Shown here: positions 1-64,000 of the stretch, one piece after another
How positions within the stretch are numbered: position 1 is the stretch's first letter
Layout of the letters: the number at the start of each line of letters is the position of its first letter
From: Candidatus Micrarchaeota archaeon
GTDB taxonomy: Archaea > Micrarchaeota > Micrarchaeia > Anstonellales > Bilamarchaeaceae
Length of the DNA stretch: 64,000 bases
NCBI GenBank assembly: GCA_038046765.1
Contig: JBBSVN010000007.1
Location: forward strand, 18,102-82,101
Reading direction: 5' to 3'
Position numbers and translations under genes: made by a program
Notes under the pieces: model-generated
What the model was told of the DNA's origin: nothing
Databases searched by the model: none
The model's input: the letters and a program-made list of their open reading frames with translations, nothing else

Positions 1-161
1 CTTGAAATTCCTTTTTGATCAGTTCTTGGACTCACCCATTTTAAACCCGCGAGTTGATGCTGATCTTCCAAGGCTTTTGCAACTTCCCATGCACGTTCTA
101 CTGCACTTGCTCTTTTACTTGCTCTAATTCTTTCTTGAATCGATAAAACCTGACTAGACAT
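1..161 (-). CDS. Partial CDS (first 53 codons; continues past window start), unknown function
   Basis: ATG at 161-159 (minus strand), open to position 1 (MSSQVLSIQERIRASKRASAVERAWEVAKALEDQ...). Absent from the ORF track because it is truncated. No recognisable motif. Confidence 0.35.
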   Translation of the reverse strand, partial: MSSQVLSIQERIRASKRASAVERAWEVAKALEDQHQLAGLKWVSPRTDQKGIS

Positions 162-298
162 AAAGATATTAAGATTCCAAAGAATTTTTAAAGATATGGT
201 AAAGAGAGTTAAATAAAGTAGTATTTAAAAATCAATTAAACAAAGAAAAATAAAAAATAATAAAAGAAAAAAATAAAAAAAAAAGAATCGCTCGGTGT

Positions 299-862
299 TT
301 ATTCAGTTACAATTAATTGTCCGCCCATTGTACTATGGCCAGATCCGCAGAATACTGAACATTTAAAACTAAACGTTCCAGATTTGTCTGCTACGAACGT
401 GGTTTCTTTTGTTTGACCTGCTGATGCGAACAAGTTTACGTTGAATTGCGAAATTGAAATCCCATGATCAACATCAACGCTGTTTAAGATTAATTTAACT
501 GTATCTCCTTTTTTGACTGTTGCAGTTCCAGGAGAGAAATCCCATTTTTTAGCAGTGAATTTTACTTCAACAACCTTTGGTTCGCTCGTAACTGTTGGAG
601 CTGGTGCGTTTGTAGTTGGTTTTGTTTCTGGCGCAGCTTGTTCGGTAGTTGTTGATGGCGTAGCTGAAACTGTTGGTTTAGTTTCACTTGGAGCGACTGT
701 TTCTGTTTTAGCCTCGCTTGCTGGCGCGTTTGGCGTAGTTGTTTTTTCTACATTTGCGCTTACAGTTGTCTTGTCTGTTGCTGGAATTGTTTTTGATTCA
801 GTACTTCCTGCACAACCAAATAATAGTGCAAATAACATTATCGATAATATAACTAATTTCAA
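299..862 (-). CDS. Secreted lipoprotein with a C-terminal CuA-like cupredoxin domain
   Basis: Signal peptide plus lipobox (MKLVILSIMLFALLFGC). About 85 aa of Thr/Pro/Ala/Glu-rich linker. C-terminal beta-rich domain with DHG...FKCSVFCGSGHSTMGGQLIV, i.e. C-x3-C-x3-H-x2-M as in the COX2 CuA site (CSELCGxxHxxM). Confidence 0.75.
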   Translation of the reverse strand: MKLVILSIMLFALLFGCAGSTESKTIPATDKTTVSANVEKTTTPNAPASEAKTETVAPSETKPTVSATPSTTTEQAAPETKPTTNAPAPTVTSEPKVVEVKFTAKKWDFSPGTATVKKGDTVKLILNSVDVDHGISISQFNVNLFASAGQTKETTFVADKSGTFSFKCSVFCGSGHSTMGGQLIVTE

Positions 863-974
863 ATTATCACCTTTATTTTTTTATGCTTCTCTAGATATTT
901 TGACTTGTCTTGATTTAATAAGAATTTTGATTAAATAAACGATAAAACGAATAATTTATAAAAAACTTGTTTTT

Positions 975-1050
975 GTACCCACAAAAGTAAAATGAAAACT
1001 GTGGGTGTAACTGTTATACCCACTACATTTAAATATTTATGTGGGTATAA
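975..1050. promoter_or_regulatory. Putative operator/promoter of the Fic gene: four ACCCAC/GTGGGT boxes, including a perfect 10-nt inverted repeat bracketing a TATA-like box
   Basis: TTATACCCAC (1014-1023) and GTGGGTATAA (1041-1050) are perfect reverse complements. Their 17-nt spacer is TACATTTAAATATTTAT. Further boxes: ACCCAC at 977-982 and GTGGGT at 1001-1006. The Fic ATG is at 1064. Confidence 0.5.
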
Positions 1051-1063
1051 CTTTTTGATACAT

Positions 1064-2029
1064 ATGGGAATAAAAAAAAGAGTGATTAGGGGTAATGCAT
1101 ACTACTACTTAGAAAAAAATATCCGTATCGGAGAAAGTAATTGGAAAACATTCTATATTTATTTAGGTTCAGCTAAGCCTTTAGTAAAAGAACTTAAAAA
1201 ATACGAAAAAATCCTTGCTAAAAAAATAGACATATTCCTAAGAAATCACGTAATTAAGCCAGGAACAGAATTTATTGATTCTAAAACAGCACTACTTTTA
1301 GAACGGATAAAAACATCAAACAGTAAGATACTTTCTAAACTAAGTAAAGACAAGAGAAATGCACACATAAAGACTCAAAGAGAAGCGTTTATAACAAATA
1401 CAAATGCGATTGAAGGAAGCAGATTAACATTAGACCAAACAAAAAGGATACTTGAACTTAAAAAAGAGTATAATTCTAAAGATAGAGAAGAAATAGAAGT
1501 TATAAATATGGGAAAATGTCTTGAACTTTATGATGAAATGCTAAATAAAAAAATTGATTTGAAAGAAGAAAAGATTTTGTATCTTCACCTAATCCTGCTT
1601 AAGGCAATTCCCGATTACGAGTCTTACACAGGAACATGGAGACCAGTTAATGTATATATTAGAGGTTCGAAATACGAATTTCCGCATTGGAAAGAAGTTC
1701 CAAAAATGGTTAAGGAACTTTTAAGCTGGTATGTGGAAAATAAAAATAGAATTCATCCGGTTGAATTAGCTGCAAAGTTTCACTCTAAGTTTGTAACAAT
1801 ACATCCTTTTGCAGATGGAAACGGAAGGATGGCCAGGTTATTGCTTAACTATATATTAGAGCTAAACGGGTTTCCTTTTGTCGATATTCCATTTTCAAAA
1901 AGAGATGAATACTTTAAAACGCAGGAAGAAGGGCATTTTGGAAAGTATAACTCATTTGTTAATTTCTTAGTTGAAGAGATAAAGAAGCAATTTAAGGATT
2001 TGAAAAAAGAATTTAGGAAAAAGAATTAG
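1064..2029 (+). CDS. Fic/DOC family protein (putative AMPylase / NMP-transferase)
   Basis: Canonical Fic motif HPFADGNGRMARLL (HxFx[DE]GNGRxxR). Start moved to the internal ATG at 1064 (MGIKKRV...) because the upstream part of the ORF overlaps the palindromic promoter region. Confidence 0.85.
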   Translation: MGIKKRVIRGNAYYYLEKNIRIGESNWKTFYIYLGSAKPLVKELKKYEKILAKKIDIFLRNHVIKPGTEFIDSKTALLLERIKTSNSKILSKLSKDKRNAHIKTQREAFITNTNAIEGSRLTLDQTKRILELKKEYNSKDREEIEVINMGKCLELYDEMLNKKIDLKEEKILYLHLILLKAIPDYESYTGTWRPVNVYIRGSKYEFPHWKEVPKMVKELLSWYVENKNRIHPVELAAKFHSKFVTIHPFADGNGRMARLLLNYILELNGFPFVDIPFSKRDEYFKTQEEGHFGKYNSFVNFLVEEIKKQFKDLKKEFRKKN

Positions 2030-3468
2030 TCAACCGTCGCAATAAATCCTTCTTCCTTTGCATCGTTTGCATATACTAAAAGCTTTCTTTTTGTAACGCT
2101 ATTTGGAGTTAAGCCATTTAGAAACTTTTGGTCAATATCCCCAGCTAAAACAGGAATTCCTGCTTCTCTAAATGCTCCGTTAAAATGAGACTGCAGACCA
2201 AAGTTTTTTTCTTCACATAAAGCTACGGCACTTACGTTTGAATGATCTGCGAATGTAACTTCTTTGAGCTGCATAAGATTAAACGCGGTTCCGTCGGGAA
2301 GTTTTAGAATTAATATGTAATCCGAAAGAGAGTCATTTATCGAACCAAGTTCTTCTAATCCATCGATACTGTCAATGTAAACAACGTTGTTAGACTTCTT
2401 GATTGACCTACCAAATACAGAACTACCAAAATTTCTTGGGTCGCTATACGGATCTCTATCAACATTCAAAATTTTTGCTGAATCAGGTATGTCTGGTTTT
2501 TTTACATCTTCAAATAAAACAGGAGCGCATTGTAAAATTGACCAGTTCACCATTGAAGATGAAAACTCGTGATAAGATGAACCTGAAATGTGTTGCTTTA
2601 AGTGATTTAAAATTTCTTGTAACCCATTAAATCCGTCTTCAAAAATTTCGCCCATTTTACTTAGAAGGTCTCGAATTAATTTTGTACCACTTGACCTACC
2701 TGAAGGATCTTTAAGGTTTGTTGCATGGTCAAGATTTCCCTCAGACAGCAATAGTGCTCCGGCTATATTACTATCCATGCTCATGCGATCAAACACTTTA
2801 TGATTTAGGTGACTGGATAAACAGGATCTAGACCACATATTATTCGCTCCTCCGATTCCAGTTCCAATCGTAAGTAATGATTCTTCTCCTCTAAAACGAG
2901 TAATTACATTAACATGATATGGTGTTCCGTAAACCTGTTCGCTAAAATCAAATCCTGCTACTGGCATAACTAAAACGCCTGGGTTTTCATCCATTGGTAA
3001 ACCCACTCGTTTTTTAAATGCTAAGACATCTCTTGAAAAGTCACTTGCTAAAATTCTTTTTGCGATTTGTTCTAATTTTTGCATGCTCTCTTCTGTTCTA
3101 TCAGCTAGCATAAAATCAGTATGCCATAATCCGACTCCAGCTGGTGTGCATTCATCAGAGCGAACAGCAACATACAAGCCTCTGAATGGATCAACAGATT
3201 CTCTTAATGCTTCTTTTTCTTCTCTATTAAAATCAGTTTTTTCGATCGCACGTTCTGATTCTTTATTTCTACTATCTGCTCCAGCTCGTGCTAGAAAAGG
3301 TCTCCATAAAAATGGAGTAATTGCGATTGAAGGCGGATAAAATATCCACGTATTAGCTTCTTCCAAGGTTTCAAAAACAGGTTTTTTTTCTCTTAGCGCT
3401 CGGCTTTTTGCTCCAGTATGATTTTGGCCAATAGTTTCCCTTGTTAGTCTAATATCAACTGAACGCAT
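2026..3468 (-). CDS. PEP-utilising-enzyme-like protein (PPDK_N-type ATP-grasp plus swivelling His domain); putative phosphotransferase
   Basis: LYVAVRSDECTPAGVG resembles VAVRSSAxxEDxxxxSFAGQ of PEP synthase/PPDK N-domains. C-terminal QSHFNGAFREAGIPVLAG resembles the phosphohistidine swivel motif TSHAAIVARELGIPAVVG. No PEP/pyruvate TIM-barrel domain is present. Confidence 0.4.
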   Translation of the reverse strand: MRSVDIRLTRETIGQNHTGAKSRALREKKPVFETLEEANTWIFYPPSIAITPFLWRPFLARAGADSRNKESERAIEKTDFNREEKEALRESVDPFRGLYVAVRSDECTPAGVGLWHTDFMLADRTEESMQKLEQIAKRILASDFSRDVLAFKKRVGLPMDENPGVLVMPVAGFDFSEQVYGTPYHVNVITRFRGEESLLTIGTGIGGANNMWSRSCLSSHLNHKVFDRMSMDSNIAGALLLSEGNLDHATNLKDPSGRSSGTKLIRDLLSKMGEIFEDGFNGLQEILNHLKQHISGSSYHEFSSSMVNWSILQCAPVLFEDVKKPDIPDSAKILNVDRDPYSDPRNFGSSVFGRSIKKSNNVVYIDSIDGLEELGSINDSLSDYILILKLPDGTAFNLMQLKEVTFADHSNVSAVALCEEKNFGLQSHFNGAFREAGIPVLAGDIDQKFLNGLTPNSVTKRKLLVYANDAKEEGFIATVD

Positions 3469-3498
3469 ATTTCCGGGCTGGTTAAAGGTTAATTGCAG

Positions 3499-3900
3499 TT
3501 ACTTCACCAACCTAAACTTAAACCCGTAATGAATTAAGCCTTCTGGATCGTCCTTTTGAATAACCCTAAAAACAGATTCAACTCTGTCGCCTGTTTTCAT
3601 ATCATTAGCGTGAGCATCTACGATTTGCGTAGTTAATCTTGCTCCTTCATCTAATTCGATAATCGCTAAAACATACGGAATCTGGTCTTCAAAACCAGCG
3701 GGTGGTGCGTGTATTTCTGTAAATGCATAAATTTTTCCTTTCCCGGAAAATTGTATTTCTTCTAGTTTTCCCTTTCTTCTACAAGTTGGGCAGACAGCTC
3801 GTTTTGGAAAATATGTTTTGTGGCAGGTTATACATTTAGTACCAAGTATTCGGTAACGCTCGGGTATTCTTCTCCATGTTAATGGTATTGATTGACGCAT
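3499..3900 (-). CDS. DUF35 family Zn-ribbon/OB-fold protein (thiolase-associated scaffold)
   Basis: Four-Cys ribbon CITCHKTYFPKRAVCPTCRRKG followed by an OB-like C-terminus. The size (133 aa) and the thiolase in the same cluster fit the archaeal DUF35 family. Confidence 0.75.
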   Translation of the reverse strand: MRQSIPLTWRRIPERYRILGTKCITCHKTYFPKRAVCPTCRRKGKLEEIQFSGKGKIYAFTEIHAPPAGFEDQIPYVLAIIELDEGARLTTQIVDAHANDMKTGDRVESVFRVIQKDDPEGLIHYGFKFRLVK

Positions 3901-3917
3901 GTTTATCTACCTCATAA

Positions 3918-4220
3918 TTACATTTCTTCAATTGGTTGACCAGTTAATGGACAACAAGGAATTGGACTTGATTTGATAAATGGACTATCTGGAGCCATCA
4001 TTAATGAGCATAAACCATAGAAATGAGCCGTACGAATTGTTGCTTTTGTGTCTGGCCTAACTCCAGTCGTCATTTCTCTAAATTTGCAATATTGTGACGT
4101 TAATTTCCCGAGTCGATGCATTAATCGCTTTCCACGAAATCCACGAGTATGTGCATGTACGTATAAATCTCCTAAATTTGCTACAGTTACTTTTCCGTTT
4201 TGAAGTTTTAGTTGTGTCAT
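3918..4220 (-). CDS. Paralog A of the MxQKLKLxxGKVTV N-terminal-module family (100 aa), unknown function
   Basis: Start reassigned to the ATG at 4220 (MTQLKLQNGKVTVANLGDL...YCKFREM). The N-terminal module is shared with three upstream genes. The C-terminus is Cys-rich and unique (PIPCCPLTGQPIEEM). Confidence 0.6.
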   Translation of the reverse strand: MTQLKLQNGKVTVANLGDLYVHAHTRGFRGKRLMHRLGKLTSQYCKFREMTTGVRPDTKATIRTAHFYGLCSLMMAPDSPFIKSSPIPCCPLTGQPIEEM

Positions 4221-4225
4221 ATAAA

Positions 4226-4849
4226 TCACCATCTCCAACGTGTAGGGCGACCACAAAAATCATATTCAGCAGGACGCATAACCCTGTGGCCATAATCGTC
4301 AAAAATACCTTCTTTATCTCTTTGTATTGCTCTTTGATGGACTGCTTCAAGTTCAATGTCTCTACGTTCTTGTTCGACTACAATTTCTACTCTATCAGCT
4401 AGAACTTCGATTTTCTTTAGCATAACATCTAATTGATCTGATAGCGGTCTTAATCTTTTTTGACCAAGTTCAATTTCTGGAATATCTTTTTCCATTTTAT
4501 TTACTGTCTCGAGCGATGTTTCTATTTCACTTAATAGATCATTTGCGTTTGTTTTTATCGCAATTCCCCTAAATGTGTATAAATCTGTTTTCATTTTTGG
4601 TATAAATTCTTTAATTTCTTCTAAGACTTCGAACATGTTTTGGAGGTGTCTGCTCAAAACAGCTTCGTTAACTTCCGGTTTATCACAGGCAACTTTTAAT
4701 GATTCTTGATCTCCTGCAAAACCTTTAAACCGAAGAAATTGCTCCACTAATCTATCTGAACTTCTTCCCTTTTGTTTGCATATTTGATGTAGTGCGAATA
4801 AAGTATTGACAGTTACTTTTCCGTCCATTAATCTTAGTTTTTGTTGCAT
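4226..4849 (-). CDS. Paralog B of the same family (207 aa), unknown function
   Basis: MQQKLRLMDGKVTVNTLFAL...QFLRFKG N-terminal module. Coiled-coil-like middle region. C-terminal EYDFCGRPTRWRW motif shared with paralog D. Confidence 0.65.
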   Translation of the reverse strand: MQQKLRLMDGKVTVNTLFALHQICKQKGRSSDRLVEQFLRFKGFAGDQESLKVACDKPEVNEAVLSRHLQNMFEVLEEIKEFIPKMKTDLYTFRGIAIKTNANDLLSEIETSLETVNKMEKDIPEIELGQKRLRPLSDQLDVMLKKIEVLADRVEIVVEQERRDIELEAVHQRAIQRDKEGIFDDYGHRVMRPAEYDFCGRPTRWRW

Positions 4850-4860
4850 AAATATTTACC

Positions 4861-5232
4861 TTATAAATCTAGTAATCTTTTCGTTCTTATTGCTGCAGGT
4901 CTATCCGCTTCCTTTACAAAATCTGGTTCACTTGGCGGAAGATCTCGTTCTGCAAAAGCACGAGCTTCGCTCTTAAAAGGATATTCTCCCAAAGAAGTTG
5001 TACCTAACCTTTGCGCTAATTCATCAGCGTAATCTGGTTGCATTCGTCTAGCTTTTTTATCCATCTTTGCAAAGCCATCTCCGATAGAATCTGGAAGAAT
5101 CTTTTCTCTAAATCTTTTAAGTTCAAAAGCTAAGGTTCGATATGTACTTCTACTTGTAAATCGACCACCAGCGAGTTGATCGACATGTTCAGCAGTTACT
5201 TTTCCGTTAGTTAGTTTTAGTTTCTGTTGCAT
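4861..5232 (-). CDS. Paralog C of the same family (123 aa), unknown function
   Basis: MQQKLKLTNGKVTAEHVDQL...FELKRFRE N-terminal module; unique C-terminus. Confidence 0.65.
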   Translation of the reverse strand: MQQKLKLTNGKVTAEHVDQLAGGRFTSRSTYRTLAFELKRFREKILPDSIGDGFAKMDKKARRMQPDYADELAQRLGTTSLGEYPFKSEARAFAERDLPPSEPDFVKEADRPAAIRTKRLLDL

Positions 5233-5250
5233 AAATATCTCCTTTAAAAT

Positions 5251-6222
5251 TTAATAAACACCGGAACTCCCGTACGATCGACCTGCACCAACCTTCGCAC
5301 TAATCTTATCCTGTTCGATTTCCTCTTTAGTGCGCTTTCGTTCTAGTAGTGGAAGATCTGTATACGCAAGAGTTGGTGCTGGAATATCTGGTCTTAAAGT
5401 CATCCAATTACTCCTAGGACGGCCGCAAATATCATAATCTCCTCTGTAAGGTATTCTACCTGTTTCAAAATAAGCATCATTAGCTTCAATTCTTCTTGCC
5501 CTCGCGGTTGCATCGAGTTCCGCTTCATGTCTCCTTCTAATCCCTGCGTTTTCCTTATCAACGCGTTCTCTATTTTTTTCAATATCTTCATCGCGCTTAT
5601 ATACCGACATGATATAAAGTATATACTCTAAATCAGTTAGGGTTACTGTTTGTATTTCTTGCCTTTCTTCATGTCCGAAAAGTTTCATTAAAGCAGCGTT
5701 GAACGGATGTTGGAGTTGATCTTTGTATCTATTAATTAAAACCTGGCTCGGATCTTCTTTACGTGCCTTGTTGTAAGCATCCATTAGCTCTGCATCATCA
5801 AGTTGTCCTGATTCAAAATATTTTTTACTTATTTCTTGCCAGTTTTCTCCTTTTTTAGCAGAAGCGATACATAATTCAAATAAATCATTTAGAGTTATCT
5901 TTTCTTGTTTGGGAATTGGCTTAGCAACTTCTGCAGCGATTGGTTTTTCTTGTTTCTCATCCTGTTTAATAATCTGGGGGTTTACTGGAGCGTCACTTTG
6001 TAATTTAGTCAACATGTCTTTAGCAAATGTATTAAGATCTCTAATGCCTCGCCTAAGTCTATCCTCAGAAGAAGTTGTACCTATATCCATCATATTTCTA
6101 AATCTGCGAATTTCTGAATATAATTTATCTGGGGTTCTCCCATTTTCACGTGCTCTTCTAGCTAGTACACTTACCTGTTTAGTTGTTACTTTTCCTTCTT
6201 GAAATTTTAGTTTTTGTGTCAT
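5251..6222 (-). CDS. Paralog D of the same family (323 aa), unknown function
   Basis: Start reassigned to the ATG at 6222 (MTQKLKFQEGKVTTKQVSVL...EIRRFRNM). Two further internal copies of a KxTLxDLxxL-type module (EKITLNDLFELCIAS, QTVTLTDLEYILYIM). GDYDICGRPRSNW motif as in paralog B. Confidence 0.65.
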   Translation of the reverse strand: MTQKLKFQEGKVTTKQVSVLARRARENGRTPDKLYSEIRRFRNMMDIGTTSSEDRLRRGIRDLNTFAKDMLTKLQSDAPVNPQIIKQDEKQEKPIAAEVAKPIPKQEKITLNDLFELCIASAKKGENWQEISKKYFESGQLDDAELMDAYNKARKEDPSQVLINRYKDQLQHPFNAALMKLFGHEERQEIQTVTLTDLEYILYIMSVYKRDEDIEKNRERVDKENAGIRRRHEAELDATARARRIEANDAYFETGRIPYRGDYDICGRPRSNWMTLRPDIPAPTLAYTDLPLLERKRTKEEIEQDKISAKVGAGRSYGSSGVY

Positions 6223-6252
6223 AAATTTACCTAGGTTCATCATTTTGATTAA

Positions 6253-6528
6253 TTATTCTGTAACAACATTTGTGTTATTTGCTCGGACTAGTATTATTTC
6301 CTCTTCATGTTCCCTTATCTGTACTAAAACTTTGCACCAACGAGTTCGGGTAGCAATACGAGCTAAGCTTATACCAAAATGACATTGATCTGGGTCTTCT
6401 TCGTAACCCATCCTAACTTTACGGCTCGCATCTTTAAATTTAATAAAAGAACTGTGTTCAATGTCGATCTTAAGATCAGAATTGTCTTTGGCACGCGTAT
6501 TAACTTTAGTAAAACGAATTTGGTTCAT
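6253..6528 (-). CDS. Hypothetical protein (91 aa)
   Basis: ORF with SD-like GGTGAATAACTT preceding the ATG. Tightly packed in the co-directional cluster. No recognisable motif. Confidence 0.5.
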   Translation of the reverse strand: MNQIRFTKVNTRAKDNSDLKIDIEHSSFIKFKDASRKVRMGYEEDPDQCHFGISLARIATRTRWCKVLVQIREHEEEIILVRANNTNVVTE

Positions 6529-6551
6529 AAGTTATTCACCATTTTTAAAAT

Positions 6552-6788
6552 TTAATAAATACTTTTACCTGTGCAACCACCGTAGTAGTGTCTTCGGACG
6601 CTTGTATTAGATATAGTTCGATCTGCAATAAACTTTGCTCTGGTTTCTGCTTCAAGAGTATCTGTCGCAGAAAAGAATCGTCTTAATACTAATTGTCTTT
6701 CAAGTTCCTGTGCTCGTTTTTCAAGTACTGCTCGTTCTGATGGCGAAACTCTTTGCAATTTTATTGCTTGACTTTTTAATAATTTCAT
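6552..6788 (-). CDS. Hypothetical coiled-coil protein (78 aa)
   Basis: Start placed at the third codon (GGTAAATGTTTATGAAATTA context). Sequence MKLLKSQAIKLQRVSPSERAVLEKRAQELERQL..., with C-terminus RRHYYGGCTGKSIY. Confidence 0.45.
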   Translation of the reverse strand: MKLLKSQAIKLQRVSPSERAVLEKRAQELERQLVLRRFFSATDTLEAETRAKFIADRTISNTSVRRHYYGGCTGKSIY

Positions 6789-6852
6789 AAACATTTACCT
6801 TTTTTTTCGTTTGCTACTAGCAACTCGCCCATTGCTCAAAGCTCATGGCTTA

Positions 6853-8016
6853 TCAATATCCCCGTTTATACAAGTGTACAACAGCAGTTGCGCCTGATCC
6901 ACCGACATTATGAGTCATTCCAATTTCAGCGTCTTTAACTTGTCTTTCTCCAGCTTCGCCACGAAGTTGCCATGCAATTTCAACAGCCTGTTTAATTCCA
7001 GTTGCACCAACCGGGTGACCACATGCTTTTAATCCGCCTGAAGTATTAACGACAACATCGCCACCATATGTGGTTTTGCCTTCGATACTTGCGTGTCCGC
7101 CTTTTCCTTTGGGGAAAAATCCTAAATCTTCAATTGCTAAAATTTCTGCAATCGTAAAACAATCATGAACTTCTAAAACATCGACATCGCTTGGTTTTAA
7201 TTTTGCTTGTTCAAATGCTTTTTTACCAGCTACTTCAGTTGCGCGTAATCTAGTTAAACTATCTCGAGAATGTAATGCAATGTTATCGCTTGCCTGGCTG
7301 CTAGCGAATATCTCAATTGGTTTTTCACAGTATTTTTTAGCAATTTCTAAAGGAGCTAAAACAACAGCTGCTGCTCCATCGGTTATTGGTGAACAATCAA
7401 AAACTTTTAATGGATCGGCAATCATTTTTGAATTCATTACTTGTTCAATTGTAATTTCTTTTTGATATTGTGCGTATTTGTTTTTAGCGCCATGTTTATG
7501 ATTTTTTACTGCAACGCTAGCCATCATTTCCTCTGTCGTTCCAAATTCTTCCATGTGTTTTTTTGCCATTAGAGCATAAAGCCCTGGAAAAGTAGCGCCT
7601 AAAAATAATTCCCATTCCTGATCTCCAGCACCACCTAAAATATCGCTAACTTCATTAACATCTAAGTCAGTCATTTTTTCTACTCCGCCAACGACAACAA
7701 TATCGTGCATGCCAGAACCAACTGCCATGTAACCTTGCCTTAAAGCTAAACTTCCGCTTGCGCAAGCTCCTTCAACTCTTGTAATTGGTTTTGGGGTTAA
7801 ACCCATGTAATCAGCTAGTAATGCTCCAATATGCTCTTGACCCACTAATCTACCTGAAGCCATTGTTCCGATAAAACCTGCGTCCAGATCCTCACCATGA
7901 ACATGCGCGTCATCTAGTGCTTTTACTCCTGCTTCAATTACTAAATCCCGAAATCCTCTTTCCCAATGTTCGCCAAATTGCGTCATTGCTGCTCCTATAA
8001 TTGCTACTTTTCGCAT
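6853..8016 (-). CDS. Thiolase (acetyl-CoA C-acetyltransferase, archaeal / SCP-x-like type)
   Basis: [16 protein letters not shown]-terminus. Active-site Cys context [13 protein letters not shown]-terminal GHPVGATG and [12 protein letters not shown]. Start set at 8016 behind GGGTG; the ORF-track start at 8067 is a TTG. Confidence 0.85.
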
Positions 8017-8194
8017 GAATATACACCCTATAAACTCTTTTCTATTGTTCTTTGGCAATGCCAGCAAACAAATTATAAGTTAAAAACTAACCTAAAGCTT
8101 ACACTAACGTTGTTAACTACGTTTTTTAAATAGCGCATATTCGTATACGTTGAATAACGAAAGACTAAAATTAGGCGAAATTAGCAGGGGATTT

Positions 8195-8881
8195 CTAAGG
8201 ATTGACCAAACTCATCATTTCAATTGAACCTGCGCGCTCCAATACAAATAAACTCAACATGGTACCAAACCCTGCTTTTATAGATAAATATCTTTGTTCT
8301 CCAAAGTTAAGGTTCAACTCATCTTGCGCATATCTTGCCGTATGAGTAGAATGCATAAAATTTCTTATTTCAAACATAATCTCCACATCTGCTGCGCCAG
8401 GGCAGATTACAAATGGATCTGAATCTGCTTTTTTATTAGGTTTAAATTCGATCATTAGATGCGTACCACCAGAATGTTGTTCTTCAATTGCAATAATCGA
8501 ATCGGGTTTGAATGTGACACCAAAAAAGTTATAAAATCCAAGACCAAAATTGGGACGAACAATAAAAACATCAGCATCAGTTGTATGCATTAATGCAGCA
8601 GTAACTAATAATTGTTGATCTGCCCTGTGTTTAGAAATAAATACCGCACCTTCATCCACACTTCCCTTATGTGTAAATGAAACGCTTCGGTCACATGACT
8701 CTAAAAGTCTTTGCATAAATGTTTTCTGCGTTCGAGGTTTACAATCAACAGATTTAATAATTCTTCTTCGTTCTCTAACTTCCAATTGTGCTATGCTCAT
8801 GAAAAACACCCATAGAATAATATAGATAAATGGAACTGTAATTTGTGTAACTATTAATGTACCCATGCGTTTAAAAAACAT
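8195..8881 (-). CDS. Hypothetical protein with N-terminal TM segment
   Basis: Long ORF with a hydrophobic N-terminus (LIVTQITVPFIYIILWVFF) and no recognisable motif. An alternative start at 8800 is possible. Confidence 0.45.
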   Translation of the reverse strand: MFFKRMGTLIVTQITVPFIYIILWVFFMSIAQLEVRERRRIIKSVDCKPRTQKTFMQRLLESCDRSVSFTHKGSVDEGAVFISKHRADQQLLVTAALMHTTDADVFIVRPNFGLGFYNFFGVTFKPDSIIAIEEQHSGGTHLMIEFKPNKKADSDPFVICPGAADVEIMFEIRNFMHSTHTARYAQDELNLNFGEQRYLSIKAGFGTMLSLFVLERAGSIEMMSLVNP

Positions 8882-9158
8882 CTTTTACGACAAATAACTG
8901 AAAAAGAGGAATTGATTCCAGCTAAAAAAGATATATTCAGTTGCTGAATATTCAGATGGTGAATATAACTATTAACCAACCCAAGCTAAGTACTGGTTTT
9001 TATCATATGGTTAAATGATAAAACAAAATGTGAACAAAAGTTTTCGATTAATATAAAGCGGAAATAGAAATTGGCAAACATTATCAATTTCTTGCGAATT
9101 TATTTTAAAATTTTTTTATACAAGCATTTAAAAAATTAGTCAAGCTAAACTTTAGAAT

Positions 9159-9575
9159 ATGCTTCCAATACAAGACTCTCTATTACGATTAATGTTAGCT
9201 ACACTAATTGGTTTTCTTATTGGTTTAACGAGAAAAAATAAACCTGCAGGGCTTCGAACATTCGCTTTAATTTCCCTAGGTTCAGCCATATTTACATTAA
9301 TTTCAATTGAAAATTTGGATTCAGATAAAAGCAGGGTAATTAGTCAGATTGTAACTGGTATTGGTTTTCTTGGTGCGGGTGTTATCTGGAAACAAGGGTT
9401 TAAACTTAGCGGATTAACAACTGCGGCCGCCATATGGGTAACTGCTGCGATAGGGGTCATGATTGGATTAGGTTTTTGGGTAGAAGCTTTAGTCGGTGCA
9501 CTGTTAACAATCATGGTCTTGTTTTCAAAAAGAATATTTGTTAAAGCAGGTTTAGAAGAAGAAGGTGGGCAGTGA
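9159..9575 (+). CDS. mgtC: MgtC/SapB family membrane protein
   Basis: LRLMLATLIGFLIGLTRKNKPAGLRTFALISLGSAIFT and GIGFLGAGVIWK match the MgtC N-terminal membrane-domain pattern. Size is 138 aa. Confidence 0.75.
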   Translation: MLPIQDSLLRLMLATLIGFLIGLTRKNKPAGLRTFALISLGSAIFTLISIENLDSDKSRVISQIVTGIGFLGAGVIWKQGFKLSGLTTAAAIWVTAAIGVMIGLGFWVEALVGALLTIMVLFSKRIFVKAGLEEEGGQ

Positions 9576-9642
9576 TTCTTTTAGTTTTTTTGTAACAAAA
9601 TTCGCAAGTCTTTAATTAACTTACGTGCTTATATACTACCTT

Positions 9643-11274
9643 ATGTCTGACCAAAAAATAAAATACATAGTCGTAGTCGGGTCAATAATGTCCGGCTTAG
9701 GCAAGGGAATAGTTACTGCTTCTATAGGAAAATTACTGCAAGCTAGAGGGTACAAGGTATCTCCCATTAAATTTGATGGTTATTTAAATGTTGATTGTGG
9801 GACAATGAATCCATTTAGACACGGAGAAGTTTTTGTACTAGATGATGGCACAGAAGTTGATATGGATTTTGGAACGTACGAGAGATTTTTGAATCAGTCA
9901 ATATCTGGAGAAAACAGTATAACTGGAGGAAAATTATTTCAAAAAATAATCGAAAAAGAAAGACGCGGAGATTACTTAGGGAGAGATGTCCAGTTTGTTC
10001 CTCATTTAACTGATGAAATAAAAAAATGGGTTCGAAACGTTGGAAAAAAGAATGACTCTGATGTTGTAATCGTAGAAGTGGGTGGAACAGTTGGGGACTT
10101 AGAAAATAGCTATTTCCTGGAAGCAATGAGGCAATTAGGAGTTGAAGAAACTGTTCTATTTGCACAGTTGACATTTTTACCTAGTTTATCTGAGGGCGAG
10201 CAAAAAACAAAACCGACCCAGCATGCAACTAGACTTTTACAAAGTATGGGTATTAATCCGGATATTATTCTATGCAGAGGCAATGAAAAACTAAGTGATG
10301 AAGCTAGAAAAAAACTCGCATTATATTGTAATGTAAAAGAAGAATTTGTTTTTGATGATCCAACTTTAAATACTATATATGAATTACCACTGCTTCTTGA
10401 AAAGCAGAATTTATACAAAGCAATTGCTGAAAAATTAAAACTAGAAGATCGAAAACCTGATTTAAAAGAATGGAAAGAAAAAGTTGACCGTATAATAAAT
10501 CCGAAAAACAGCGCAATAAAAATCGCAGTTGTTGGTAAATATACTTCAGTTAAAGACGCTTATATTAGCGTAAAAGAAGCATTAGTTCACTCTGCTGCAG
10601 AAATAGATTATGGCTTGGAAATCGAGTGGGTAGAAGCTAGCGATTTAGAAAAGATGGAGAAGGAAAAAGTTACCAAATTCCTAGGTAAATTCGATGGAAT
10701 TATTGTTCCAGGTGGATTTGGAGAGCGGGGGATTGAAGGCAAAATTATTGCAATAAATTATGCGAGACTAAATAAAATTCCTTATTTAGGTTTATGCCTA
10801 GGCTTACAACTTATGGTTATAGAGTTTGCAAGAAATGTCTGCAAGTTACAAACAGCACATTCTACTGAATTTGACAAAGTTACAAAGTATCCTGTAATTG
10901 ACTTTTTACCAGAACAAAAACAGATTGCAAAAATGGGGGCGAGTATGCGACTAGGAGCTTATTCATGCGATATTACTAATAATACGATTACAAAACAAGC
11001 GTACGATAAAAAAGAATGTTCCGAGCGTCACAGACACAGGTATGAAGTTAATCCTGATTTTGTTGATGAAATAAGTAAATTTGGGTTAGTTTTTGCCGGA
11101 TTTCATAAATCATCTAAAGGCGATGTTACTGAAATTGTCGAGTGGCCTAGTGAATACGGGTTTGGGGTTGCGACACAGGCACATATTGAACTTAAGTCTA
11201 GATTAGAAACTCCAGCTCCGATATTTGTGCAATATATGAAAGCAGCGGCTAAGAGGAAGAAGGAAGGGAAATAA
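9643..11274 (+). CDS. pyrG: CTP synthase
   Basis: KYIVVVGSIMSGLGKGI, VIVEVGGTVGDLE, and the glutamine amidotransferase motifs PYLGLCLGLQ and HRHRYEVN. Start taken at ATG 9643 rather than GTG 9625. Confidence 0.95.
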   Translation: MSDQKIKYIVVVGSIMSGLGKGIVTASIGKLLQARGYKVSPIKFDGYLNVDCGTMNPFRHGEVFVLDDGTEVDMDFGTYERFLNQSISGENSITGGKLFQKIIEKERRGDYLGRDVQFVPHLTDEIKKWVRNVGKKNDSDVVIVEVGGTVGDLENSYFLEAMRQLGVEETVLFAQLTFLPSLSEGEQKTKPTQHATRLLQSMGINPDIILCRGNEKLSDEARKKLALYCNVKEEFVFDDPTLNTIYELPLLLEKQNLYKAIAEKLKLEDRKPDLKEWKEKVDRIINPKNSAIKIAVVGKYTSVKDAYISVKEALVHSAAEIDYGLEIEWVEASDLEKMEKEKVTKFLGKFDGIIVPGGFGERGIEGKIIAINYARLNKIPYLGLCLGLQLMVIEFARNVCKLQTAHSTEFDKVTKYPVIDFLPEQKQIAKMGASMRLGAYSCDITNNTITKQAYDKKECSERHRHRYEVNPDFVDEISKFGLVFAGFHKSSKGDVTEIVEWPSEYGFGVATQAHIELKSRLETPAPIFVQYMKAAAKRKKEGK

Positions 11275-11283
11275 AAAAAGGAA

Positions 11284-11508
11284 TTATTTTTTCGGTATTA
11301 ATTTTTTAGGGTCTTTTAAATTCTCTAAGCGTTCAATTCTTTTTTCTAATTCATCTATTTTACCGGTAAGTTTTGTGTACATCCTTCCAAGATCTTTTTC
11401 AGGGGGCACATTGATTAGGATCTTCTTTTCTTTTGTGGGTTCTATTAATTTAATTATTTCGGATTTTTTATCTATTTTCGATTCTTGGTATCCCATTAGT
11501 TTCACCAA
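11284..11508 (-). CDS. Hypothetical small coiled-coil protein
   Basis: 74-aa ORF, Lys/Glu-rich, no motif. Confidence 0.35.
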   Translation of the reverse strand: MVKLMGYQESKIDKKSEIIKLIEPTKEKKILINVPPEKDLGRMYTKLTGKIDELEKRIERLENLKDPKKLIPKK

Positions 11509-11550
11509 ATAAACTTCGAAGAATATATATGTACTTTTCCAATTTCATGA

Positions 11551-11596
11551 TTCTGGCAAGTTCCGGCAAGAATAAGTTTGCCAGATTCTGCCGGAA
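11551..11596. repeat. 46-nt repeat, copy 1 (four 10-bp TTCYGGCAAG-type half-sites)
   Basis: TTCTGGCAAGTTCCGGCAAGAATAAGTTTGCCAGATTCTGCCGGAA. Matches 12910-12955 at 45 of 46 positions. Confidence 0.9.
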
Positions 11597-11629
11597 AGGA
11601 ATAAAAACCTTTTTATTCAATAAAAATAT

Positions 11630-12901
11630 ATGGAAAACGAAAAAGTTGAATATAAAAAAAGCCTTGCAACTATTGATGAGATTTTGCAGAGTGTTACTGC
11701 TTTTGCGAATACTTTTGGAGGGGAGGTATACGTTGGTATAAATGATGATGGCAGTACCGCAGGAGTTAGTATTGGTAAGAATACTATTGAAAACCTTACA
11801 AAAGATATTTCAAGAGATATCGACCCAAAAATAAATATCTCAATAAAACTTTTAGAAAAAGAAGATAAGAAAATAATTTTAATTAGTGTTCCCTCGAGTA
11901 GTATGAAACCACATTTTTTTAGGGGAGTTGCCTATCAACGACTCGGTAAAAGCAATGTTAAGCTTTCATCGCGTCAGCTTGAGGATATGATCATAAAAAG
12001 GGCATTATCACTGCATGATGTCGATAGTCTAAATCTTAATATAAAAATGTCTGATTTAAGGGATGATTTGGTAAAAGAGTACGTTAAGGAAATAGGAAAA
12101 AAATATCAAAATCTTGCTAATACAATAAGGACTTTGGGTTTGGGTGAGGAAGAACAAATACTTCCATCAGCAGTTTTATTTTTTGGTCAAAACCCCAAAA
12201 TGTTCTTTCCACTTTATGGGGTCAAATGTGCCATATTTAAAGAAAATGATATGCTTGCCATAAGGGATTTTTCCGATCCGATTTATTCAATGTTAAATCA
12301 GGTAATATTGTTCATAAAACAAAGCATTCCTTCATCAATAAAATTTGAGGGAATAAAAAGGGTTGATGAATCTGCAATTCCAGATGTTGTCATACGTGAG
12401 GCTTTGATAAATGCGCTTATTAATGCAGATTATACTCTTGATGCGACTATATACATAAAGATTACGCAGGATGTTATTGAAATAAAAAATGCAGGCGTAC
12501 TTCCATCTCCACTTACTCTTGATGAACTGGAAAAACCCCACATTTCAAAACCTAGAAATAGAAGAATAGCTGGCTTGTGCCACGAAATCAAATGGATAGA
12601 ACATTGGGGGGAAGGTACGCTAAAAATATTTAAAGAAATGAGAAGACGTGGGCTCGGTGTGGAGTTTAGTGAGTTTAATGGTTATTTTTCCGTAACGTTA
12701 CACACAAAAGAACTACCGTTAACCGATAGGCAGAATATTCTATTCAAATTTGTCCAAGATAAGAAAAGAGCTACTGTCAAGGAACTCTCTTCATTAGGTA
12801 TTCCAGCAAGAACAATTCGTTTAGAATTAGCTTCCCTGTCAAAAAGGGGTCTTATAAAAAAATCTGGGAAAGGTAAGTTAACATACTACCAAACCGAGTA
12901 A
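11630..12901 (+). CDS. COG2865-type protein: AlbA_2 (Schlafen-like) N-domain plus ATPase-like middle region plus C-terminal wHTH
   Basis: N-terminus EKVEYKKSL..ILQSVTAFANTFGGEVYVGINDDGSTAGV is the AlbA_2 signature. The middle region has REALINALINADY. The C-terminus is HTH-like (KRATVKELSSLGIPARTIRLELASLSKRGLI). Confidence 0.7.
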   Translation: MENEKVEYKKSLATIDEILQSVTAFANTFGGEVYVGINDDGSTAGVSIGKNTIENLTKDISRDIDPKINISIKLLEKEDKKIILISVPSSSMKPHFFRGVAYQRLGKSNVKLSSRQLEDMIIKRALSLHDVDSLNLNIKMSDLRDDLVKEYVKEIGKKYQNLANTIRTLGLGEEEQILPSAVLFFGQNPKMFFPLYGVKCAIFKENDMLAIRDFSDPIYSMLNQVILFIKQSIPSSIKFEGIKRVDESAIPDVVIREALINALINADYTLDATIYIKITQDVIEIKNAGVLPSPLTLDELEKPHISKPRNRRIAGLCHEIKWIEHWGEGTLKIFKEMRRRGLGVEFSEFNGYFSVTLHTKELPLTDRQNILFKFVQDKKRATVKELSSLGIPARTIRLELASLSKRGLIKKSGKGKLTYYQTE

Positions 12902-12909
12902 AAAAATCA

Positions 12910-12955
12910 TTCTGGCAAGTTCCGGCAAGAATAAGTTTGCCAGAATCTGCCGGAA
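12910..12955. repeat. 46-nt repeat, copy 2
   Basis: TTCTGGCAAGTTCCGGCAAGAATAAGTTTGCCAGAATCTGCCGGAA, starting 9 nt after the stop codon of the AlbA_2 gene. Confidence 0.9.
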
Positions 12956-13044
12956 CGAGATTTAACACGAAAAATCGAAATTATATTGATGCAAAACTGC
13001 ACTAAAAAGGCTTAATTTGGTGCAGAGGTGCAGCATAAAACCGC

Positions 13045-14025
13045 TTATAGATTAGGCACATAACTTGTTTTATAGTTTTTAATTAATGAATAATATTTGT
13101 AATCCTTAATATCATTTGGGAATTTTGCTTTAAAACTTTCTATAAGTTGAGTGAATTTTTCAAAATTTTCTATTTCGACATCAAATTCTAAATCACTGGA
13201 AACAAGGCTTTTTTCAGTGTAAACAACATTAGAATGCGAAATTATATGCTGTCTTACATTTTCTGCATTTTTAAATTCTTTAAAAAACAAATCAACTTTG
13301 TAATATTGTTTGCCTAGTTTGTTTATATCAAAAATTGTTCGGAAACCTGTAATTATATTTTTCTTCAATAATTGCTTCATGTGATACCTGACAGTTACAA
13401 TACTCATGTTAATCGCTTTGGATGTTTCTACTAAAGAAGCTCTCGCATTGTTTGATAGAAAAGTAAGCAACTTATAATCTAATCCATCGAGTTTTTCTTG
13501 TTTTGATTCTGTTATTGCATTAAAAGTTAGTTTTTCCGTGTTTTTACTTCCTATTAAATAAGATCTGGAAAATTCTACATACTCTGTAAACACTGATAAA
13601 TGATAACTAGAAAAATATTCTCCAAATTTGATTTTAAATTCAGTCCAAAATTCCTGGTATTCCCAGATACTTTTTGCGAAGACACCCAAAGCAAGATGGT
13701 ATTCCCCGTTTATTCGGTAAAATACGCCAACATTTTTCTTATTTTTTAGATAATTCGTAATCTCTGCCTCTATTTTCGGGCTAGCATTTTGTAATCTTAC
13801 ATATGGTCTATAAACAGTATATCCAAGCTTGGAAAAATCAATAAGTGTGTAATATCCTTTAATTACTCCTGTTTTTTCAAGTAAATTTATCCTATACTTC
13901 ACAGTTTCTTTGGCAACTCTGATTTTTTTACCAAGTTCGCTATAACTGATTCTGGAATTTTTATCAAGTTCACAGAGGATTTTGTAATCTATTAAATCTA
14001 GTTTTTCGACTTTTTCTATTGTCAT
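13045..14025 (-). CDS. Lrp/AsnC family regulator, fused tandem (two HTH plus RAM-like units)
   Basis: Two copies of the pattern DYKIL..L..N.R.S..E..K.....TV.Y.....L.K..II.G: residues 10-60 (LIDYKILCELDKNSRISYSELGKKIRVAKETVKYRINLLEKTGVIKGY) and about 180-228 (LDYKLLTFLSNNARASLVETSKAINMSIVTVRYHMKQLLKKNIITGF). Confidence 0.75.
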   Translation of the reverse strand: MTIEKVEKLDLIDYKILCELDKNSRISYSELGKKIRVAKETVKYRINLLEKTGVIKGYYTLIDFSKLGYTVYRPYVRLQNASPKIEAEITNYLKNKKNVGVFYRINGEYHLALGVFAKSIWEYQEFWTEFKIKFGEYFSSYHLSVFTEYVEFSRSYLIGSKNTEKLTFNAITESKQEKLDGLDYKLLTFLSNNARASLVETSKAINMSIVTVRYHMKQLLKKNIITGFRTIFDINKLGKQYYKVDLFFKEFKNAENVRQHIISHSNVVYTEKSLVSSDLEFDVEIENFEKFTQLIESFKAKFPNDIKDYKYYSLIKNYKTSYVPNL

Positions 14026-14146
14026 ATTTACTATTTATTATAAAATTAATTAAAAAGCTTTCTCTTTTTGTAAAAAGTTAATAAAAATATTAATATATAA
14101 GTTAATTCATTAGATAACACAGAAAGAAACTATTAAGGTGAAAAAT

Positions 14147-14605
14147 ATGAAATTACTATGTTTTCATGCAAAAGAATTTAGGGCAAAAGTTTTTGATAAT
14201 AAAACTGTTGGTCAGCAAAGGCGAGCCGAAGCAAGGTTAAGAAAAAGATTAACAGGTGTACTACCTAAACTGGAAGAAAATCGGAGAGAAGTAAAGCTTG
14301 AAAATACCATCGTTTCTTTAGTTTGTGTTGAAAAGTCCGACCCTTCACCAAGGATTTGGGATGCACGTGATTTTATCCTGCACGTTAAAGAAAATGTAGG
14401 TGCTAGTAGCGTTGTTATCGTACCATTTGGCCATCTAAGTGCTGAGCCTGCAATTCCAATAATGGCAAAAGAAATTATTCATCTTTTGCTAAAGTTTGTA
14501 AGGGATATTGAACCAAGCGCTGTTGATGTAATTTTTGGGTATGACAAATCGTTATTACTAGATGTTCCATGCCACCCATTCAATGCACGCTTCGCTTCTT
14601 TTTAA
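14147..14605 (+). CDS. Stand-alone archaeal ThrRS editing-domain protein (tRNA-Thr_ED / DTD-like fold)
   Basis: MKLLCFHAKEFRAKV, IVSLVCVEKSD, VVIVPFGHLSAEPAIPIMAKEI and FGYDKSLLLDVPCHPFN parallel the N-terminal editing domain of archaeal ThrRS (MRVLLIHSDYIEYEV..., YPFAHLSSELAKP..., PFGYYKAFKISCKGHP). SD AAGGTG lies 7 nt upstream of ATG 14147. Confidence 0.7.
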   Translation: MKLLCFHAKEFRAKVFDNKTVGQQRRAEARLRKRLTGVLPKLEENRREVKLENTIVSLVCVEKSDPSPRIWDARDFILHVKENVGASSVVIVPFGHLSAEPAIPIMAKEIIHLLLKFVRDIEPSAVDVIFGYDKSLLLDVPCHPFNARFASF

Positions 14606-14609
14606 TTTT

Positions 14610-14972
14610 TTATTTTTGCATTTTCGGCTTCATTTCCTTTAGTACAAGTTTTGTTAATTCTACATCTCCACCTGATATCCATGTAGTTCCCTTATCCTTT
14701 GCAAATTCTTTTGCGATTTGTTCAACTGTTTTATTATATCCTTTCTTGGCTTCAGATGAATACGGGTTGTCAGAGTTACCGAATTTCCCGTTTGCAAACT
14801 TTTGATTTAGTTCATGAATTCTTGTTAAAAATCCCTCGGCTTTTTTGTTGTTTCCTGTAATATTTGTTACCTTTTGCATAAATTCGCTACTAAGGTTGTA
14901 AATCTTCATTATTTCTTGAACTTTTTGAGCTTCTTTTGGATCTTTGGCATAAGCTTCAACCATTAAAATCAC
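14610..14972 (-). CDS. Hypothetical protein
   Basis: 120-aa ORF, helical and Lys-rich, no motif. Confidence 0.4.
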   Translation of the reverse strand: MILMVEAYAKDPKEAQKVQEIMKIYNLSSEFMQKVTNITGNNKKAEGFLTRIHELNQKFANGKFGNSDNPYSSEAKKGYNKTVEQIAKEFAKDKGTTWISGGDVELTKLVLKEMKPKMQK

Positions 14973-15078
14973 CTACTTGTACAAACCAGCTAAAATATAA
15001 AAATCCAGTGAATGCGTTCATTACCAAAACTGGTGGGATATGCAAACCTAAATAATTCCTATTAATAATAATTAATTT

Positions 15079-15438
15079 ATGGTACATAAAAGGATATTTC
15101 CTTTGCATAGGCTTAGGACACTAAGATCTGATGCTAGTCCGGTCAATAAGTTACATGAGCCTAAACTAGATGTTTTACCTAAACATTCAATTAGTTTATT
15201 TCTTGAGCAAACAGAACTTGGAATATCGGGGGAATGTTTAGACCATACTGTTATCTGGCACCCTATGCGAGGGTTTGAAATATACTACGAAAACTTTGAT
15301 AAAATTTCTGTTTTAAGACAAACTGATATCATAAAAATGTTCAAACAGGATATTAAAGAAGCCTGTACCAAAAATCTATCCCTTAAGGAATTAATACTAA
15401 AATATTCGCATATCTTTGAATTTGATTCAATCATCTAA
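15079..15438 (+). CDS. Hypothetical protein
   Basis: 119-aa ORF, convergent with ftsY, no motif. Confidence 0.3.
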   Translation: MVHKRIFPLHRLRTLRSDASPVNKLHEPKLDVLPKHSISLFLEQTELGISGECLDHTVIWHPMRGFEIYYENFDKISVLRQTDIIKMFKQDIKEACTKNLSLKELILKYSHIFEFDSII

Positions 15439-23702: not shown

Positions 23703-26399
23703 ATGCGAATTAGTGTTATTGGTACAGGTTATGTTGGTTTAATTACGGGAGTATGCCTGGCAGACTTAGGCCATAGTGTTACATGTGTCGATGTCATAAA
23801 AGAAAAAGTTGACGTGATAAATTCTGGTGTTGCTCCAATTTATGAAGTTGGTTTAGAAGATTTACTAAAGAAAAACATTGGCAAGAAGTTAAATGCTACG
23901 CTCGACTTATCTGGTGCGATTGCCAATAGCGAAGTTACATTTATAGCAGTTGGAACACCTTCAGCTGATGACGGATCAACTGATTTAAAATATATTGAAA
24001 GCGCTGCAACAGGAATTGGGAAAGCTTTGCGTAGTAAGGAAGTTTATCATGTAGTAATCGTTAAAAGTACCGTTCCGCCAAAAACAACTGAATTAGTTGG
24101 AAAAATCATTGAAAAAGAAAGCGGTAAAAAACAAGGCAAGGATTTTGGTTTAGCAATGAATCCAGAATTTTTAAGGGAAGGAACTGCGGTTTATGATTTT
24201 ATCAATCCTGATCGGATCGTAATCGGTGCGCTTGACCAAAAATCTTTTGATGTAGTAAATGCGCTTTATTCGCCCCACTTCAAATGTCCCATTGTAAAAA
24301 CCGAATTACGAACTGCTGAAATGATAAAATATGCAAGCAATGCTTTTTTAGCTACAAAAATTAGTTTTGCAAATGAAATTGGAAACGCATGCAAGGCTTT
24401 AGGCATTGATACTTACGAATTAATGGATGCTGTTGGCAGTGATAAACGTATTGGAAGAGCATTTTTGAACTCTGGTGTTGGCTACGGCGGAAGTTGCTTT
24501 GATGCAAATGAAAAGATTTTTGTAGTTGATGATAAAGGTATCAGGGTTAAAAAAATAAAAGAAGTAATCGAACAGAAATCAGATAAATTTATCCTGGGTT
24601 TTGATAAGAAAACTAATCGAGTAAGGATATCTAAGATTACTGGACTTTTCAAAAGACCATATAAGGGTAAAATGGTCAAATTAAAATTAGGTAAAGGAAG
24701 AAAAATAACCATAACTGCCGACCATCCTCTTGTTGTTCAAGAAAATGGTGAATTTAAAATTGCATTGGCAGATTCTGTTGTGGCTGATGATTTTTTACCT
24801 GTTAGTCTTAATCTCCCTAATCAATCTTCTACAAAAATAGATGTTATAGATTTTCTATCTAAAAATGAAGAATTTAAAAACCATATTATGATCCGGCCAA
24901 AATCAGGTTCTTTTAAAGACATTAAAGATCAAATTAACAAAGAGTTAATTAAAATTGAACCTGTTTCTTGGAAAAGACATGAATCTGGTAGAAAAAATTA
25001 CATTCATTTTGAAGTATTTCTAGCTTTGGAGAAGGCAGGGGCAATGCCTTTTAATAGAGACGAAATTTTGTTGTTTACTAATCTGGGAACTCCAACCTAT
25101 GCTCCGGCAATAGTTGATCTTAATCAGGATTTTTGTAGGTTTATTGGTTACTATTTAAGCGAAGGCTGCGTTTCAGTTGACAAAAGTTTAAGGGGAAACC
25201 GTCATCGTGAGAGGATCAAGATTTCCTTTAACATAAATGAAAATGAATATGTTGATGATGTTTGCTCTATTTTAAATAAGTTAAATGTCCGGAACGTTGT
25301 ATATACTAGAGAGAAAAATCAAACTAAAGAAATTGTTTTTTCATCAAGAATCTTTGCATTTTTACTCAAGAACATATTAGAATGCGGTAAAGACTGTTAC
25401 GATAAACAAATACCTCCTCAAATGTTCTTTTTATCAAAAGAATGCAAAACTCAATTATTATCCGGACTCTTTAGAGGAGATGGTTCCGCAACACATAGTA
25501 CTGCCGGGGAATTAAAATATCCTGAAATTAGTTATGCAACAGTTAGTCCGATGCTTAGTGAAGGAATAACGATTATTTTACAGTCATTAGGAATAATTCC
25601 AAGCCGTTCTAAAATAGGCATAAGTAAAAAAACTAAAGTCCAAGCAGAAAGCATAAATATTTATGGTTTGAATCAAGTAGAAAAGGCCAAAGTTTTCTAT
25701 TCAAATAAAATTTTAAATAAGATAAATAATCAACTATTACAATATTCCAGACAAATTAGTCCAATGGATTATCATTATGATACTAATCACGAAATTGCAT
25801 ATCTAAAGGTCAAGGATATAGAAAGTTTTGATACGGAAACCGAAGTTTACTCGATAGAAGTTGAAGATGAGGGACACTTAATAATAACAACTGGTGGGCT
25901 AATTGTGCATAATTGTTTTCCAAAAGATGTGTTATCACTAATTCATAGTGCAAAAGAAGTAGGTGTAGAAACTAAAATTTTAAATTCAGTGGTAGAAACA
26001 AATGCGGTTCAGCCCTATAAAATAATTGAACTTGCTAAGAAAAAGCTAGGTTCACTAAAAAATAAAAAAGTTGCAATTTTAGGTTTAGCATTTAAACCTG
26101 ATAGCGATGACATGCGTGAAGCGCCAAGTTTAAAAATAATAAAAAAACTTGTGGAAGGAGGTGCAATAATCAAAGCGTACGATCCAGTTGCGACTGATAA
26201 CGCCAAGAAAATGATTAAGGAAAATATCGAATACGCGAAGACGCTTGAAGAATGTCTTTCTTTTAGTGAAATTATTTTTGTATTAACTGATTGGAATGAA
26301 TTTAAGAACGAAGATATATACAAAGGAAAAATCGTTTTTGATGGAAGACATGTTTTAAACAAAAAGAGCGATCAAAATTACGAAGGAGTTTGTTGGTGA
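23703..26399 (+). CDS. ugd: UDP-glucose 6-dehydrogenase, intein-containing precursor (extein ~425 aa)
   Basis: MRISVIGTGYVGLITG Rossmann fold, NPEFLREG, and GVGYGGS|intein|CFPKDV, which reconstitutes the catalytic GGSCFPKD motif. C-terminal ILGLAFKPDSDDMREAP. Confidence 0.95.
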   Translation: MRISVIGTGYVGLITGVCLADLGHSVTCVDVIKEKVDVINSGVAPIYEVGLEDLLKKNIGKKLNATLDLSGAIANSEVTFIAVGTPSADDGSTDLKYIESAATGIGKALRSKEVYHVVIVKSTVPPKTTELVGKIIEKESGKKQGKDFGLAMNPEFLREGTAVYDFINPDRIVIGALDQKSFDVVNALYSPHFKCPIVKTELRTAEMIKYASNAFLATKISFANEIGNACKALGIDTYELMDAVGSDKRIGRAFLNSGVGYGGSCFDANEKIFVVDDKGIRVKKIKEVIEQKSDKFILGFDKKTNRVRISKITGLFKRPYKGKMVKLKLGKGRKITITADHPLVVQENGEFKIALADSVVADDFLPVSLNLPNQSSTKIDVIDFLSKNEEFKNHIMIRPKSGSFKDIKDQINKELIKIEPVSWKRHESGRKNYIHFEVFLALEKAGAMPFNRDEILLFTNLGTPTYAPAIVDLNQDFCRFIGYYLSEGCVSVDKSLRGNRHRERIKISFNINENEYVDDVCSILNKLNVRNVVYTREKNQTKEIVFSSRIFAFLLKNILECGKDCYDKQIPPQMFFLSKECKTQLLSGLFRGDGSATHSTAGELKYPEISYATVSPMLSEGITIILQSLGIIPSRSKIGISKKTKVQAESINIYGLNQVEKAKVFYSNKILNKINNQLLQYSRQISPMDYHYDTNHEIAYLKVKDIESFDTETEVYSIEVEDEGHLIITTGGLIVHNCFPKDVLSLIHSAKEVGVETKILNSVVETNAVQPYKIIELAKKKLGSLKNKKVAILGLAFKPDSDDMREAPSLKIIKKLVEGGAIIKAYDPVATDNAKKMIKENIEYAKTLEECLSFSEIIFVLTDWNEFKNEDIYKGKIVFDGRHVLNKKSDQNYEGVCW
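24495..25913 (+). mobile_element. Intein (473 aa) with LAGLIDADG homing-endonuclease domain
   Basis: Cys1 (CFDANEKIFVVD), block B ITITADHPLVV (TxxH), LAGLIDADG motifs FIGYYLSEGCVS and LLSGLFRGDGSA, and C-terminal VYSIEVEDEGHLIITTGGLIVHN followed by +1 Cys. Confidence 0.92.
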
Positions 26400-26405
26400 A
26401 AATAA

Positions 26406-28169
26406 TTGGTTTACATTCTAGGAATTCACAGAAGTCACAATAGTTCTGTATGCTTAATGCTTGATGGGGAAATCGTATCTAGCGTTCAACAGGAGAGATT
26501 TGATAAGATAAAAAATTCCGGAGCATTTCCAAAAGATGCAATTGACTGGACTTTAAAATCTTCTAACATAACTGCAGAGCAAATCGATGCAGTTGCAATT
26601 GGCGGATTGATAATTTTGCCAAGTAATGTTGACTTAACTCCGGGCGTAGCGACACCTGGAAAATCAAGCATTCCTATCTCAACTAAGCTTTGGCGCGAAA
26701 TTGATTTTAAACACCCCAATTTAAGACCATTTTTCTACCCTATGGTAATGCAAAAGCGGGAAAAACTTGGAGAAAAAGGGAGAGAAGAAGTAATCCAGAC
26801 ACTAAAAAATTTATATAATATTCCAAAAGAAAAAATACATTTCGTAGAGCATCATGTTTGCCATGCTTATACTGCTTATTACGGGTTAAGGCAAAATCAA
26901 AAAAATGATAATAACTCGCTTGTTTTAACTTTAGATGGTGAAGGGGATAAATATTGTGCAAGCGTAAACGATACAAAAAATAATGAAATAAATCGTATTG
27001 CAAGTACGCCCTGGCACGCTTCCTTAGGTTATATTTACAGTCAGACCACAACCTTTTTGGGGATGAAAGCATTAGAGCATGAATACAAGGTTATGGGATT
27101 AGCTCCATATGCTAAAAATTATTTTTTAAAGACTTATGAAAAACTCTATAAACATGTTATTGATGTTGATGGGAATTCACTAGAGTTTAAAAGCATATTT
27201 CCAACAAATCGTTTTATCGTTCATCTAAAAGAAAATGCATTTTGCGAACGCTTTGATAATGTTGCTGCCGCGGTTCAATACCTAACTGAAGATCTGGTTA
27301 CAAAATGGACAATTGCAGCCATAAAAAAAACAGATTGCTCCGATGTTTATCTTGGTGGCGGAGTTTTTATGAATGTAAAACTTAACCTTAAGCTTTACGA
27401 ACTGGACTCTGTCGAAAATATCCATCCATTTCCTGGTTGCGGTGATGAATCAAATCCCTTTGGCGCAGCTTATTATGTTTACATTAATCATTTTGCAAAG
27501 CCAAGTTCAAGCGTTAAGCGAATAAAAAATCTATATCTTGGGCCAGAGTACTCAAACGATTATATCGAAGATTTGATAAAAAAGCGCGATTTAAAGTCAA
27601 AATATAAAGTTGAATTCCACAAAGACATGGAAGGTGAAATTGCATCGCTTTTAGCTAAAGGAAAAGTTGTCGCACGCGTTGCTGGAAAAAGTGAGTGGGG
27701 TCCTAGAAGTTTAGGTAATAGGGCAATAATTGGTAACCCATCTATACTAGAAACTTTCTATAAAGTAAATGATCAAATCAAGATGCGCGATTTTTGGATG
27801 CCGTTTGCGCCAAGTATACTTAAAGAACGGGAAAACGATTACATTGAAAATCCTAAAGGAGTCGAAGCGCCATACATGATTTTGGCTTTCAATTCTACAA
27901 AATTAGCTCATAAAGATTTACGTGCTGCAATACATCAGGCAGATAAAACCTGTAGACCACAAATACTTGAAAAAGATTGGAATGAAAATTACTATAAAAT
28001 AATTAAACAATTCGAAAATGAAACTGGAATTGGCGGAGTTATGAACACGTCTTTTAATTTGCATGGCGAACCGATGGTTTGTTCTCCAGAAGATGCAATT
28101 CATACTTTTGAAGATTCTGGTTTAGAATATTTGGCAATGGAAAACTGGTTAGTTAGTAAAAATATTTAA
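26406..28169 (+). CDS. Carbamoyltransferase (NodU/CmcH family)
   Basis: ILGIHRSHNSSVCLMLDGEIVSSVQQERFDKIKNSGAFP N-domain. C-domain GPRSLGNRAIIGNP, RDFWMPFAPS, NTSFNLHGEPMV. TTG start. Confidence 0.88.
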   Translation: MVYILGIHRSHNSSVCLMLDGEIVSSVQQERFDKIKNSGAFPKDAIDWTLKSSNITAEQIDAVAIGGLIILPSNVDLTPGVATPGKSSIPISTKLWREIDFKHPNLRPFFYPMVMQKREKLGEKGREEVIQTLKNLYNIPKEKIHFVEHHVCHAYTAYYGLRQNQKNDNNSLVLTLDGEGDKYCASVNDTKNNEINRIASTPWHASLGYIYSQTTTFLGMKALEHEYKVMGLAPYAKNYFLKTYEKLYKHVIDVDGNSLEFKSIFPTNRFIVHLKENAFCERFDNVAAAVQYLTEDLVTKWTIAAIKKTDCSDVYLGGGVFMNVKLNLKLYELDSVENIHPFPGCGDESNPFGAAYYVYINHFAKPSSSVKRIKNLYLGPEYSNDYIEDLIKKRDLKSKYKVEFHKDMEGEIASLLAKGKVVARVAGKSEWGPRSLGNRAIIGNPSILETFYKVNDQIKMRDFWMPFAPSILKERENDYIENPKGVEAPYMILAFNSTKLAHKDLRAAIHQADKTCRPQILEKDWNENYYKIIKQFENETGIGGVMNTSFNLHGEPMVCSPEDAIHTFEDSGLEYLAMENWLVSKNI

Positions 28170-28182
28170 CAGGTGAAAATTC

Positions 28183-29211
28183 ATGAAAGTTTTAATCACA
28201 GGAGGAGCTGGATTAGTCGGAACCGAATGTTGCAAATTATTTGGAAAGGAAAACTGGGAAATAATTAGTGTTGATAATTACGGTAGGGCTAAAATATTTG
28301 GAGAGGATGCCCAGACAAAAAGTAATATGCAGCAAACAAGAAAAGAATATAATATTGAACATCATGAAATGGACATTCGAGATGAAAAAATTGGCGAGCT
28401 AGTCAAAAAAGTTGATGCAGTAATTCACACAGCGGCTCAACCATCTCATCCTAAATCAATCGAAATTCCGATGGAAGATTTTCAAATTAACGCATATGGG
28501 ACCTTATTTATGCTTGAACAGGTAAGAAAACATAACAAGGATGTGCCGTTTGTTTTTTGTTCGACAAATAAAGTTTATGGTGAAGCACCAAACTATTTTT
28601 CATATAAAAAAGTTGGAAAAAGGTTAGAGCCGTACGATCCATCTTTAAATGATGGATTTGACGAATCACTACGACTTGATCGAATGATGCACACGCCCTT
28701 TGGCGTTTCTAAAGTCGCAGCAGATTTATACACGCAAGAATATGCTCATTTATATGGCCTTAAGACGGGGGTTTTTAGAATGGGTTGCATAACTGGTGGC
28801 GCAGCTAAGGCTACTGAATTACATAACTGGGAACCATTTTTCGTTAAAAAAGCGATGACTGGAGAACAGTTGACAATATTTGGTCATGAAGGCTATCAGG
28901 TTCGTGATGTTATTCATGCAGCGGATTTAGCTAAAGTATTTTATGAATTTGTCAAGCGTCCAAGACCTGGAGAAGTATACAATATGGGTGGAGCAAGACA
29001 AAATTCGATTTCGCTTTTAGAATCGTTCGATTTAATTGAGGAAGTAACTGGAAAGAAAATGAATTACAAATTAGGGCCGGCGAGAGAAGCTGATCATATT
29101 TGGTGGATTTCAAACATTAACAAGGCAAAGGCACACTTTCCACTTTGGAGTTTAAGAATTGGACTTAAGGACGTATTTGAGGATATTTATCAAGCACTTT
29201 CAAGAAAGTAA
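28183..29211 (+). CDS. NAD-dependent sugar epimerase/dehydratase (extended SDR; CDP-paratose-2-epimerase-like)
   Basis: MKVLITGGAGLVG and the SDR YxxxK-like motif PFGVSKVAADLY. 342 aa. Confidence 0.75.
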   Translation: MKVLITGGAGLVGTECCKLFGKENWEIISVDNYGRAKIFGEDAQTKSNMQQTRKEYNIEHHEMDIRDEKIGELVKKVDAVIHTAAQPSHPKSIEIPMEDFQINAYGTLFMLEQVRKHNKDVPFVFCSTNKVYGEAPNYFSYKKVGKRLEPYDPSLNDGFDESLRLDRMMHTPFGVSKVAADLYTQEYAHLYGLKTGVFRMGCITGGAAKATELHNWEPFFVKKAMTGEQLTIFGHEGYQVRDVIHAADLAKVFYEFVKRPRPGEVYNMGGARQNSISLLESFDLIEEVTGKKMNYKLGPAREADHIWWISNINKAKAHFPLWSLRIGLKDVFEDIYQALSRK

Positions 29212-29222
29212 GCTGATCACAA

Positions 29223-30413
29223 ATGCAACCAAACAAAAAAATATTTCTTTACATGTCTTCAGGTCTGCATACGGCATATAAAAGCATGATTGCAAATTGT
29301 CCAGAAGGTTTTGAATTTGCAGCAAGCGATTATATGGCACATGGTGCAATTACTGCCAGTAGGGATGTTTCACCTGGTTTAGGTAGCTTTACAAAAAATC
29401 TGATTACCAAAGTTCAGCCATACGTTTCTTCTTCTTATAATCATCTGCACATTCTCCTAAATAAACCCAAAGTCCGTAAATTCGTCTCTAGCGACTACGA
29501 CCTAATTCATAGTGGACAAAGTCTGCTTGATACCAATCTTCCATATGTAGTTGATTTTGAACATGCTGCTGTTTTTTCTGGCTATAATCAATATGCATTT
29601 AGAAGAAAAGGGTTTGTCCGAGCTTTGGAAAAAACACTTCTAAATCCAAAACTAAAAAAGCTCCTGGCATGGAGCGATGCTGCTGGAAAAAGCCTGACCA
29701 ACTTTGTAAATAATGAAGAAGTTAAGGCTAAGGTTGAAACTGTTTACCCTGTATTTTCCCTAGGAAAGAAAATTAAACGAACACAAAAAGAATTTGGTTT
29801 TCTGTTTATCGGTGGAAATTTCTATGAAAAAGGCGGCTATGAAACGATTTTGGCTTTTGAAAAAATCATGGATAAATATGACTGTAAATTGACTATGATT
29901 GGCACTATTCCACTAGAACTAGCGCAAAAATATCTAAATCATCCAAAAATAACGCTTGTTGGTAGAGTTCCATACGAAAAAGTAGTTGAATACTATTCAA
30001 ATAGCGATGCGTTTGTTTTTCCAACACACTATGATACTTATGGTTTTGTAGTTCCCGAAGCGCTTTCATTTGGATTACCTGTTATTTCAACAACTAGTTT
30101 TTCTATGCCTGAATTAGTTGAAAACGAAAAAACGGGACTTCTAATAAACACTTATTTTTCTTCATTTGCTCCCGACGCTGGTTATGCTCTGGGTACTTTA
30201 GATGAACTTTATCCAAAGCGAATCGAAATTTGCAAAAACCCGCCCGAATGGTATATAACTTCTCTTGCAAATGCTATGGAAAGGTTAATTATTGATAATT
30301 CACTAAGAAATGAGTTATCTAAAAACGCAGAACTTGTTGCAAAAGAAGGTAAATTTTCACCTAAGTCCTGGCGGGATAAAATGAAAAGAATATATACAGA
30401 AGCTTTGGAATAG
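29223..30413 (+). CDS. Glycosyltransferase, GT4 (GT-B) family
   Basis: C-terminal Glycos_transf_1 pattern: FVFPTHYDTYGFVVPEALSFGLPVISTTSFSMPELVENEKTGLL. Confidence 0.75.
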   Translation: MQPNKKIFLYMSSGLHTAYKSMIANCPEGFEFAASDYMAHGAITASRDVSPGLGSFTKNLITKVQPYVSSSYNHLHILLNKPKVRKFVSSDYDLIHSGQSLLDTNLPYVVDFEHAAVFSGYNQYAFRRKGFVRALEKTLLNPKLKKLLAWSDAAGKSLTNFVNNEEVKAKVETVYPVFSLGKKIKRTQKEFGFLFIGGNFYEKGGYETILAFEKIMDKYDCKLTMIGTIPLELAQKYLNHPKITLVGRVPYEKVVEYYSNSDAFVFPTHYDTYGFVVPEALSFGLPVISTTSFSMPELVENEKTGLLINTYFSSFAPDAGYALGTLDELYPKRIEICKNPPEWYITSLANAMERLIIDNSLRNELSKNAELVAKEGKFSPKSWRDKMKRIYTEALE

Positions 30414-30417
30414 TTAT

Positions 30418-31209
30418 ATGTTCAAAGATGCACTATTCTATTTTCTGTTTTTAGGTGTAGGAATTATTCTAGGTGTTTATTTTCTTTCTCCCGTAAGTCC
30501 TGATAATACTAAACTAGTAAATGATTACAATAATCTAGTTTCCAAGTATAATTCTCTAGCTAAAAATTATTCTGATTTGTCCGTTCAATCCGGCATAAGT
30601 CTTCAAAATCAAAAAAGATCTATTCCGCCATCTCCACAGGGCAGTTTTAATTCGCTTGTCTTAGTCAAAAACGGAATCGGGTTAAGTTATAATGGCGCCA
30701 AAGTTTTTGGGGTTTATGATACTAAATCTATGGAACCAGGAATAAGCGTTAATCATACTATAATTGCTACAACTACTTTTGATTCAGCTAATCTTAAAAT
30801 TGGGCAAATTGTTTCATATTTACCTGATGACTCAAAAACTGAAATTGTTCATAGGATAATTGCGATAAATTCAAACCCCCAAGGAATATGTTATACGTTG
30901 CAAGGGGACAATAATCAGGTACCAGATAAAGAATGCGTTAAACCCTCGCAGATAACTTCATTAGTTTTGGGTATCTTATTTTTCAAAAATGAACAAATCA
31001 ACTCTTGTCCATCAGGAATTGATGCAATAATTTCCGATAAAGATATTTCTTGTATTGATTCCAGATTAAAAGCAGGTATTTATCCAAGCGAGAGCAAAAT
31101 CGGTCAGTCAATCGACTACTATAAATTCTGCTCTAGTTACAATTCTGCAATGCCTTATACGATTGTTTCTCCAGATGGAAAAGTTTCTTGTTACTCTAAT
31201 GTCAGGTAA
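30418..31209 (+). CDS. Signal peptidase I, archaeal/Sec11 type (S26B), with N- and Cys-rich C-terminal extensions
   Basis: N-terminal TM segment. TKSMEPGI (catalytic Ser box), IGQIVSY, EIVHRIIAI, LQGDNNQVPD. About 70 aa extra at the C-terminus with 5 Cys. Confidence 0.6.
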   Translation: MFKDALFYFLFLGVGIILGVYFLSPVSPDNTKLVNDYNNLVSKYNSLAKNYSDLSVQSGISLQNQKRSIPPSPQGSFNSLVLVKNGIGLSYNGAKVFGVYDTKSMEPGISVNHTIIATTTFDSANLKIGQIVSYLPDDSKTEIVHRIIAINSNPQGICYTLQGDNNQVPDKECVKPSQITSLVLGILFFKNEQINSCPSGIDAIISDKDISCIDSRLKAGIYPSESKIGQSIDYYKFCSSYNSAMPYTIVSPDGKVSCYSNVR

Positions 31210-31315
31210 CTTTTGTGATTTTAAATTCTTGCTTATAACTATTTAGTATAGTTGGTAAAATGAAAATCCAGTAAACAGGATAACCGTTTACTATCTTTTC
31301 ATTTTTGGTGATAAA

Positions 31316-32224
31316 ATGAAAATCTTAATCACAGGCGGAGCTGGATTTATTGGTTCACACCTTGCCGAAAAACTTTCGGTTAAGAATGATGTTATAATTC
31401 TAGATAATTTTATAACTGGGAGAAAGGAGAACTTAGCAAAATTAAATGTTGAACTTATTTCTCATGACATTGTAAAACCTTTTGACATAAAATGTGATGT
31501 TATTTTTAATATGGCTTCGCCTGCTTCTCCAGTTGGATACCAGGAGCATCCACTAGAAACTATGGAAGTAAACGCCTTTGGAATGAAAAATATTCTTGAA
31601 AATGCTAAAAAACACGGTGCGCGAGTGCTGCAATCTTCCACTTCTGAAATTTACGGAGACCCGCTAGTTTCACCACAAGTCGAATCTTACTGGGGCAATG
31701 TTAATACTCTTGGACCTCGTTCTTGTTATGACGAATCAAAAAGATTTGCTGAAACCTTATGCTATAATTATTATCATAAATTCGGTGTAAATGTAATTCT
31801 TGCAAGAATTTTCAATACTTACGGGCCCAGGATGGACAAAAAGGATGGCAGAGTAATTCCTAATTTTGTCACACAAGCTCTATCTGGAAAAGATATAACT
31901 CTGTACGGAAACGGGTTACAAACAAGAAGTTTTTGTTACGTTAGCGATTTAGTTGACGGCTTAACAAAATTAGCTTTTTCTGACATTACTTTTGATGTTT
32001 TTAATGTTGGAAATCCGCATGAAATAACTTTGCAGACTCTAGCTAATAAGGTTAAAGAACTTGCTCAAAGTAAGTCTAATATTATTCATAAACCCCTTCC
32101 ACAAGATGACCCGAAACAAAGATGTCCTAATATAACAAAAATAAAAAAAGCGGTTAACTGGGAACCCAAAGTTAGTTTAGATGACGGGTTAAAGAAAACG
32201 ATTGAATGGTTTAAATCACATTAA
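31316..32224 (+). CDS. uxs: UDP-glucuronate decarboxylase (UDP-xylose synthase)
   Basis: MKILITGGAGFIGSHL, STSEIYGDPLVSPQVESYWGNVNTLGPRSCYDESKRFAE, RIFNTYGPRM..DGRVIPNF, TRSFCYVSDLVDG. Confidence 0.88.
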   Translation: MKILITGGAGFIGSHLAEKLSVKNDVIILDNFITGRKENLAKLNVELISHDIVKPFDIKCDVIFNMASPASPVGYQEHPLETMEVNAFGMKNILENAKKHGARVLQSSTSEIYGDPLVSPQVESYWGNVNTLGPRSCYDESKRFAETLCYNYYHKFGVNVILARIFNTYGPRMDKKDGRVIPNFVTQALSGKDITLYGNGLQTRSFCYVSDLVDGLTKLAFSDITFDVFNVGNPHEITLQTLANKVKELAQSKSNIIHKPLPQDDPKQRCPNITKIKKAVNWEPKVSLDDGLKKTIEWFKSH

Positions 32225-32333
32225 TTTTTTTCCAAATCATAATCGTTAGAAAAAGTTACTGATTCTTTAGCAAAGTCTTCTTTGCCATGTATATGTTAAT
32301 TCCACTTATACTATCATAACCTTCTATTTTAGG

Positions 32334-32732
32334 CTATAAAATAGCTTTGCGTATTTCTTCTTCTTGTTCTTTTGTTAATCCCATTATTTTTACTAAATCA
32401 GTTATTACTTTTCTTATTGATTCTTCTTGGTTGGGCATTTGGTTTAGCTTTAAAGCAGATATCTTGTACTTCGCAATAGTTATTGCAATTTCTGTTAATT
32501 CTGGTTTTGAGCAGTACCATTTTGCAAAATTTATTGCTTCATGACAATTTCCTGTTTTTAAGTATTCCATAACTGCACTTTTTACTGTGCTTGTTCTTAC
32601 CTGGTCAAAGTTCATTTCTAATGCAAAATCTGCTAATCTAGTTAATCTATCTATAAGTGGCCCACTAAATGCTCCTCTTAATCCCCCTGCATGTTTTACT
32701 ACTGCGCTTGTTCTTGTGTTGCTTAATTGCAT
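32334..32732 (-). CDS. Hypothetical protein
   Basis: About 132-aa helical ORF, no motif. Confidence 0.4.
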   Translation of the reverse strand: MQLSNTRTSAVVKHAGGLRGAFSGPLIDRLTRLADFALEMNFDQVRTSTVKSAVMEYLKTGNCHEAINFAKWYCSKPELTEIAITIAKYKISALKLNQMPNQEESIRKVITDLVKIMGLTKEQEEEIRKAIL

Positions 32733-32811
32733 AAAAATCATTTGTACTCTTGTTTCTTAATATGCATATGTATGCAAACATTTAAATATACTTTTGATAA
32801 CAAATTATGCT

Positions 32812-32997
32812 ATGTCAACACCAGTTCTTAAGTTAAAACCTAAAATTCGTCCTACAAGAGAACAAATTGAAGTCGCACAAAGAAGACGTGAATGGGAAAA
32901 ATACTCGCTCTGCGGTAATCGATCTGATGTATTAAGCGGAATTCCGGGCACAAGGGAATTTATGGGTAAAATCAGATATCTCAAATTCTATTACTAG
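32812..32997 (+). CDS. Hypothetical small basic protein
   Basis: Short ORF (MSTPVLKLKPKIRPTREQIEVAQRRREWEKY...) with no motif. Weak call. Confidence 0.25.
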   Translation: MSTPVLKLKPKIRPTREQIEVAQRRREWEKYSLCGNRSDVLSGIPGTREFMGKIRYLKFYY

Positions 32998-33059
32998 TAT
33001 ATTTTTATATTTCATTAAACATACTATTATTTATCAAATATAATTATAGGTAAAAAATC

Positions 33060-33791
33060 ATGATCGGAATAATTCTAGCAGCTGGAAGAGGAACGAGGCT
33101 TAGACCTTTAACCTATGCAATACCTAAACCGTTACTTCCCGTAGGAGGAAAACCAGTCTTAGAATATGCGATTGAAAATCTAAAAGCATGTAAGGAAATT
33201 AAAAAGATCTATGTTGCAGTATCTCACTCAAGAGAACTAATTGAAAATTATTTACAGCATGTTGACTATGGAATTGAAATTGAAACCGTACACACGCTAG
33301 GCTGGGAAACTGGCGGAGATTTAAAAACAATAATTACATCAAAAGAAATAACTGATAACGTCATTGTTGCTTATGGCGATATTGTATCAAAAATAGACGT
33401 AAATGAAATGCTTAATTTTCATAAAAAACAAAATAAACCTGCAACAGTTGCGCTTTTTGCTGTTCCAAAAGAAGACGTTTATAGGTTTGGAATTGCCGAG
33501 GTTCAAAATAACTTAGTAAAACGGTTTGTTGAAAAACCAAAGCTTGAAGATGCGCCATCTAATTTGGCAAATGCTGGTTATTACATACTTGAAAAAAGTG
33601 CTTATTCTAAATTAGTTATGGAAAAGAAAAAAGTTGAAGAAACACTATTTCCTGAGCTTGCGCCATCGGGTAACTTGGCTGGTTATGTTTGCAAACCAGA
33701 TTATTGGCTCGATATCGGTACAATCGAATCATATAGAAAAGCTAACCGAATGATCGAAGGAATTATTGCGCCTAATGTGAATGGAAAGTGA
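33060..33791 (+). CDS. Sugar-1-phosphate nucleotidyltransferase
   Basis: MIGIILAAGRGTRLRPLTYAIPKPLLPVGGKP (NTP_transferase signature), YGDIV, GYYIL. Confidence 0.88.
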   Translation: MIGIILAAGRGTRLRPLTYAIPKPLLPVGGKPVLEYAIENLKACKEIKKIYVAVSHSRELIENYLQHVDYGIEIETVHTLGWETGGDLKTIITSKEITDNVIVAYGDIVSKIDVNEMLNFHKKQNKPATVALFAVPKEDVYRFGIAEVQNNLVKRFVEKPKLEDAPSNLANAGYYILEKSAYSKLVMEKKKVEETLFPELAPSGNLAGYVCKPDYWLDIGTIESYRKANRMIEGIIAPNVNGK

Positions 33792-34002
33792 AATAAAATG
33801 AACGCTATACCTATTGCTAGAATCGTTTACGAAAATTCTGATAAAGACATAACTAAATGCTTTGGACTTTGGGAAAATTTACCAAAAAAAAGAAACCGAT
33901 CTTATTGAAACAGAAGCAATTAAGGCTAGAAAAGCTAAATGGAGAAAGATAAAAATGTGAAATCTATACGTAGTACAAGACATATCAAATAAAGTGTTAT
34001 AT

Positions 34003-34938
34003 ATGAAAATTCTAGTAACAGGAGGAGCGGGATTTATTGGTTCATCAACCGTAGATGCTTTACTTAAAGAAGGATACGATGTACGTGCACTAGATAATTT
34101 TGAGCCTTACTACTCGCCAGAACAAAAAAGAAAAAATCTTGAAAATGCAAGAAAAAATAAAAACTTTGAATTAATCGAAGGAGATATTACTAATTTAGAA
34201 ATTGTTAAAAAAGCGGTTTCTGGCGTAGATGCGATAATTCACCAGGCAGCCCAAGCTGGTGTTCGCGCGTCAGTAGATAATCCTGCTAAAACTAATCGTA
34301 TAAATATCGATGGAACTTTAAACGTTCTTACTTGTGCAAAGGATGCTGGAATTAAAAAAATAGTTTTTGCTTCTTCATCTTCTGTTTATGGAAAAGTAAA
34401 ATATTTGCCTTTTGATGAATTGCACCCAACTAACCCAGTTTCCCCATACGGCGTTAGCAAACTAGCTTGCGAACATTATTGCAGAGTATTTTCCGAGCTT
34501 TATGGTTTAGAAATTCCGATGCTTAGATATTTTACTGTTTATGGTCCGCGTATGCGTCCTGATTTAGCAATAAATATTTTTATGCATAAAATGATCAAAA
34601 ACGAATCAATTACGCTCTTTGGGGACGGATTAAAGAGCAGGGATTTTACTTACATTGATGATGTCGTTAGCGCAACCATCCTGGCATTAGAGAAAGGTAA
34701 AACAGATACTTTCAATGTTGGGGGCGGAAACTATTGCATAATGAATGAGTTAATCGAAAAGCTAATGCAGATAACTAATAGCAAATCTAAAATAATTAAA
34801 ATAGAAAATGCTAAAGGCGATGCTGAACATACTAAAGCGGATAACAAAAAAGCAAAAGATATTTTGGGATGGAAACCTAAGGCGAAACTCGAAGAAGGAC
34901 TTAAAATTTACTACGAATGGATTTTGAAGAATGAGTAA
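34003..34938 (+). CDS. NAD-dependent nucleotide-sugar epimerase (UDP-glucose 4-epimerase family)
   Basis: MKILVTGGAGFIGS, SSSSVYG, SPYGVSKLACEHY (YxxxK), RYFTVYGPRMRPD. Confidence 0.85.
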   Translation: MKILVTGGAGFIGSSTVDALLKEGYDVRALDNFEPYYSPEQKRKNLENARKNKNFELIEGDITNLEIVKKAVSGVDAIIHQAAQAGVRASVDNPAKTNRINIDGTLNVLTCAKDAGIKKIVFASSSSVYGKVKYLPFDELHPTNPVSPYGVSKLACEHYCRVFSELYGLEIPMLRYFTVYGPRMRPDLAINIFMHKMIKNESITLFGDGLKSRDFTYIDDVVSATILALEKGKTDTFNVGGGNYCIMNELIEKLMQITNSKSKIIKIENAKGDAEHTKADNKKAKDILGWKPKAKLEEGLKIYYEWILKNE

Positions 34939-34965
34939 ATGTGCAAATTATCTTAAGCTGGTCAA

Positions 34966-36435
34966 ATGGCAAATGAGCAACAAATTCTTGAACCGACTAA
35001 AGCGAAAGACTTAGAATTAAGTAAAACAATTCCCGTATTAAAAACTCAAATTCTTATTGATAAAATTTCAAAACATCTCGAGCGATTTAAGGAAATACTG
35101 GAATTGAATAAAGAAAAAATACGTAAATTTGATTATGAACAAGGCGGAATTGCGATTCGAGATATTTCGGCATATTATAAAAAAACCGTTAAAGAACAAA
35201 AACAGGATTTAAAATGGTTAGACTCATTTGAAGGATTTCTAGCTGTTACAGTGGATTACCTGGAAGAATCATCAAAAAAACTGAAAAATCCCGAAAAACT
35301 GAGCCCTCTTGCTAATGCATTTTTTTCTATTCAAAGCTTTTTAAGTGGTAAAGTAATAAATGATTTTGGGGATGCTCAAAAAATCAAAGCATGGACTAAA
35401 ATATTTCCAAAAGTAAGAGATTTAATGTATGTGAATAATCTAGCTGTGCTTGTATTTTATGCTAAGCATTTCGATGTCCTTAAGTTTGATTTAGAAAAAG
35501 TTGAAAATGTAGAAAAATTAATTGGAAAATACAGTTCTAAAGGTTTTTTAGATGAACCAGAGCATGATAAAGCTTATTATAATGCACGCATTCTTTTGCA
35601 TTATATATTTGATAATCCTAATTTCGAGCCAAGCGAATCATTTGGTGTTAAATTTGCCGATTTTAGCAATAGTGTAAATCGTCTAATTGCTTTGCGTATA
35701 AAATTTGAAGAAAAAGTCAAACAATTTAATCAATATAATTTATCTGAAAGTGATGATTATTCATTACTTATTGTTAAATCCTATTTCGAACTAAAACAAA
35801 GAAATATTAAATTAGATGTGCTAATCTCAGAAATTCAAAATCGAGTCGAAGAAAAAATTTCTAAACTAGCCAATTTTTCTAAATTTAACAAAGGTAAACT
35901 CGAAAATTTAAGAAAATCTGCAGATTATCCACACGGCTTAACTGGTTTAGTTCGCCAAGGTGAAGCTGCTTTTATAAGTAAATCTAGTCGTTCTAAAGAA
36001 ATCGGTCTATATACCGCCCGAGCAGAAATGTGCAGTATCGTTGTAACTGTTTCGCGTGATGAAAATGGTGAAATATCTGCAGTTGGTTTATCCCATGTTG
36101 ATCCTGGAACCGAAGATGAGGAACTTAAAAAATTGTTTGTTACTGCCAGAAAATATGGTAAGGTCGAAATAAGTATTGTAAGCGGTACGCTCTTCAAATC
36201 TCAGAATCTTTTTGATATTGCTAGTTTGTATGGAAAAGTTGTTTTTGTAAATTGCGACATTAACGGAGAACGAGACGATGCTTTAGCGGTAGATAAAAAC
36301 GGAAATTTATACTATGGCGAAAACAAGCGTTTAGATAAAGCAGCAGAAAAGATTGGTGGTTTTGGAAGAGACGAAGTTAGAGAAAAGGAAGACTACAAAA
36401 TATTCTATGATCGAGTTTTTGAAGTAAAAAACTAA
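34966..36435 (+). CDS. Hypothetical protein: long helical N-region plus C-terminal CheD-like (Cys/His) domain
   Basis: C-terminal ~130 aa: EMCSIVVTVSRDENGEISAVGLSHVDPG...KVEISIVSGTLF...FVNCDINGERDDALAVDKNGNLYY parallels CheD (GLGSCVAVCxxDpxxkxGGmAHxMLP...AKIaGGAxmF...EDtGGnxxRxvxfxxxtGxl). By-eye similarity only. Confidence 0.35.
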   Translation: MANEQQILEPTKAKDLELSKTIPVLKTQILIDKISKHLERFKEILELNKEKIRKFDYEQGGIAIRDISAYYKKTVKEQKQDLKWLDSFEGFLAVTVDYLEESSKKLKNPEKLSPLANAFFSIQSFLSGKVINDFGDAQKIKAWTKIFPKVRDLMYVNNLAVLVFYAKHFDVLKFDLEKVENVEKLIGKYSSKGFLDEPEHDKAYYNARILLHYIFDNPNFEPSESFGVKFADFSNSVNRLIALRIKFEEKVKQFNQYNLSESDDYSLLIVKSYFELKQRNIKLDVLISEIQNRVEEKISKLANFSKFNKGKLENLRKSADYPHGLTGLVRQGEAAFISKSSRSKEIGLYTARAEMCSIVVTVSRDENGEISAVGLSHVDPGTEDEELKKLFVTARKYGKVEISIVSGTLFKSQNLFDIASLYGKVVFVNCDINGERDDALAVDKNGNLYYGENKRLDKAAEKIGGFGRDEVREKEDYKIFYDRVFEVKN

Positions 36436-36509
36436 TAACCTTTAAAAACTTATTACGAGTGGATAAATAATAACGAATAAAGAATCTATTTTACTTAAGG
36501 TGTTTATCC

Positions 36510-37436
36510 ATGAAAGAAAAACTACTCGATATTATTGTCTGCCCAACTTGTAAAGGAAACCTGAACTTAAAAGCAACTAAACAGATAAATGATGATGTTG
36601 AAGAGGGGATGCTTAATTGCAGGAAATGCAAGGTTGGTTATAATATCATAAATTCTGTTCCTCGTTTTGTTCCAGATGATGATTATGTAGAAAACTTTAG
36701 CATGGAGTGGAACACTCATAAAGTAACTCAATTAGATTCTAGAACCGGAAGAAATGAATCTGAAGAAACATTCAAGGAAGTTACTGGTTTTAACCAAAAA
36801 GACCTAAAAGGAAAACTCGTTTTAGATGTTGGATGCGGATCAGGTAGATACTTAGAAATCGCATCCAAATTTGGTGCAGAAGTTGTTGGCATTGATTTAA
36901 GTTTTGCAGTTGATGCAGCACAAGAAAACTTAGGAAAACAAAAAAATATGCACATAATTCAGGCTAATGTTTTTAGTTTGCCATTTAAGGAGGATACTTT
37001 TGACATCATTTACAGTATAGGCGTCCTTCACCATACACCTGATTGTAAAAAAGCATTTATGTGCTTACCAAATCTGCTTAAAAAACCAGGTAAAATTAGT
37101 ATCTGGTTATACTCTAAAAAATTACATTTCATTGCAACAGACGTACTAAGAATTGTTACTACTAGAATGAATAAACATCATCTTTACGGTTTATGTAAAA
37201 CTGTCGTGCCGCACATTTATGCTGCAACAAGGGTGCCTTTAGTTGGTTATCCATTTCGAGCGTTTATTTCAACTCACCATCACCCAGAGTGGCGAGTTCT
37301 AGATACGTTTGACTGGTATTCTCCAAAATATCAAAGCAAGCACAGCAACAACGAAGTAATACAGTGGTTCAATGAAGCTGGGCTTAAAAATGCAAGAGCC
37401 TTAACCAAGGATACTTCGGTTACTGGTGAGAAATAA
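36510..37436 (+). CDS. Class I SAM-dependent methyltransferase with N-terminal Trm112-like zinc ribbon
   Basis: LLDIIVCPTCKGNL...LNCRKCKVGY (Trm112p-like). SAM motif I VLDVGCGSGRY. Motif II/III FDIIYSIGVLHH. Confidence 0.8.
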   Translation: MKEKLLDIIVCPTCKGNLNLKATKQINDDVEEGMLNCRKCKVGYNIINSVPRFVPDDDYVENFSMEWNTHKVTQLDSRTGRNESEETFKEVTGFNQKDLKGKLVLDVGCGSGRYLEIASKFGAEVVGIDLSFAVDAAQENLGKQKNMHIIQANVFSLPFKEDTFDIIYSIGVLHHTPDCKKAFMCLPNLLKKPGKISIWLYSKKLHFIATDVLRIVTTRMNKHHLYGLCKTVVPHIYAATRVPLVGYPFRAFISTHHHPEWRVLDTFDWYSPKYQSKHSNNEVIQWFNEAGLKNARALTKDTSVTGEK

Positions 37437-37467
37437 TTTTTTTCCTTTTTATAATTTAATTTTCAAT

Positions 37468-37848
37468 CTATTTCATTCCTAGATAACTTTCAATATCTTT
37501 TAATGTGGATAATTTGACTAGAAACAATGCTAGAAACATTGCGCCTACTACTGCAAAATCCTGGTTTGGAATTGGGCTTAAAAAAATATTTACTATAAAT
37601 GCCATACAAAAATAAACTATCATAAATAAGAATGCTTTTGAAACTGCATTGGCTGAACTAAGTTTTAATTCATTCTCAGATAAAAATTTGTTTCTCTGGT
37701 TTCCAAAAATAATTCCTATTATCGCAATTATAATTAGTAATAAAACTACTAGTTTCATACTTGATCTGTCCAAAAAGCTACCTATAATAACAAGGATAAA
37801 TGAAACGAAAAGAAGAATTTGGAATACGTTGCTTTTTTTACTAAACAT
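37468..37848 (-). CDS. Membrane protein (four TM segments)
   Basis: 126-aa hydrophobic ORF. Confidence 0.45.
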   Translation of the reverse strand: MFSKKSNVFQILLFVSFILVIIGSFLDRSSMKLVVLLLIIIAIIGIIFGNQRNKFLSENELKLSSANAVSKAFLFMIVYFCMAFIVNIFLSPIPNQDFAVVGAMFLALFLVKLSTLKDIESYLGMK

Positions 37849-38259
37849 GTTATTTTACCTCTATGTCTAACAGTTAATAATTCTCCTAATTTAAAACACC
37901 AAATGCGAGTATCGCACCGACTAAAAGTATTAAGAGCAATATCGCCCACCCATAGTTAGTAAGAAAATCTGTTTTTTCACTTTTCTTTGCCATGTTGATA
38001 TAAAATAAGACAAGGTATAAAAATGTGCTTCGTACTTTCACTCACTTTCTTTTAGATAAATGAAGATAAGGTTTTATCTGACACCATTCTTTTCGAAACC
38101 TTAACGGTAATTAATTATAAAAGAAATACTCAATTCTGTAAAGCTGTTTATCAGGAGTTGGTGGATAACCAAGACCTAATATTATTTTATCTTAATGAGT
38201 CGGAACGAATTGAAATTCTAAATAAATTCCCTAATCAAAAAGGTAAATCAGAAATAGAT

Positions 38260-39630
38260 CTATTGATGAAACAATCCGCTTAAATTTAAACCATTTAACT
38301 TTACCTTAGCCATTTTCACGTCAACTAGAAAAGCGCTAGCTGCAACTAAAATAATTAATGGTTCAACAGGAATCCTAAATCTGTAATTAGCAACAGGCCC
38401 TACTGCTACTATATTATATAAAATAAGCGTAATTACAAGGAAAATCAACGCATAATTTTTCATCTGATAAAGTTTTTTTAAGCCAGAGATAAATAATGCG
38501 TAAAGTCCTAGTGTATAAATTACTGATAGAGTCAAAATAACTGCATAGAAACTATTTTTGCTTAGGTAGTCTAGTAAAAATCCAATGTCAAATCCTTTCT
38601 TTAGGTAAATATAAGTTAAGCTCACTGCTTCTTGCTCGCGGCCCACGGTTTTTAATAGATTATTTGGTGTTGTCGGAACAAAAAATGTTATTGCACCTTT
38701 CACATACTGTTTAGCATAAAGCAATGGGTTAGCTAGTACAAATGTATTTATTTTGGGTGTGAGTGCTTCTAGCTCTTCAAGTGGCCTGCGCTGACACTCT
38801 TCAAAACTGGATAATTTATTTTCTTTTATAAAATCCTTCCACTCGGGGTTATCTAAGCCAACATCATTAGCTAAATAAACGCCATTCCAGCAAACATAGT
38901 TTACTGTGGAAATCGCACTATATGTTATTTTATCAAGTACAATAAAATTACGGACTAGCCAAATCGAGGATATTGCAAGTGCAATCATGGCAATCTCAAT
39001 ACTTTGTCTTCTGTTTTTGGTTTTTAAGTAATTGTAAATTGCAAAAACAATTGGATAAAATATCGCAACTGGTTTGATTAAAATTAATATTCCCAGTAGT
39101 ATGCTAGATGTGTTCTTTTTATCATTTACAAAATAATAAATTGCTAATAAGAATACTGTAGTAAACAAGCTTTCAGTTAAAATCTTGAAAAAGAAGGAAA
39201 CAAATAATGGGCTAATTGCGTAAAGTGCCGCGGCAACGTATGCAATCTTTTCGCTCTCTTTCCTACCTTCAAAATATTTTTTTGTTATTAAATAAATCAG
39301 GTAAATATTTGCAAAATCTAGTAAAAGTTGCACTCCTGCAATTGCTAAATCATTTAATCCGATTGAATAAAAAATTCCTAAAAATGCTGGATAACCGGCT
39401 ACTCTGAATAAAGAGGCCTGTTTAGCTTCTGGGCTCTGTAAAAGAAAATCTCCTTTAGATAGTGCCTTGCCCATTACGGTGTATCCATCTGAATCAGGAT
39501 CATAAATCGCGTTTTGGTTGCCAAGTGCAATACTGGAAAATATTAAAGCACGAAGTAAAAATGCGATTATTAAAATCGTTAATAGTTTTTTATCCATAGT
39601 TTCACATTCGTCTTCTGGCTCACTGCTCAT
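38260..39630 (-). CDS. GT-C fold membrane glycosyltransferase (ArnT/PMT, GT39/GT83-like)
   Basis: More than 10 predicted TM segments. First-loop acidic motif YDPDSDGY. General ArnT/PMT_2-like layout. No WWDYG motif, so it is not an AglB-type OST. Confidence 0.5.
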   Translation of the reverse strand: MSSEPEDECETMDKKLLTILIIAFLLRALIFSSIALGNQNAIYDPDSDGYTVMGKALSKGDFLLQSPEAKQASLFRVAGYPAFLGIFYSIGLNDLAIAGVQLLLDFANIYLIYLITKKYFEGRKESEKIAYVAAALYAISPLFVSFFFKILTESLFTTVFLLAIYYFVNDKKNTSSILLGILILIKPVAIFYPIVFAIYNYLKTKNRRQSIEIAMIALAISSIWLVRNFIVLDKITYSAISTVNYVCWNGVYLANDVGLDNPEWKDFIKENKLSSFEECQRRPLEELEALTPKINTFVLANPLLYAKQYVKGAITFFVPTTPNNLLKTVGREQEAVSLTYIYLKKGFDIGFLLDYLSKNSFYAVILTLSVIYTLGLYALFISGLKKLYQMKNYALIFLVITLILYNIVAVGPVANYRFRIPVEPLIILVAASAFLVDVKMAKVKLNGLNLSGLFHQ

Positions 39631-39703
39631 GGCGCATTGCTCACTGCTACTATTAATAGTATCCTTTTAAATATTTTAAACTATTCTTATTTTTGGGTTA
39701 TTT

Positions 39704-40426
39704 ATGAAAGAAATATCTATTCAAAGAACACCATCTGGAATTCCTGGACTTGACACTGTAACAAATGGCGGATTCATAAAAAATAGTGTAATCCTTGTTC
39801 GGGGCGGGACAGGTACTTGTAAAACTACGATGGCAACACAGTTTCTTGTAAACGGATCAAAAGAAGTAGACGAGAATAGCGCGTTTATCAGTTTTTCCGA
39901 AACAAAAGAATCAGTATATGCTACAGCAAAGGGTTTTGGCTGGGATTTAGATAAACTTGAAAAACAAGGCAAATTTGCTTTTATAAAATACTCTCCTTAC
40001 GAAGTTGAAAAAGTTGTTGCTGAAGGCGGGGGTACAATAAGAGATACCATCGAGGAGATTGGTGCCAAGCGGCTTGTTATTGACTCCTTAACTGCATATT
40101 CATTGCTATTTCAGAATGAATACCGTGCGACAGAATCAATTTTGCAGTTATTTGATACTTTAAAATCTTGGGATTGTACTGTACTTGTTACTGACGAAAT
40201 TGAAGTTCGTCCCCAATCAGTAAGCGCAGGCAGGCTAGGATTTCTTACAGATGGAATTATGAATACATATTACCTTCGAAGCGGAAACGGGAGGGTCAGG
40301 GCTCTTGAAGTTCTAAAAATGCGGTACAGTACGCATTCTGATAAAATCGTACCATTTGAAATAAATAGTAAAGGTATCAGTGTTTATCCAAACAAAAAAA
40401 TAACGCTCCCGCTTATAACAAGGTAG
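39704..40426 (+). CDS. KaiC/RecA-superfamily ATPase (ArlH/FlaH-like)
   Basis: GIPGLDTVTNGGFIKNSVILVRGGTGTCKTTMATQFL (KaiC domain with Walker A). Walker B-like RLVIDSLT. 240 aa. Confidence 0.75.
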   Translation: MKEISIQRTPSGIPGLDTVTNGGFIKNSVILVRGGTGTCKTTMATQFLVNGSKEVDENSAFISFSETKESVYATAKGFGWDLDKLEKQGKFAFIKYSPYEVEKVVAEGGGTIRDTIEEIGAKRLVIDSLTAYSLLFQNEYRATESILQLFDTLKSWDCTVLVTDEIEVRPQSVSAGRLGFLTDGIMNTYYLRSGNGRVRALEVLKMRYSTHSDKIVPFEINSKGISVYPNKKITLPLITR

Positions 40427-40430
40427 AAAA

Positions 40431-42416
40431 ATGGGAAAAGGTCAGGCATCTACGGAGTTTTTAGTTATTCTTGCGGTTGCACTTGTAATTTTTCTTGCAA
40501 TCGTAACTATTTCGCAAGATCAACTTACAAAAATAAATATTATAAAATCGCAAAAAACAGCACAAGCTACGGTCGATACGATTGCGGCAGCTGCCGATGA
40601 TGTTTATTCGCAAGGTGTTGGCGCAAGAAAACGCGTTTTTGTCGAGTTTCCAGTCGGATATTCCTCAACAAATTCTTTTGTAAAAAACCGGACCATTAAT
40701 TTAAATTTTTTAGGCAGCGATGTTGCAGTTTCAACTAACTTTGATGTTTATGGTTCTTTACCTGCTTCTAGCGGTTCAACATGGGTTTGGGTAATTTCAG
40801 AGGGAAACATCGTAAGAATAGGGAATGTTAGTCTTCTTTTAAGCAGGAGTTCGATAAGTACTACTCTTTCAAGAAACACAACTAAAAATGAAACTTTTTA
40901 TGTTCAAAATGGCGGAAACGGGTCAATGACTGTTACGATAAGTCAAAACTGGCTTTCTACAAATGTAATCTTAGTAACAACTCCGTTTTCCTTTACACTG
41001 GATTCCGGTCAAAGTCAGCTTGTCACATTAACCTTTACCGCGGATAACGATGCGGTTGGAGTATACACTGGAAGTTTAGATGTTGTTGGTAGTTCAGGCG
41101 GGACAAATGAAACAGTAAACCTTCCAGTTGCTGCGAACGTAGTTATTGGAGGAACACAAGTTCCAAAGCTTACGATAACACCAAGTACATGGAATGATAG
41201 TTTGTTACAAAATCAGTCGGTTCTAAAAGCATTTAATCTTTGTACTAATTCACAAACGAGTTTATCATATGTTAATTTTACTGCCACTGGTTCAACTTCA
41301 GCTTGGTTAAGTAATCTTAATGCTTTAGGTGCGCTTGCAGCTAATACCTGTCAGATAGCAGTTTTCAATTTAACAATCCCTTCAAATACATTTTCTGGAA
41401 ATTATAGCGGGACAATCACCGCGACTGGTTCAGACACCTCTGCAACAGATAATGTTGTTATGCAGATAAATGTTGGTGGAAATTTAACTGATATACTTGG
41501 CCCTCTTGTAACAAATATTACAATTACGCCAACTAAACCATTTTACCAGGAACCACTTACCTTTAGGATAACGGGCGATGACTCGCAACGAGGAAATAAT
41601 ACTATTGTCAGCTGCGAAACAAACCTGGATAACGGAACATGGTTTATTATGAATCCGGTTGATGGGGCCTACAGTTCGTCAGTTGAAAACGCATCTTATA
41701 CTTATGCTTCACCATCTTTTGGCAGGCACACTGCTTATTTTAGGTGTACTGACTTTAGAAGTAATGTCGGGCCAACAGCGAGCTATGGATTTAAAATTAT
41801 GAAAGAAATCCTGATGGTTACTAAAGATAATGGACTCGGCGGCGGTGAGCAGGATTGGAGGGATTGGATTACAAGCCATACTTCCGGTTTAGGATATATA
41901 TGGAATTTTGATGCTATTGATCGAAACACTGTAAATGGGGGAGGTACCGATACGTCTCTATATAGTACTATTCTTATTGCTGATGATGTAACTACTGGTG
42001 GTGCTGGCGCAAGTCTTGTTCCGATACTTATAAATTATGCGAGTAGTGGCGGGTACGTTGTAATTGTCGATAAGGGTGCTGAAAAATCACCACACAATCT
42101 AGGATTAGCAACACAGGATGCAGATGATGAAGATGAGACCACGATTTATGTAGTTTCCAATGCTCACTATATTACAAGTGGTTATACCGTTAATTCTGAT
42201 TTGCAAATTTATACTGTTTCATCAAACAGATATTTGCAGCGAGGTTTTTCTGGATTTAAATTAGCAAACGACCAAAGCGGGAATACAGATAATGCTTTGG
42301 GTTATTCTGGAAATTATGTTATCTGGGGGGCTACAAAACCATACCGGTTTGTTACTGATGGAAATACTATCTCTACAAGAGTTTTTGACTACGCAATAAA
42401 CGGGTCGACAAAATGA
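40431..42416 (+). CDS. Large pilin-like surface protein with class III (type IV prepilin) signal peptide
   Basis: MGKGQ|ASTEFLVILAVALVIFLAIV. 661 aa, Ser/Thr/Asn-rich. I count about 17 N-x-S/T sequons. Confidence 0.7.
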   Translation: MGKGQASTEFLVILAVALVIFLAIVTISQDQLTKINIIKSQKTAQATVDTIAAAADDVYSQGVGARKRVFVEFPVGYSSTNSFVKNRTINLNFLGSDVAVSTNFDVYGSLPASSGSTWVWVISEGNIVRIGNVSLLLSRSSISTTLSRNTTKNETFYVQNGGNGSMTVTISQNWLSTNVILVTTPFSFTLDSGQSQLVTLTFTADNDAVGVYTGSLDVVGSSGGTNETVNLPVAANVVIGGTQVPKLTITPSTWNDSLLQNQSVLKAFNLCTNSQTSLSYVNFTATGSTSAWLSNLNALGALAANTCQIAVFNLTIPSNTFSGNYSGTITATGSDTSATDNVVMQINVGGNLTDILGPLVTNITITPTKPFYQEPLTFRITGDDSQRGNNTIVSCETNLDNGTWFIMNPVDGAYSSSVENASYTYASPSFGRHTAYFRCTDFRSNVGPTASYGFKIMKEILMVTKDNGLGGGEQDWRDWITSHTSGLGYIWNFDAIDRNTVNGGGTDTSLYSTILIADDVTTGGAGASLVPILINYASSGGYVVIVDKGAEKSPHNLGLATQDADDEDETTIYVVSNAHYITSGYTVNSDLQIYTVSSNRYLQRGFSGFKLANDQSGNTDNALGYSGNYVIWGATKPYRFVTDGNTISTRVFDYAINGSTK

Positions 42417-42817
42417 AAATGCCGGTTAAAATGTTTACAAAACGAGCTCAGGTTTCAGCAGAATTTTCAATCGTTCTTATCTACGTTTTAATGGTATTTT
42501 TCATAATTCTTTTCATATCTGTTTCACAAGAAAACGTTCTAAAGAGTATTAAAGATGATTACGAAGCAAGTGCAGTTGCAACAAAGCTTTCAAGTGTAAT
42601 AAATAATATCTACCTAGCTGGTGATGGAGCACATGTAAATGTTTCAATTGCCTTAACTAGTGACTACAATATAACTGTACAAGATCGTTATCTGTCAGTA
42701 CAAAAAGCATCTGCTATTATTGGAAAGACACTTTTAACAAATCGGACAAACTTTACTTCAATTAATACGAATTCATTTATAATAAAAAATATTCATGGTG
42801 TAATTAATGTCGGGTAA
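42413..42817 (+). CDS. Minor pilin-like protein (class III signal peptide)
   Basis: KRAQ|VSAEFSIVLIYVLMVFFIILFI. ATGA overlap with the upstream gene. Confidence 0.65.
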   Translation: MKMPVKMFTKRAQVSAEFSIVLIYVLMVFFIILFISVSQENVLKSIKDDYEASAVATKLSSVINNIYLAGDGAHVNVSIALTSDYNITVQDRYLSVQKASAIIGKTLLTNRTNFTSINTNSFIIKNIHGVINVG

Positions 42818-43301
42818 CTGTAAAAAAGGTCAAATCTGGTCGTTTGATTTGCTTTTTTCTTCTGTGACATTCATACTTATTATTGCCTTATTTATACTTA
42901 CGTGGTCGGTATTTTCTGATAAGGCAAATGAGGAAAAAGAATATATCGAAATCTATCAGGCAGCCTATTTCGCTTCTGATTCTCTTTTATCTACAAGCTC
43001 TGATCCTCCTGGTTTTGAATATGGAAATGCAACTCCAAGTTCATTTAGCTTAGTAACTGAATCAAACGTTATTGATGATCTAAAATTGGATTACCTAAAT
43101 TTAAGTAATTACAGCCTTGTAAAAAAAACACTTGGGCTTGCAAAATATGAATTTTATATTGACATTAGGGATTCAAGAGATCTAAACAAAAGTCTTTTCT
43201 TATTTGGCAACTTAACAAATACAACGCAAAATATTGTTCTTGATCGCATAGTCATATATAATAAAAGTTTGGCTGTTTTTAAGTTCGGGGTAGTAAAATG
43301 A
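42807..43301 (+). CDS. Minor pilin-like protein (class III signal peptide)
   Basis: KKGQ|IWSFDLLFSSVTFILIIALFIL. 11-nt overlap with the upstream gene. Confidence 0.6.
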   Translation: MSGNCKKGQIWSFDLLFSSVTFILIIALFILTWSVFSDKANEEKEYIEIYQAAYFASDSLLSTSSDPPGFEYGNATPSSFSLVTESNVIDDLKLDYLNLSNYSLVKKTLGLAKYEFYIDIRDSRDLNKSLFLFGNLTNTTQNIVLDRIVIYNKSLAVFKFGVVK

Positions 43302-43720
43302 GCGGAAAAAAAACTTGCTTCAAGGGATTTGTCCTTACTATCGATGCTATAATGGCTCTACTATTTATGCTGGTGGCAATAGCCATAATTTTTTCCTACA
43401 ACCTCTCAGCCAAACAATTTGGTAAAGACATCTATCTAACCGAAGTTTCTTTTGACACTTTAAGTGTCCTGGAGAAACAGGGCTTATTTGACAAGCTAAT
43501 TACACTAGGAAATGACAGTGCAATTTTGGATGCATTAAGCCTTACTCCTGTATCAGTATGTACTGACTTAAAAATTATTCAATTACAAAATAATTCTGTC
43601 GTTTCAATAACTTCTGAAACTGGTTGTGGTAACTCAACGTCAGTTTATGCAATTTCAAGAAGGTCATTTATATCAAATAGTACTATATATTTAGGAGAAT
43701 TAAGGAGTTGGTACCGATGA
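43298..43720 (+). CDS. Minor pilin-like protein (class III signal peptide-like)
   Basis: FKGF|VLTIDAIMALLFMLVAIAIIF. ATGA overlap. Confidence 0.55.
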   Translation: MSGKKTCFKGFVLTIDAIMALLFMLVAIAIIFSYNLSAKQFGKDIYLTEVSFDTLSVLEKQGLFDKLITLGNDSAILDALSLTPVSVCTDLKIIQLQNNSVVSITSETGCGNSTSVYAISRRSFISNSTIYLGELRSWYR

Positions 43721-44526
43721 AAGGTTTAATATTAAATATCGCTGCGCTTTCGCTGCTTTTACTTCTGATTTCCCTCTCTACTATACTTTTTTTAAACCTA
43801 AATGAAATTGACAGGGCGCTTCTGACAAACAGGAATGCTTACTATTCAAAATATTATTTTGACGATGTAAGAACAGATATTCTATCGCTAGTTTTTAATG
43901 CATCAGTCACATATTCGAATACATCTGTAAATGTTACTTTTAGTGAAACAGTACCCAAGCAAAATCTAACTCTTTTACTTACAACTTACAAAAGTTTGCT
44001 TGAGAATAATTATGGAACGCTTGCTAACGCCAATTTTTCCTTAAACATTTCAGAATATACAAAAGGGGATTATACGCTTAAATTTTATGGGTGGCTTTAC
44101 AATGTTTCCTATGCTAACGATCGTATTTCTTTCTTAAGAAATTCTACGAGTGCTAATGATGTCCAAGGGTATGTTGTAAATATAACTAATAGCAAATCAA
44201 GAAAAACTTTTACTAACTTTGTACTTGAACCAACTGGAAGCATGAATCTTACTTTTCGTTACCAGGATCTAAATGGAACAATCGAATTAGTTGGAAATAT
44301 CAATCCTGCAATAAATAATACTGCCAGCATGGTCTATAGCGACAACTCCACCATAACAATAATTATTAATAACGATATCTTCTTACTTTCCTCTGAAAAT
44401 GTAAGTTTTCCCGTTTCTTTTACAAGTTCGATGAAACCAAACCGGAATTTTTCAAAGACATTTACTGTTCCGCTTACTTTTAATTATACTCAATCTACGT
44501 TTAGTAAGTATAGCGAGCTTGACTAG
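43717..44526 (+). CDS. Pilin-like / pilus-associated glycoprotein
   Basis: MKGLILNIAALSLLLLLISL N-terminus. ATGA overlap at 43717-43720 with AGGAG upstream. I count 16 N-x-S/T sequons in about 269 aa. Confidence 0.55.
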   Translation: MKGLILNIAALSLLLLLISLSTILFLNLNEIDRALLTNRNAYYSKYYFDDVRTDILSLVFNASVTYSNTSVNVTFSETVPKQNLTLLLTTYKSLLENNYGTLANANFSLNISEYTKGDYTLKFYGWLYNVSYANDRISFLRNSTSANDVQGYVVNITNSKSRKTFTNFVLEPTGSMNLTFRYQDLNGTIELVGNINPAINNTASMVYSDNSTITIIINNDIFLLSSENVSFPVSFTSSMKPNRNFSKTFTVPLTFNYTQSTFSKYSELD

Positions 44527-44589
44527 TTTGACTAGTTTAATTTCGGCAAATCACTAATCTTTATAAAATAAGTATGGAAAGTGAATTAT

Positions 44590-46329
44590 ATGTTCATTGA
44601 AACTAAGATTGACTTGCTGCTAAAAACTTTATTAAAAAACAATTCTCTTGATTTTTTAGAAGCTTCCAAAACATTGTCTTGGGGTTCGGATGGTTTAGAA
44701 AAGTCCGCTCGTATTCTTGAAGATGCTAAAATAGTTGAAATAAAGTATTATCTTAATCCATTCCAGAAGCCTGCGATTTTTTTAAAGTCTAAGGAATTGG
44801 TTTTAAATCCGTCTTCAAGTGAAAATTCACCTAAAGAAAAAGAAAGGTATGATTTAAAACCCGAAGGCAAAACTCTAGCTACTGTATCTATAAATTATTC
44901 TAACTCTGAAAAGCATCTCTTTTATGATATCAATATTGCAACAGTTTCTTATTACACCCAGCTTTATTTTAATGCAATAAAGGACGAACTAGCCAGAACT
45001 TATCCGATACAACTAGCAGACATGGCACAAAACGATCTGCAGACTACGGTCATGTTAGAAAAAATATCAAAAAAAATTGCAGATGATGGAGTTGCCAAAT
45101 CTGATCAGGATATTGCACTTATTTCTGATGTTTTGATTCACCAGATGTTTGGGCTAGGGGTAATCGATTCACTTATGCAGGATGCATGGCTTGAAGAAGT
45201 TATAATTAACACGGCTAAACTTCCAATTTCAGTTTATCATAGAAAATACGGCTGGCTTAAAACAAATCTTACGATAAAAACTGAAGATGAAATACTTAAT
45301 TATGCAACACAGATTGCACGAAAAGTTGGCAGAGAAGTTACAACATTAAATCCAATTCTTGATGCTCACTTAAAAGGCGGTGACCGTGTTAATGCCACGA
45401 TTAAGCCGATCGCATCCAAGGGCCATAGTATAAATATCCGGATGTTCGCGCGTAATCCATGGACGATTATTTCGCTTATTGATGAATCACAAAAATCAAT
45501 GTCTGTTGAAATGGCTTCGTTGCTTTGGCAGGCAATGCAGTACGAAATGAATATTATGGTTGCGGGGGGCACTGCAAGTGGAAAAACAAGTATGCTAAAT
45601 GCTCTCGTTTCACTAATACAACCTTACCAGCGTGTTGTTACTATTGAAGACTCGCGCGAATTAAATCTCCCAAGTTATCAGTGGAATTGGGTGCCTATGG
45701 TGACAAGAAGACCTAATCCGGAAGGCCTAGGCGAAGTTACTATGCTCGATTTACTTATCAATTCATTAAGAATGCGTCCGGACAGGATTGTTCTAGGTGA
45801 AGTTAGAAAGAAGGAAGAAGCACAGGTTTTATTTGAAGCAATGCACACTGGACATAGTACGTACTCAACAATACATGCTGATACTGGTGAAGAAGTACTA
45901 AAACGTCTGATGCAACCCCCGTTTGAAGTTTCGCCTATTCTACTAGAAGATATAAATTTGATTGTTGCACAGTTTAGGGACAGGAGAAAAAATATAAGAA
46001 GGACACTACAAATTCTGGAAGTAAAAGAAGGCGAAAAAACCCCTGAAATAAACCATATTCATGTCTGGAGGCCTAGAAAAGATATATTCCAGGCAGTAAA
46101 TTCTCCAAGAAAATATATTGAGTCTCTTAATCTTCACACAGGTATGACTGAAAAAGAAATTAACCAGGATCAATTAGATAAAGGAGAAGTTCTTTCATGG
46201 ATGCTAAAAAACGGTGTTTCTTCTGTAGAAGATGTCGGGAAGGTCATGAAGCTTTACTATGCTGAACCTGATTTTATTGTAAATTCTGCTAAGAAAAACC
46301 TTTTAGCAAAAAAGGTGCTTGAAGAATGA
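44590..46329 (+). CDS. Type IV pilus/archaellum-type secretion ATPase (ArlI/FlaI/TadA, VirB11 superfamily)
   Basis: Walker A VAGGTASGKTS, Asp box/Walker B RPDRIVLGEVR, His box TGHSTYSTIHA. About 200-aa N-terminal extension. Confidence 0.9.
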   Translation: MFIETKIDLLLKTLLKNNSLDFLEASKTLSWGSDGLEKSARILEDAKIVEIKYYLNPFQKPAIFLKSKELVLNPSSSENSPKEKERYDLKPEGKTLATVSINYSNSEKHLFYDINIATVSYYTQLYFNAIKDELARTYPIQLADMAQNDLQTTVMLEKISKKIADDGVAKSDQDIALISDVLIHQMFGLGVIDSLMQDAWLEEVIINTAKLPISVYHRKYGWLKTNLTIKTEDEILNYATQIARKVGREVTTLNPILDAHLKGGDRVNATIKPIASKGHSINIRMFARNPWTIISLIDESQKSMSVEMASLLWQAMQYEMNIMVAGGTASGKTSMLNALVSLIQPYQRVVTIEDSRELNLPSYQWNWVPMVTRRPNPEGLGEVTMLDLLINSLRMRPDRIVLGEVRKKEEAQVLFEAMHTGHSTYSTIHADTGEEVLKRLMQPPFEVSPILLEDINLIVAQFRDRRKNIRRTLQILEVKEGEKTPEINHIHVWRPRKDIFQAVNSPRKYIESLNLHTGMTEKEINQDQLDKGEVLSWMLKNGVSSVEDVGKVMKLYYAEPDFIVNSAKKNLLAKKVLEE

Positions 46330-47219
46330 GCAAAGTTCGGATACCATTGCTGCTTTTTCCAAATTCCAGGAGGGTAATTCTTCTAAAAAATTATATCTAC
46401 CCAGTTATTTCCTTCGTATCAAATATGGGGTCATTAAAGTATAATTTAATTTCAATAAATCACGAGCAGAGCCTGGATGATTACAGTTTGCATTCTATTT
46501 TTTCAGCAGCAGTTTGGGGGGTATTTTGTGCACTGTTTTCGCTAGGTCTTATGATGTTTCGTTCTTTTCCCCAGGAAAAGGCTATTTTAAGTTCCTTTGT
46601 TTTTGGAATTATTTTCTTTATGCTTTTTTTAATGCTTCATGTCATGTATCCTGGCATAATTGCAAAAAAATTGGGTGAGCGTTCCGAGCGCGATCTACTT
46701 TATGCGCTTCGTGATATGCTACTACAAATTGAAAGCGGAATTTCCTTATACGATTCAATGTATAATATTTCAATATCTGGTTATGGATACTTGTCAAAGG
46801 AGTTTGAGCAGCCTATAAAAATGATGAATAGCGGAGTAAGTGAAAGGGAAGCTTTGCTTTACGTAAGTTTACATAGTAAAAGTGAATACTTAAGGAAAAT
46901 AACCTGGCAAATTATCACATCATTGGAATCTGGTGCAAGCTTAACGGTGGCCCTTCGAAGTACCATGGCTTCTTTAGAAAATTCACAACTAAGATCAATA
47001 CGAAGTTATTCTTCGAGCCTGAATATGCTTATGTTAATCTATATGCTAAGCGCTGCAGCAATTCCGTCTTTAGGGGTAACTTTTCTAACCATTTTATCCG
47101 CATTTAGTGGAGCAGGAATAGGAAATGAAACTTTTTTGCTTTTGTTTTTGTTTTCAGCAGCAGTACAGTTAATGTTAATTGGTTATATTCAGGTATCCAG
47201 GCCAAATATCTATGATTAG
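46326..47219 (+). CDS. Pilus platform membrane protein, single T2SSF domain (TadB/TadC-like)
   Basis: TM, cytoplasmic helical domain, two TM topology. ATGA overlap with the ATPase gene. Confidence 0.65.
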   Translation: MSKVRIPLLLFPNSRRVILLKNYIYPVISFVSNMGSLKYNLISINHEQSLDDYSLHSIFSAAVWGVFCALFSLGLMMFRSFPQEKAILSSFVFGIIFFMLFLMLHVMYPGIIAKKLGERSERDLLYALRDMLLQIESGISLYDSMYNISISGYGYLSKEFEQPIKMMNSGVSEREALLYVSLHSKSEYLRKITWQIITSLESGASLTVALRSTMASLENSQLRSIRSYSSSLNMLMLIYMLSAAAIPSLGVTFLTILSAFSGAGIGNETFLLLFLFSAAVQLMLIGYIQVSRPNIYD

Positions 47220-47273
47220 ATAATCATCAAGTAATAATTAGATAATAATTAGTTAAATGTTTAGGTTATCTAT

Positions 47274-48302
47274 ATGAAAAAATTAATTTATAAAAAATTA
47301 TTCTCGGTTGTTCCAAAAAGCGTTTCACAAAGCGCATCCAAGATGCTAATAAAATCTGGTATAAAAGAAGATGTTAAAACCTGGGTCGGAAGGCGGGTTT
47401 TCTTATGCCTAATTTTATCTGTTTTGTTTTTGTTTCTATCTGTTTTATTTTTCAGTTCAATATTCCCTGCAAATTATAATGCTCTTGGTCCTAATGCCAA
47501 TTTATTCGTACTTATTATATCTTTCCTTGGTTCTATTGCTTCTTTTGCACTGCTTGTTTTTATAAGTTATTTAATTTTACTTTATCGCGTTCATGAAAGG
47601 GCAAAACGTATTGAAAAGGTACTGCCTGATTTCTTATTGATGCTTGTTTCTAATCTAAGAGCAGGTATGACTCCTTATGAAGCTTTTATAAAATCGGCAC
47701 AGCCTGAATTTGCCCCCCTTGATTCTGAAATTCAGATTGCCGCTGCAAAAATGCTTGGAAGTGAATCATTGTCTGATGCATTAGAAGAACTAAGGAACAG
47801 GTTCGATTCTAAAATATTTGACCGGACATTTTTATTTTTTAATCGTGGTTTGAAATCCGGCGGTAAACTGGCTAAATTGCTTGAAGGCTGTGCTGAAGAT
47901 ATAAGAAAAATCGGAGATCTAAAAGCCGAATATCGTTCTTCTACAAAAAGTTATACTGTATTTCTTATTTTTATTTTAGTCTTTGTTATGCCATTTTTAC
48001 TTGCAATATCTTATCACTTCATTTTATTTTTTAGCAATATTCAGGCACAGCAAAGTGCAAACACGTCAATTACTCTATCCGTATTTAGCGGTAAAATAGG
48101 CATAACTAAAGATTTTATTGAAAGGATGAGTTTGATTATTCTGTTTGTTACTTCTCTATTAGTTTCCTCCCTGATAGGTTCAATATCTGAAGGTAAGCCT
48201 ATTTATGGTATAAAATATTTCCCAGTTTTCTTCTTTTTAGGTACATTTGTGATGTATATTTCACGCGATGTTGTGGGAGCTTTCATAAAAGGATTTATAT
48301 AA
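47274..48302 (+). CDS. Pilus platform membrane protein, single T2SSF domain (TadC/TadB-like)
   Basis: Same topology as the preceding gene. LPDFLLMLVSNLRAGMTPYEAF is typical of T2SSF domains. Confidence 0.7.
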   Translation: MKKLIYKKLFSVVPKSVSQSASKMLIKSGIKEDVKTWVGRRVFLCLILSVLFLFLSVLFFSSIFPANYNALGPNANLFVLIISFLGSIASFALLVFISYLILLYRVHERAKRIEKVLPDFLLMLVSNLRAGMTPYEAFIKSAQPEFAPLDSEIQIAAAKMLGSESLSDALEELRNRFDSKIFDRTFLFFNRGLKSGGKLAKLLEGCAEDIRKIGDLKAEYRSSTKSYTVFLIFILVFVMPFLLAISYHFILFFSNIQAQQSANTSITLSVFSGKIGITKDFIERMSLIILFVTSLLVSSLIGSISEGKPIYGIKYFPVFFFLGTFVMYISRDVVGAFIKGFI

Positions 48303-48358
48303 CCACTTAAAAAACCTTTATAAATTTATTTTGTATTGCTTAACTTAAGGTGATATTA

Positions 48359-48811
48359 ATGAAGAAGGCACAGCTTTCAACTGAGTATTTAATCGTACTC
48401 GCAGTAGTTTTAGTATTAGTTTTAGTCGTAGTAGGTATTATGAGCGGATTCCCAAGTTTGGGTACACAGGCAAAGGAAAGTCAGTCTGTTTCGTATTGGT
48501 CAAGCGCGAGTCCTCTTTCAATTAAAACATATAAGGCCTCTGCAACTACTTTGGATTTAGTACTTGTAAATCGTTTATCTGAAAAAGTTACTTTAACAGG
48601 TGTAAGTTTAGGAACAGGTGCATCCGTATTTGGAACATCCACTGATTTTGGTCCTGGTGAAGAAAAACAGATTGCTGCAACATTAGCTAGTACATGCGGT
48701 GTTGTTGGAACACAGTTTGATTATGCAAACGTAACAATTACATATACTAAGGGAACAGTAAGCGGACTAAAAGAAGTCGGAACTGTCTCACTTGTTGGTA
48801 AGTGTTCATAA
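48359..48811 (+). CDS. Putative major pilin (class III signal peptide)
   Basis: MKKAQ|LSTEYLIVLAVVLVLVLVVV. 150 aa. Followed by a strong oligo-T tract. Confidence 0.75.
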   Translation: MKKAQLSTEYLIVLAVVLVLVLVVVGIMSGFPSLGTQAKESQSVSYWSSASPLSIKTYKASATTLDLVLVNRLSEKVTLTGVSLGTGASVFGTSTDFGPGEEKQIAATLASTCGVVGTQFDYANVTITYTKGTVSGLKEVGTVSLVGKCS

Positions 48812-48812
48812 G

Positions 48813-48842
48813 TTTATTTTTTCTTTTTTTCTTTATTTTTTT
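48813..48842 (+). terminator. Oligo-T tract (archaeal-type terminator) after the pilin gene
   Basis: TTTATTTTTTCTTTTTTTCTTTATTTTTTT immediately downstream of the stop codon. Confidence 0.45.
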
Positions 48843-48952
48843 AATTAGTCCTAGGAAAATATTCTCAAATTATTTTCTACTTTTTGGTGGTACTAAGTTA
48901 TTAATTGTTATTTTAGATAGGTTTTTAAATACGTGGTTATTAATATATAAAT

Positions 48953-49597
48953 ATGAAATTACAACTAGTTTCTCCAAAAAATCCAATGAATAAACGTGCT
49001 TTAGACTTATTAAGGGAAGTATTAAGCAGAACCAAGTCAAAACCAGCTCCTGAGAATGTATCTACGGATGTCGCTAAAATTGAAGCTCGCATAAAAGATA
49101 TTGAAACGCATGAGGGGAAATTTGGTGCACCCTTTGATGACATTTCTTTTCATGGGATGGATTTAAGTAAGTTAAATCTAAGTGCATATCGATTACATGG
49201 TACTAATCTAAGTAATGCTGATTTTAGAAATGCATTTTTGGTAGGTGTTACTCTTGATTATGTCGATTGTTGTTTTACTGATTTTACTGGTGCTGATTTA
49301 AGAGGAGCAGACATACGTAAAGCATTTCCGTTAAACTCAATTTATGTGGGCACAGATTTACGAATACCACCTAGCTCAATTAAACTTTACACTGATAGCT
49401 ATATTTTCGCTGTTCATACTTTTCTTATCAATTGTGCATTTCTTCATACAAAAATAACTCCAGAACAAAAAGAACTATTTATTAGAGTTACTTCTGGTGT
49501 TCTGCCTCCTCGTTTTTTTAACCAGGCGAGATTTCAAGTTGTTCCTTGGACAAACGAAGATCAGAAAGTTGTCGATTCCGCACGTTTTCTTATATAA
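48953..49597 (+). CDS. Pentapeptide-repeat protein
   Basis: LSKLNLSAYRLHGTNLSNADFRNAFLVGVTLDYVDCCFTDFTGADLRGADIRKA. The 3' end overlaps the convergent GT4 gene by 37 nt. Confidence 0.6.
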   Translation: MKLQLVSPKNPMNKRALDLLREVLSRTKSKPAPENVSTDVAKIEARIKDIETHEGKFGAPFDDISFHGMDLSKLNLSAYRLHGTNLSNADFRNAFLVGVTLDYVDCCFTDFTGADLRGADIRKAFPLNSIYVGTDLRIPPSSIKLYTDSYIFAVHTFLINCAFLHTKITPEQKELFIRVTSGVLPPRFFNQARFQVVPWTNEDQKVVDSARFLI

Positions 49598-50691
49598 GTT
49601 TCCTCAAATCTTTTAACCATCTTTTCTACAGAATATTCTTTTAACATTTTTTGTCGTGCTGCTTTGCCAATGCCTTCCCTTATTTTCGGACTTCGAATCA
49701 AATAATCTATAGCAGCGGAAAGCTGCAATACATTCTGAGGTTGTATTAACAGTCCGTGCTTTTCATCTTCAATTAGTTCCTCGTTTCCATCAATGTTTGT
49801 AGCAATTACAGGCAATCCTGCTGCCATCGCTTCCATTAAAGCTCCTGGTAGACCTTCCCGAAGTGATGGGAAAACAAAAATGTCGAATGATTTTAAGATG
49901 TCTGGAATATCTTTACGCTCTCCTAAAAAGACAATGCTGTTTTCGACATGCAAATCTTTTACTAATTGTTGCAATTCGTTTAGCATAACTCCACTTCCGA
50001 CCAAGATTAGTTTAGCAGTTTTATTTTTCTTTAGGATATTCGGCATCGCTCTTATCGCGTACTTTTGTCCTTTAAATTCGTAAAGCCTAGCCACATAGCC
50101 AATTACAAAGTCGTCTTGGTTTAGGCCAAGTTTTTGCTTAGCCTCTTCTTTGGTTAGTTTGCTTTCAAGTTCGCTCCAATTCTTACCGTTTGGTATGTGC
50201 AAAACCTTTTCCTTAGGTACTCCATAAGAAATAAGTTCGTTAGCTCCAGCAAGTGAATTAGAAATATGCAAATCAGCTAGTCCAAGCGTGATTTTATCAA
50301 ACCACACTTTAATTTTAGACTTCCCAGTATCCGTATCCCGTTTACCGCAAATAACTTTCTTTCTTAAAATAAGTTTTCCAACTATCCGGGCGATTAAATT
50401 CTCCTGAAGTAAAAATGAGTTAATTATATCTGGCTTAAGTGATAATACCTTAAATAAAAATAGCGGGTAAGCTACTGGATAAAGATATTTGCATGGCAGG
50501 TTAAGCGATTGTATCTTTATGCCTGCTGCCTTAGCTTCGTTAACTAGCGACCCTCGGTTATAGATGGTACAAATTACGTGTTCAATATCCTTATTCTGCG
50601 AGTTTTTAATTAAAGTTAGAAGCATTCTTTCTGCTCCACCTACTTCGAGGCTTGCGATAAAATGAAGAACTTTGATTGGTCTATTTTCCAC
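49561..50691 (-). CDS. Glycosyltransferase, GT4 family
   Basis: KVLHFIASLEVGGAERML N-domain. FVFPSLREGLPGALMEAMAAGLPVIATNIDGNEELIEDEKHGLL C-domain. Confidence 0.85.
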   Translation of the reverse strand: MENRPIKVLHFIASLEVGGAERMLLTLIKNSQNKDIEHVICTIYNRGSLVNEAKAAGIKIQSLNLPCKYLYPVAYPLFLFKVLSLKPDIINSFLLQENLIARIVGKLILRKKVICGKRDTDTGKSKIKVWFDKITLGLADLHISNSLAGANELISYGVPKEKVLHIPNGKNWSELESKLTKEEAKQKLGLNQDDFVIGYVARLYEFKGQKYAIRAMPNILKKNKTAKLILVGSGVMLNELQQLVKDLHVENSIVFLGERKDIPDILKSFDIFVFPSLREGLPGALMEAMAAGLPVIATNIDGNEELIEDEKHGLLIQPQNVLQLSAAIDYLIRSPKIREGIGKAARQKMLKEYSVEKMVKRFEETYIRKRAESTTF

Positions 50692-50702
50692 AATTACACC
50701 AG

Positions 50703-50993
50703 TTATCTGATCAGTTCAAGAGATTTTTTTAGTTGGTCGTAATTTAAGTTGCTTTTTATCCCGTGAGATGTAAATATTTCCATCATTTCTCTTAATGGGA
50801 TGTTGCAAAGTTTCGCTGCTTCTCTAAGACTTATCCTACCTTCTTTGTACAACTGCACTGCATATTCTCTTGTTCCAAGAATTAATAGTTGTCTTAATGC
50901 TGTTGATTCATCTACACTTTCCATTTTTGTACGGAATTTTAATACGTTTACTAAGTCATAAGATAATCTTGTAGTTTTAGATACGTTTTCCAT
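50703..50993 (-). CDS. UPF0175 family antitoxin-like protein
   Basis: LYKEGRISLREAAKLCNIPLREMMEIFTSHGIKSNLNYDQLKKSLE matches the UPF0175 pattern. The start ATG at 50993 lies 1 nt after the PIN gene stop codon. Confidence 0.6.
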   Translation of the reverse strand: MENVSKTTRLSYDLVNVLKFRTKMESVDESTALRQLLILGTREYAVQLYKEGRISLREAAKLCNIPLREMMEIFTSHGIKSNLNYDQLKKSLELIR

Positions 50994-50994
50994 A

Positions 50995-51486
50995 TTACCC
51001 AACCTCTGAAAGTGCAAGGTCATACTGCTCTGTACTTACATATTCTTTAAGTCTGTTTAGTGCAGTAATCGCATCGTCTCTTTTTATTTTCGCTTTTTTA
51101 TATAAATAAACAATAATATACGCAGGAGGCAGAACTTTGCAACCAAGCGAGCTTAATAAAGTAAAAACTTTTCTGTCATCTGTTGAAACAAAATCGTACT
51201 CAATACTTTTGGTTAAAGCATACACCCCCATTTCGCCGTTTAATAAACCAAAATGTTTTATTTCGACTTCAGTTTCTTTAGTTAGCTCTACCTTAAGTAC
51301 TTTTATTTTTTCCTGGTTTATATTTTGTTCAATTATTTGGGAATCAGGGTATTCTCTGGCTTGATCTACAGTTTCTATTTTTACTTCTTGTGGTATTACA
51401 ATTTCGTAGTTTTCTACAAGTATCTCTTTAAAATGTGATTTTGTGAGTTTTATTAAACTATCTGCATCCATTATTATCTTTGTCAT
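50995..51486 (-). CDS. PIN-like nuclease domain protein (DUF3368-type toxin)
   Basis: N-terminal IIMDADSLIKL. GEMGVYALTKS...FVSTDDRKVFTLLSSLGCKVLPPAYIIVYLYKKAKI parallels DUF3368 (GEaeaiaLA...lliDDrkaRkvA..lGlkvtGtlgiLlkAkkkG). Confidence 0.6.
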   Translation of the reverse strand: MTKIIMDADSLIKLTKSHFKEILVENYEIVIPQEVKIETVDQAREYPDSQIIEQNINQEKIKVLKVELTKETEVEIKHFGLLNGEMGVYALTKSIEYDFVSTDDRKVFTLLSSLGCKVLPPAYIIVYLYKKAKIKRDDAITALNRLKEYVSTEQYDLALSEVG

Positions 51487-51512
51487 ACAATTATTACAGC
51501 GTAATACATTTA

Positions 51513-52868
51513 TTAATATTGTGCTTTAACAATCTGTTCGTATTCATTAACAAGTTGCTGTGCCTTCTCCTGAGTCTTTGCTTCTGCAAAAATCCTTACG
51601 TAATCTTCTGTTCCGCTTGCCCTGACAATTACCCAGGAATCAGCAAAATCTACGCGAATCCCATCGATTTCATTTATCTTTAGTTTTTTCTTAGTTGCAT
51701 ACGCTTTTGCTTTTTTTAGCATAGTTTGTTTTTCATCTGATTTAGCACTTATCTTTATTTTATGATTATAATAAACAGGAACTTGGGCAATCGCTTCACT
51801 TAATTTTTTTCCGGTTAATGCCATATGTTCAATAATTTTAACTGCTGTAAAAATTCCATCTTTAGCTAAACTAAGTTCTGGCCAGATCACTCCTCCAACT
51901 TCTTCTCCACCAGATACGCACTTATTTTCTAAAACTGCTTCACAGATGTATGGCGCACCAACTTTTGTATAAATTGTTTTGACACCAAATTTTTCTGCTA
52001 CATCCTGCGTCGCTTTACTTGTGGCAACTGTTGTAACTACGCTCCCTTTTTTCTCCTGTAATTTTATTAAAAATGAAAGTGCAGTTATTTTGTCTCCTAT
52101 TACAAATTCGCCATTTTCATCTACGAGTGTTACTCTATCTCCATCACAATCAAATGCAATTCCAAGGTCGCATTTTGTTGCTTTGACAATGCTAATTAGT
52201 TCCTTTATGTTTTCTTTGGTTGGTTCGCTATCCCGACCAGGAAAAGTACCGTCAATCTGGCTGTTTATGCTTATTATCTGGCATCCAAGTAAGTCTCGTA
52301 AAACATAAGGCGCAATTAAACACATTGTTGCGTTCGCACAATCTACGGCTACTTTATACTTCTTAGATTTTATCTTTTCGATATTTTTTCCTATAAGTTT
52401 TATCATCGCAGTTATATGGTCGCTCGTTGCGTTTTTGTATTTTAAAACTGGTTTTACATTTTTGTAATTTGTATTCTTGTTAGTAAGCATTAGTTTTTCT
52501 ATATCTTCTCCTCTTTCTCTTGATACTGAAACTCCGTCTCTATCAACAACTTTAAGTGCATTATACTCTGGAGGAAGATGCGATGCTGTAATTATTATAA
52601 GTCCATCTGCATTTAGTTTTTTTATCATAAATTCGGCAGTTGGTGAAGTTACTACTCCTAAATCAATAACTTCGCAGCCGATGCTAGTTAGTCCTGCTAA
52701 AACTGCATTATTTAAGCGTTCTCCAGTAAGACGCACATCTCGTCCTACAACTATTTTTCCATTGTTAAAATACGTTCCAATTGCAATGGCAGCTTTAAGT
52801 GCAAATTCTTCATTAAGAAAATCGAATTTACCGCGTATTCCGTTTGTTCCAAAATATTTTGCAGTCAT
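51513..52868 (-). CDS. Phosphohexomutase (phosphoglucosamine/phosphomanno/phosphoglucomutase)
   Basis: FGTNGIRG. Phosphoserine loop IIITASHLPPEYNALK. Metal loop FDCDGDR. Sugar loop GGEEVGG. Confidence 0.88.
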   Translation of the reverse strand: MTAKYFGTNGIRGKFDFLNEEFALKAAIAIGTYFNNGKIVVGRDVRLTGERLNNAVLAGLTSIGCEVIDLGVVTSPTAEFMIKKLNADGLIIITASHLPPEYNALKVVDRDGVSVSRERGEDIEKLMLTNKNTNYKNVKPVLKYKNATSDHITAMIKLIGKNIEKIKSKKYKVAVDCANATMCLIAPYVLRDLLGCQIISINSQIDGTFPGRDSEPTKENIKELISIVKATKCDLGIAFDCDGDRVTLVDENGEFVIGDKITALSFLIKLQEKKGSVVTTVATSKATQDVAEKFGVKTIYTKVGAPYICEAVLENKCVSGGEEVGGVIWPELSLAKDGIFTAVKIIEHMALTGKKLSEAIAQVPVYYNHKIKISAKSDEKQTMLKKAKAYATKKKLKINEIDGIRVDFADSWVIVRASGTEDYVRIFAEAKTQEKAQQLVNEYEQIVKAQY

Positions 52869-52889
52869 GAATATCAACTTATTTAATGT

Positions 52890-53810
52890 CTATTGCGGTT
52901 CAAGCATTTCTTTTAATCCTTGTTCAAGATTATACTCTGCTTTAAATTTTAGCAATTCCTTTGCCATATTTACATCCGCGTAAGAATACTTTATATCTCC
53001 TATGCGTTCGTTTTCATTTTTAGGGTTAATATCGCTATGTAATATCTTTTTTATTGTAGAAAAAAGCGTATTTATACTAGTTTGTTTTCCTGTTGCAATG
53101 TTTAAATTTACATTAGATAGGTTACTTTCCATTGCAAGTATTGTCGCACGGGCTACATCTTTAACATAAATAAAATCCCTTGTTTGGCTCCCATCTCCAA
53201 AAATAATTGGGTTTTTGTCATTTTTAACGCAATCGATGAACTTACTTATTACTCCGGCGTAACTTGAACCTGGGTCTTGTCTTGGCCCATAAATATTAAA
53301 ATATCTTAAACATATTGTTGGTAAATTATATTTTGTAGAAAACCAGCTGGCGGTTTGTTCATTCATAAGTTTGCTAATTCCATATGGAGAAATGGGTTTC
53401 GTTTGTTCTGTTTCTTTAATTGGTGGTGTACTATCGCCATAAACTGCGGCGCTACTTGCCAGTACTACTTTTTTTATTTTTTTCTCTGCGCACAAATTAA
53501 GGACGTTTTTAGTTCCTTCAACATTTATTTCATAACATTTTTCAGGATCTTTTATCGAATCAGCTACACTAACAATTGCTGCTTCGTGAATTACGTAATC
53601 CACTCCAGAAAGTGCTTTTTCAACATCTTCAATAAATGTAATTCCTCCTTCTATAATTTCTATCTTATTTTTTATGTGCCTAATGTTGTCCATTGTTCCG
53701 GTTGAAAAATCATCAAGTATAACTACTTTGTACTCTTTTGAAACTAATTGTTCGCAGATGTGCGAACCTACAAAACCCGCTCCTCCTGTTACTAAAATCC
53801 TTTTGTTCAT
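52890..53810 (-). CDS. NAD-dependent nucleotide-sugar epimerase (GalE/WbpP-like)
   Basis: ILVTGGAGFVGSH, ASSAAVYG, SPYGISKLMNEQ (YxxxK), RYFNIYGPRQDP. Confidence 0.85.
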   Translation of the reverse strand: MNKRILVTGGAGFVGSHICEQLVSKEYKVVILDDFSTGTMDNIRHIKNKIEIIEGGITFIEDVEKALSGVDYVIHEAAIVSVADSIKDPEKCYEINVEGTKNVLNLCAEKKIKKVVLASSAAVYGDSTPPIKETEQTKPISPYGISKLMNEQTASWFSTKYNLPTICLRYFNIYGPRQDPGSSYAGVISKFIDCVKNDKNPIIFGDGSQTRDFIYVKDVARATILAMESNLSNVNLNIATGKQTSINTLFSTIKKILHSDINPKNENERIGDIKYSYADVNMAKELLKFKAEYNLEQGLKEMLEPQ

Positions 53811-53846
53811 CTAATCATCATCAATAATCTGCTAGCTTTACTTTAT

Positions 53847-55457
53847 CTAGTAGCTAGGTATTTTGTTAATAATTGATATTATTATATCTGGTATCTTTGC
53901 TTTTTTTAACCATTGTGAGAATATCTCAATCTCACTTTTTGTAAATATTGTGAAATACTTTCCTATGAAAATTAATCCTAAGAATAATGTTGCAACTGGT
54001 GCAAACAATACTCCTAATTCCAAGAATTTGGTTGCACCTGCTAAAGGTAGTTTCATTATAACTGAAGAAATTTTATCATATAGCAAAATTTTTATTCCAA
54101 AATTTAATACAAACAGGATTAATCCCATTGCGATTATCTTGTAAATTGTGTTATAAAAGTTAAATTTGAAAAGTTTCTTGCTCTCTATCTGAGTTAGTAC
54201 AAGGCTTACAAAATAAAACCCCAGGTAAGACAATGCTGCTCCTACAATTCCATAAATAGGTATCAAAAGATAATACATTACCAAGGTTATTACTAATGAA
54301 ATTCCAGTTATTTTTGTAGCAACATCTGCTTTTTTTATCGAGTAAAAAACATTTCTTTGATGGTAGCCTAGTGTAAATGCAATAAATGCAACTGTGAGGA
54401 TGATTAGTGTCGTACCTCCGTTTGCATATCCTTGTCCATACATAACTGATAATATTTCGGATGGATAGACAAGAAGAAAAACAAATATTGGCAGTGCAAG
54501 CATAAGTGTCCATTTTAGTGCGGTATTAGTTACTGTTACTATTTTTTCATAGTTTTCCTCATTATCTGCATGCATATGTGACACAACCGGTACAAATATT
54601 GAGCCTATTGAAGAGGAAAACATTTGCACCAATGTTGCAAGCCCTAAAGCTAGAACATATACTGCAATGTCTGCGCTTCCCTGCGAACCAAGGAAATACG
54701 CTAAAAATATCTTATCAGAATTTCCAAAAACATTGTTTATTAATACACCTGCAAACGAAGCAATTCCAAAAGGTGTTATTTCTTTTCTTAACTCTTTCTC
54801 TTCCACATTTTCATCGCTATTTTGCAATTCTTTGTAGTATTTCCATACGTAATAAACGTGTATTACTGTACCTGCTCCAAAAGAAAGTAAAAAGAGCCAT
54901 GTGAATATTTCTGCTCCCTTACCAAAAATCATTATTACTGGGTAAAGTAATAGTAATCTTGAGAGGGTCTGGATAACCATTGAAATTGCAGCGTCCTTTG
55001 ATTTTTTAAAACCCAGGATTGCTGCCTGTGCCATTGTAAATAACGAGTATAATAAAATGTAAAAACTAAGTATTTGTATCAAAGGCGCGATTTGGGGTGT
55101 ATTAAAGAAAGTTGCTACTTCTTTACTTAACAAAAAGAAGCCCATTACAAGAATTGCAGACAATAAAATTCCAAAATGAAAAACTAGCCTTATTAGTTTT
55201 TTAACTGTATTATAATTTTTTTTTCCGTAATAACCTGACACGTAAACGGATAGCACATTCGATAATCCCGGGTCAGATAAAATAGTAGCTAAGCTTATTA
55301 TTCCAAATGCAGCGTAAAATTGGCCAATTGTTTCTTTTGCAAATTCCCTTGCTATAAATATTGTAAAAATTAATCCGAGTACTTTTACTGCTGTAAAAGA
55401 AGCAAACTGCCAGAATGTTCCTTTTGCAATTTCCTTGTAACCTTCTTCTTCTTCCAT
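53847..55457 (-). CDS. Oligosaccharide flippase (MOP/Wzx family polysaccharide biosynthesis protein)
   Basis: 536 aa with about 14 TM segments. Typical Wzx layout within a glycan locus. Confidence 0.65.
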   Translation of the reverse strand: MEEEEGYKEIAKGTFWQFASFTAVKVLGLIFTIFIAREFAKETIGQFYAAFGIISLATILSDPGLSNVLSVYVSGYYGKKNYNTVKKLIRLVFHFGILLSAILVMGFFLLSKEVATFFNTPQIAPLIQILSFYILLYSLFTMAQAAILGFKKSKDAAISMVIQTLSRLLLLYPVIMIFGKGAEIFTWLFLLSFGAGTVIHVYYVWKYYKELQNSDENVEEKELRKEITPFGIASFAGVLINNVFGNSDKIFLAYFLGSQGSADIAVYVLALGLATLVQMFSSSIGSIFVPVVSHMHADNEENYEKIVTVTNTALKWTLMLALPIFVFLLVYPSEILSVMYGQGYANGGTTLIILTVAFIAFTLGYHQRNVFYSIKKADVATKITGISLVITLVMYYLLIPIYGIVGAALSYLGFYFVSLVLTQIESKKLFKFNFYNTIYKIIAMGLILFVLNFGIKILLYDKISSVIMKLPLAGATKFLELGVLFAPVATLFLGLIFIGKYFTIFTKSEIEIFSQWLKKAKIPDIIISIINKIPSY

Positions 55458-55488
55458 GCCACCACTTTGACTCTGCCTTTTCTAATCT

Positions 55489-55565
55489 CGTGAACTTTGT
55501 TCACGATCCCTCAAAATGCAAAGCATTTTGAGATAGCAAAAGTAGAGGGTTCTCAAAAACCTTCA
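55489..55565. promoter_or_regulatory. Three tandem stem-loops in the GT4-flippase intergenic region
   Basis: CGTGAAC-TTT-GTTCACG (55489-55505). CTCAAAATGC-AAA-GCATTTTGAG (55510-55532). GAGGGTT...AACCTTC (imperfect, ~55545-55565). Confidence 0.5.
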
Positions 55566-55652
55566 GGCATTTTCTAAGAAACCTTTTACTTTTCTGTACT
55601 TTTAAGAAATGATTCTATTGTTAAAAATTATTAGTCCAAAGATTATTAAGTC

Positions 55653-56765
55653 CTACTCATTAGCTTCTTTATAAACTTCCAAAACATCCTTCGCAATTTT
55701 GTCCCAGGAATACTCCTTTGTAAGGTTAGATTTTGCCTGTTTTACAATTTGTATGAATTTCTCTCTGTTTTCTAAAAAATACATTAGTTTCTTTTCTAAT
55801 TCAGTTTCATCTTTAAAGAGGAACAATTCCGCGTTTTTACCATAAATTTTGTTATAAAATACTTCGTAGTCGCCTACCCTTGTTGAAAAAATTGGACGTT
55901 CGCTTGCTACTGCCTCAAGCCAGACTAACGGGAATCCCTCATATTTACTTGGTAAGGCTATCGCGAGTGAATTACAATATTCCTTTACGATTTCTTTGTA
56001 TGGAACTTCTTTGAAAGAAACCGAATCTTGTATGTTTAGTTCCTTAGTTAGTTTAACTAAACCTTCTTTTATTCCCTCATCCTTACCAATTATATTAAGC
56101 TTAATTTCTTCTTCAAATTTTGTACTGAACTTAGCAAATGTGCTTATTAGTAAGTCGATCCCTTTGTATTCATCAAGCCGACCAATGTAAGAAATTGTTC
56201 TGTTATTGTCAAAACTAGGACAATTAAATTTATCTATATCTACTCCACAAGGGATATGTATCAATTTGCTTTTGTCAACTTCCTTTTCAATATCCTTAAT
56301 TGAAACATTTGAAACTACAATTACTTTTTTTGCTATCCTTAGGAAGATGCTTGCGATAAACAAGCGATAGAAACTCTGAAAAACTCCGGAGAATCCATTT
56401 AGTTTTGGGTAGCCGTGGAGTGTAAATACAAACGGTTTTCGTTTTATCCATGCTGCAATGGCTGTGAAAAACGGCATGAGCGAGCCATATCCGTGTGAAG
56501 AAAAAATGTCTGCATCGCTCTTAAGCATCGCTAAAAACATACCTGGTGAGAATCGGACTGATGAGAAAACTGGGGCTGCAAAAGAAAAAAAACGGCGCAC
56601 AGTTATTCCATTAATCTTTTCTTCTTTAGATGTATTTGGCAGTGCTGATGTAAAAACAGTAAGTTCATTGCCCAAAGCACAAAGCTCACTGCTAAGATTT
56701 AACGTATAATTTTCTATTCCGCCTGTTGCGGGCGGAAATAAATGCGTGACTTGAAGGATTTTCAT
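55653..56765 (-). CDS. Glycosyltransferase, GT4 family
   Basis: MKILQVTHLFPPATGGIENY N-domain. LPSKYEGFPLVWLEAVASERPIFSTRVGDY C-domain. Confidence 0.8.
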   Translation of the reverse strand: MKILQVTHLFPPATGGIENYTLNLSSELCALGNELTVFTSALPNTSKEEKINGITVRRFFSFAAPVFSSVRFSPGMFLAMLKSDADIFSSHGYGSLMPFFTAIAAWIKRKPFVFTLHGYPKLNGFSGVFQSFYRLFIASIFLRIAKKVIVVSNVSIKDIEKEVDKSKLIHIPCGVDIDKFNCPSFDNNRTISYIGRLDEYKGIDLLISTFAKFSTKFEEEIKLNIIGKDEGIKEGLVKLTKELNIQDSVSFKEVPYKEIVKEYCNSLAIALPSKYEGFPLVWLEAVASERPIFSTRVGDYEVFYNKIYGKNAELFLFKDETELEKKLMYFLENREKFIQIVKQAKSNLTKEYSWDKIAKDVLEVYKEANE

Positions 56766-56919
56766 AAGTAATCTTATCTGAGACCACTTTTAATCCTTTT
56801 GTGGTTTGGTACTGACCACTTTAGGCTACTTATCAATCCGAAATTGATTAATTTAGACTGCTTTAGGTATTTTTTATGTAATCGAATGGTTTTAAATCAA
56901 ATCCTCTAATAATATCACT

Positions 56920-58074
56920 ATGCACAACAAAAGAAAAAAATTACGATATGCTCCTGTTCCTTCAGCAGAATTATCCCATCCAAAGAAATGGCGTAAATGG
57001 GCACTTCTAGGTGGAATTGCATTAGGCTTATACATAGCTAGTAAAATAACTCCTGAAGAATCAAAAAACCCTAGAGGTCAGTTAGTCGTCGCAAGAAAAA
57101 TTGGAGAAGAAAAAAAGTTTACAAACATCCATAATATTCTAGATCGGTACTCAATTTCCAATTCCGAAGTTAAAAAAATTATCCAAACTTCAGATTACGA
57201 CATCGTAATTTTATCACAAAATTCCAACGCCCTAAAGAGGATTTCTGCTCAAAACTTAAATGGCGCTAGCCTTGCTTTAATAAAAGAGGGTTCGCAAATT
57301 CGTTGTTTTTTAGTCGTAAGACCGTTTAGGGATGATGAAATAATTCCAAGGTACGATGTAAATGCCGATAAAATTAAGCAGAATCTAAAAGATTTGCTTG
57401 ATAAAACTGCTCGTTCATCTAGTCCTGATGATCGCGCCCTTTTGTTTGAACAAACAATGCAACTTGCAAAGACTCTTTCTTCAAGAGAACCTGATAGGGA
57501 AATTTTAGAATTTATGCTATTGCAGGAATTATTACAAATACGCGTAGATGATGCGCAAAATATCGAACAGAAAAGGAAGAACAATTTTTCAGATACTCTT
57601 TTACACGAGGTAGTTCATGGTGAGTACAGCAGAAACGAACTAATAAATCACCCCGAAAAGTATTCTCTTGGTAATAATGATGTTTTAATTCTAGGTAGTG
57701 CTACTGTTTCTGTTTTAACCATTGAAGATAGTGAAAAACTTGCAAGGCTCGCAACCATTGCCTACGGAGTAAGTCCTATTTCGATGATCCGTGATTTAAT
57801 TTCCAGAAGTTCGTTAGAATTAATTTCCAGTCCTAAACGAGATTCTTATAAACTACTAAAAGATTTATTGTTTGCATTGAATGTTTCAAAAGACCATCTA
57901 GCTCTGCTTGATAAAACTGAGGACGAAATTCGTTTCGCTGCTAAGCAACTACTAGAGAGATTTTCTATAGAAAGGTACGGTACACCTTTTGATCAGGTCA
58001 TTAGCCCTACCCGATTGGAATCAGTTTTGTGGACTGCACGAAATTATTTCGACCAAAACCAGGGGAATTTGTAA
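56920..58074 (+). CDS. Membrane-anchored hypothetical protein with HExxH motif (possible zinc metallopeptidase)
   Basis: N-terminal anchor WRKWALLGGIALGLYIASKI. TLLHEVVHGEY contains HEVVH. No other family signature recognised. Confidence 0.35.
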   Translation: MHNKRKKLRYAPVPSAELSHPKKWRKWALLGGIALGLYIASKITPEESKNPRGQLVVARKIGEEKKFTNIHNILDRYSISNSEVKKIIQTSDYDIVILSQNSNALKRISAQNLNGASLALIKEGSQIRCFLVVRPFRDDEIIPRYDVNADKIKQNLKDLLDKTARSSSPDDRALLFEQTMQLAKTLSSREPDREILEFMLLQELLQIRVDDAQNIEQKRKNNFSDTLLHEVVHGEYSRNELINHPEKYSLGNNDVLILGSATVSVLTIEDSEKLARLATIAYGVSPISMIRDLISRSSLELISSPKRDSYKLLKDLLFALNVSKDHLALLDKTEDEIRFAAKQLLERFSIERYGTPFDQVISPTRLESVLWTARNYFDQNQGNL

Positions 58075-58085
58075 ACCCCATTGAA

Positions 58086-58661
58086 TTAAATTTTAACCTT
58101 TACTTCCTTCTTCTCTTCAAAACTTGCTTTAAAATACTCCTTGTCTTGCATAGATAATCCTCCTGCAATTATTGAATCCGGAATTGAGTGTATTTTCGTA
58201 TTGTATAAAAGCACAGAATTATTGTAAAATTCTCTTCTATCCGCAATCTGGTTTTCTACTCTGCTTAATTCCTGCTGCAAGTGTAAGAAGTTTTCATTAG
58301 CCTGGAGCTTTGGGTAATTTTCTGAAACTGCAAATATACTTTTTAGTGCACTAGTTATCATGTTGTCTGCTGTTGCCCTGCTGCTAAGGTTCCCACTTAC
58401 CAATTGTGTTCTATATTTTGTTATTGTTTCAAGAGTTTCTTTTTCATATTTTTTGTAACCTTTAATCGTTTCTACAAGATTAGGTATAAGGTCATACCTC
58501 TGCTTTAACAAAACATCTATATTTGACCATGCCTTATCGATGTTATTTTTTAGTTCTATTAGTCCGTTGTAGACTGATAAAAAGTAAAAAATCGCCCAAC
58601 TAAATAAAACAATACCAACAAATGCCAGTGTTATTCCTAAAGCAAAAACCATCGCTATCAC
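58086..58661 (-). CDS. lemA: LemA family protein
   Basis: N-terminal TM segment, then YNGLIELKNNIDKAWSNIDVLLKQRYDLIPNLVETIKGY...NENFLHLQQELSRVENQIADRREFYNNSVLLYNTKI (LemA signature). Confidence 0.88.
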   Translation of the reverse strand: MIAMVFALGITLAFVGIVLFSWAIFYFLSVYNGLIELKNNIDKAWSNIDVLLKQRYDLIPNLVETIKGYKKYEKETLETITKYRTQLVSGNLSSRATADNMITSALKSIFAVSENYPKLQANENFLHLQQELSRVENQIADRREFYNNSVLLYNTKIHSIPDSIIAGGLSMQDKEYFKASFEEKKEVKVKI

Positions 58662-59438
58662 CTATATTTTAAACATTGTCAAAAGTAAAAATAAACATAT
58701 AGTTGAAATTATTAAACCTATTACCAAAGATGTCTTGACGCCTGAACCCATCTCTTGTGTTATTTCAGTTTCATGTTTGTCCATTATGTAGAGAATATTA
58801 TCTGGTTTTTCCTTTTTTATAATAATTGAATTTTCAACGGACTCATATGGTGTAGCTGTACCAAGAACATAAATCATTTCATTCTCTGCAATAAAATACT
58901 CGTAAATCATAACTTCAAGATTTTGATGATCCATAAAACTTTTTTTATCCTTTTCTTTAAGTGTTTCTATATATTCAAGTACAGAGCTTTCTATTTTCTT
59001 ATGAGATACTCCAAAAACGCCCTTGCCAGATATGTATCCTTTGTAAACTTTGTCTTCTGGAATTTCAATTTGTGAGCCTGTTGGATCAATTAGAATTTTA
59101 CCTGTTTCATCTTTTATATAAAATTTATCTGTACTTTTTGATGTGTAAAATTCTTTCCAACCACCATATTTACCAGATTTATAATACTGGGCATTTATTT
59201 CCCAATAAACGCATTTTTGTTTTGCAATTGGGCTTAAAACTTGATTAAACATCTTACTTTCGCCATAAACTTCGCTTAGTCCCATTGCAACTGCCTCTAC
59301 CTTCGATGTAGGGGTGTTTTTTATCTTTTGTAAAAGACGATAGTTTAGTAAAGAATTTATTATAAAAGATATGCCTATTAGGAATCCGCTTATCAATAAT
59401 ATTAGTGCCTTAACTTCTGAGTTTGTCATGTTTGCCAC
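58662..59438 (-). CDS. Bitopic membrane protein, GIDE-like (LemA-associated)
   Basis: N- and C-terminal TM segments flanking a beta-rich domain. The stop codon directly abuts the lemA start. GIDE assignment is by architecture and context only. Confidence 0.35.
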   Translation of the reverse strand: MANMTNSEVKALILLISGFLIGISFIINSLLNYRLLQKIKNTPTSKVEAVAMGLSEVYGESKMFNQVLSPIAKQKCVYWEINAQYYKSGKYGGWKEFYTSKSTDKFYIKDETGKILIDPTGSQIEIPEDKVYKGYISGKGVFGVSHKKIESSVLEYIETLKEKDKKSFMDHQNLEVMIYEYFIAENEMIYVLGTATPYESVENSIIIKKEKPDNILYIMDKHETEITQEMGSGVKTSLVIGLIISTICLFLLLTMFKI

Positions 59439-59541
59439 TTAGAAAAACTTACTCGAGATATATTTATAAATTCCAGTCGCGTTATAATATTCTAGTTTTC
59501 ATTTAGTTAAAACATATAAAACATATAAGTTAGTGGTTTTC

Positions 59542-60630
59542 ATGTCAAACAATCTTAAAGCAGTCTTAGTTCTGAAAAATGGTTCGATATTTTACGGCAA
59601 TGGATTTGGAGTAGTTGCACAAAAGACGGGCGAGTTAGTTTTCAATACTTCAATGGTTGGTTATCAGGAAGCACTAACCGATCCAAGTTATGCTGGTCAA
59701 ATCTTACTTATGACCTATCCTCTAGTTGGCAATTACGGGACTAATGAAACTGATTTTGAAAGCGATAAGGTTCATTTAGAAGGATTTGTTTTAAGAGAAG
59801 ATGATGAAGTTACTTATCATAGAAAGACAACAAAAACCTTGGATACATTTCTAAAAGAAAACAACACTCCAGGTATAAGCGGAATTGATACCCGCGCTAT
59901 CGTAAGACAAGTTCGAAGCGAAGGAGTTATGCCAGCTATAATTAAGACATACCAAAGCAACGAGACGGTTGACGTAAAAAAATTAATTGAAGAGCTTAAT
60001 TTTAATTATTCTGCTGTTAATTTTGTTGAAAAAGTTTCGATAAAAGAGCCAAAGGTTTATGGTAAAGAAAGCGACCGGACGGTTGTACTAATTGATTATG
60101 GCGCGAAACTAAATATTATACGGGAACTAGTTAAGCGGAATCTGAAAGTAATTGTTGTTCCTCATAATACTTCTTTTGAAAAAATCTGCGCTTATACTCC
60201 ATTGGGTGTTTTCCTTTCTAATGGCCCAGGAGACCCTAAAATGCTTACTAACGAGCATGCAGTTATAAGAAAACTAATTGAAAATAACTATCCAATTATG
60301 GGAATTTGTCTTGGTCATCAATTAATCGGGCATGCGCTTGGGGGCACAACTTATAAAATGAAATTTGGGCACCGTGGGAGCAATCAACCTGTACTTGATA
60401 AAATAAGAAACAAGGTCGTAATGACAACACAAAATCATGGTTATGCCGTTGATAATACGAAAATTCCGGATGATCTTGAGCTTACGCATGTTAACATAAA
60501 CGACGGAACAAATGAGGGTATGCGACACAAATCTAAAAAAGTATTTAGTGTGCAGTATCATCCTGAAGCATGCCCCGGGCCAAATGATTCAAAATATTTA
60601 TTTGACGATTTTGTTAAGAATTTGCTCTAG
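59542..60630 (+). CDS. carA: Carbamoyl-phosphate synthase small (glutaminase) subunit
   Basis: LVLKNGSIFYGNGFG, MVGYQEALTDPSYAGQIL, GICLGHQL, QNHGYAV, HPEACPGP. Confidence 0.92.
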   Translation: MSNNLKAVLVLKNGSIFYGNGFGVVAQKTGELVFNTSMVGYQEALTDPSYAGQILLMTYPLVGNYGTNETDFESDKVHLEGFVLREDDEVTYHRKTTKTLDTFLKENNTPGISGIDTRAIVRQVRSEGVMPAIIKTYQSNETVDVKKLIEELNFNYSAVNFVEKVSIKEPKVYGKESDRTVVLIDYGAKLNIIRELVKRNLKVIVVPHNTSFEKICAYTPLGVFLSNGPGDPKMLTNEHAVIRKLIENNYPIMGICLGHQLIGHALGGTTYKMKFGHRGSNQPVLDKIRNKVVMTTQNHGYAVDNTKIPDDLELTHVNINDGTNEGMRHKSKKVFSVQYHPEACPGPNDSKYLFDDFVKNLL

Positions 60631-60647
60631 AAAATAATTGTATTTAG

Positions 60648-62372
60648 TTATTTAATAAACTCCCGATACCACTTCTCAAGTAAAAATAAGCTCCATAATT
60701 GATACGCTTTTTTACTTGGTCTAAATCCTTTAAACTCTGCTAATTCTTTGCAAATACTTAGGTCAAGTCCTACTTCTTTTAGCATTGGTTTTTCCAAATA
60801 ATTCATTGCATAATTTAGAATATCCTTATTCTTAAACCAGAAAATAGGAGACGCACCAAATCCTTTCTTTGCCCTTGTCTTTGTTATTTTAGGGACAAGA
60901 TATTTTACTGCTTGTCGTAAAACGTACTTTCCAGTAAATCCATTTAGTTTTTGATCTAGTGGAATAGTCTTAGCAAATTGTATTACGCTATTATCTAAAA
61001 ACGGAACCCGTCCTTCAACTGAAGCGCCAAGAGTTGCTTTGTCTGCTTTGTTTAGAAGTTGATGTGGCAAGAATTCATTAAACTCGAAATTCATTACATT
61101 TTCAAGTGCATTGCCCTGTACTTTTTTGTAGCCATCTAAAACCTGGTCAGCATAAGAACTATTAAATCCGCCTATCCTAGTTCGCAAAGAATTTGGAAAC
61201 ATTCGAATAAATTGTTCATATAAAAGGAAGCGTGCAAATTTCGGAATTGGAAGCGAATTAGAAAATGGTCTGTAACGCTCGTAACCAGCAAATAATTCAT
61301 CGCTACCTTCTCCAGATAAAACTACTTTAACGTGTTTACGTGCAAGACTCGAAACCAGATAAACAGGAAGACATGCACTATCCCAAGTTAAATCATCATA
61401 ATGATGCACTAGTTCGTCAATTTGCTTTGGGATATCCTCTGGTACAATCATTATTTCATGGTGGTTCGTTTCGAAATAATCCGAAACGATTTTAGCATAC
61501 TTTAATTCATCGCTCTCTTGTCCAAAACCAACTGTAAATGTTTCAATTGGTTTTTCGTTTTTAGTTTCCTTGTTAATTTCTGCCATGAGTCCAACAATTG
61601 TGCTTGAATCAATTCCTCCAGAAAGGAATGCCCCTAGTGGAACATCGCTCATTAATTGTGCGCGTACGGAATCTTTTAGTACAGAATATAAGTTTGCGTT
61701 TTGCGGAAGTTTTACTTTTTCAGGTGTGAATTTAGTTATTTCTAGTCTCTTGCCATCAAAGGTCAGGGTGTGTGAGGGAAGCAGCTTTTTTATTCCCTTA
61801 AACAATGTTTTATCTCCTAAAACTGTTCCAAAAGTTAGGTATGACGAAAGCGCTTCTCTATCTACTTCTGCCATTATTTCACCGCTTTCTAGTATGCATT
61901 TAATTTCCGAACCGTAAATAAGTTTTCCATTAACAAATGCATAGTAAATCGGCTTTATTCCAATGCTATCTCGAGCTAAAACAAGTTTTTTCTTTTGCGT
62001 GTCATAGATAGAAATTGCGAACATTCCATTTAGTTTTGTGAATGCGGTCATGCCACAGTCTTCGTAAGCATGCAAAATCGTTTCAGTATCGCTTGAAGTA
62101 GAAAATTTGTGGCCTTTTTTTATTAATTCTTCCTTCAAGGAAAGGTAGTTATATATTTCTCCGTTAAAAGTAATTGCGATATTTTTATCTTCGTTCCAAA
62201 TAGGTTGGTCACCGGTTGACAAGTCTATTATACTAAGCCTTCTAAATCCAATGGAAATTTTGTCATCTACTAAATAGCCATCGCTATCTGGACCACGATA
62301 AGAAATCTTATCTGTCATCTTTCTTATCAAGCTTTTATCAGCTAGACCGTAGATACCAGTAATGCCGCACAT
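60648..62372 (-). CDS. asnB: Asparagine synthase (glutamine-hydrolysing) family amidotransferase
   Basis: MCGITGIYG (Ntn Cys2) and the PP-loop LSGGIDSS. 574 aa. Confidence 0.9.
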   Translation of the reverse strand: MCGITGIYGLADKSLIRKMTDKISYRGPDSDGYLVDDKISIGFRRLSIIDLSTGDQPIWNEDKNIAITFNGEIYNYLSLKEELIKKGHKFSTSSDTETILHAYEDCGMTAFTKLNGMFAISIYDTQKKKLVLARDSIGIKPIYYAFVNGKLIYGSEIKCILESGEIMAEVDREALSSYLTFGTVLGDKTLFKGIKKLLPSHTLTFDGKRLEITKFTPEKVKLPQNANLYSVLKDSVRAQLMSDVPLGAFLSGGIDSSTIVGLMAEINKETKNEKPIETFTVGFGQESDELKYAKIVSDYFETNHHEIMIVPEDIPKQIDELVHHYDDLTWDSACLPVYLVSSLARKHVKVVLSGEGSDELFAGYERYRPFSNSLPIPKFARFLLYEQFIRMFPNSLRTRIGGFNSSYADQVLDGYKKVQGNALENVMNFEFNEFLPHQLLNKADKATLGASVEGRVPFLDNSVIQFAKTIPLDQKLNGFTGKYVLRQAVKYLVPKITKTRAKKGFGASPIFWFKNKDILNYAMNYLEKPMLKEVGLDLSICKELAEFKGFRPSKKAYQLWSLFLLEKWYREFIK

Positions 62373-62496
62373 AAACTAAATAGGGAAAAAAAGAACTATA
62401 AATAGATATTGCAATCGCTTAAATGATTATATAATGATCAAAATTTCATTTATCTATCTTTAAAAACTGCTTGTAGCTTAATTTTTTATTGATTAA

Positions 62497-62964
62497 ATGT
62501 CTCATAAAACAATAATTTATGACTCAGTTAGTTCTCGATTGCGAGTTCAAACAATGCCCGATACAAAAGTAACTGATCGGCTTAGGAATTTTAGAAATCG
62601 TTTTTCTGGTAAAATCGATCAATCAAAAGAAGGTCCACATCATTCCTTTGAATTTTTAGGTAATCTCTTTTTGTTACTGCGATCTGAAACTACCGAAGCT
62701 TACGCTTTAGTACAAAGATTTAAGTTTGATGATAATGGTGTTATCGTGCTATGTAATGCAAATATTTTTGAAGTGATTTTGCCAAAATATCCTCCCCATA
62801 GAATAGTAAACGATGGCATTTTGCATATAAAACTTCAAGAAATTGATTTAAGTGACCTTGTAATGTGTTTTGTTGACCGAGTAATTGCTAATTTAGATTC
62901 GAATCCCGAGTTTGAAAGATTCTTTAGAACACATCCGGGGATTTTAGAAAAGATGGGTGTCTAA
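62497..62964 (+). CDS. Hypothetical protein
   Basis: 155-aa ORF, no motif. Confidence 0.4.
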   Translation: MSHKTIIYDSVSSRLRVQTMPDTKVTDRLRNFRNRFSGKIDQSKEGPHHSFEFLGNLFLLLRSETTEAYALVQRFKFDDNGVIVLCNANIFEVILPKYPPHRIVNDGILHIKLQEIDLSDLVMCFVDRVIANLDSNPEFERFFRTHPGILEKMGV

Positions 62965-63018
62965 TTAGCGGATACATTACCAAGATAACATTTTAAATGC
63001 AAAAGTGAGAACTAATCT

Positions 63019-64000
63019 TATGCGTATTTGTTTTGTTGACTTATTCATGGATTTAGAATGTAGCGGAGGCAGTATGCACAGTCTTGACCTATACGCTACA
63101 AAACTAGCCGAGCGCGGGCATGAAGTTTCTATACTAACATTTTATCCAAAGCGTAATATCGGTTTTGATCGAACAAAAAAACCATATAAAATAATTGAAG
63201 ATCCTTTAGATATCAAAAGTCATATTGATTTAACACTTACGCTAAAGGATAAATTAAAAAAATACGAAAAAAAGTTTGACATTTACCATATGCATGATCC
63301 AAGGTTGCTTCTTGGTGCAGCACTATATAGAAAGTTTGATGGCAAAATACCTGTTGTAGGGGATCTAAATACATACCTATTTTACCGAAAGAATTTTGGA
63401 GCTACAGATATAATTACCCTTCCAATAAGATTTCTACATAAACAGCGATTACGCTTAATCGATAAATATTGTGATTTACTATTCCCCGTTAGCCCCTATG
63501 TTGAAAATATCTATCGTGAGTATGGGATACGAAAAGAAAAACTTTTCATGATTGGGGACGGGTTTGATTTTAGTAAGTCTAAACTAGCCAAGCGATCGGA
63601 CAAAAAAGAAAATTCATTTCGTTTACTATATTTAGGTCGGCTTGAGCATACTAAAGGAGTTGATCTAATTATAAGGGCGTTGTCCTTAGTAAACAAGCCA
63701 TTAATTAGTCTGGATATTGCTGGAGATGGTCCTGAAAAAGAAAAATTAGTTGAATTAGCTAAAAAACTTGGGATAGAAAAACAGGTAACATTCCATGGAT
63801 TTATAACCAATGAAAAAATGTACAATTTATTTGCAAAATGCGATGTTTTTATTCATGCTCCCCGATGGGAAGAGGCATTTGGACGGGCAATAGTTGATGC
63901 CATGTATGCTGGTTTACCTGTAATTGTTGCGGATATTGGCGGGTGTCCCTGGGTAGCTGGCGAAGGCGGGTTAAAATTTAAAAGCGAGGATGAACTTGAA
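63019..64000 (+). pseudogene. GT4 glycosyltransferase, disrupted by a +1 frameshift in an A8 tract (63174-63181); 3' end beyond the window
   Basis: Frame 1 reads MRICFVDLFMDLECSGGSMHSLDLYATKLAERGHEVSILT... (GT4 N-domain) and stops at TAA 63187-63189. The next frame carries the rest (FRLLYLGRLEHTKGVDL..., PRWEEAFGRAIVDAMYAGLPVIVADIGG) to position 64000. Confidence 0.7.

Follow-up and report, generated by a model that had tools for sequence, protein, structure and literature searches.

The acetoacetyl-CoA thiolase and DUF35 genes described here probably represent one half of the archaeal mevalonate-entry complex whose ancestral operon has been broken, with a cassette of orphan genes lodged between them as a passenger. 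In archaea, the genes of acetoacetyl-CoA thiolase, HMG-CoA synthase (HMGCS), and DUF35 are normally adjacent, and their products form one complex. In the 64,000-nt stretch of Micrarchaeota DNA that we analyzed (the window), a 2.96-kb interval with six orphan genes lies between thiolase and DUF35. The ORF map confirms the gene order and strands given in a preliminary description of this DNA, with thiolase at 8016-6853, six ORFs without family match (78, 91, 323, 123, 207, and 100 aa), DUF35 at 3900-3499, and a 480-aa ORF at 3468-2026 all on the minus strand, and the intergenic gaps are as short as described there (5 to 64 nt measured across the cluster). The source is a metagenome-assembled genome of a groundwater Micrarchaeota (DPANN archaeon). 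The features of the locus are as follows:

8017..8194, minus strand: AT-rich 178-nt spacer upstream of thiolase, with a TATA-like CTTATAA ~55 nt and a Shine-Dalgarno (SD)-like GGGTG ~12 nt before the ATG
6853..8016, minus strand: acetoacetyl-CoA thiolase (ACAT), 387 aa (Pfam Thiolase_N/Thiolase_C_1; NCBIfam PRK06064)
6552..6788, minus strand: p78, 78 aa, basic (pI 10.3) and soluble, with SD AAGGT before the ATG and coding-like GC1>GC3
6253..6528, minus strand: p91, 91 aa, with SD TGGTGA before the ATG, in this species only
5251..6222, minus strand: par323 (paralog 1), 323 aa, with the N-terminal module at 6085-6222 and an internal YDICGRPRSNW motif
4861..5232, minus strand: par123 (paralog 2), 123 aa, with the N-terminal module at 5095-5232
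4226..4849, minus strand: par207 (paralog 3), 207 aa, with the N-terminal module at 4712-4849
3918..4220, minus strand: par100 (paralog 4), 100 aa, with the N-terminal module at 4071-4220, orthologous by position to P0027 of the sister species L086
3499..3900, minus strand: DUF35 scaffold protein, 133 aa, with a CxxC...CxxC zinc ribbon and an OB fold (Pfam zf-ChsH2, OB_ChsH2_C)
2026..3468, minus strand: p480, ATP-grasp and His-swivel protein, 480 aa (AF2 model and Foldseek)

Judging from its motifs, the spacer upstream of thiolase is likely the promoter region of the cluster. Reading of the sequence revealed an SD-like GGTG, AGGT, or GGAG motif 7 to 10 nt 5' of the ATG of every gene from thiolase to DUF35. 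An SD of its own precedes each cassette gene, and stop codons fall within the SD of the gene that follows. A 19-nt TATA-like repeat common to p91 and par123 is located just upstream of each, and these copies could be internal promoters. The impression that this region is less AT-rich than its surroundings was correct, with a GC content of 0.373 at 2026-8016 versus 0.337 in the rest of the window, and no other 6-kb segment of the 64,000 nt is as rich in GC. This excess is carried by codon positions 1 and 2, and both GC3 (0.18 to 0.27) and synonymous codon choice are host-like.

Thiolase itself scores 588 bits against NCBIfam PRK06064 (cutoff 420) and 591 bits against AcCoTHIOL_METTL (cutoff 600), and the CAS, HDCF, and GHP motifs in its translation match the canonical CxS/HDxF/GHx. 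All or nearly all highly conserved columns are retained in thiolase (45/45), DUF35 (18/18), and HMGCS (82/83), and comparison with L086 gives dN/dS values of 0.03 for thiolase and 0.015 for DUF35, both of which are under strong purifying selection. The reported lack of an HMGCS gene holds inside the window but not for the locus: contig CAYISJ010000013.1, which is 100% identical to positions 1-13900 of the window, encodes at 18096-19166 a 356-aa HMG-CoA synthase (TIGR00748, 572 bits; cutoff 353). This gene lies on the strand of thiolase and DUF35, 4.2 kb past the first position of the window and 7.7 kb downstream of DUF35 with seven other genes in between, so its apparent absence is a window-edge artefact. 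Its presence just outside the window points to the break-up of an operon in one lineage and not to a new pathway, and the three proteins most likely still assemble the canonical complex.

A synteny survey of about 150 related loci, with 79 non-redundant thiolase loci classified, found HMGCS, thiolase, and DUF35 contiguous in most relatives. At canonical loci with HMGCS upstream, thiolase and DUF35 are adjacent in 39 of 40 cases (gaps of at most 267 nt). In the 28 loci related to the window whose upstream sequence is long enough to tell, HMGCS is without exception already separate from thiolase. The preliminary description had named, as a finding that would speak against its reading, a lineage in which thiolase and DUF35 commonly stand apart and HMGCS is encoded at another place, and this largely is what we see: the 28 loci without HMGCS upstream comprise 7 with adjacent genes, 13 that are split, and 8 without DUF35 within 2.4 to 10 kb. 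HMGCS is never just upstream of thiolase in the group of the window, and the thiolase-DUF35 junction is intact at 4 to 13 nt in some of its genomes and opened in others. Slot cargo elsewhere is unrelated to the cassette and consists of the pentose-phosphate genes rpe-tktN-tktC-tal (Pfam-confirmed) or small membrane proteins.

The thiolase tree groups the window with L086 at 100% bootstrap, and these two with their nearest relatives L004 and L003/L101/L102 at 86.5%, in a tree of one protein that groups all loci lacking an upstream HMGCS at only 22% bootstrap. Thiolase and DUF35 are 5 to 9 nt apart in these nearest relatives, with the thiolase stop codon inside the DUF35 SD (junction GGCTGGTGA..ATG). 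Given this adjacency in the closest sister lineages, the most parsimonious reading of the thiolase tree is that the cassette is a derived insertion. Of the earlier proposal that a cassette had inserted into the mevalonate-entry operon or replaced part of it, the insertion is thus supported by the adjacent genes of the sister lineages, but the replacement is not, given an intact HMGCS downstream and its separation from thiolase in the 28 related loci as well.

The four paralogs noted among the cassette genes are real, but their likeness is limited to the first ~42 to 46 residues. Pairwise z-scores within this N-terminal module range from 4.5 to 14.8, and no pair shows significant similarity beyond it except par323 and par207 (z 3.6). 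The module of ~45 aa is predicted as a short beta hairpin with two helices and is kept across six genes in two species; the C-terminal tails behind it are unrelated. The 5' end and SD region of par123 are 82% DNA-identical to their par207 counterparts; past its module, par207 is unlike the other paralogs except for a C-terminal YDFCGRPTRWRW motif whose codons include the SD of the following gene. The AF2 model of par100 (pLDDT 73) shows a short N-terminal hairpin and then three helices, and no fold match to it was found. Both p78 and p91 lack any match in Pfam, NCBIfam, PHROGs, or PADLOC and show no conservation outside a single species, with p78 not found in L086. A search of 5.8e9 proteins with par323 returned only itself, and no further cassette homologues turned up among 5.8e9 clustered proteins, 1.84e9 representatives, the retrieved loci, or DNA-motif scans; by these searches, the cassette family is restricted to two species. 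The members are small soluble proteins, most of them basic, and none has an enzyme domain in Pfam or NCBIfam.

In L086, the slot holds paralogs of 157 aa (on the thiolase side) and 106 aa (on the DUF35 side), and the four copies of the window versus two in L086 apparently arose by tandem duplication. While the flanking genes of the two species, which are separated by a dS of about 1 to 2, share 96.4% and 95.5% protein identity, par100 and P0027 are only 43% identical over 97 aa (dN/dS ~0.29). The dN of this pair is 0.48, against values of 0.029 and 0.028 in the flanking genes, a roughly 17-fold higher rate of evolution in the cassette.

The 480-aa protein encoded downstream of DUF35 had been described as PEP-utilising-like, which holds at the level of fold but not of sequence, where no Pfam, NCBIfam, or PDB match was found. 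Its AF2 model (pLDDT 87.6) finds rifampin phosphotransferase and pyruvate phosphate dikinase (PPDK) in Foldseek at E~1e-8 (5hv2/1kbl), suggesting an ATP-grasp nucleotide-binding fold as in these enzymes and PEP synthase, and a C-terminal SH...REAGI histidine, the nearly invariant H428 in the family motif SHxNGAxREAGI, resembles the swivel phospho-His motif of PEP-utilising enzymes. Unlike rifampin phosphotransferase and PPDK, the 480-aa protein is without their third (substrate/TIM-barrel or rifampin-binding) domain, and unlike PEP-utilising enzymes it matches neither Pfam PPDK_N nor PEP-utilizers. Its 18 homologues (33 to 45% identical) were found only in Micrarchaeota-type sequences, in unrelated gene contexts unlinked to thiolase/DUF35 in other genomes, and it is absent beside DUF35 in L086. 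Probably, p480 is an unrelated downstream neighbour of the cluster.

We favor a scenario in which the ancestral HMGCS-thiolase-DUF35 operon came apart, leaving HMGCS 7.7 kb downstream of DUF35, and the thiolase-DUF35 junction that is tight and translationally coupled in relatives was opened here by a co-directional cassette. Transcription from the thiolase promoter would probably read through the inserted genes and so express them, with DUF35 on the same transcript, and these genes would most likely ride this housekeeping operon as passengers and not as new subunits. More tentatively, the conserved N-terminal module might be a dimerisation or nucleic-acid/protein-binding domain to which the variable tails give specificity, though we consider this rather doubtful.

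The preliminary description had also suggested recruitment of the thiolase/DUF35 pair to a different function together with the unknown genes; the module-bearing proteins would then act on the pair as new accessory subunits or as regulators. The cassette occupies one slot in two species, tightly packed between thiolase and DUF35, and its retention there could reflect a functional tie to them beyond inertia; moreover, HMGCS is no longer adjacent, and alternative DUF35-mediated complexes are known (bioRxiv 10.1101/2024.07.05.601840; PMC12960953). Yet the slot is empty or filled with unrelated cargo in the closest relatives, the cassette diverges far faster than its supposed partners and has no enzyme domain, HMGCS is intact, and thiolase keeps its canonical motifs and all conserved columns at dN/dS values of 0.015 to 0.03 for the pair, all of which makes recruitment unlikely. 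We consider it just as improbable that the cassette is a viral or mobile-element remnant, for example from an integrated DPANN virus or plasmid, or a toxin-antitoxin-like addiction module between two essential genes. Small basic tandem orphans with a common N-terminal module, variable tails, and no cellular homologues found would fit such an origin, and a site between two essential genes would guard against deletion, but in GC3 and synonymous codon use the genes fully match the host. Furthermore, searches for an integrase, a transposase, flanking direct or inverted repeats, and att-like repeats found none, PHROGs and PADLOC gave no match below E 0.003, and no similarity emerged in phage/plasmid collections, IMG/VR, or the folds of BFVD.

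The restriction of p78 and p91 to one species and the lack of known domains could alternatively mean that some or all six ORFs are spurious and merely fill an expanded intergenic region. This seems very unlikely given a correctly spaced SD before every ORF, the coding-type GC1>GC2>GC3 pattern, the nearly gap-free tiling of 2.9 kb, a module conserved in six genes of two species, and the dN/dS of par100 and P0027. Misjoining of the cassette into the operon by the assembler, a concern for any metagenome-assembled genome, is scarcely credible with the identical arrangement in independent NCBI, ENA, and Logan assemblies (0 to 2 SNPs) and a diverged two-gene version in L086.

Among known systems, the predicted N-terminal module resembles ribbon-helix-helix (RHH) proteins in its order of short N-terminal strand, helix, Gly turn, and helix, and like small RHH-type DNA-binding proteins and antitoxins the cassette proteins are basic with variable tails after the module. 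Unlike in RHH families, the second helix is predicted to be long, at 23 residues, and the module matches no RHH family in sequence or fold, with nothing in Pfam and best Foldseek E values of 1.2 and 0.6; this is resemblance only, and dimerisation or DNA binding is putative. The enzymes themselves compare well to the thiolase/HMG-CoA synthase/DUF35 complex of Methanothermococcus thermolithotrophicus (Vögeli et al.), since all three proteins are present with canonical sequences, catalytic motifs, and the zinc ribbon and OB fold, but here their genes do not form one contiguous operon. Ketothiolase/DUF35 pairs without HMGCS are known from the fatty-acid synthase complex of Sulfolobus acidocaldarius (bioRxiv 10.1101/2024.07.05.601840) and the bacterial PhlACB/MucABC acyltransferases (PMC12960953). 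Like them, the pair of the window has no HMGCS next to it and sits among other genes; unlike them, it lacks partners of the reductase, dehydratase, PKS, or NRPS type and retains HMGCS nearby, and its thiolase keeps the HDxF motif that repurposed bacterial forms of the PhlACB/MucABC type have lost.

The ORF list and the family scans bear out the gene map of the preliminary description, in which thiolase, six orphan genes, the DUF35 gene and p480 (encoding a 480-aa protein after DUF35) follow one another on the minus strand of the window.

Features of the thiolase-DUF35 region (window coordinates)
8881-8195, minus strand, co-directional: 228-aa ORF upstream of thiolase and its spacer
8016-6853, minus strand: thiolase, 387 aa (PRK06064, 588 bits, cutoff 420; AcCoTHIOL_METTL, 591 bits, cutoff 600)
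6788-6552, minus strand: p78, 78 aa, without family match
6528-6253, minus strand: p91, 91 aa, without family match
6222-5251, minus strand: par323, 323 aa, paralog
5232-4861, minus strand: par123, 123 aa, paralog
4849-4226, minus strand: par207, 207 aa, paralog
4220-3918, minus strand: par100, 100 aa, paralog
3900-3499, minus strand: DUF35, 133 aa, zf-ChsH2 and OB_ChsH2_C
3468-2026, minus strand: p480, 480 aa, without family match

The six genes from p78 to par100, here called the cassette, lie inside a thiolase-DUF35 gap of 2955 nt. Intergenic spacers from thiolase to p480 measure 5-64 nt, and each gene from thiolase through DUF35 has a Shine-Dalgarno-like (SD) motif (GGTG, AGGT or GGAG) 7-10 nt 5' of its ATG, which for two genes of the cluster contains the stop codon of the preceding gene. 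Upstream of thiolase itself is an AT-rich spacer of 178 nt that includes a TATA-like element. A TATA-like 19-nt repeat (95% identical; 5243-5261 and 6544-6562; coding strand GTRTTTATTAAATTTTAAA) is found directly 5' of the par123 and p91 start codons and may represent internal promoters or traces of duplication. A hairpin 3' of the thiolase stop is no better than shuffled sequence, Rfam on window 1-12000 gave no RNA family, a tRNA search of the window found none, and a promoter and terminator scan stayed at or below shuffle expectation with bacterial-type models that are uninformative for an archaeon. The impression that 2-8.9 kb is less AT-rich than its surroundings proved correct on computation: 2026-8016 has a GC content of 0.373 vs 0.337 elsewhere and is the highest-GC 6 kb of the window, with the excess lying in the first two codon positions. 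The six cassette genes have a GC3 of 0.18-0.27 (window mean 0.253, sd 0.034), their synonymous codon choice (-0.962) falls within the host distribution (-0.999, sd 0.064), and the composition of the cassette shows no sign of recent foreign origin.

Elsewhere in the window, a 50-nt direct repeat (96% identical; 11547-11596 and 12906-12955) flanks a SLFN_AlbA_2/HATPase_c_4 gene (11630-12901). Two interleaved palindromes, TTCTGGCAA..TTGCCAGAA and TTCCGGCA..TGCCGGAA, lie within the repeat, which might serve as a pair of operators or mark a past insertion. At 23703-26399, an intein that bears a LAGLIDADG homing-endonuclease domain splits a gene for UDP-glucose/GDP-mannose dehydrogenase.

The enzymes themselves are canonical in sequence. 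The translated thiolase is of the SCP2 type and carries the motifs CAS (CxS, with the catalytic Cys), HDCF (HDxF) and GHP (GHx), which are the signature of archaeal acetoacetyl-CoA thiolases and of which HDxF is lost from repurposed bacterial complexes (PMC12960953). DUF35 combines a rubredoxin-like zinc ribbon (PF12172, E 6e-9; CxxC...CxxC present) with an OB fold (PF01796, E 9e-20). An exact look-up of its protein led to contig CAYISJ010000013.1 of GCA_964365985.1 (L001), which matches window 1-13900 at 100% identity and continues beyond the window's left edge. There we found the gene for an archaeal-type HMG-CoA synthase (HMGCS) at 18096-19166 (356 aa; TIGR00748, 572 bits, cutoff 353) on the same strand as thiolase, so that its reported lack was an effect of the window edge: it starts 7,693 nt past the DUF35 stop and ~4.2 kb outside window position 1, and is preceded after p480 by genes for Fic (opposite strand), a COX2-like cupredoxin, a 351-aa ORF, PP2C, a protein kinase and a 150-aa ORF. 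Of the columns that reach 97% or more conservation in relatives, thiolase keeps 45/45, DUF35 18/18 and HMGCS 82/83.

A genome-collection scan with the thiolase placed the window in Micrarchaeota (DPANN), with a "Ca. Bilamarchaeaceae" MAG as best representative match (82% identical), and the assembly names of matching contigs suggest a groundwater habitat, with Hainich H52 labels on assemblies such as ERZ1292620 (samples ERR3858127 and ERR3858129). Thiolase, DUF35 and HMGCS assemble as one channelling complex, which is offered as the reason for the adjacency of their genes in archaea. Ketothiolase/DUF35 pairs are highly conserved neighbours across archaeal phyla, with a single operon noted for M. 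thermolithotrophicus (bioRxiv 10.1101/2024.07.05.601840); given this conservation, the break-up seen here is unusual for archaea, yet it is common in the window's group. We mapped the three genes by tblastn in the genome-scan loci and in 80 metagenome loci found through DUF35, which yielded 79 non-redundant thiolase loci. HMGCS is directly upstream of thiolase in 40 of these, and DUF35 then follows within at most 267 nt in 39/40, usually after 8-16 nt. Another 28 loci, each with at least 1.2 kb of available upstream sequence, have no HMGCS upstream: thiolase and DUF35 are adjacent in 7 (4-13 nt) and split by 0.35-5.1 kb in 13, and the remaining 8 lack DUF35 within 2.4-10 kb. The outcome that the preliminary description named as speaking against its reading, a pair routinely non-adjacent in this lineage with HMGCS elsewhere, is largely borne out.

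What fills the slot differs between the split loci, and none of the cargo described next is related to the window cassette. The commonest cargo is a Pfam-confirmed, co-directional rpe-tktN-tktC-tal cluster in 13 fetched loci (L009, L012, L013, L093, L105, L107, L111, L112, L116-L118, L125 and L129; 10 contigs after merging of duplicates), four small membrane proteins occupy the slot in three distinct contigs (L006, L078 and L132), and single ORFs do so in other split loci. The rpe, tktN, tktC and tal genes belong to the non-oxidative pentose-phosphate pathway, their carriers form a related Micrarchaeota group, and some of these loci also hold an AdoMet-decarboxylase-like gene on the opposite strand. 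In a neighbor-joining thiolase tree, the window pairs with L086, a contig of a sister species (100% bootstrap), and this pair joins the related loci L004 and L003/L101/L102 (86.5%), where the junction is 5-9 nt and the SD motif of DUF35 contains the thiolase stop (GGCTGGTGA..ATG); the deeper node that unites every locus lacking HMGCS upstream is poorly supported in this thiolase-only tree (22%). Since the nearest tree neighbours have a tight junction, the simplest account of the cassette is a derived insertion at a junction that had been coupled before, and the earlier suggestion of an insertion gains support from them as well as from the two-gene version in the sister species. Archaeal-type thiolase-DUF35 clusters also occur in MAGs labelled as bacterial (L049, L051, L052, L054, L057-L059, L072 and L075; Babeliales, Saccharibacteria, Chloroflexota and Pseudomonadota); HMGCS precedes most of these clusters, and their thiolases are 37-54% identical to that of the window, which suggests inter-domain transfer or mis-binning.

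The four paralogs of the cassette resemble each other only in their first ~42-46 residues (MxQKLKLxxGKVT..L..L....G.....L...F.RF; pairwise z 4.5-14.8), here called the N-module, beyond which only par323 and par207 have a short YDxCGRPxxW motif in common. A profile search of 1.84e9 representatives gave one genuine relative from another organism, the 106-aa protein P0027 of L086. On this 3,970-bp contig (Logan SRR22388092), the order is thiolase, a 157-aa protein (beginning MQKLKLHGGKVT...), P0027 (beginning MKQKLRLIEGKVT...), DUF35 and a kinase-like protein; the N-module is found in both inserted proteins, of which P0027 is the positional ortholog of par100, and p78 and p91 are absent. Comparison of the two species reveals a marked contrast in rates:

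Divergence between window and L086
Gene: protein identity; dN; dS; dN/dS
Thiolase: 96.4%; 0.029; 0.87; 0.03
DUF35: 95.5%; 0.028; 1.9; 0.015
par100/P0027: 43%; 0.48; 1.7; about 0.29

With a dN of 0.48 vs ~0.03 in the flanks, par100/P0027 evolves ~17 times faster than its neighbours and is still under some purifying selection; the strain variants L087 and L088 differ by 1-2 SNPs and give no power for within-species dN/dS. Ser/Thr kinase-like genes lie 3' of DUF35 in both species (L086 2941-3885, a weak Pkinase match; L001 14978-17191, a PP2C and Pkinase pair), and their identity of only 27% indicates that fast turnover also affects the sequence 3' of DUF35. The paralogs number two in L086 vs four in the window, and their 5' ends, SD motif included, are 80-87% identical in DNA; both features are consistent with tandem duplication, by which the cassette would have expanded.

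Further searches define a narrow family. An N-module HMM run on 168 fetched loci found members only in the window's own species and L086, and among 5.8e9 clustered proteins neither par323 nor, in a second search, the paralog alignment matched anything except copies from the same organism. Matches at L084/L085, initially taken for homologues, are frameshifted low-coverage assemblies of the same organism, as are the frameshifted fragments P0022, P0024-26 and P0028-29 (~0.5x coverage). Comparisons of the cassette with the rest of the window by tblastx and blastn gave no further copies, a visually apparent N-module repeat inside par323 lacks significance, and at 35/57 nt the similarity of the DUF35 start region to the 5' ends of the paralogs is barely above the best random match (33/57) and explained by the common SD/ATG context.

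No hydrophobic segment occurs in the cassette proteins, most of which are basic (pI 8.7-10.3; par207, pI 6.2). An AF2 model of par100 from a five-sequence alignment (pLDDT 73) predicts helices at 13-25, 30-52 and 58-75 behind a poorly ordered N-terminus with a weak strand or hairpin. The predicted order of strand, helix, Gly-turn and helix in the N-module resembles that of a ribbon-helix-helix (RHH) domain, and the N-module might have a binding role; Pfam gave no RHH or other match to the N-module, and Foldseek of the par100 model returned nothing significant (best E 1.2 in PDB and 0.6 in BFVD). Only marginal matches came from the N-module profile against PDB sequences: RAP (E 9e-5), a designed repeat protein and the "serine protein kinase" 9xip (chain A residues 434-465 of 692 aa, domain E 0.07), the last striking by eye, especially against the 157-aa protein of L086. 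Pfam supports none of these matches, and no PrkA-like gene is among the ten largest other ORFs of the window.

Several origins for this cassette can be weighed against the evidence. Its placement between two enzymes of one complex could mean that the cassette proteins were recruited as new partners of thiolase and DUF35; this seems unlikely, and the related proposal that the enzyme pair itself had been drawn into a new function finds no support in enzymes that keep their conserved columns. It is also improbable that these orphan genes are what remains of a virus or mobile element: compared with an integrated element or provirus, the cassette has no integrase, transposase, flanking att or terminal repeats and no foreign composition, it matched no viral or defence family in PHROGs or PADLOC and nothing by BLAST in phage and plasmid collections, and JGI metagenomes and IMG/VR, scanned with a degenerate DNA motif for the N-module family, gave 0 matches.

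Nothing meaningful was found for the six genes and the 228-aa ORF in Pfam, NCBIfam, PHROGs or PADLOC, as might be said of spurious ORFs; we regard that explanation as very doubtful, because the GC1>GC2>GC3 pattern of the cassette ORFs supports real coding. An assembly artefact is hardly credible for a cassette that recurs in L001 and, as two genes, in L086. Our preferred and reasonably probable reading, built on the observed gene order, HMGCS location, synteny distribution, sister cassette, rate contrast and host-like codons, is that the mevalonate-entry genes are retained but dispersed and that a derived, two-species cassette sits in a repeatedly opened slot. Its genes would be expressed by read-through on a single transcript and would probably be passengers. 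A more far-reaching proposal, rather improbable when taken as a whole, would make the thiolase-DUF35 junction of this Micrarchaeota group a protected, constitutively transcribed "nursery" slot in which genes are captured or born and diversify quickly; the N-module family would then be young, perhaps de novo, and its products might have begun to bind thiolase/DUF35 as a scaffold and to regulate, in a lineage-specific way, the supply of isoprenoid precursors, e.g., in a host-dependent DPANN lifestyle.

The protein p480 had been called PEP-utilising-like, which holds at the level of fold and fails in sequence-family tests. It has no match in Pfam or NCBIfam (E<0.1), including PPDK_N and PEP-utilizers, a phmmer search of PDB came back empty, and a profile of the family gave only weak RFC matches in PDB. 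Foldseek pairs its AF2 model (pLDDT 87.6, pTM 0.88) with rifampin phosphotransferase and with pyruvate phosphate dikinase (E 1e-8 to 1e-6), with the N-terminal ATP-grasp domain hitting 5hv2, 5hv6 and 1kbl (E 1e-8 to 2e-7, probability 1.0). Among 19 sequences of the family, H428 is nearly invariant in SHxNGAxREAGI, which resembles the swivel phospho-His motif TSHAA...ARE.GIP and may correspond to it. Compared with PEP-utilising/PPDK-like phosphotransferases, p480 has the ATP-grasp fold in its model, may also have a His-swivel, and lacks the third substrate-binding domain, for which 480 aa leave no room. Its 18 detectable homologues (P0003-P0020; 33-45% identical) carry no Pfam domain, and the sole source-named one is from a Micrarchaeota MAG; p480 represents a previously undescribed Micrarchaeota-type family. 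Homologues lie between pyrB and carB or adjoin a transposase, unrelated contexts that led us to reject a p480-DUF35 link, and L086 has its kinase-like gene in place of p480, whose adjacency to DUF35 is probably incidental.

The window locus and its group show that thiolase-DUF35-HMGCS linkage can be lost and that, after the departure of HMGCS, the thiolase-DUF35 junction has repeatedly been opened by unrelated co-directional cargo while the enzymes stay strongly constrained. This bears on the need for operon adjacency in complex assembly and on the hosting of new genes by housekeeping operons. The locus is also a clean natural example of an orphan family that evolves ~17 times faster than its immediate neighbours. 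The expected biochemistry of mevalonate entry is unchanged by these findings. Compared with the archaeal thiolase/HMGCS/DUF35 system, the window organism encodes all three proteins, with HMGCS outside the window, and lacks the three-gene adjacency; the locus is a variant of this known system that bears a truly orphan gene family.

Follow-up and report, generated by a model that had tools for sequence, protein, structure and literature searches.

Thiolase and a DUF35 protein are encoded side by side in many Micrarchaeota as part of a mevalonate-pathway operon. In one Candidatus Micrarchaeota archaeon (contig JBBSVN010000007.1), these two genes are held apart by a block in which four consecutive genes open with the same short module and then run into dissimilar C-terminal regions. 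How did such an array come to lie within this operon, and what might a common head joined to unlike tails be doing there? The array is a genuine, very narrowly distributed family of orphan paralogues, and the sections of DNA on which this statement and the readings below depend are compiled in Table 1. The window refers to the whole 64-kb stretch of DNA that was analysed.

Table 1. Positions in the window of the array genes, their heads and C-terminal motifs, and the neighbouring genes.
Feature	Position	Strand	Basis or remark
g323, family member, 323 aa	5251-6222	minus	ORF and translation
g123, family member, 123 aa; head and unrelated tail	4861-5232	minus	ORF and translation
g207, family member, 207 aa; head, acidic helical region, EYDFCGRPTRWRW end	4226-4849	minus	
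g100, family member, 100 aa; directly upstream of DUF35	3918-4220	minus	
Head of g323, residues 1-47	6082..6222	minus	HMM domain 1-47, 81 bits; pI 11.0
Head of g123, residues 1-47	5092..5232	minus	HMM domain 1-47, 77 bits; pI 10.3
Head of g207, residues 1-47	4709..4849	minus	HMM domain 1-47, 79 bits; pI 10.2
Head of g100, long form, residues 1-53	4062..4220	minus	HMM; pI 11.1
g323 C-terminal motif (RRRHEAELDAT...GDYDICGRPRSNW), common to g207	5404..5538	minus	Tail-only local alignment
g207 C-terminal motif (QERRDIELEAV...EYDFCGRPTRWRW), common to g323	4229..4375	minus	Tail-only local alignment
g91, headless orphan ORF, 91 aa, within inserted block	6253..6528	minus	SD GGTGA
g78, headless orphan ORF, 78 aa, first gene of inserted block	6552..6788	minus	
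Archaeal acetoacetyl-CoA thiolase, upstream flank, 387 aa	6853..8016	minus	Pfam Thiolase_N and Thiolase_C_1
DUF35 protein (zf-ChsH2 and OB_ChsH2_C), downstream flank, 133 aa	3499..3900	minus	Pfam

The original prediction, made from the sequence alone, described four tandem minus-strand genes of 100, 207, 123 and 323 aa lying 5-18 nt apart, and its coordinates and lengths proved exact. The gaps between g323, g123, g207 and g100 are 18, 11 and 5 nt, and the NCBI and Logan gene calls on identical contigs likewise yield products of 323, 123, 207 and 100 aa. An SD of the GGTGA, GGAGA or GGTAA type is located a few nt 5′ of every ATG in the operon (AGGTAA for g323, GGAGA for g123), and the stop codon of g207 falls within the SD of g100 (GGAGATGGTGA). 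The array genes are probably co-transcribed and translationally coupled with those of thiolase and DUF35. Their products are predicted to be small, soluble, cytoplasmic proteins, in which no signal peptide or transmembrane segment was recognized (maximum KD19 < 1.0).

The flanking genes carry the features of the archaeal thiolase-DUF35 operon, namely a thiolase of the appropriate type and a DUF35 protein with zf-ChsH2 and OB domains encoded on the same strand. The thiolase scores 588 bits with PRK06064, which passes the 420-bit cut-off, and 590.6 bits with NCBIfam AcCoTHIOL_METTL, just below the 600-bit cut-off; in the DUF35 protein Pfam recognizes OB_ChsH2_C (E 8.6e-20) and zf-ChsH2 (E 6.3e-9). 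Both are bona fide members of the archaeal thiolase/HMG-CoA synthase (HMGCS)/DUF35 operon (Vogeli et al. 2018, as cited in PMC12960953), and their adjacency in many Micrarchaeota is as elsewhere in archaea. The window departs from this arrangement in that six orphan genes (2.96 kb) intervene, HMGCS is distant (on the source contig it lies beyond the window, with DUF35 about 8 kb upstream of it), and the head family is unrelated to any subunit. For g78 and g91, no family match was obtained in Pfam, PHROGs, NCBIfam or PADLOC. Orphans also make up the neighbourhood around thiolase and DUF35, p228 and p480 among them; the latter is a 480-aa protein downstream of DUF35 that had been described as PEP-utilising-like, a label that was not confirmed, as no family or PDB match was found for it.

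The head consists of about 47 aa with the pattern MxQKLKLxxGKVT...L...RF[RK] and is common to all four genes. Its invariant columns are M1, Q3, L, G-K-V-T, L20, L and F, and seven head columns are invariant across six genes in two species. The proposal that the four genes start with one N-terminal module is upheld by their alignment, by pairwise BLASTP within the set (E 3e-8 to 2e-2) and by leave-one-out HMMs, which found the omitted member among 15,884 ORFs at E 4e-5 to 4e-8, the best false match having an E of at least 0.02. All six heads are strongly basic (pI 10.2-11.6) and the tails are mostly acidic (pI 5.2-6.3 in five of the six members), so that the proteins display a marked charge asymmetry. 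Conservation had also been claimed at the nucleotide level, and a 30-nt DNA repeat is indeed present in four copies of 77-87% identity; each of the four genes contains an exact copy of the 11-mer GGAAAAGTAAC, which is absent from the rest of the window. This repeat is, however, not independent evidence, since amino-acid conservation and codon bias account for it. Where the two species have the same residue, codon identity is 0.71 over head codons 1-14, 0.64 for thiolase and 0.58 for DUF35.

Beyond these genes the head is exceedingly rare, and the earlier view that it belongs to no described family was borne out. Searches of Pfam, NCBIfam, PHROGs and PADLOC gave no match, those of PDB sequences no meaningful one, and Foldseek no significant match in PDB and BFVD, where every E was at least 1. 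When the four-head profile was used in an exhaustive HMMER scan of 1.8 billion representative proteins, the window’s own genes were returned together with one real, out-of-sample homologue, P0008 of a sister species, at E 5.7e-8. Word-indexed searches of 5.8 billion clusters gave no homologue outside this species and one sister species. Phage and plasmid records yielded no head homologue, the DNA pattern of the core motif QKL[KR][LF]xxGKVT had no match in metagenome or viral contigs, and 163 loci from beyond the two species (15,884 ORFs) yielded no head. The term undescribed system, for which the original prediction named the array its best candidate, overstates what is a family of orphan paralogues that two species carry within the thiolase-DUF35 operon.

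In the sister Micrarchaeota species (locus L003) the gene order is thiolase, a 157-aa head gene, a 106-aa head gene and DUF35. There are thus two head genes in that species versus four in the window species; g78 and g91 are missing from the sister locus, and p480 is not adjacent to DUF35 on its contig. The flanking proteins are 96% (thiolase) and 95% (DUF35) identical between the species, and in a blastn comparison of the two loci only these two genes align. P0008, the 106-aa product, is the orthologue of g100 and the sole clear orthologue among the members (46% identity; tail z = 13.1), with its gene 6 nt from DUF35 in L003 and g100 17 nt from it in the window. For this pair dN is 0.48, versus 0.03 for the flanks (about 17-fold), and dN/dS is approximately 0.29, with dS saturated. 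From the identity of 46% versus 95-96%, the difference in dN and a dN/dS of about 0.3, the array members are recognized as coding genes that evolve very fast, yet under constraint.

At about 55 of the roughly 150 Micrarchaeota loci that could be assessed, thiolase and DUF35 lie 3-30 nt apart. Because this close spacing is found in many other Micrarchaeota, the array represents a lineage-specific insertion into the mevalonate-pathway operon, and because it lies between two genes that stay 95-96% identical, the insertion event can be bracketed in time. At the same junction, other Micrarchaeota lineages carry different small-ORF arrays.

The predicted fold of the head bears on its possible function. 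The AF2 model of full-length g323 is all-helical with a mean pLDDT of 55.7 and has beta-bridges at residues 8 and 11. When the head of g323 is modelled alone (pLDDT 68, reaching 74-79 across residues 11-40), residues 1-13 form a coil, 14-26 a helix, 27-30 a turn and 31-47 a second helix, with no beta-strand in the monomer; the confidence of these models is moderate to low. Three of the six members have GRT, GRS or GLS at the turn between the helices; in the other three, which are g100 and both head genes of the sister species, a 7-aa insertion follows the Gly. Ribbon-helix-helix (RHH) domains are characterized by about 45 residues in a beta-alpha-alpha arrangement, a tight G-x-S/T/N turn and an intertwined homodimer that places an antiparallel beta-ribbon in the DNA major groove, and their usual architecture joins a conserved head to a C-terminal tail that varies. 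The superfamily (Arc/MetJ/CopG; Pfam clan Met_repress) includes antitoxins with an RHH head and small regulators of archaea or viruses. The head resembles its members in being about 45 aa long, strongly basic and N-terminal in small proteins, in its predicted order of elements, with an extended segment followed by a 13-residue helix, a short turn that contains Gly and then a helix of 15-17 residues, and in the G-x-S/T turn of three members. The element lengths of Arc-type domains agree with the predicted helices, and the strand-like [KR]-V-T-[VI] motif of the head recalls the DNA-reading strands of NikR, MetJ and CopG.

Profile and structure comparisons are less favourable to this likeness. 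In an hhalign comparison against nine RHH domains fixed beforehand (of the nine sequences, only that of Arc verified), helix A and the turn aligned in the expected register at P = 0.033 and a probability of 1.5%; with Arc alone the probability was 0.3%. RHH proteins do appear among the non-significant Foldseek matches (VapB, TacA and Arc in PDB; TraY, CopG-like and NikA in BFVD), and plain helical hairpins such as Sda and the arms of seryl-tRNA synthetase equal them in score. No RHH model of Pfam or NCBIfam matched the six heads alone even at E <= 10, the full proteins had no Pfam or NCBIfam match at E <= 1 or 0.1, and no operator-like repeats could be attributed to the head family. The head thus matches no RHH profile, and its likeness to solved RHH proteins, whether in structure or in profile, is not significant. 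It further differs from RHH domains in the 7-aa insertion after the turn in half of the heads, which would be unusual for them, in an extra conserved MxQKLKL segment before the putative strand, in a strand-to-helix connection about two residues shorter than the classical one, and in having no cognate toxin, operator or strand in the monomer model.

The modelled two-helix hairpin with its extended N-terminus is nevertheless compatible with an RHH-like binding head, and the best guess for the module is that it is a small head that binds DNA. As a whole, the locus is best explained, if only tentatively, by young or fast-evolving tandem paralogues that carry an RHH-like nucleic-acid-binding head. 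A very young or very fast-evolving family, present in one small Micrarchaeota lineage only, would have been born within the thiolase-DUF35 operon and expanded there by tandem duplication, each product combining a basic head of about 47 aa (extended KLKLxxGKVT, two helices) with a mostly acidic tail free to diverge. As an RHH-like module the head may dimerise, possibly also between paralogues, and the dimer would offer the K-V-T segment to a common nucleic-acid target; as this segment is invariant, all paralogues are proposed to share one target. The tails could then provide differing oligomerisation or partner-binding properties. In this scheme the fold, the dimer, the binding of nucleic acids and any part in regulation are all putative. 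Should the head prove to be a new and highly diverged module for nucleic-acid binding or docking, the array would offer a clean natural example of the birth, duplication and diversification of small regulatory proteins, set in an essential operon of a genome-reduced symbiotic archaeon. The locus also marks the thiolase-DUF35 junction of Micrarchaeota as a recurrent landing or birth site of lineage-specific small genes. Practical importance is limited, the head family being known from two species only.

Of the analogies drawn in the original prediction, that of an adaptor may still hold, with the head as a shared element for docking or binding and the tails as its variable part. The hairpin could instead act as a protein-docking tag for one common partner, most plausibly the thiolase/HMGCS/DUF35 complex, with the tails as lineage-specific accessory subunits or modulators. 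Archaeal thiolase, HMGCS and DUF35 proteins form a tripartite complex (PMC12960953) that could serve as this partner; the family is confined to the thiolase-DUF35 interval in both species, g100/P0008 as sole conserved orthologue is always directly upstream of DUF35, and AF2 shows a two-helix hairpin only, for which Sda-type protein-binding hairpins are as weak a Foldseek match as RHH proteins. The sole link to the complex is gene position, however, the head pI of 10-11.6 better suits nucleic-acid binding, and the very fast evolution of the would-be subunits sits poorly with the 95-96% conservation of their supposed partners. Moreover, thiolase and DUF35 abut without a head gene in many Micrarchaeota, so there is no conserved requirement for the head, and docking is considered unlikely. 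A still more doubtful extension has the heads tethering fast-diversifying, lineage-specific accessory subunits to the thiolase/HMGCS/DUF35 metabolon, its mRNA or its promoter. Were it true, a host-dependent DPANN archaeon would be evolving, from within the operon, a private, fast-changing regulatory layer on the first isoprenoid lipid steps, and the locus would record how a gene family was born and expanded in tandem in an essential operon of an archaeon, a rare case that can be dated. The genes may otherwise be young and weakly constrained, either de novo or diverged beyond recognition, riding on a strongly expressed essential operon with no or marginal specific function; the head would be the founding ORF, and the tails would have been extended or remodelled after each duplication. 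This would fit a family seen in two sister species only among billions of proteins searched, the differing copy number, the extra orphans g78 and g91, unrelated tails of low model confidence, the high dN, the orphan-rich surroundings and the arrays of other lineages at this junction. A dN/dS well short of 1 nonetheless indicates selection on the protein, saturated dS notwithstanding, and the invariant head columns, the good SD and the tight spacing of every gene point the same way. So bare a role is rather improbable, although this reading concerns origin and a binding function is compatible with it.

Small RHH-type proteins and orphans abound in the viruses and plasmids of archaea, and the block might be what is left of a mobile element or virus that integrated between thiolase and DUF35. 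Compared with the ancestral order, in which these two genes adjoin, it is an insertion; each of its six genes is an orphan, and the weak Foldseek likenesses include small phage or viral RHH-like proteins. An integrase or replication gene, att repeats or a tRNA target, aberrant composition and viral or plasmid homologues were nonetheless not recognized: none of the six block proteins has a match to a Pfam, PHROGs, NCBIfam or PADLOC family, be it integrase or other; IMG/VR, phage and plasmid collections gave no match; no tRNA gene occurs in the window, no long direct repeat flanks the block in the region’s repeat list, and GC and GC3 of the array genes cannot be told from those of the flanking genes. 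All genes of the block share the orientation of the host operon and are probably coupled with it in translation, and the same slot is still filled in the sister species, with synonymous sites by now saturated, which makes such a remnant quite improbable. RiPP arrays require a short core peptide and, close by, an enzyme for maturation or an RRE as well as a protease or exporter; polymorphic toxins have a trafficking domain at the N-terminus and a toxin domain at the C-terminus, each toxin gene being followed by one for immunity; and type II toxin-antitoxin pairs have an adjacent cognate toxin (PIN/VapC, RelE/ParE, CcdB, MazF and others). The original prediction had likened the head to a leader or targeting peptide, with the C-termini as products, cargo or effectors. 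The conserved N-terminus and hypervariable C-termini in tandem do recall multi-precursor RiPP loci, with their adjacent small genes and conserved N-terminal 45 aa or so, as well as polymorphic toxin arrays diversified at one locus (Zhang et al. 2012, PMC3482391), and the uncharacterised p480 is encoded downstream of DUF35. The tails of 50-275 aa, however, far exceed RiPP cores, are helical or disordered with 0-3 Cys and show no enrichment in Cys, Ser or Thr; nearby, neither a modifying enzyme or RRE nor a protease or transporter was recognized, the neighbours being thiolase, DUF35 and orphans, and p480 is without matches and not next to DUF35 in L003. Unlike polymorphic toxins, the array proteins are tiny, predicted to be cytoplasmic and encoded inside a metabolic operon, with no secretion signal, known toxin, cargo or immunity domain, and with the head in every gene of the run, no headless immunity-like gene being interleaved among the four. 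These readings are very improbable. A type II toxin-antitoxin system is not supported either, as Pfam, NCBIfam and PADLOC revealed no toxin domain in g78, g91 or the members, and each of the four consecutive genes has the head.

Among the tails, a second motif had been predicted in g207 and g323 (EYDFCGRPTRW and GDYDICGRPRSNW, with preceding Arg/Glu helices), and it received modest support: the two tails align with a Smith-Waterman score of 54 (z = 3.6), equalled in 3 of 300 shuffles. Otherwise the tails diverge, as had been described, the remaining within-window pairs being no better than shuffles; in these shuffle-tested alignments the g123 tail has no similarity to any other. The two internal KxTLxDLxxL-like strings reported for g323 are present, but their homology to the head is unsupported, as the unit at 108-125 obtains a head-HMM domain score of -0.5 bits and the third unit no match. 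The layout of g323 is a head, a helical middle, a long helix at about residues 195-254 and the GDYDICGRP motif.

Four consecutive ORFs occupy the minus strand at positions 3918-6222 of the window. They are named g323, g123, g207 and g100 after the lengths of their products in amino acids, and are separated by intergenic gaps of 18, 11 and 5 nt. These calls reproduce the lengths and the 5-18 nt spacing of the tandem genes in the original prediction, and the four products have also been called publicly on identical contigs (NCBI MAG GCA_964365985.1 and the Logan assembly of ERR3858128). The array belongs to a tightly spaced, same-strand run of nine genes, in the order acetoacetyl-CoA thiolase, two orphan ORFs (g78 and g91), g323, g123, g207, g100, DUF35 and a further ORF, p480, and a Shine-Dalgarno sequence (GGTGA, GGAGA or GGTAA) lies a few nt 5′ of the ATG in every gene of the run. 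At window positions 4220-4236 (GGAGATGGTGAtttatATG) g207 terminates within the Shine-Dalgarno motif of g100. The ribosome-binding site of g100 thus fixes in part the C-terminal RWRW that g207 encodes, and the overlap implies translational coupling. In an ENA assembly of the same organism (contigs of ~26.7 kb; P0001, P0002, P0004, P0006) g323, g207 and g123 are truncated or repeatedly frameshifted; the way these copies slip in and out of frame suggests assembly errors at homopolymers, not pseudogenes.

Coordinates of the genes in and around the tandem array (window positions)
Feature	Position	Strand	Description
Fic-domain gene	992-2029	plus	convergent with p480
p480	2026-3468	minus	last of nine-gene run
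DUF35	3499-3900	minus	after g100 in nine-gene run
g100	3918-4220	minus	ORF, 100 aa
g207	4226-4849	minus	ORF, 207 aa
g123	4861-5232	minus	ORF, 123 aa
g323	5251-6222	minus	ORF, 323 aa
g91	6253-6528	minus	orphan ORF
g78	6552-6788	minus	orphan ORF
thiolase	6853-8016	minus	first of nine-gene run
p228	8195-8881	minus	orphan ORF

The products of the four array genes begin with a common head, which aligns over ~47 residues with an invariant M, Q, L, G-K-V-T, L, L and F. The proposal of a shared N-terminal module is borne out by this alignment, by leave-one-out HMMs that recovered each omitted member at E-values of 4e-5 to 4e-8 among 15,884 ORFs (noise began at E >= 0.02), and by an independent homologue, the 106-aa protein P0008 of a sister Micrarchaeota species, which the four-head profile pulled from 1.8 billion proteins at an E-value of 5.7e-8. 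The repeat is also real at the nucleotide level, where an exact 11-mer (GGAAAAGTAAC) is found in all copies, and is due to amino-acid conservation and codon bias. The idea that the opening ~40 nt of each gene harbour a nucleotide-level element of their own was rejected, as between-species codon identity at identical residues is 0.71 for head codons 1-14, close to the 0.64 of thiolase. Beyond the head, the C-terminal motif common to g207 and g323 has modest statistical support (z = 3.6) and the remaining tails within the window are, as first described, unrelated to each other; the internal head-like units ascribed to g323 found no support in an HMM domain search. A second head protein of the sister species (157 aa; L003:1513-1986) contains GDYEILRPYNPSIP, similar to GDYDICGRP...RPDIPAP of g323, and a tail-only alignment of these two proteins is not significant (z = 0.9).

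No match to the full proteins was found in Pfam, NCBIfam, PHROGs or PADLOC, nor to the heads alone in Pfam, and PDB sequences yielded chance matches only (for example RAP and malic enzyme) to the head profile, to g207 and to p480. Word-indexed searching of 5.8 billion clusters with the head alignment, g323 and a six-protein alignment recovered nothing except proteins of the window itself and, from a second assembly of this organism, frameshifted copies of them. Exhaustive HMMER searching of 1.8 billion representatives added P0008 as the single true homologue; two other matches, P0007 and P0009, were rejected as low-complexity repeat artefacts. Phage and plasmid collections contained no head match, and a degenerate DNA pattern for QKL[KR][LF]xxGKVT, which detects three of the four window genes, had 0 matches in metagenome and viral contigs. 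As the original prediction had supposed, the head defines a sequence family not described before, and it matches no model of the libraries and collections searched.

P0008, the g100 orthologue, lies on a 3.97-kb contig (L003) with the gene order thiolase, 157-aa head gene, P0008, DUF35 and a kinase-like gene, the last ~200 nt after DUF35. The family is thus known from two sister species in the identical slot, with four copies in the window species, which also carries the two extra orphans g78 and g91, and two in the sister. Between the window and L003, thiolase and DUF35 are 96% and 95% identical at the amino acid level (dN 0.029 and 0.028; dN/dS 0.033 and 0.015) and alone align by blastn, whereas g100 and P0008 are 46% identical (dN 0.48; dN/dS ~0.29); dS is saturated in this comparison and the dN/dS ratios are rough. 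It follows that the array genes are protein-coding and under some constraint, evolving ~17 times faster than their operon partners.

A wider view of the thiolase-DUF35 junction was obtained from 160 Micrarchaeota loci fetched by DUF35 anchoring from GTDB genomes and JGI metagenomes (L004-L163; for example L050:6256-8004, L052:380-2075, L036:6981-7983, L037:5616-6595 and L009:7495-8004), the closest of which has 79% DUF35 identity. Outside the two species, the head is absent from all 15,884 ORFs. By approximate tally of a per-locus table, thiolase and DUF35 are separated by 3-30 nt in ~55 loci, and in ~65 (also approximate) DUF35 directly follows a transaldolase gene, upstream of which the loci inspected closely have epimerase and transketolase genes. 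Thiolase/DUF35 adjacency is the arrangement expected for genes of the archaeal thiolase/HMG-CoA synthase (HMGCS)/DUF35 complex (PMC12960953), and the head-gene slot between the two is an insertion. In a few lineages the junction instead holds 1-4 tandem small ORFs that contain Cys and two transmembrane (TM) segments and diverge fast (46-54% identity, L050 vs L052). These were rejected as homologues of the head family, since no homology was found; the junction is a variable site across Micrarchaeota.

Signal peptides and TM segments are absent from every member (maximum KD19 < 1). The heads are strongly basic (pI 10.2-11.6) and the tails have a pI of 5.2-6.3 in five of the six members. AF2 models are of low to moderate confidence: g323 is predicted to be all-helical (mean pLDDT 55.7), a long helix at ~195-254 being the sole confident element, and the head alone (pLDDT 68) is modelled as an irregular segment (1-13), a helix (14-26), a four-residue turn and a second helix (31-47). 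The head may be a dimeric nucleic-acid-binding domain of the ribbon-helix-helix (RHH) type to which variable tails are attached, a reading that we prefer tentatively. Points of likeness are the lengths of the predicted elements, a G-R-S/T turn in three members, the invariant K-V-T within an extended basic segment, and the basic head set against an acidic tail. Foldseek found no significant structural neighbour in PDB and BFVD; RHH proteins (VapB, TacA, Arc, TraY, CopG-like, NikA) recur among the named weak matches, where unrelated helical hairpins equal them in score. A single pre-specified hhalign comparison with nine RHH domains, of which the Arc sequence alone was verified, put helix A and the turn in register as expected, but at no better than P = 0.033; Arc by itself gave no signal. 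RHH membership of the head is not established, because no RHH profile in Pfam or NCBIfam matched and because, in half of the heads, the turn is followed by 7 inserted residues, an uncommon feature in RHH domains. Much more secure than the RHH reading is the existence of a real, translated, lineage-specific and fast-evolving family of tandem paralogues.

The head could instead be a docking tag that attaches proteins to the thiolase/HMGCS/DUF35 complex, for which gene position is the one line of evidence; this we consider unlikely. Similarly improbable is that these are young genes under weak constraint, carried along by a strongly expressed operon; that account bears on how the genes arose and would allow for a binding function. 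A mobile-element remnant is less probable still: the family libraries gave no integrase-type domain match, no repeat brackets the block, the window has no tRNA gene, no viral or plasmid homologue was found, and the GC and GC3 of the array genes are those of neighbouring genes and give no compositional signal. The leader/core analogy first drawn for the array was not sustained, nor was a polymorphic effector reading, as the defining partners of each are absent, and either arrangement is very improbable.

The organisation itself is of a known kind: small proteins expanded in tandem within one lineage, in which an N-terminal head of binding type is conserved and the tails are free. What is unusual is that the array was born in, or inserted into, a conserved operon that serves the first steps of the mevalonate pathway, that its genes evolve 17-fold faster than those on its flanks, and that unrelated arrays of small genes recur at the thiolase-DUF35 junction in other Micrarchaeota.

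The genes around thiolase and DUF35 (p480, p228, g91 and g78) are all orphans, having no significant match in Pfam, NCBIfam or PADLOC and no significant relative in 163 Micrarchaeota loci. The earlier view of p480 as a PEP-utilising-like partner enzyme found no evidence in Pfam, NCBIfam or PDB sequences, and on the short sister contig the gene after DUF35 is not p480. The final 4 nt of the Fic-domain gene and p480 are common to both ORFs. Beyond the window start, the source contig (L001:17300-19513 and 20418-20972) carries PP2C phosphatase and Ser/Thr kinase genes, followed by the HMGCS gene, which is therefore displaced ~8 kb from thiolase and DUF35. Upstream of thiolase both species have a conserved stretch, tcgttattcaacgtat ... 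tttaaaaa (window ~8115-8165; L003:40-85), within diverged non-coding DNA; the conserved stretch is probably where the thiolase operon has its promoter (BRE/TATA). At 8926-8973, within the divergent region between p228 and an MgtC-like gene and ~45-90 nt 5′ of the p228 start, a perfect 8-3-8 palindrome (ATATTCAG-TTG-CTGAATAT) is overlapped by a second (ATTCAG-ATGG-TGAAT), and the two together form a candidate operator.
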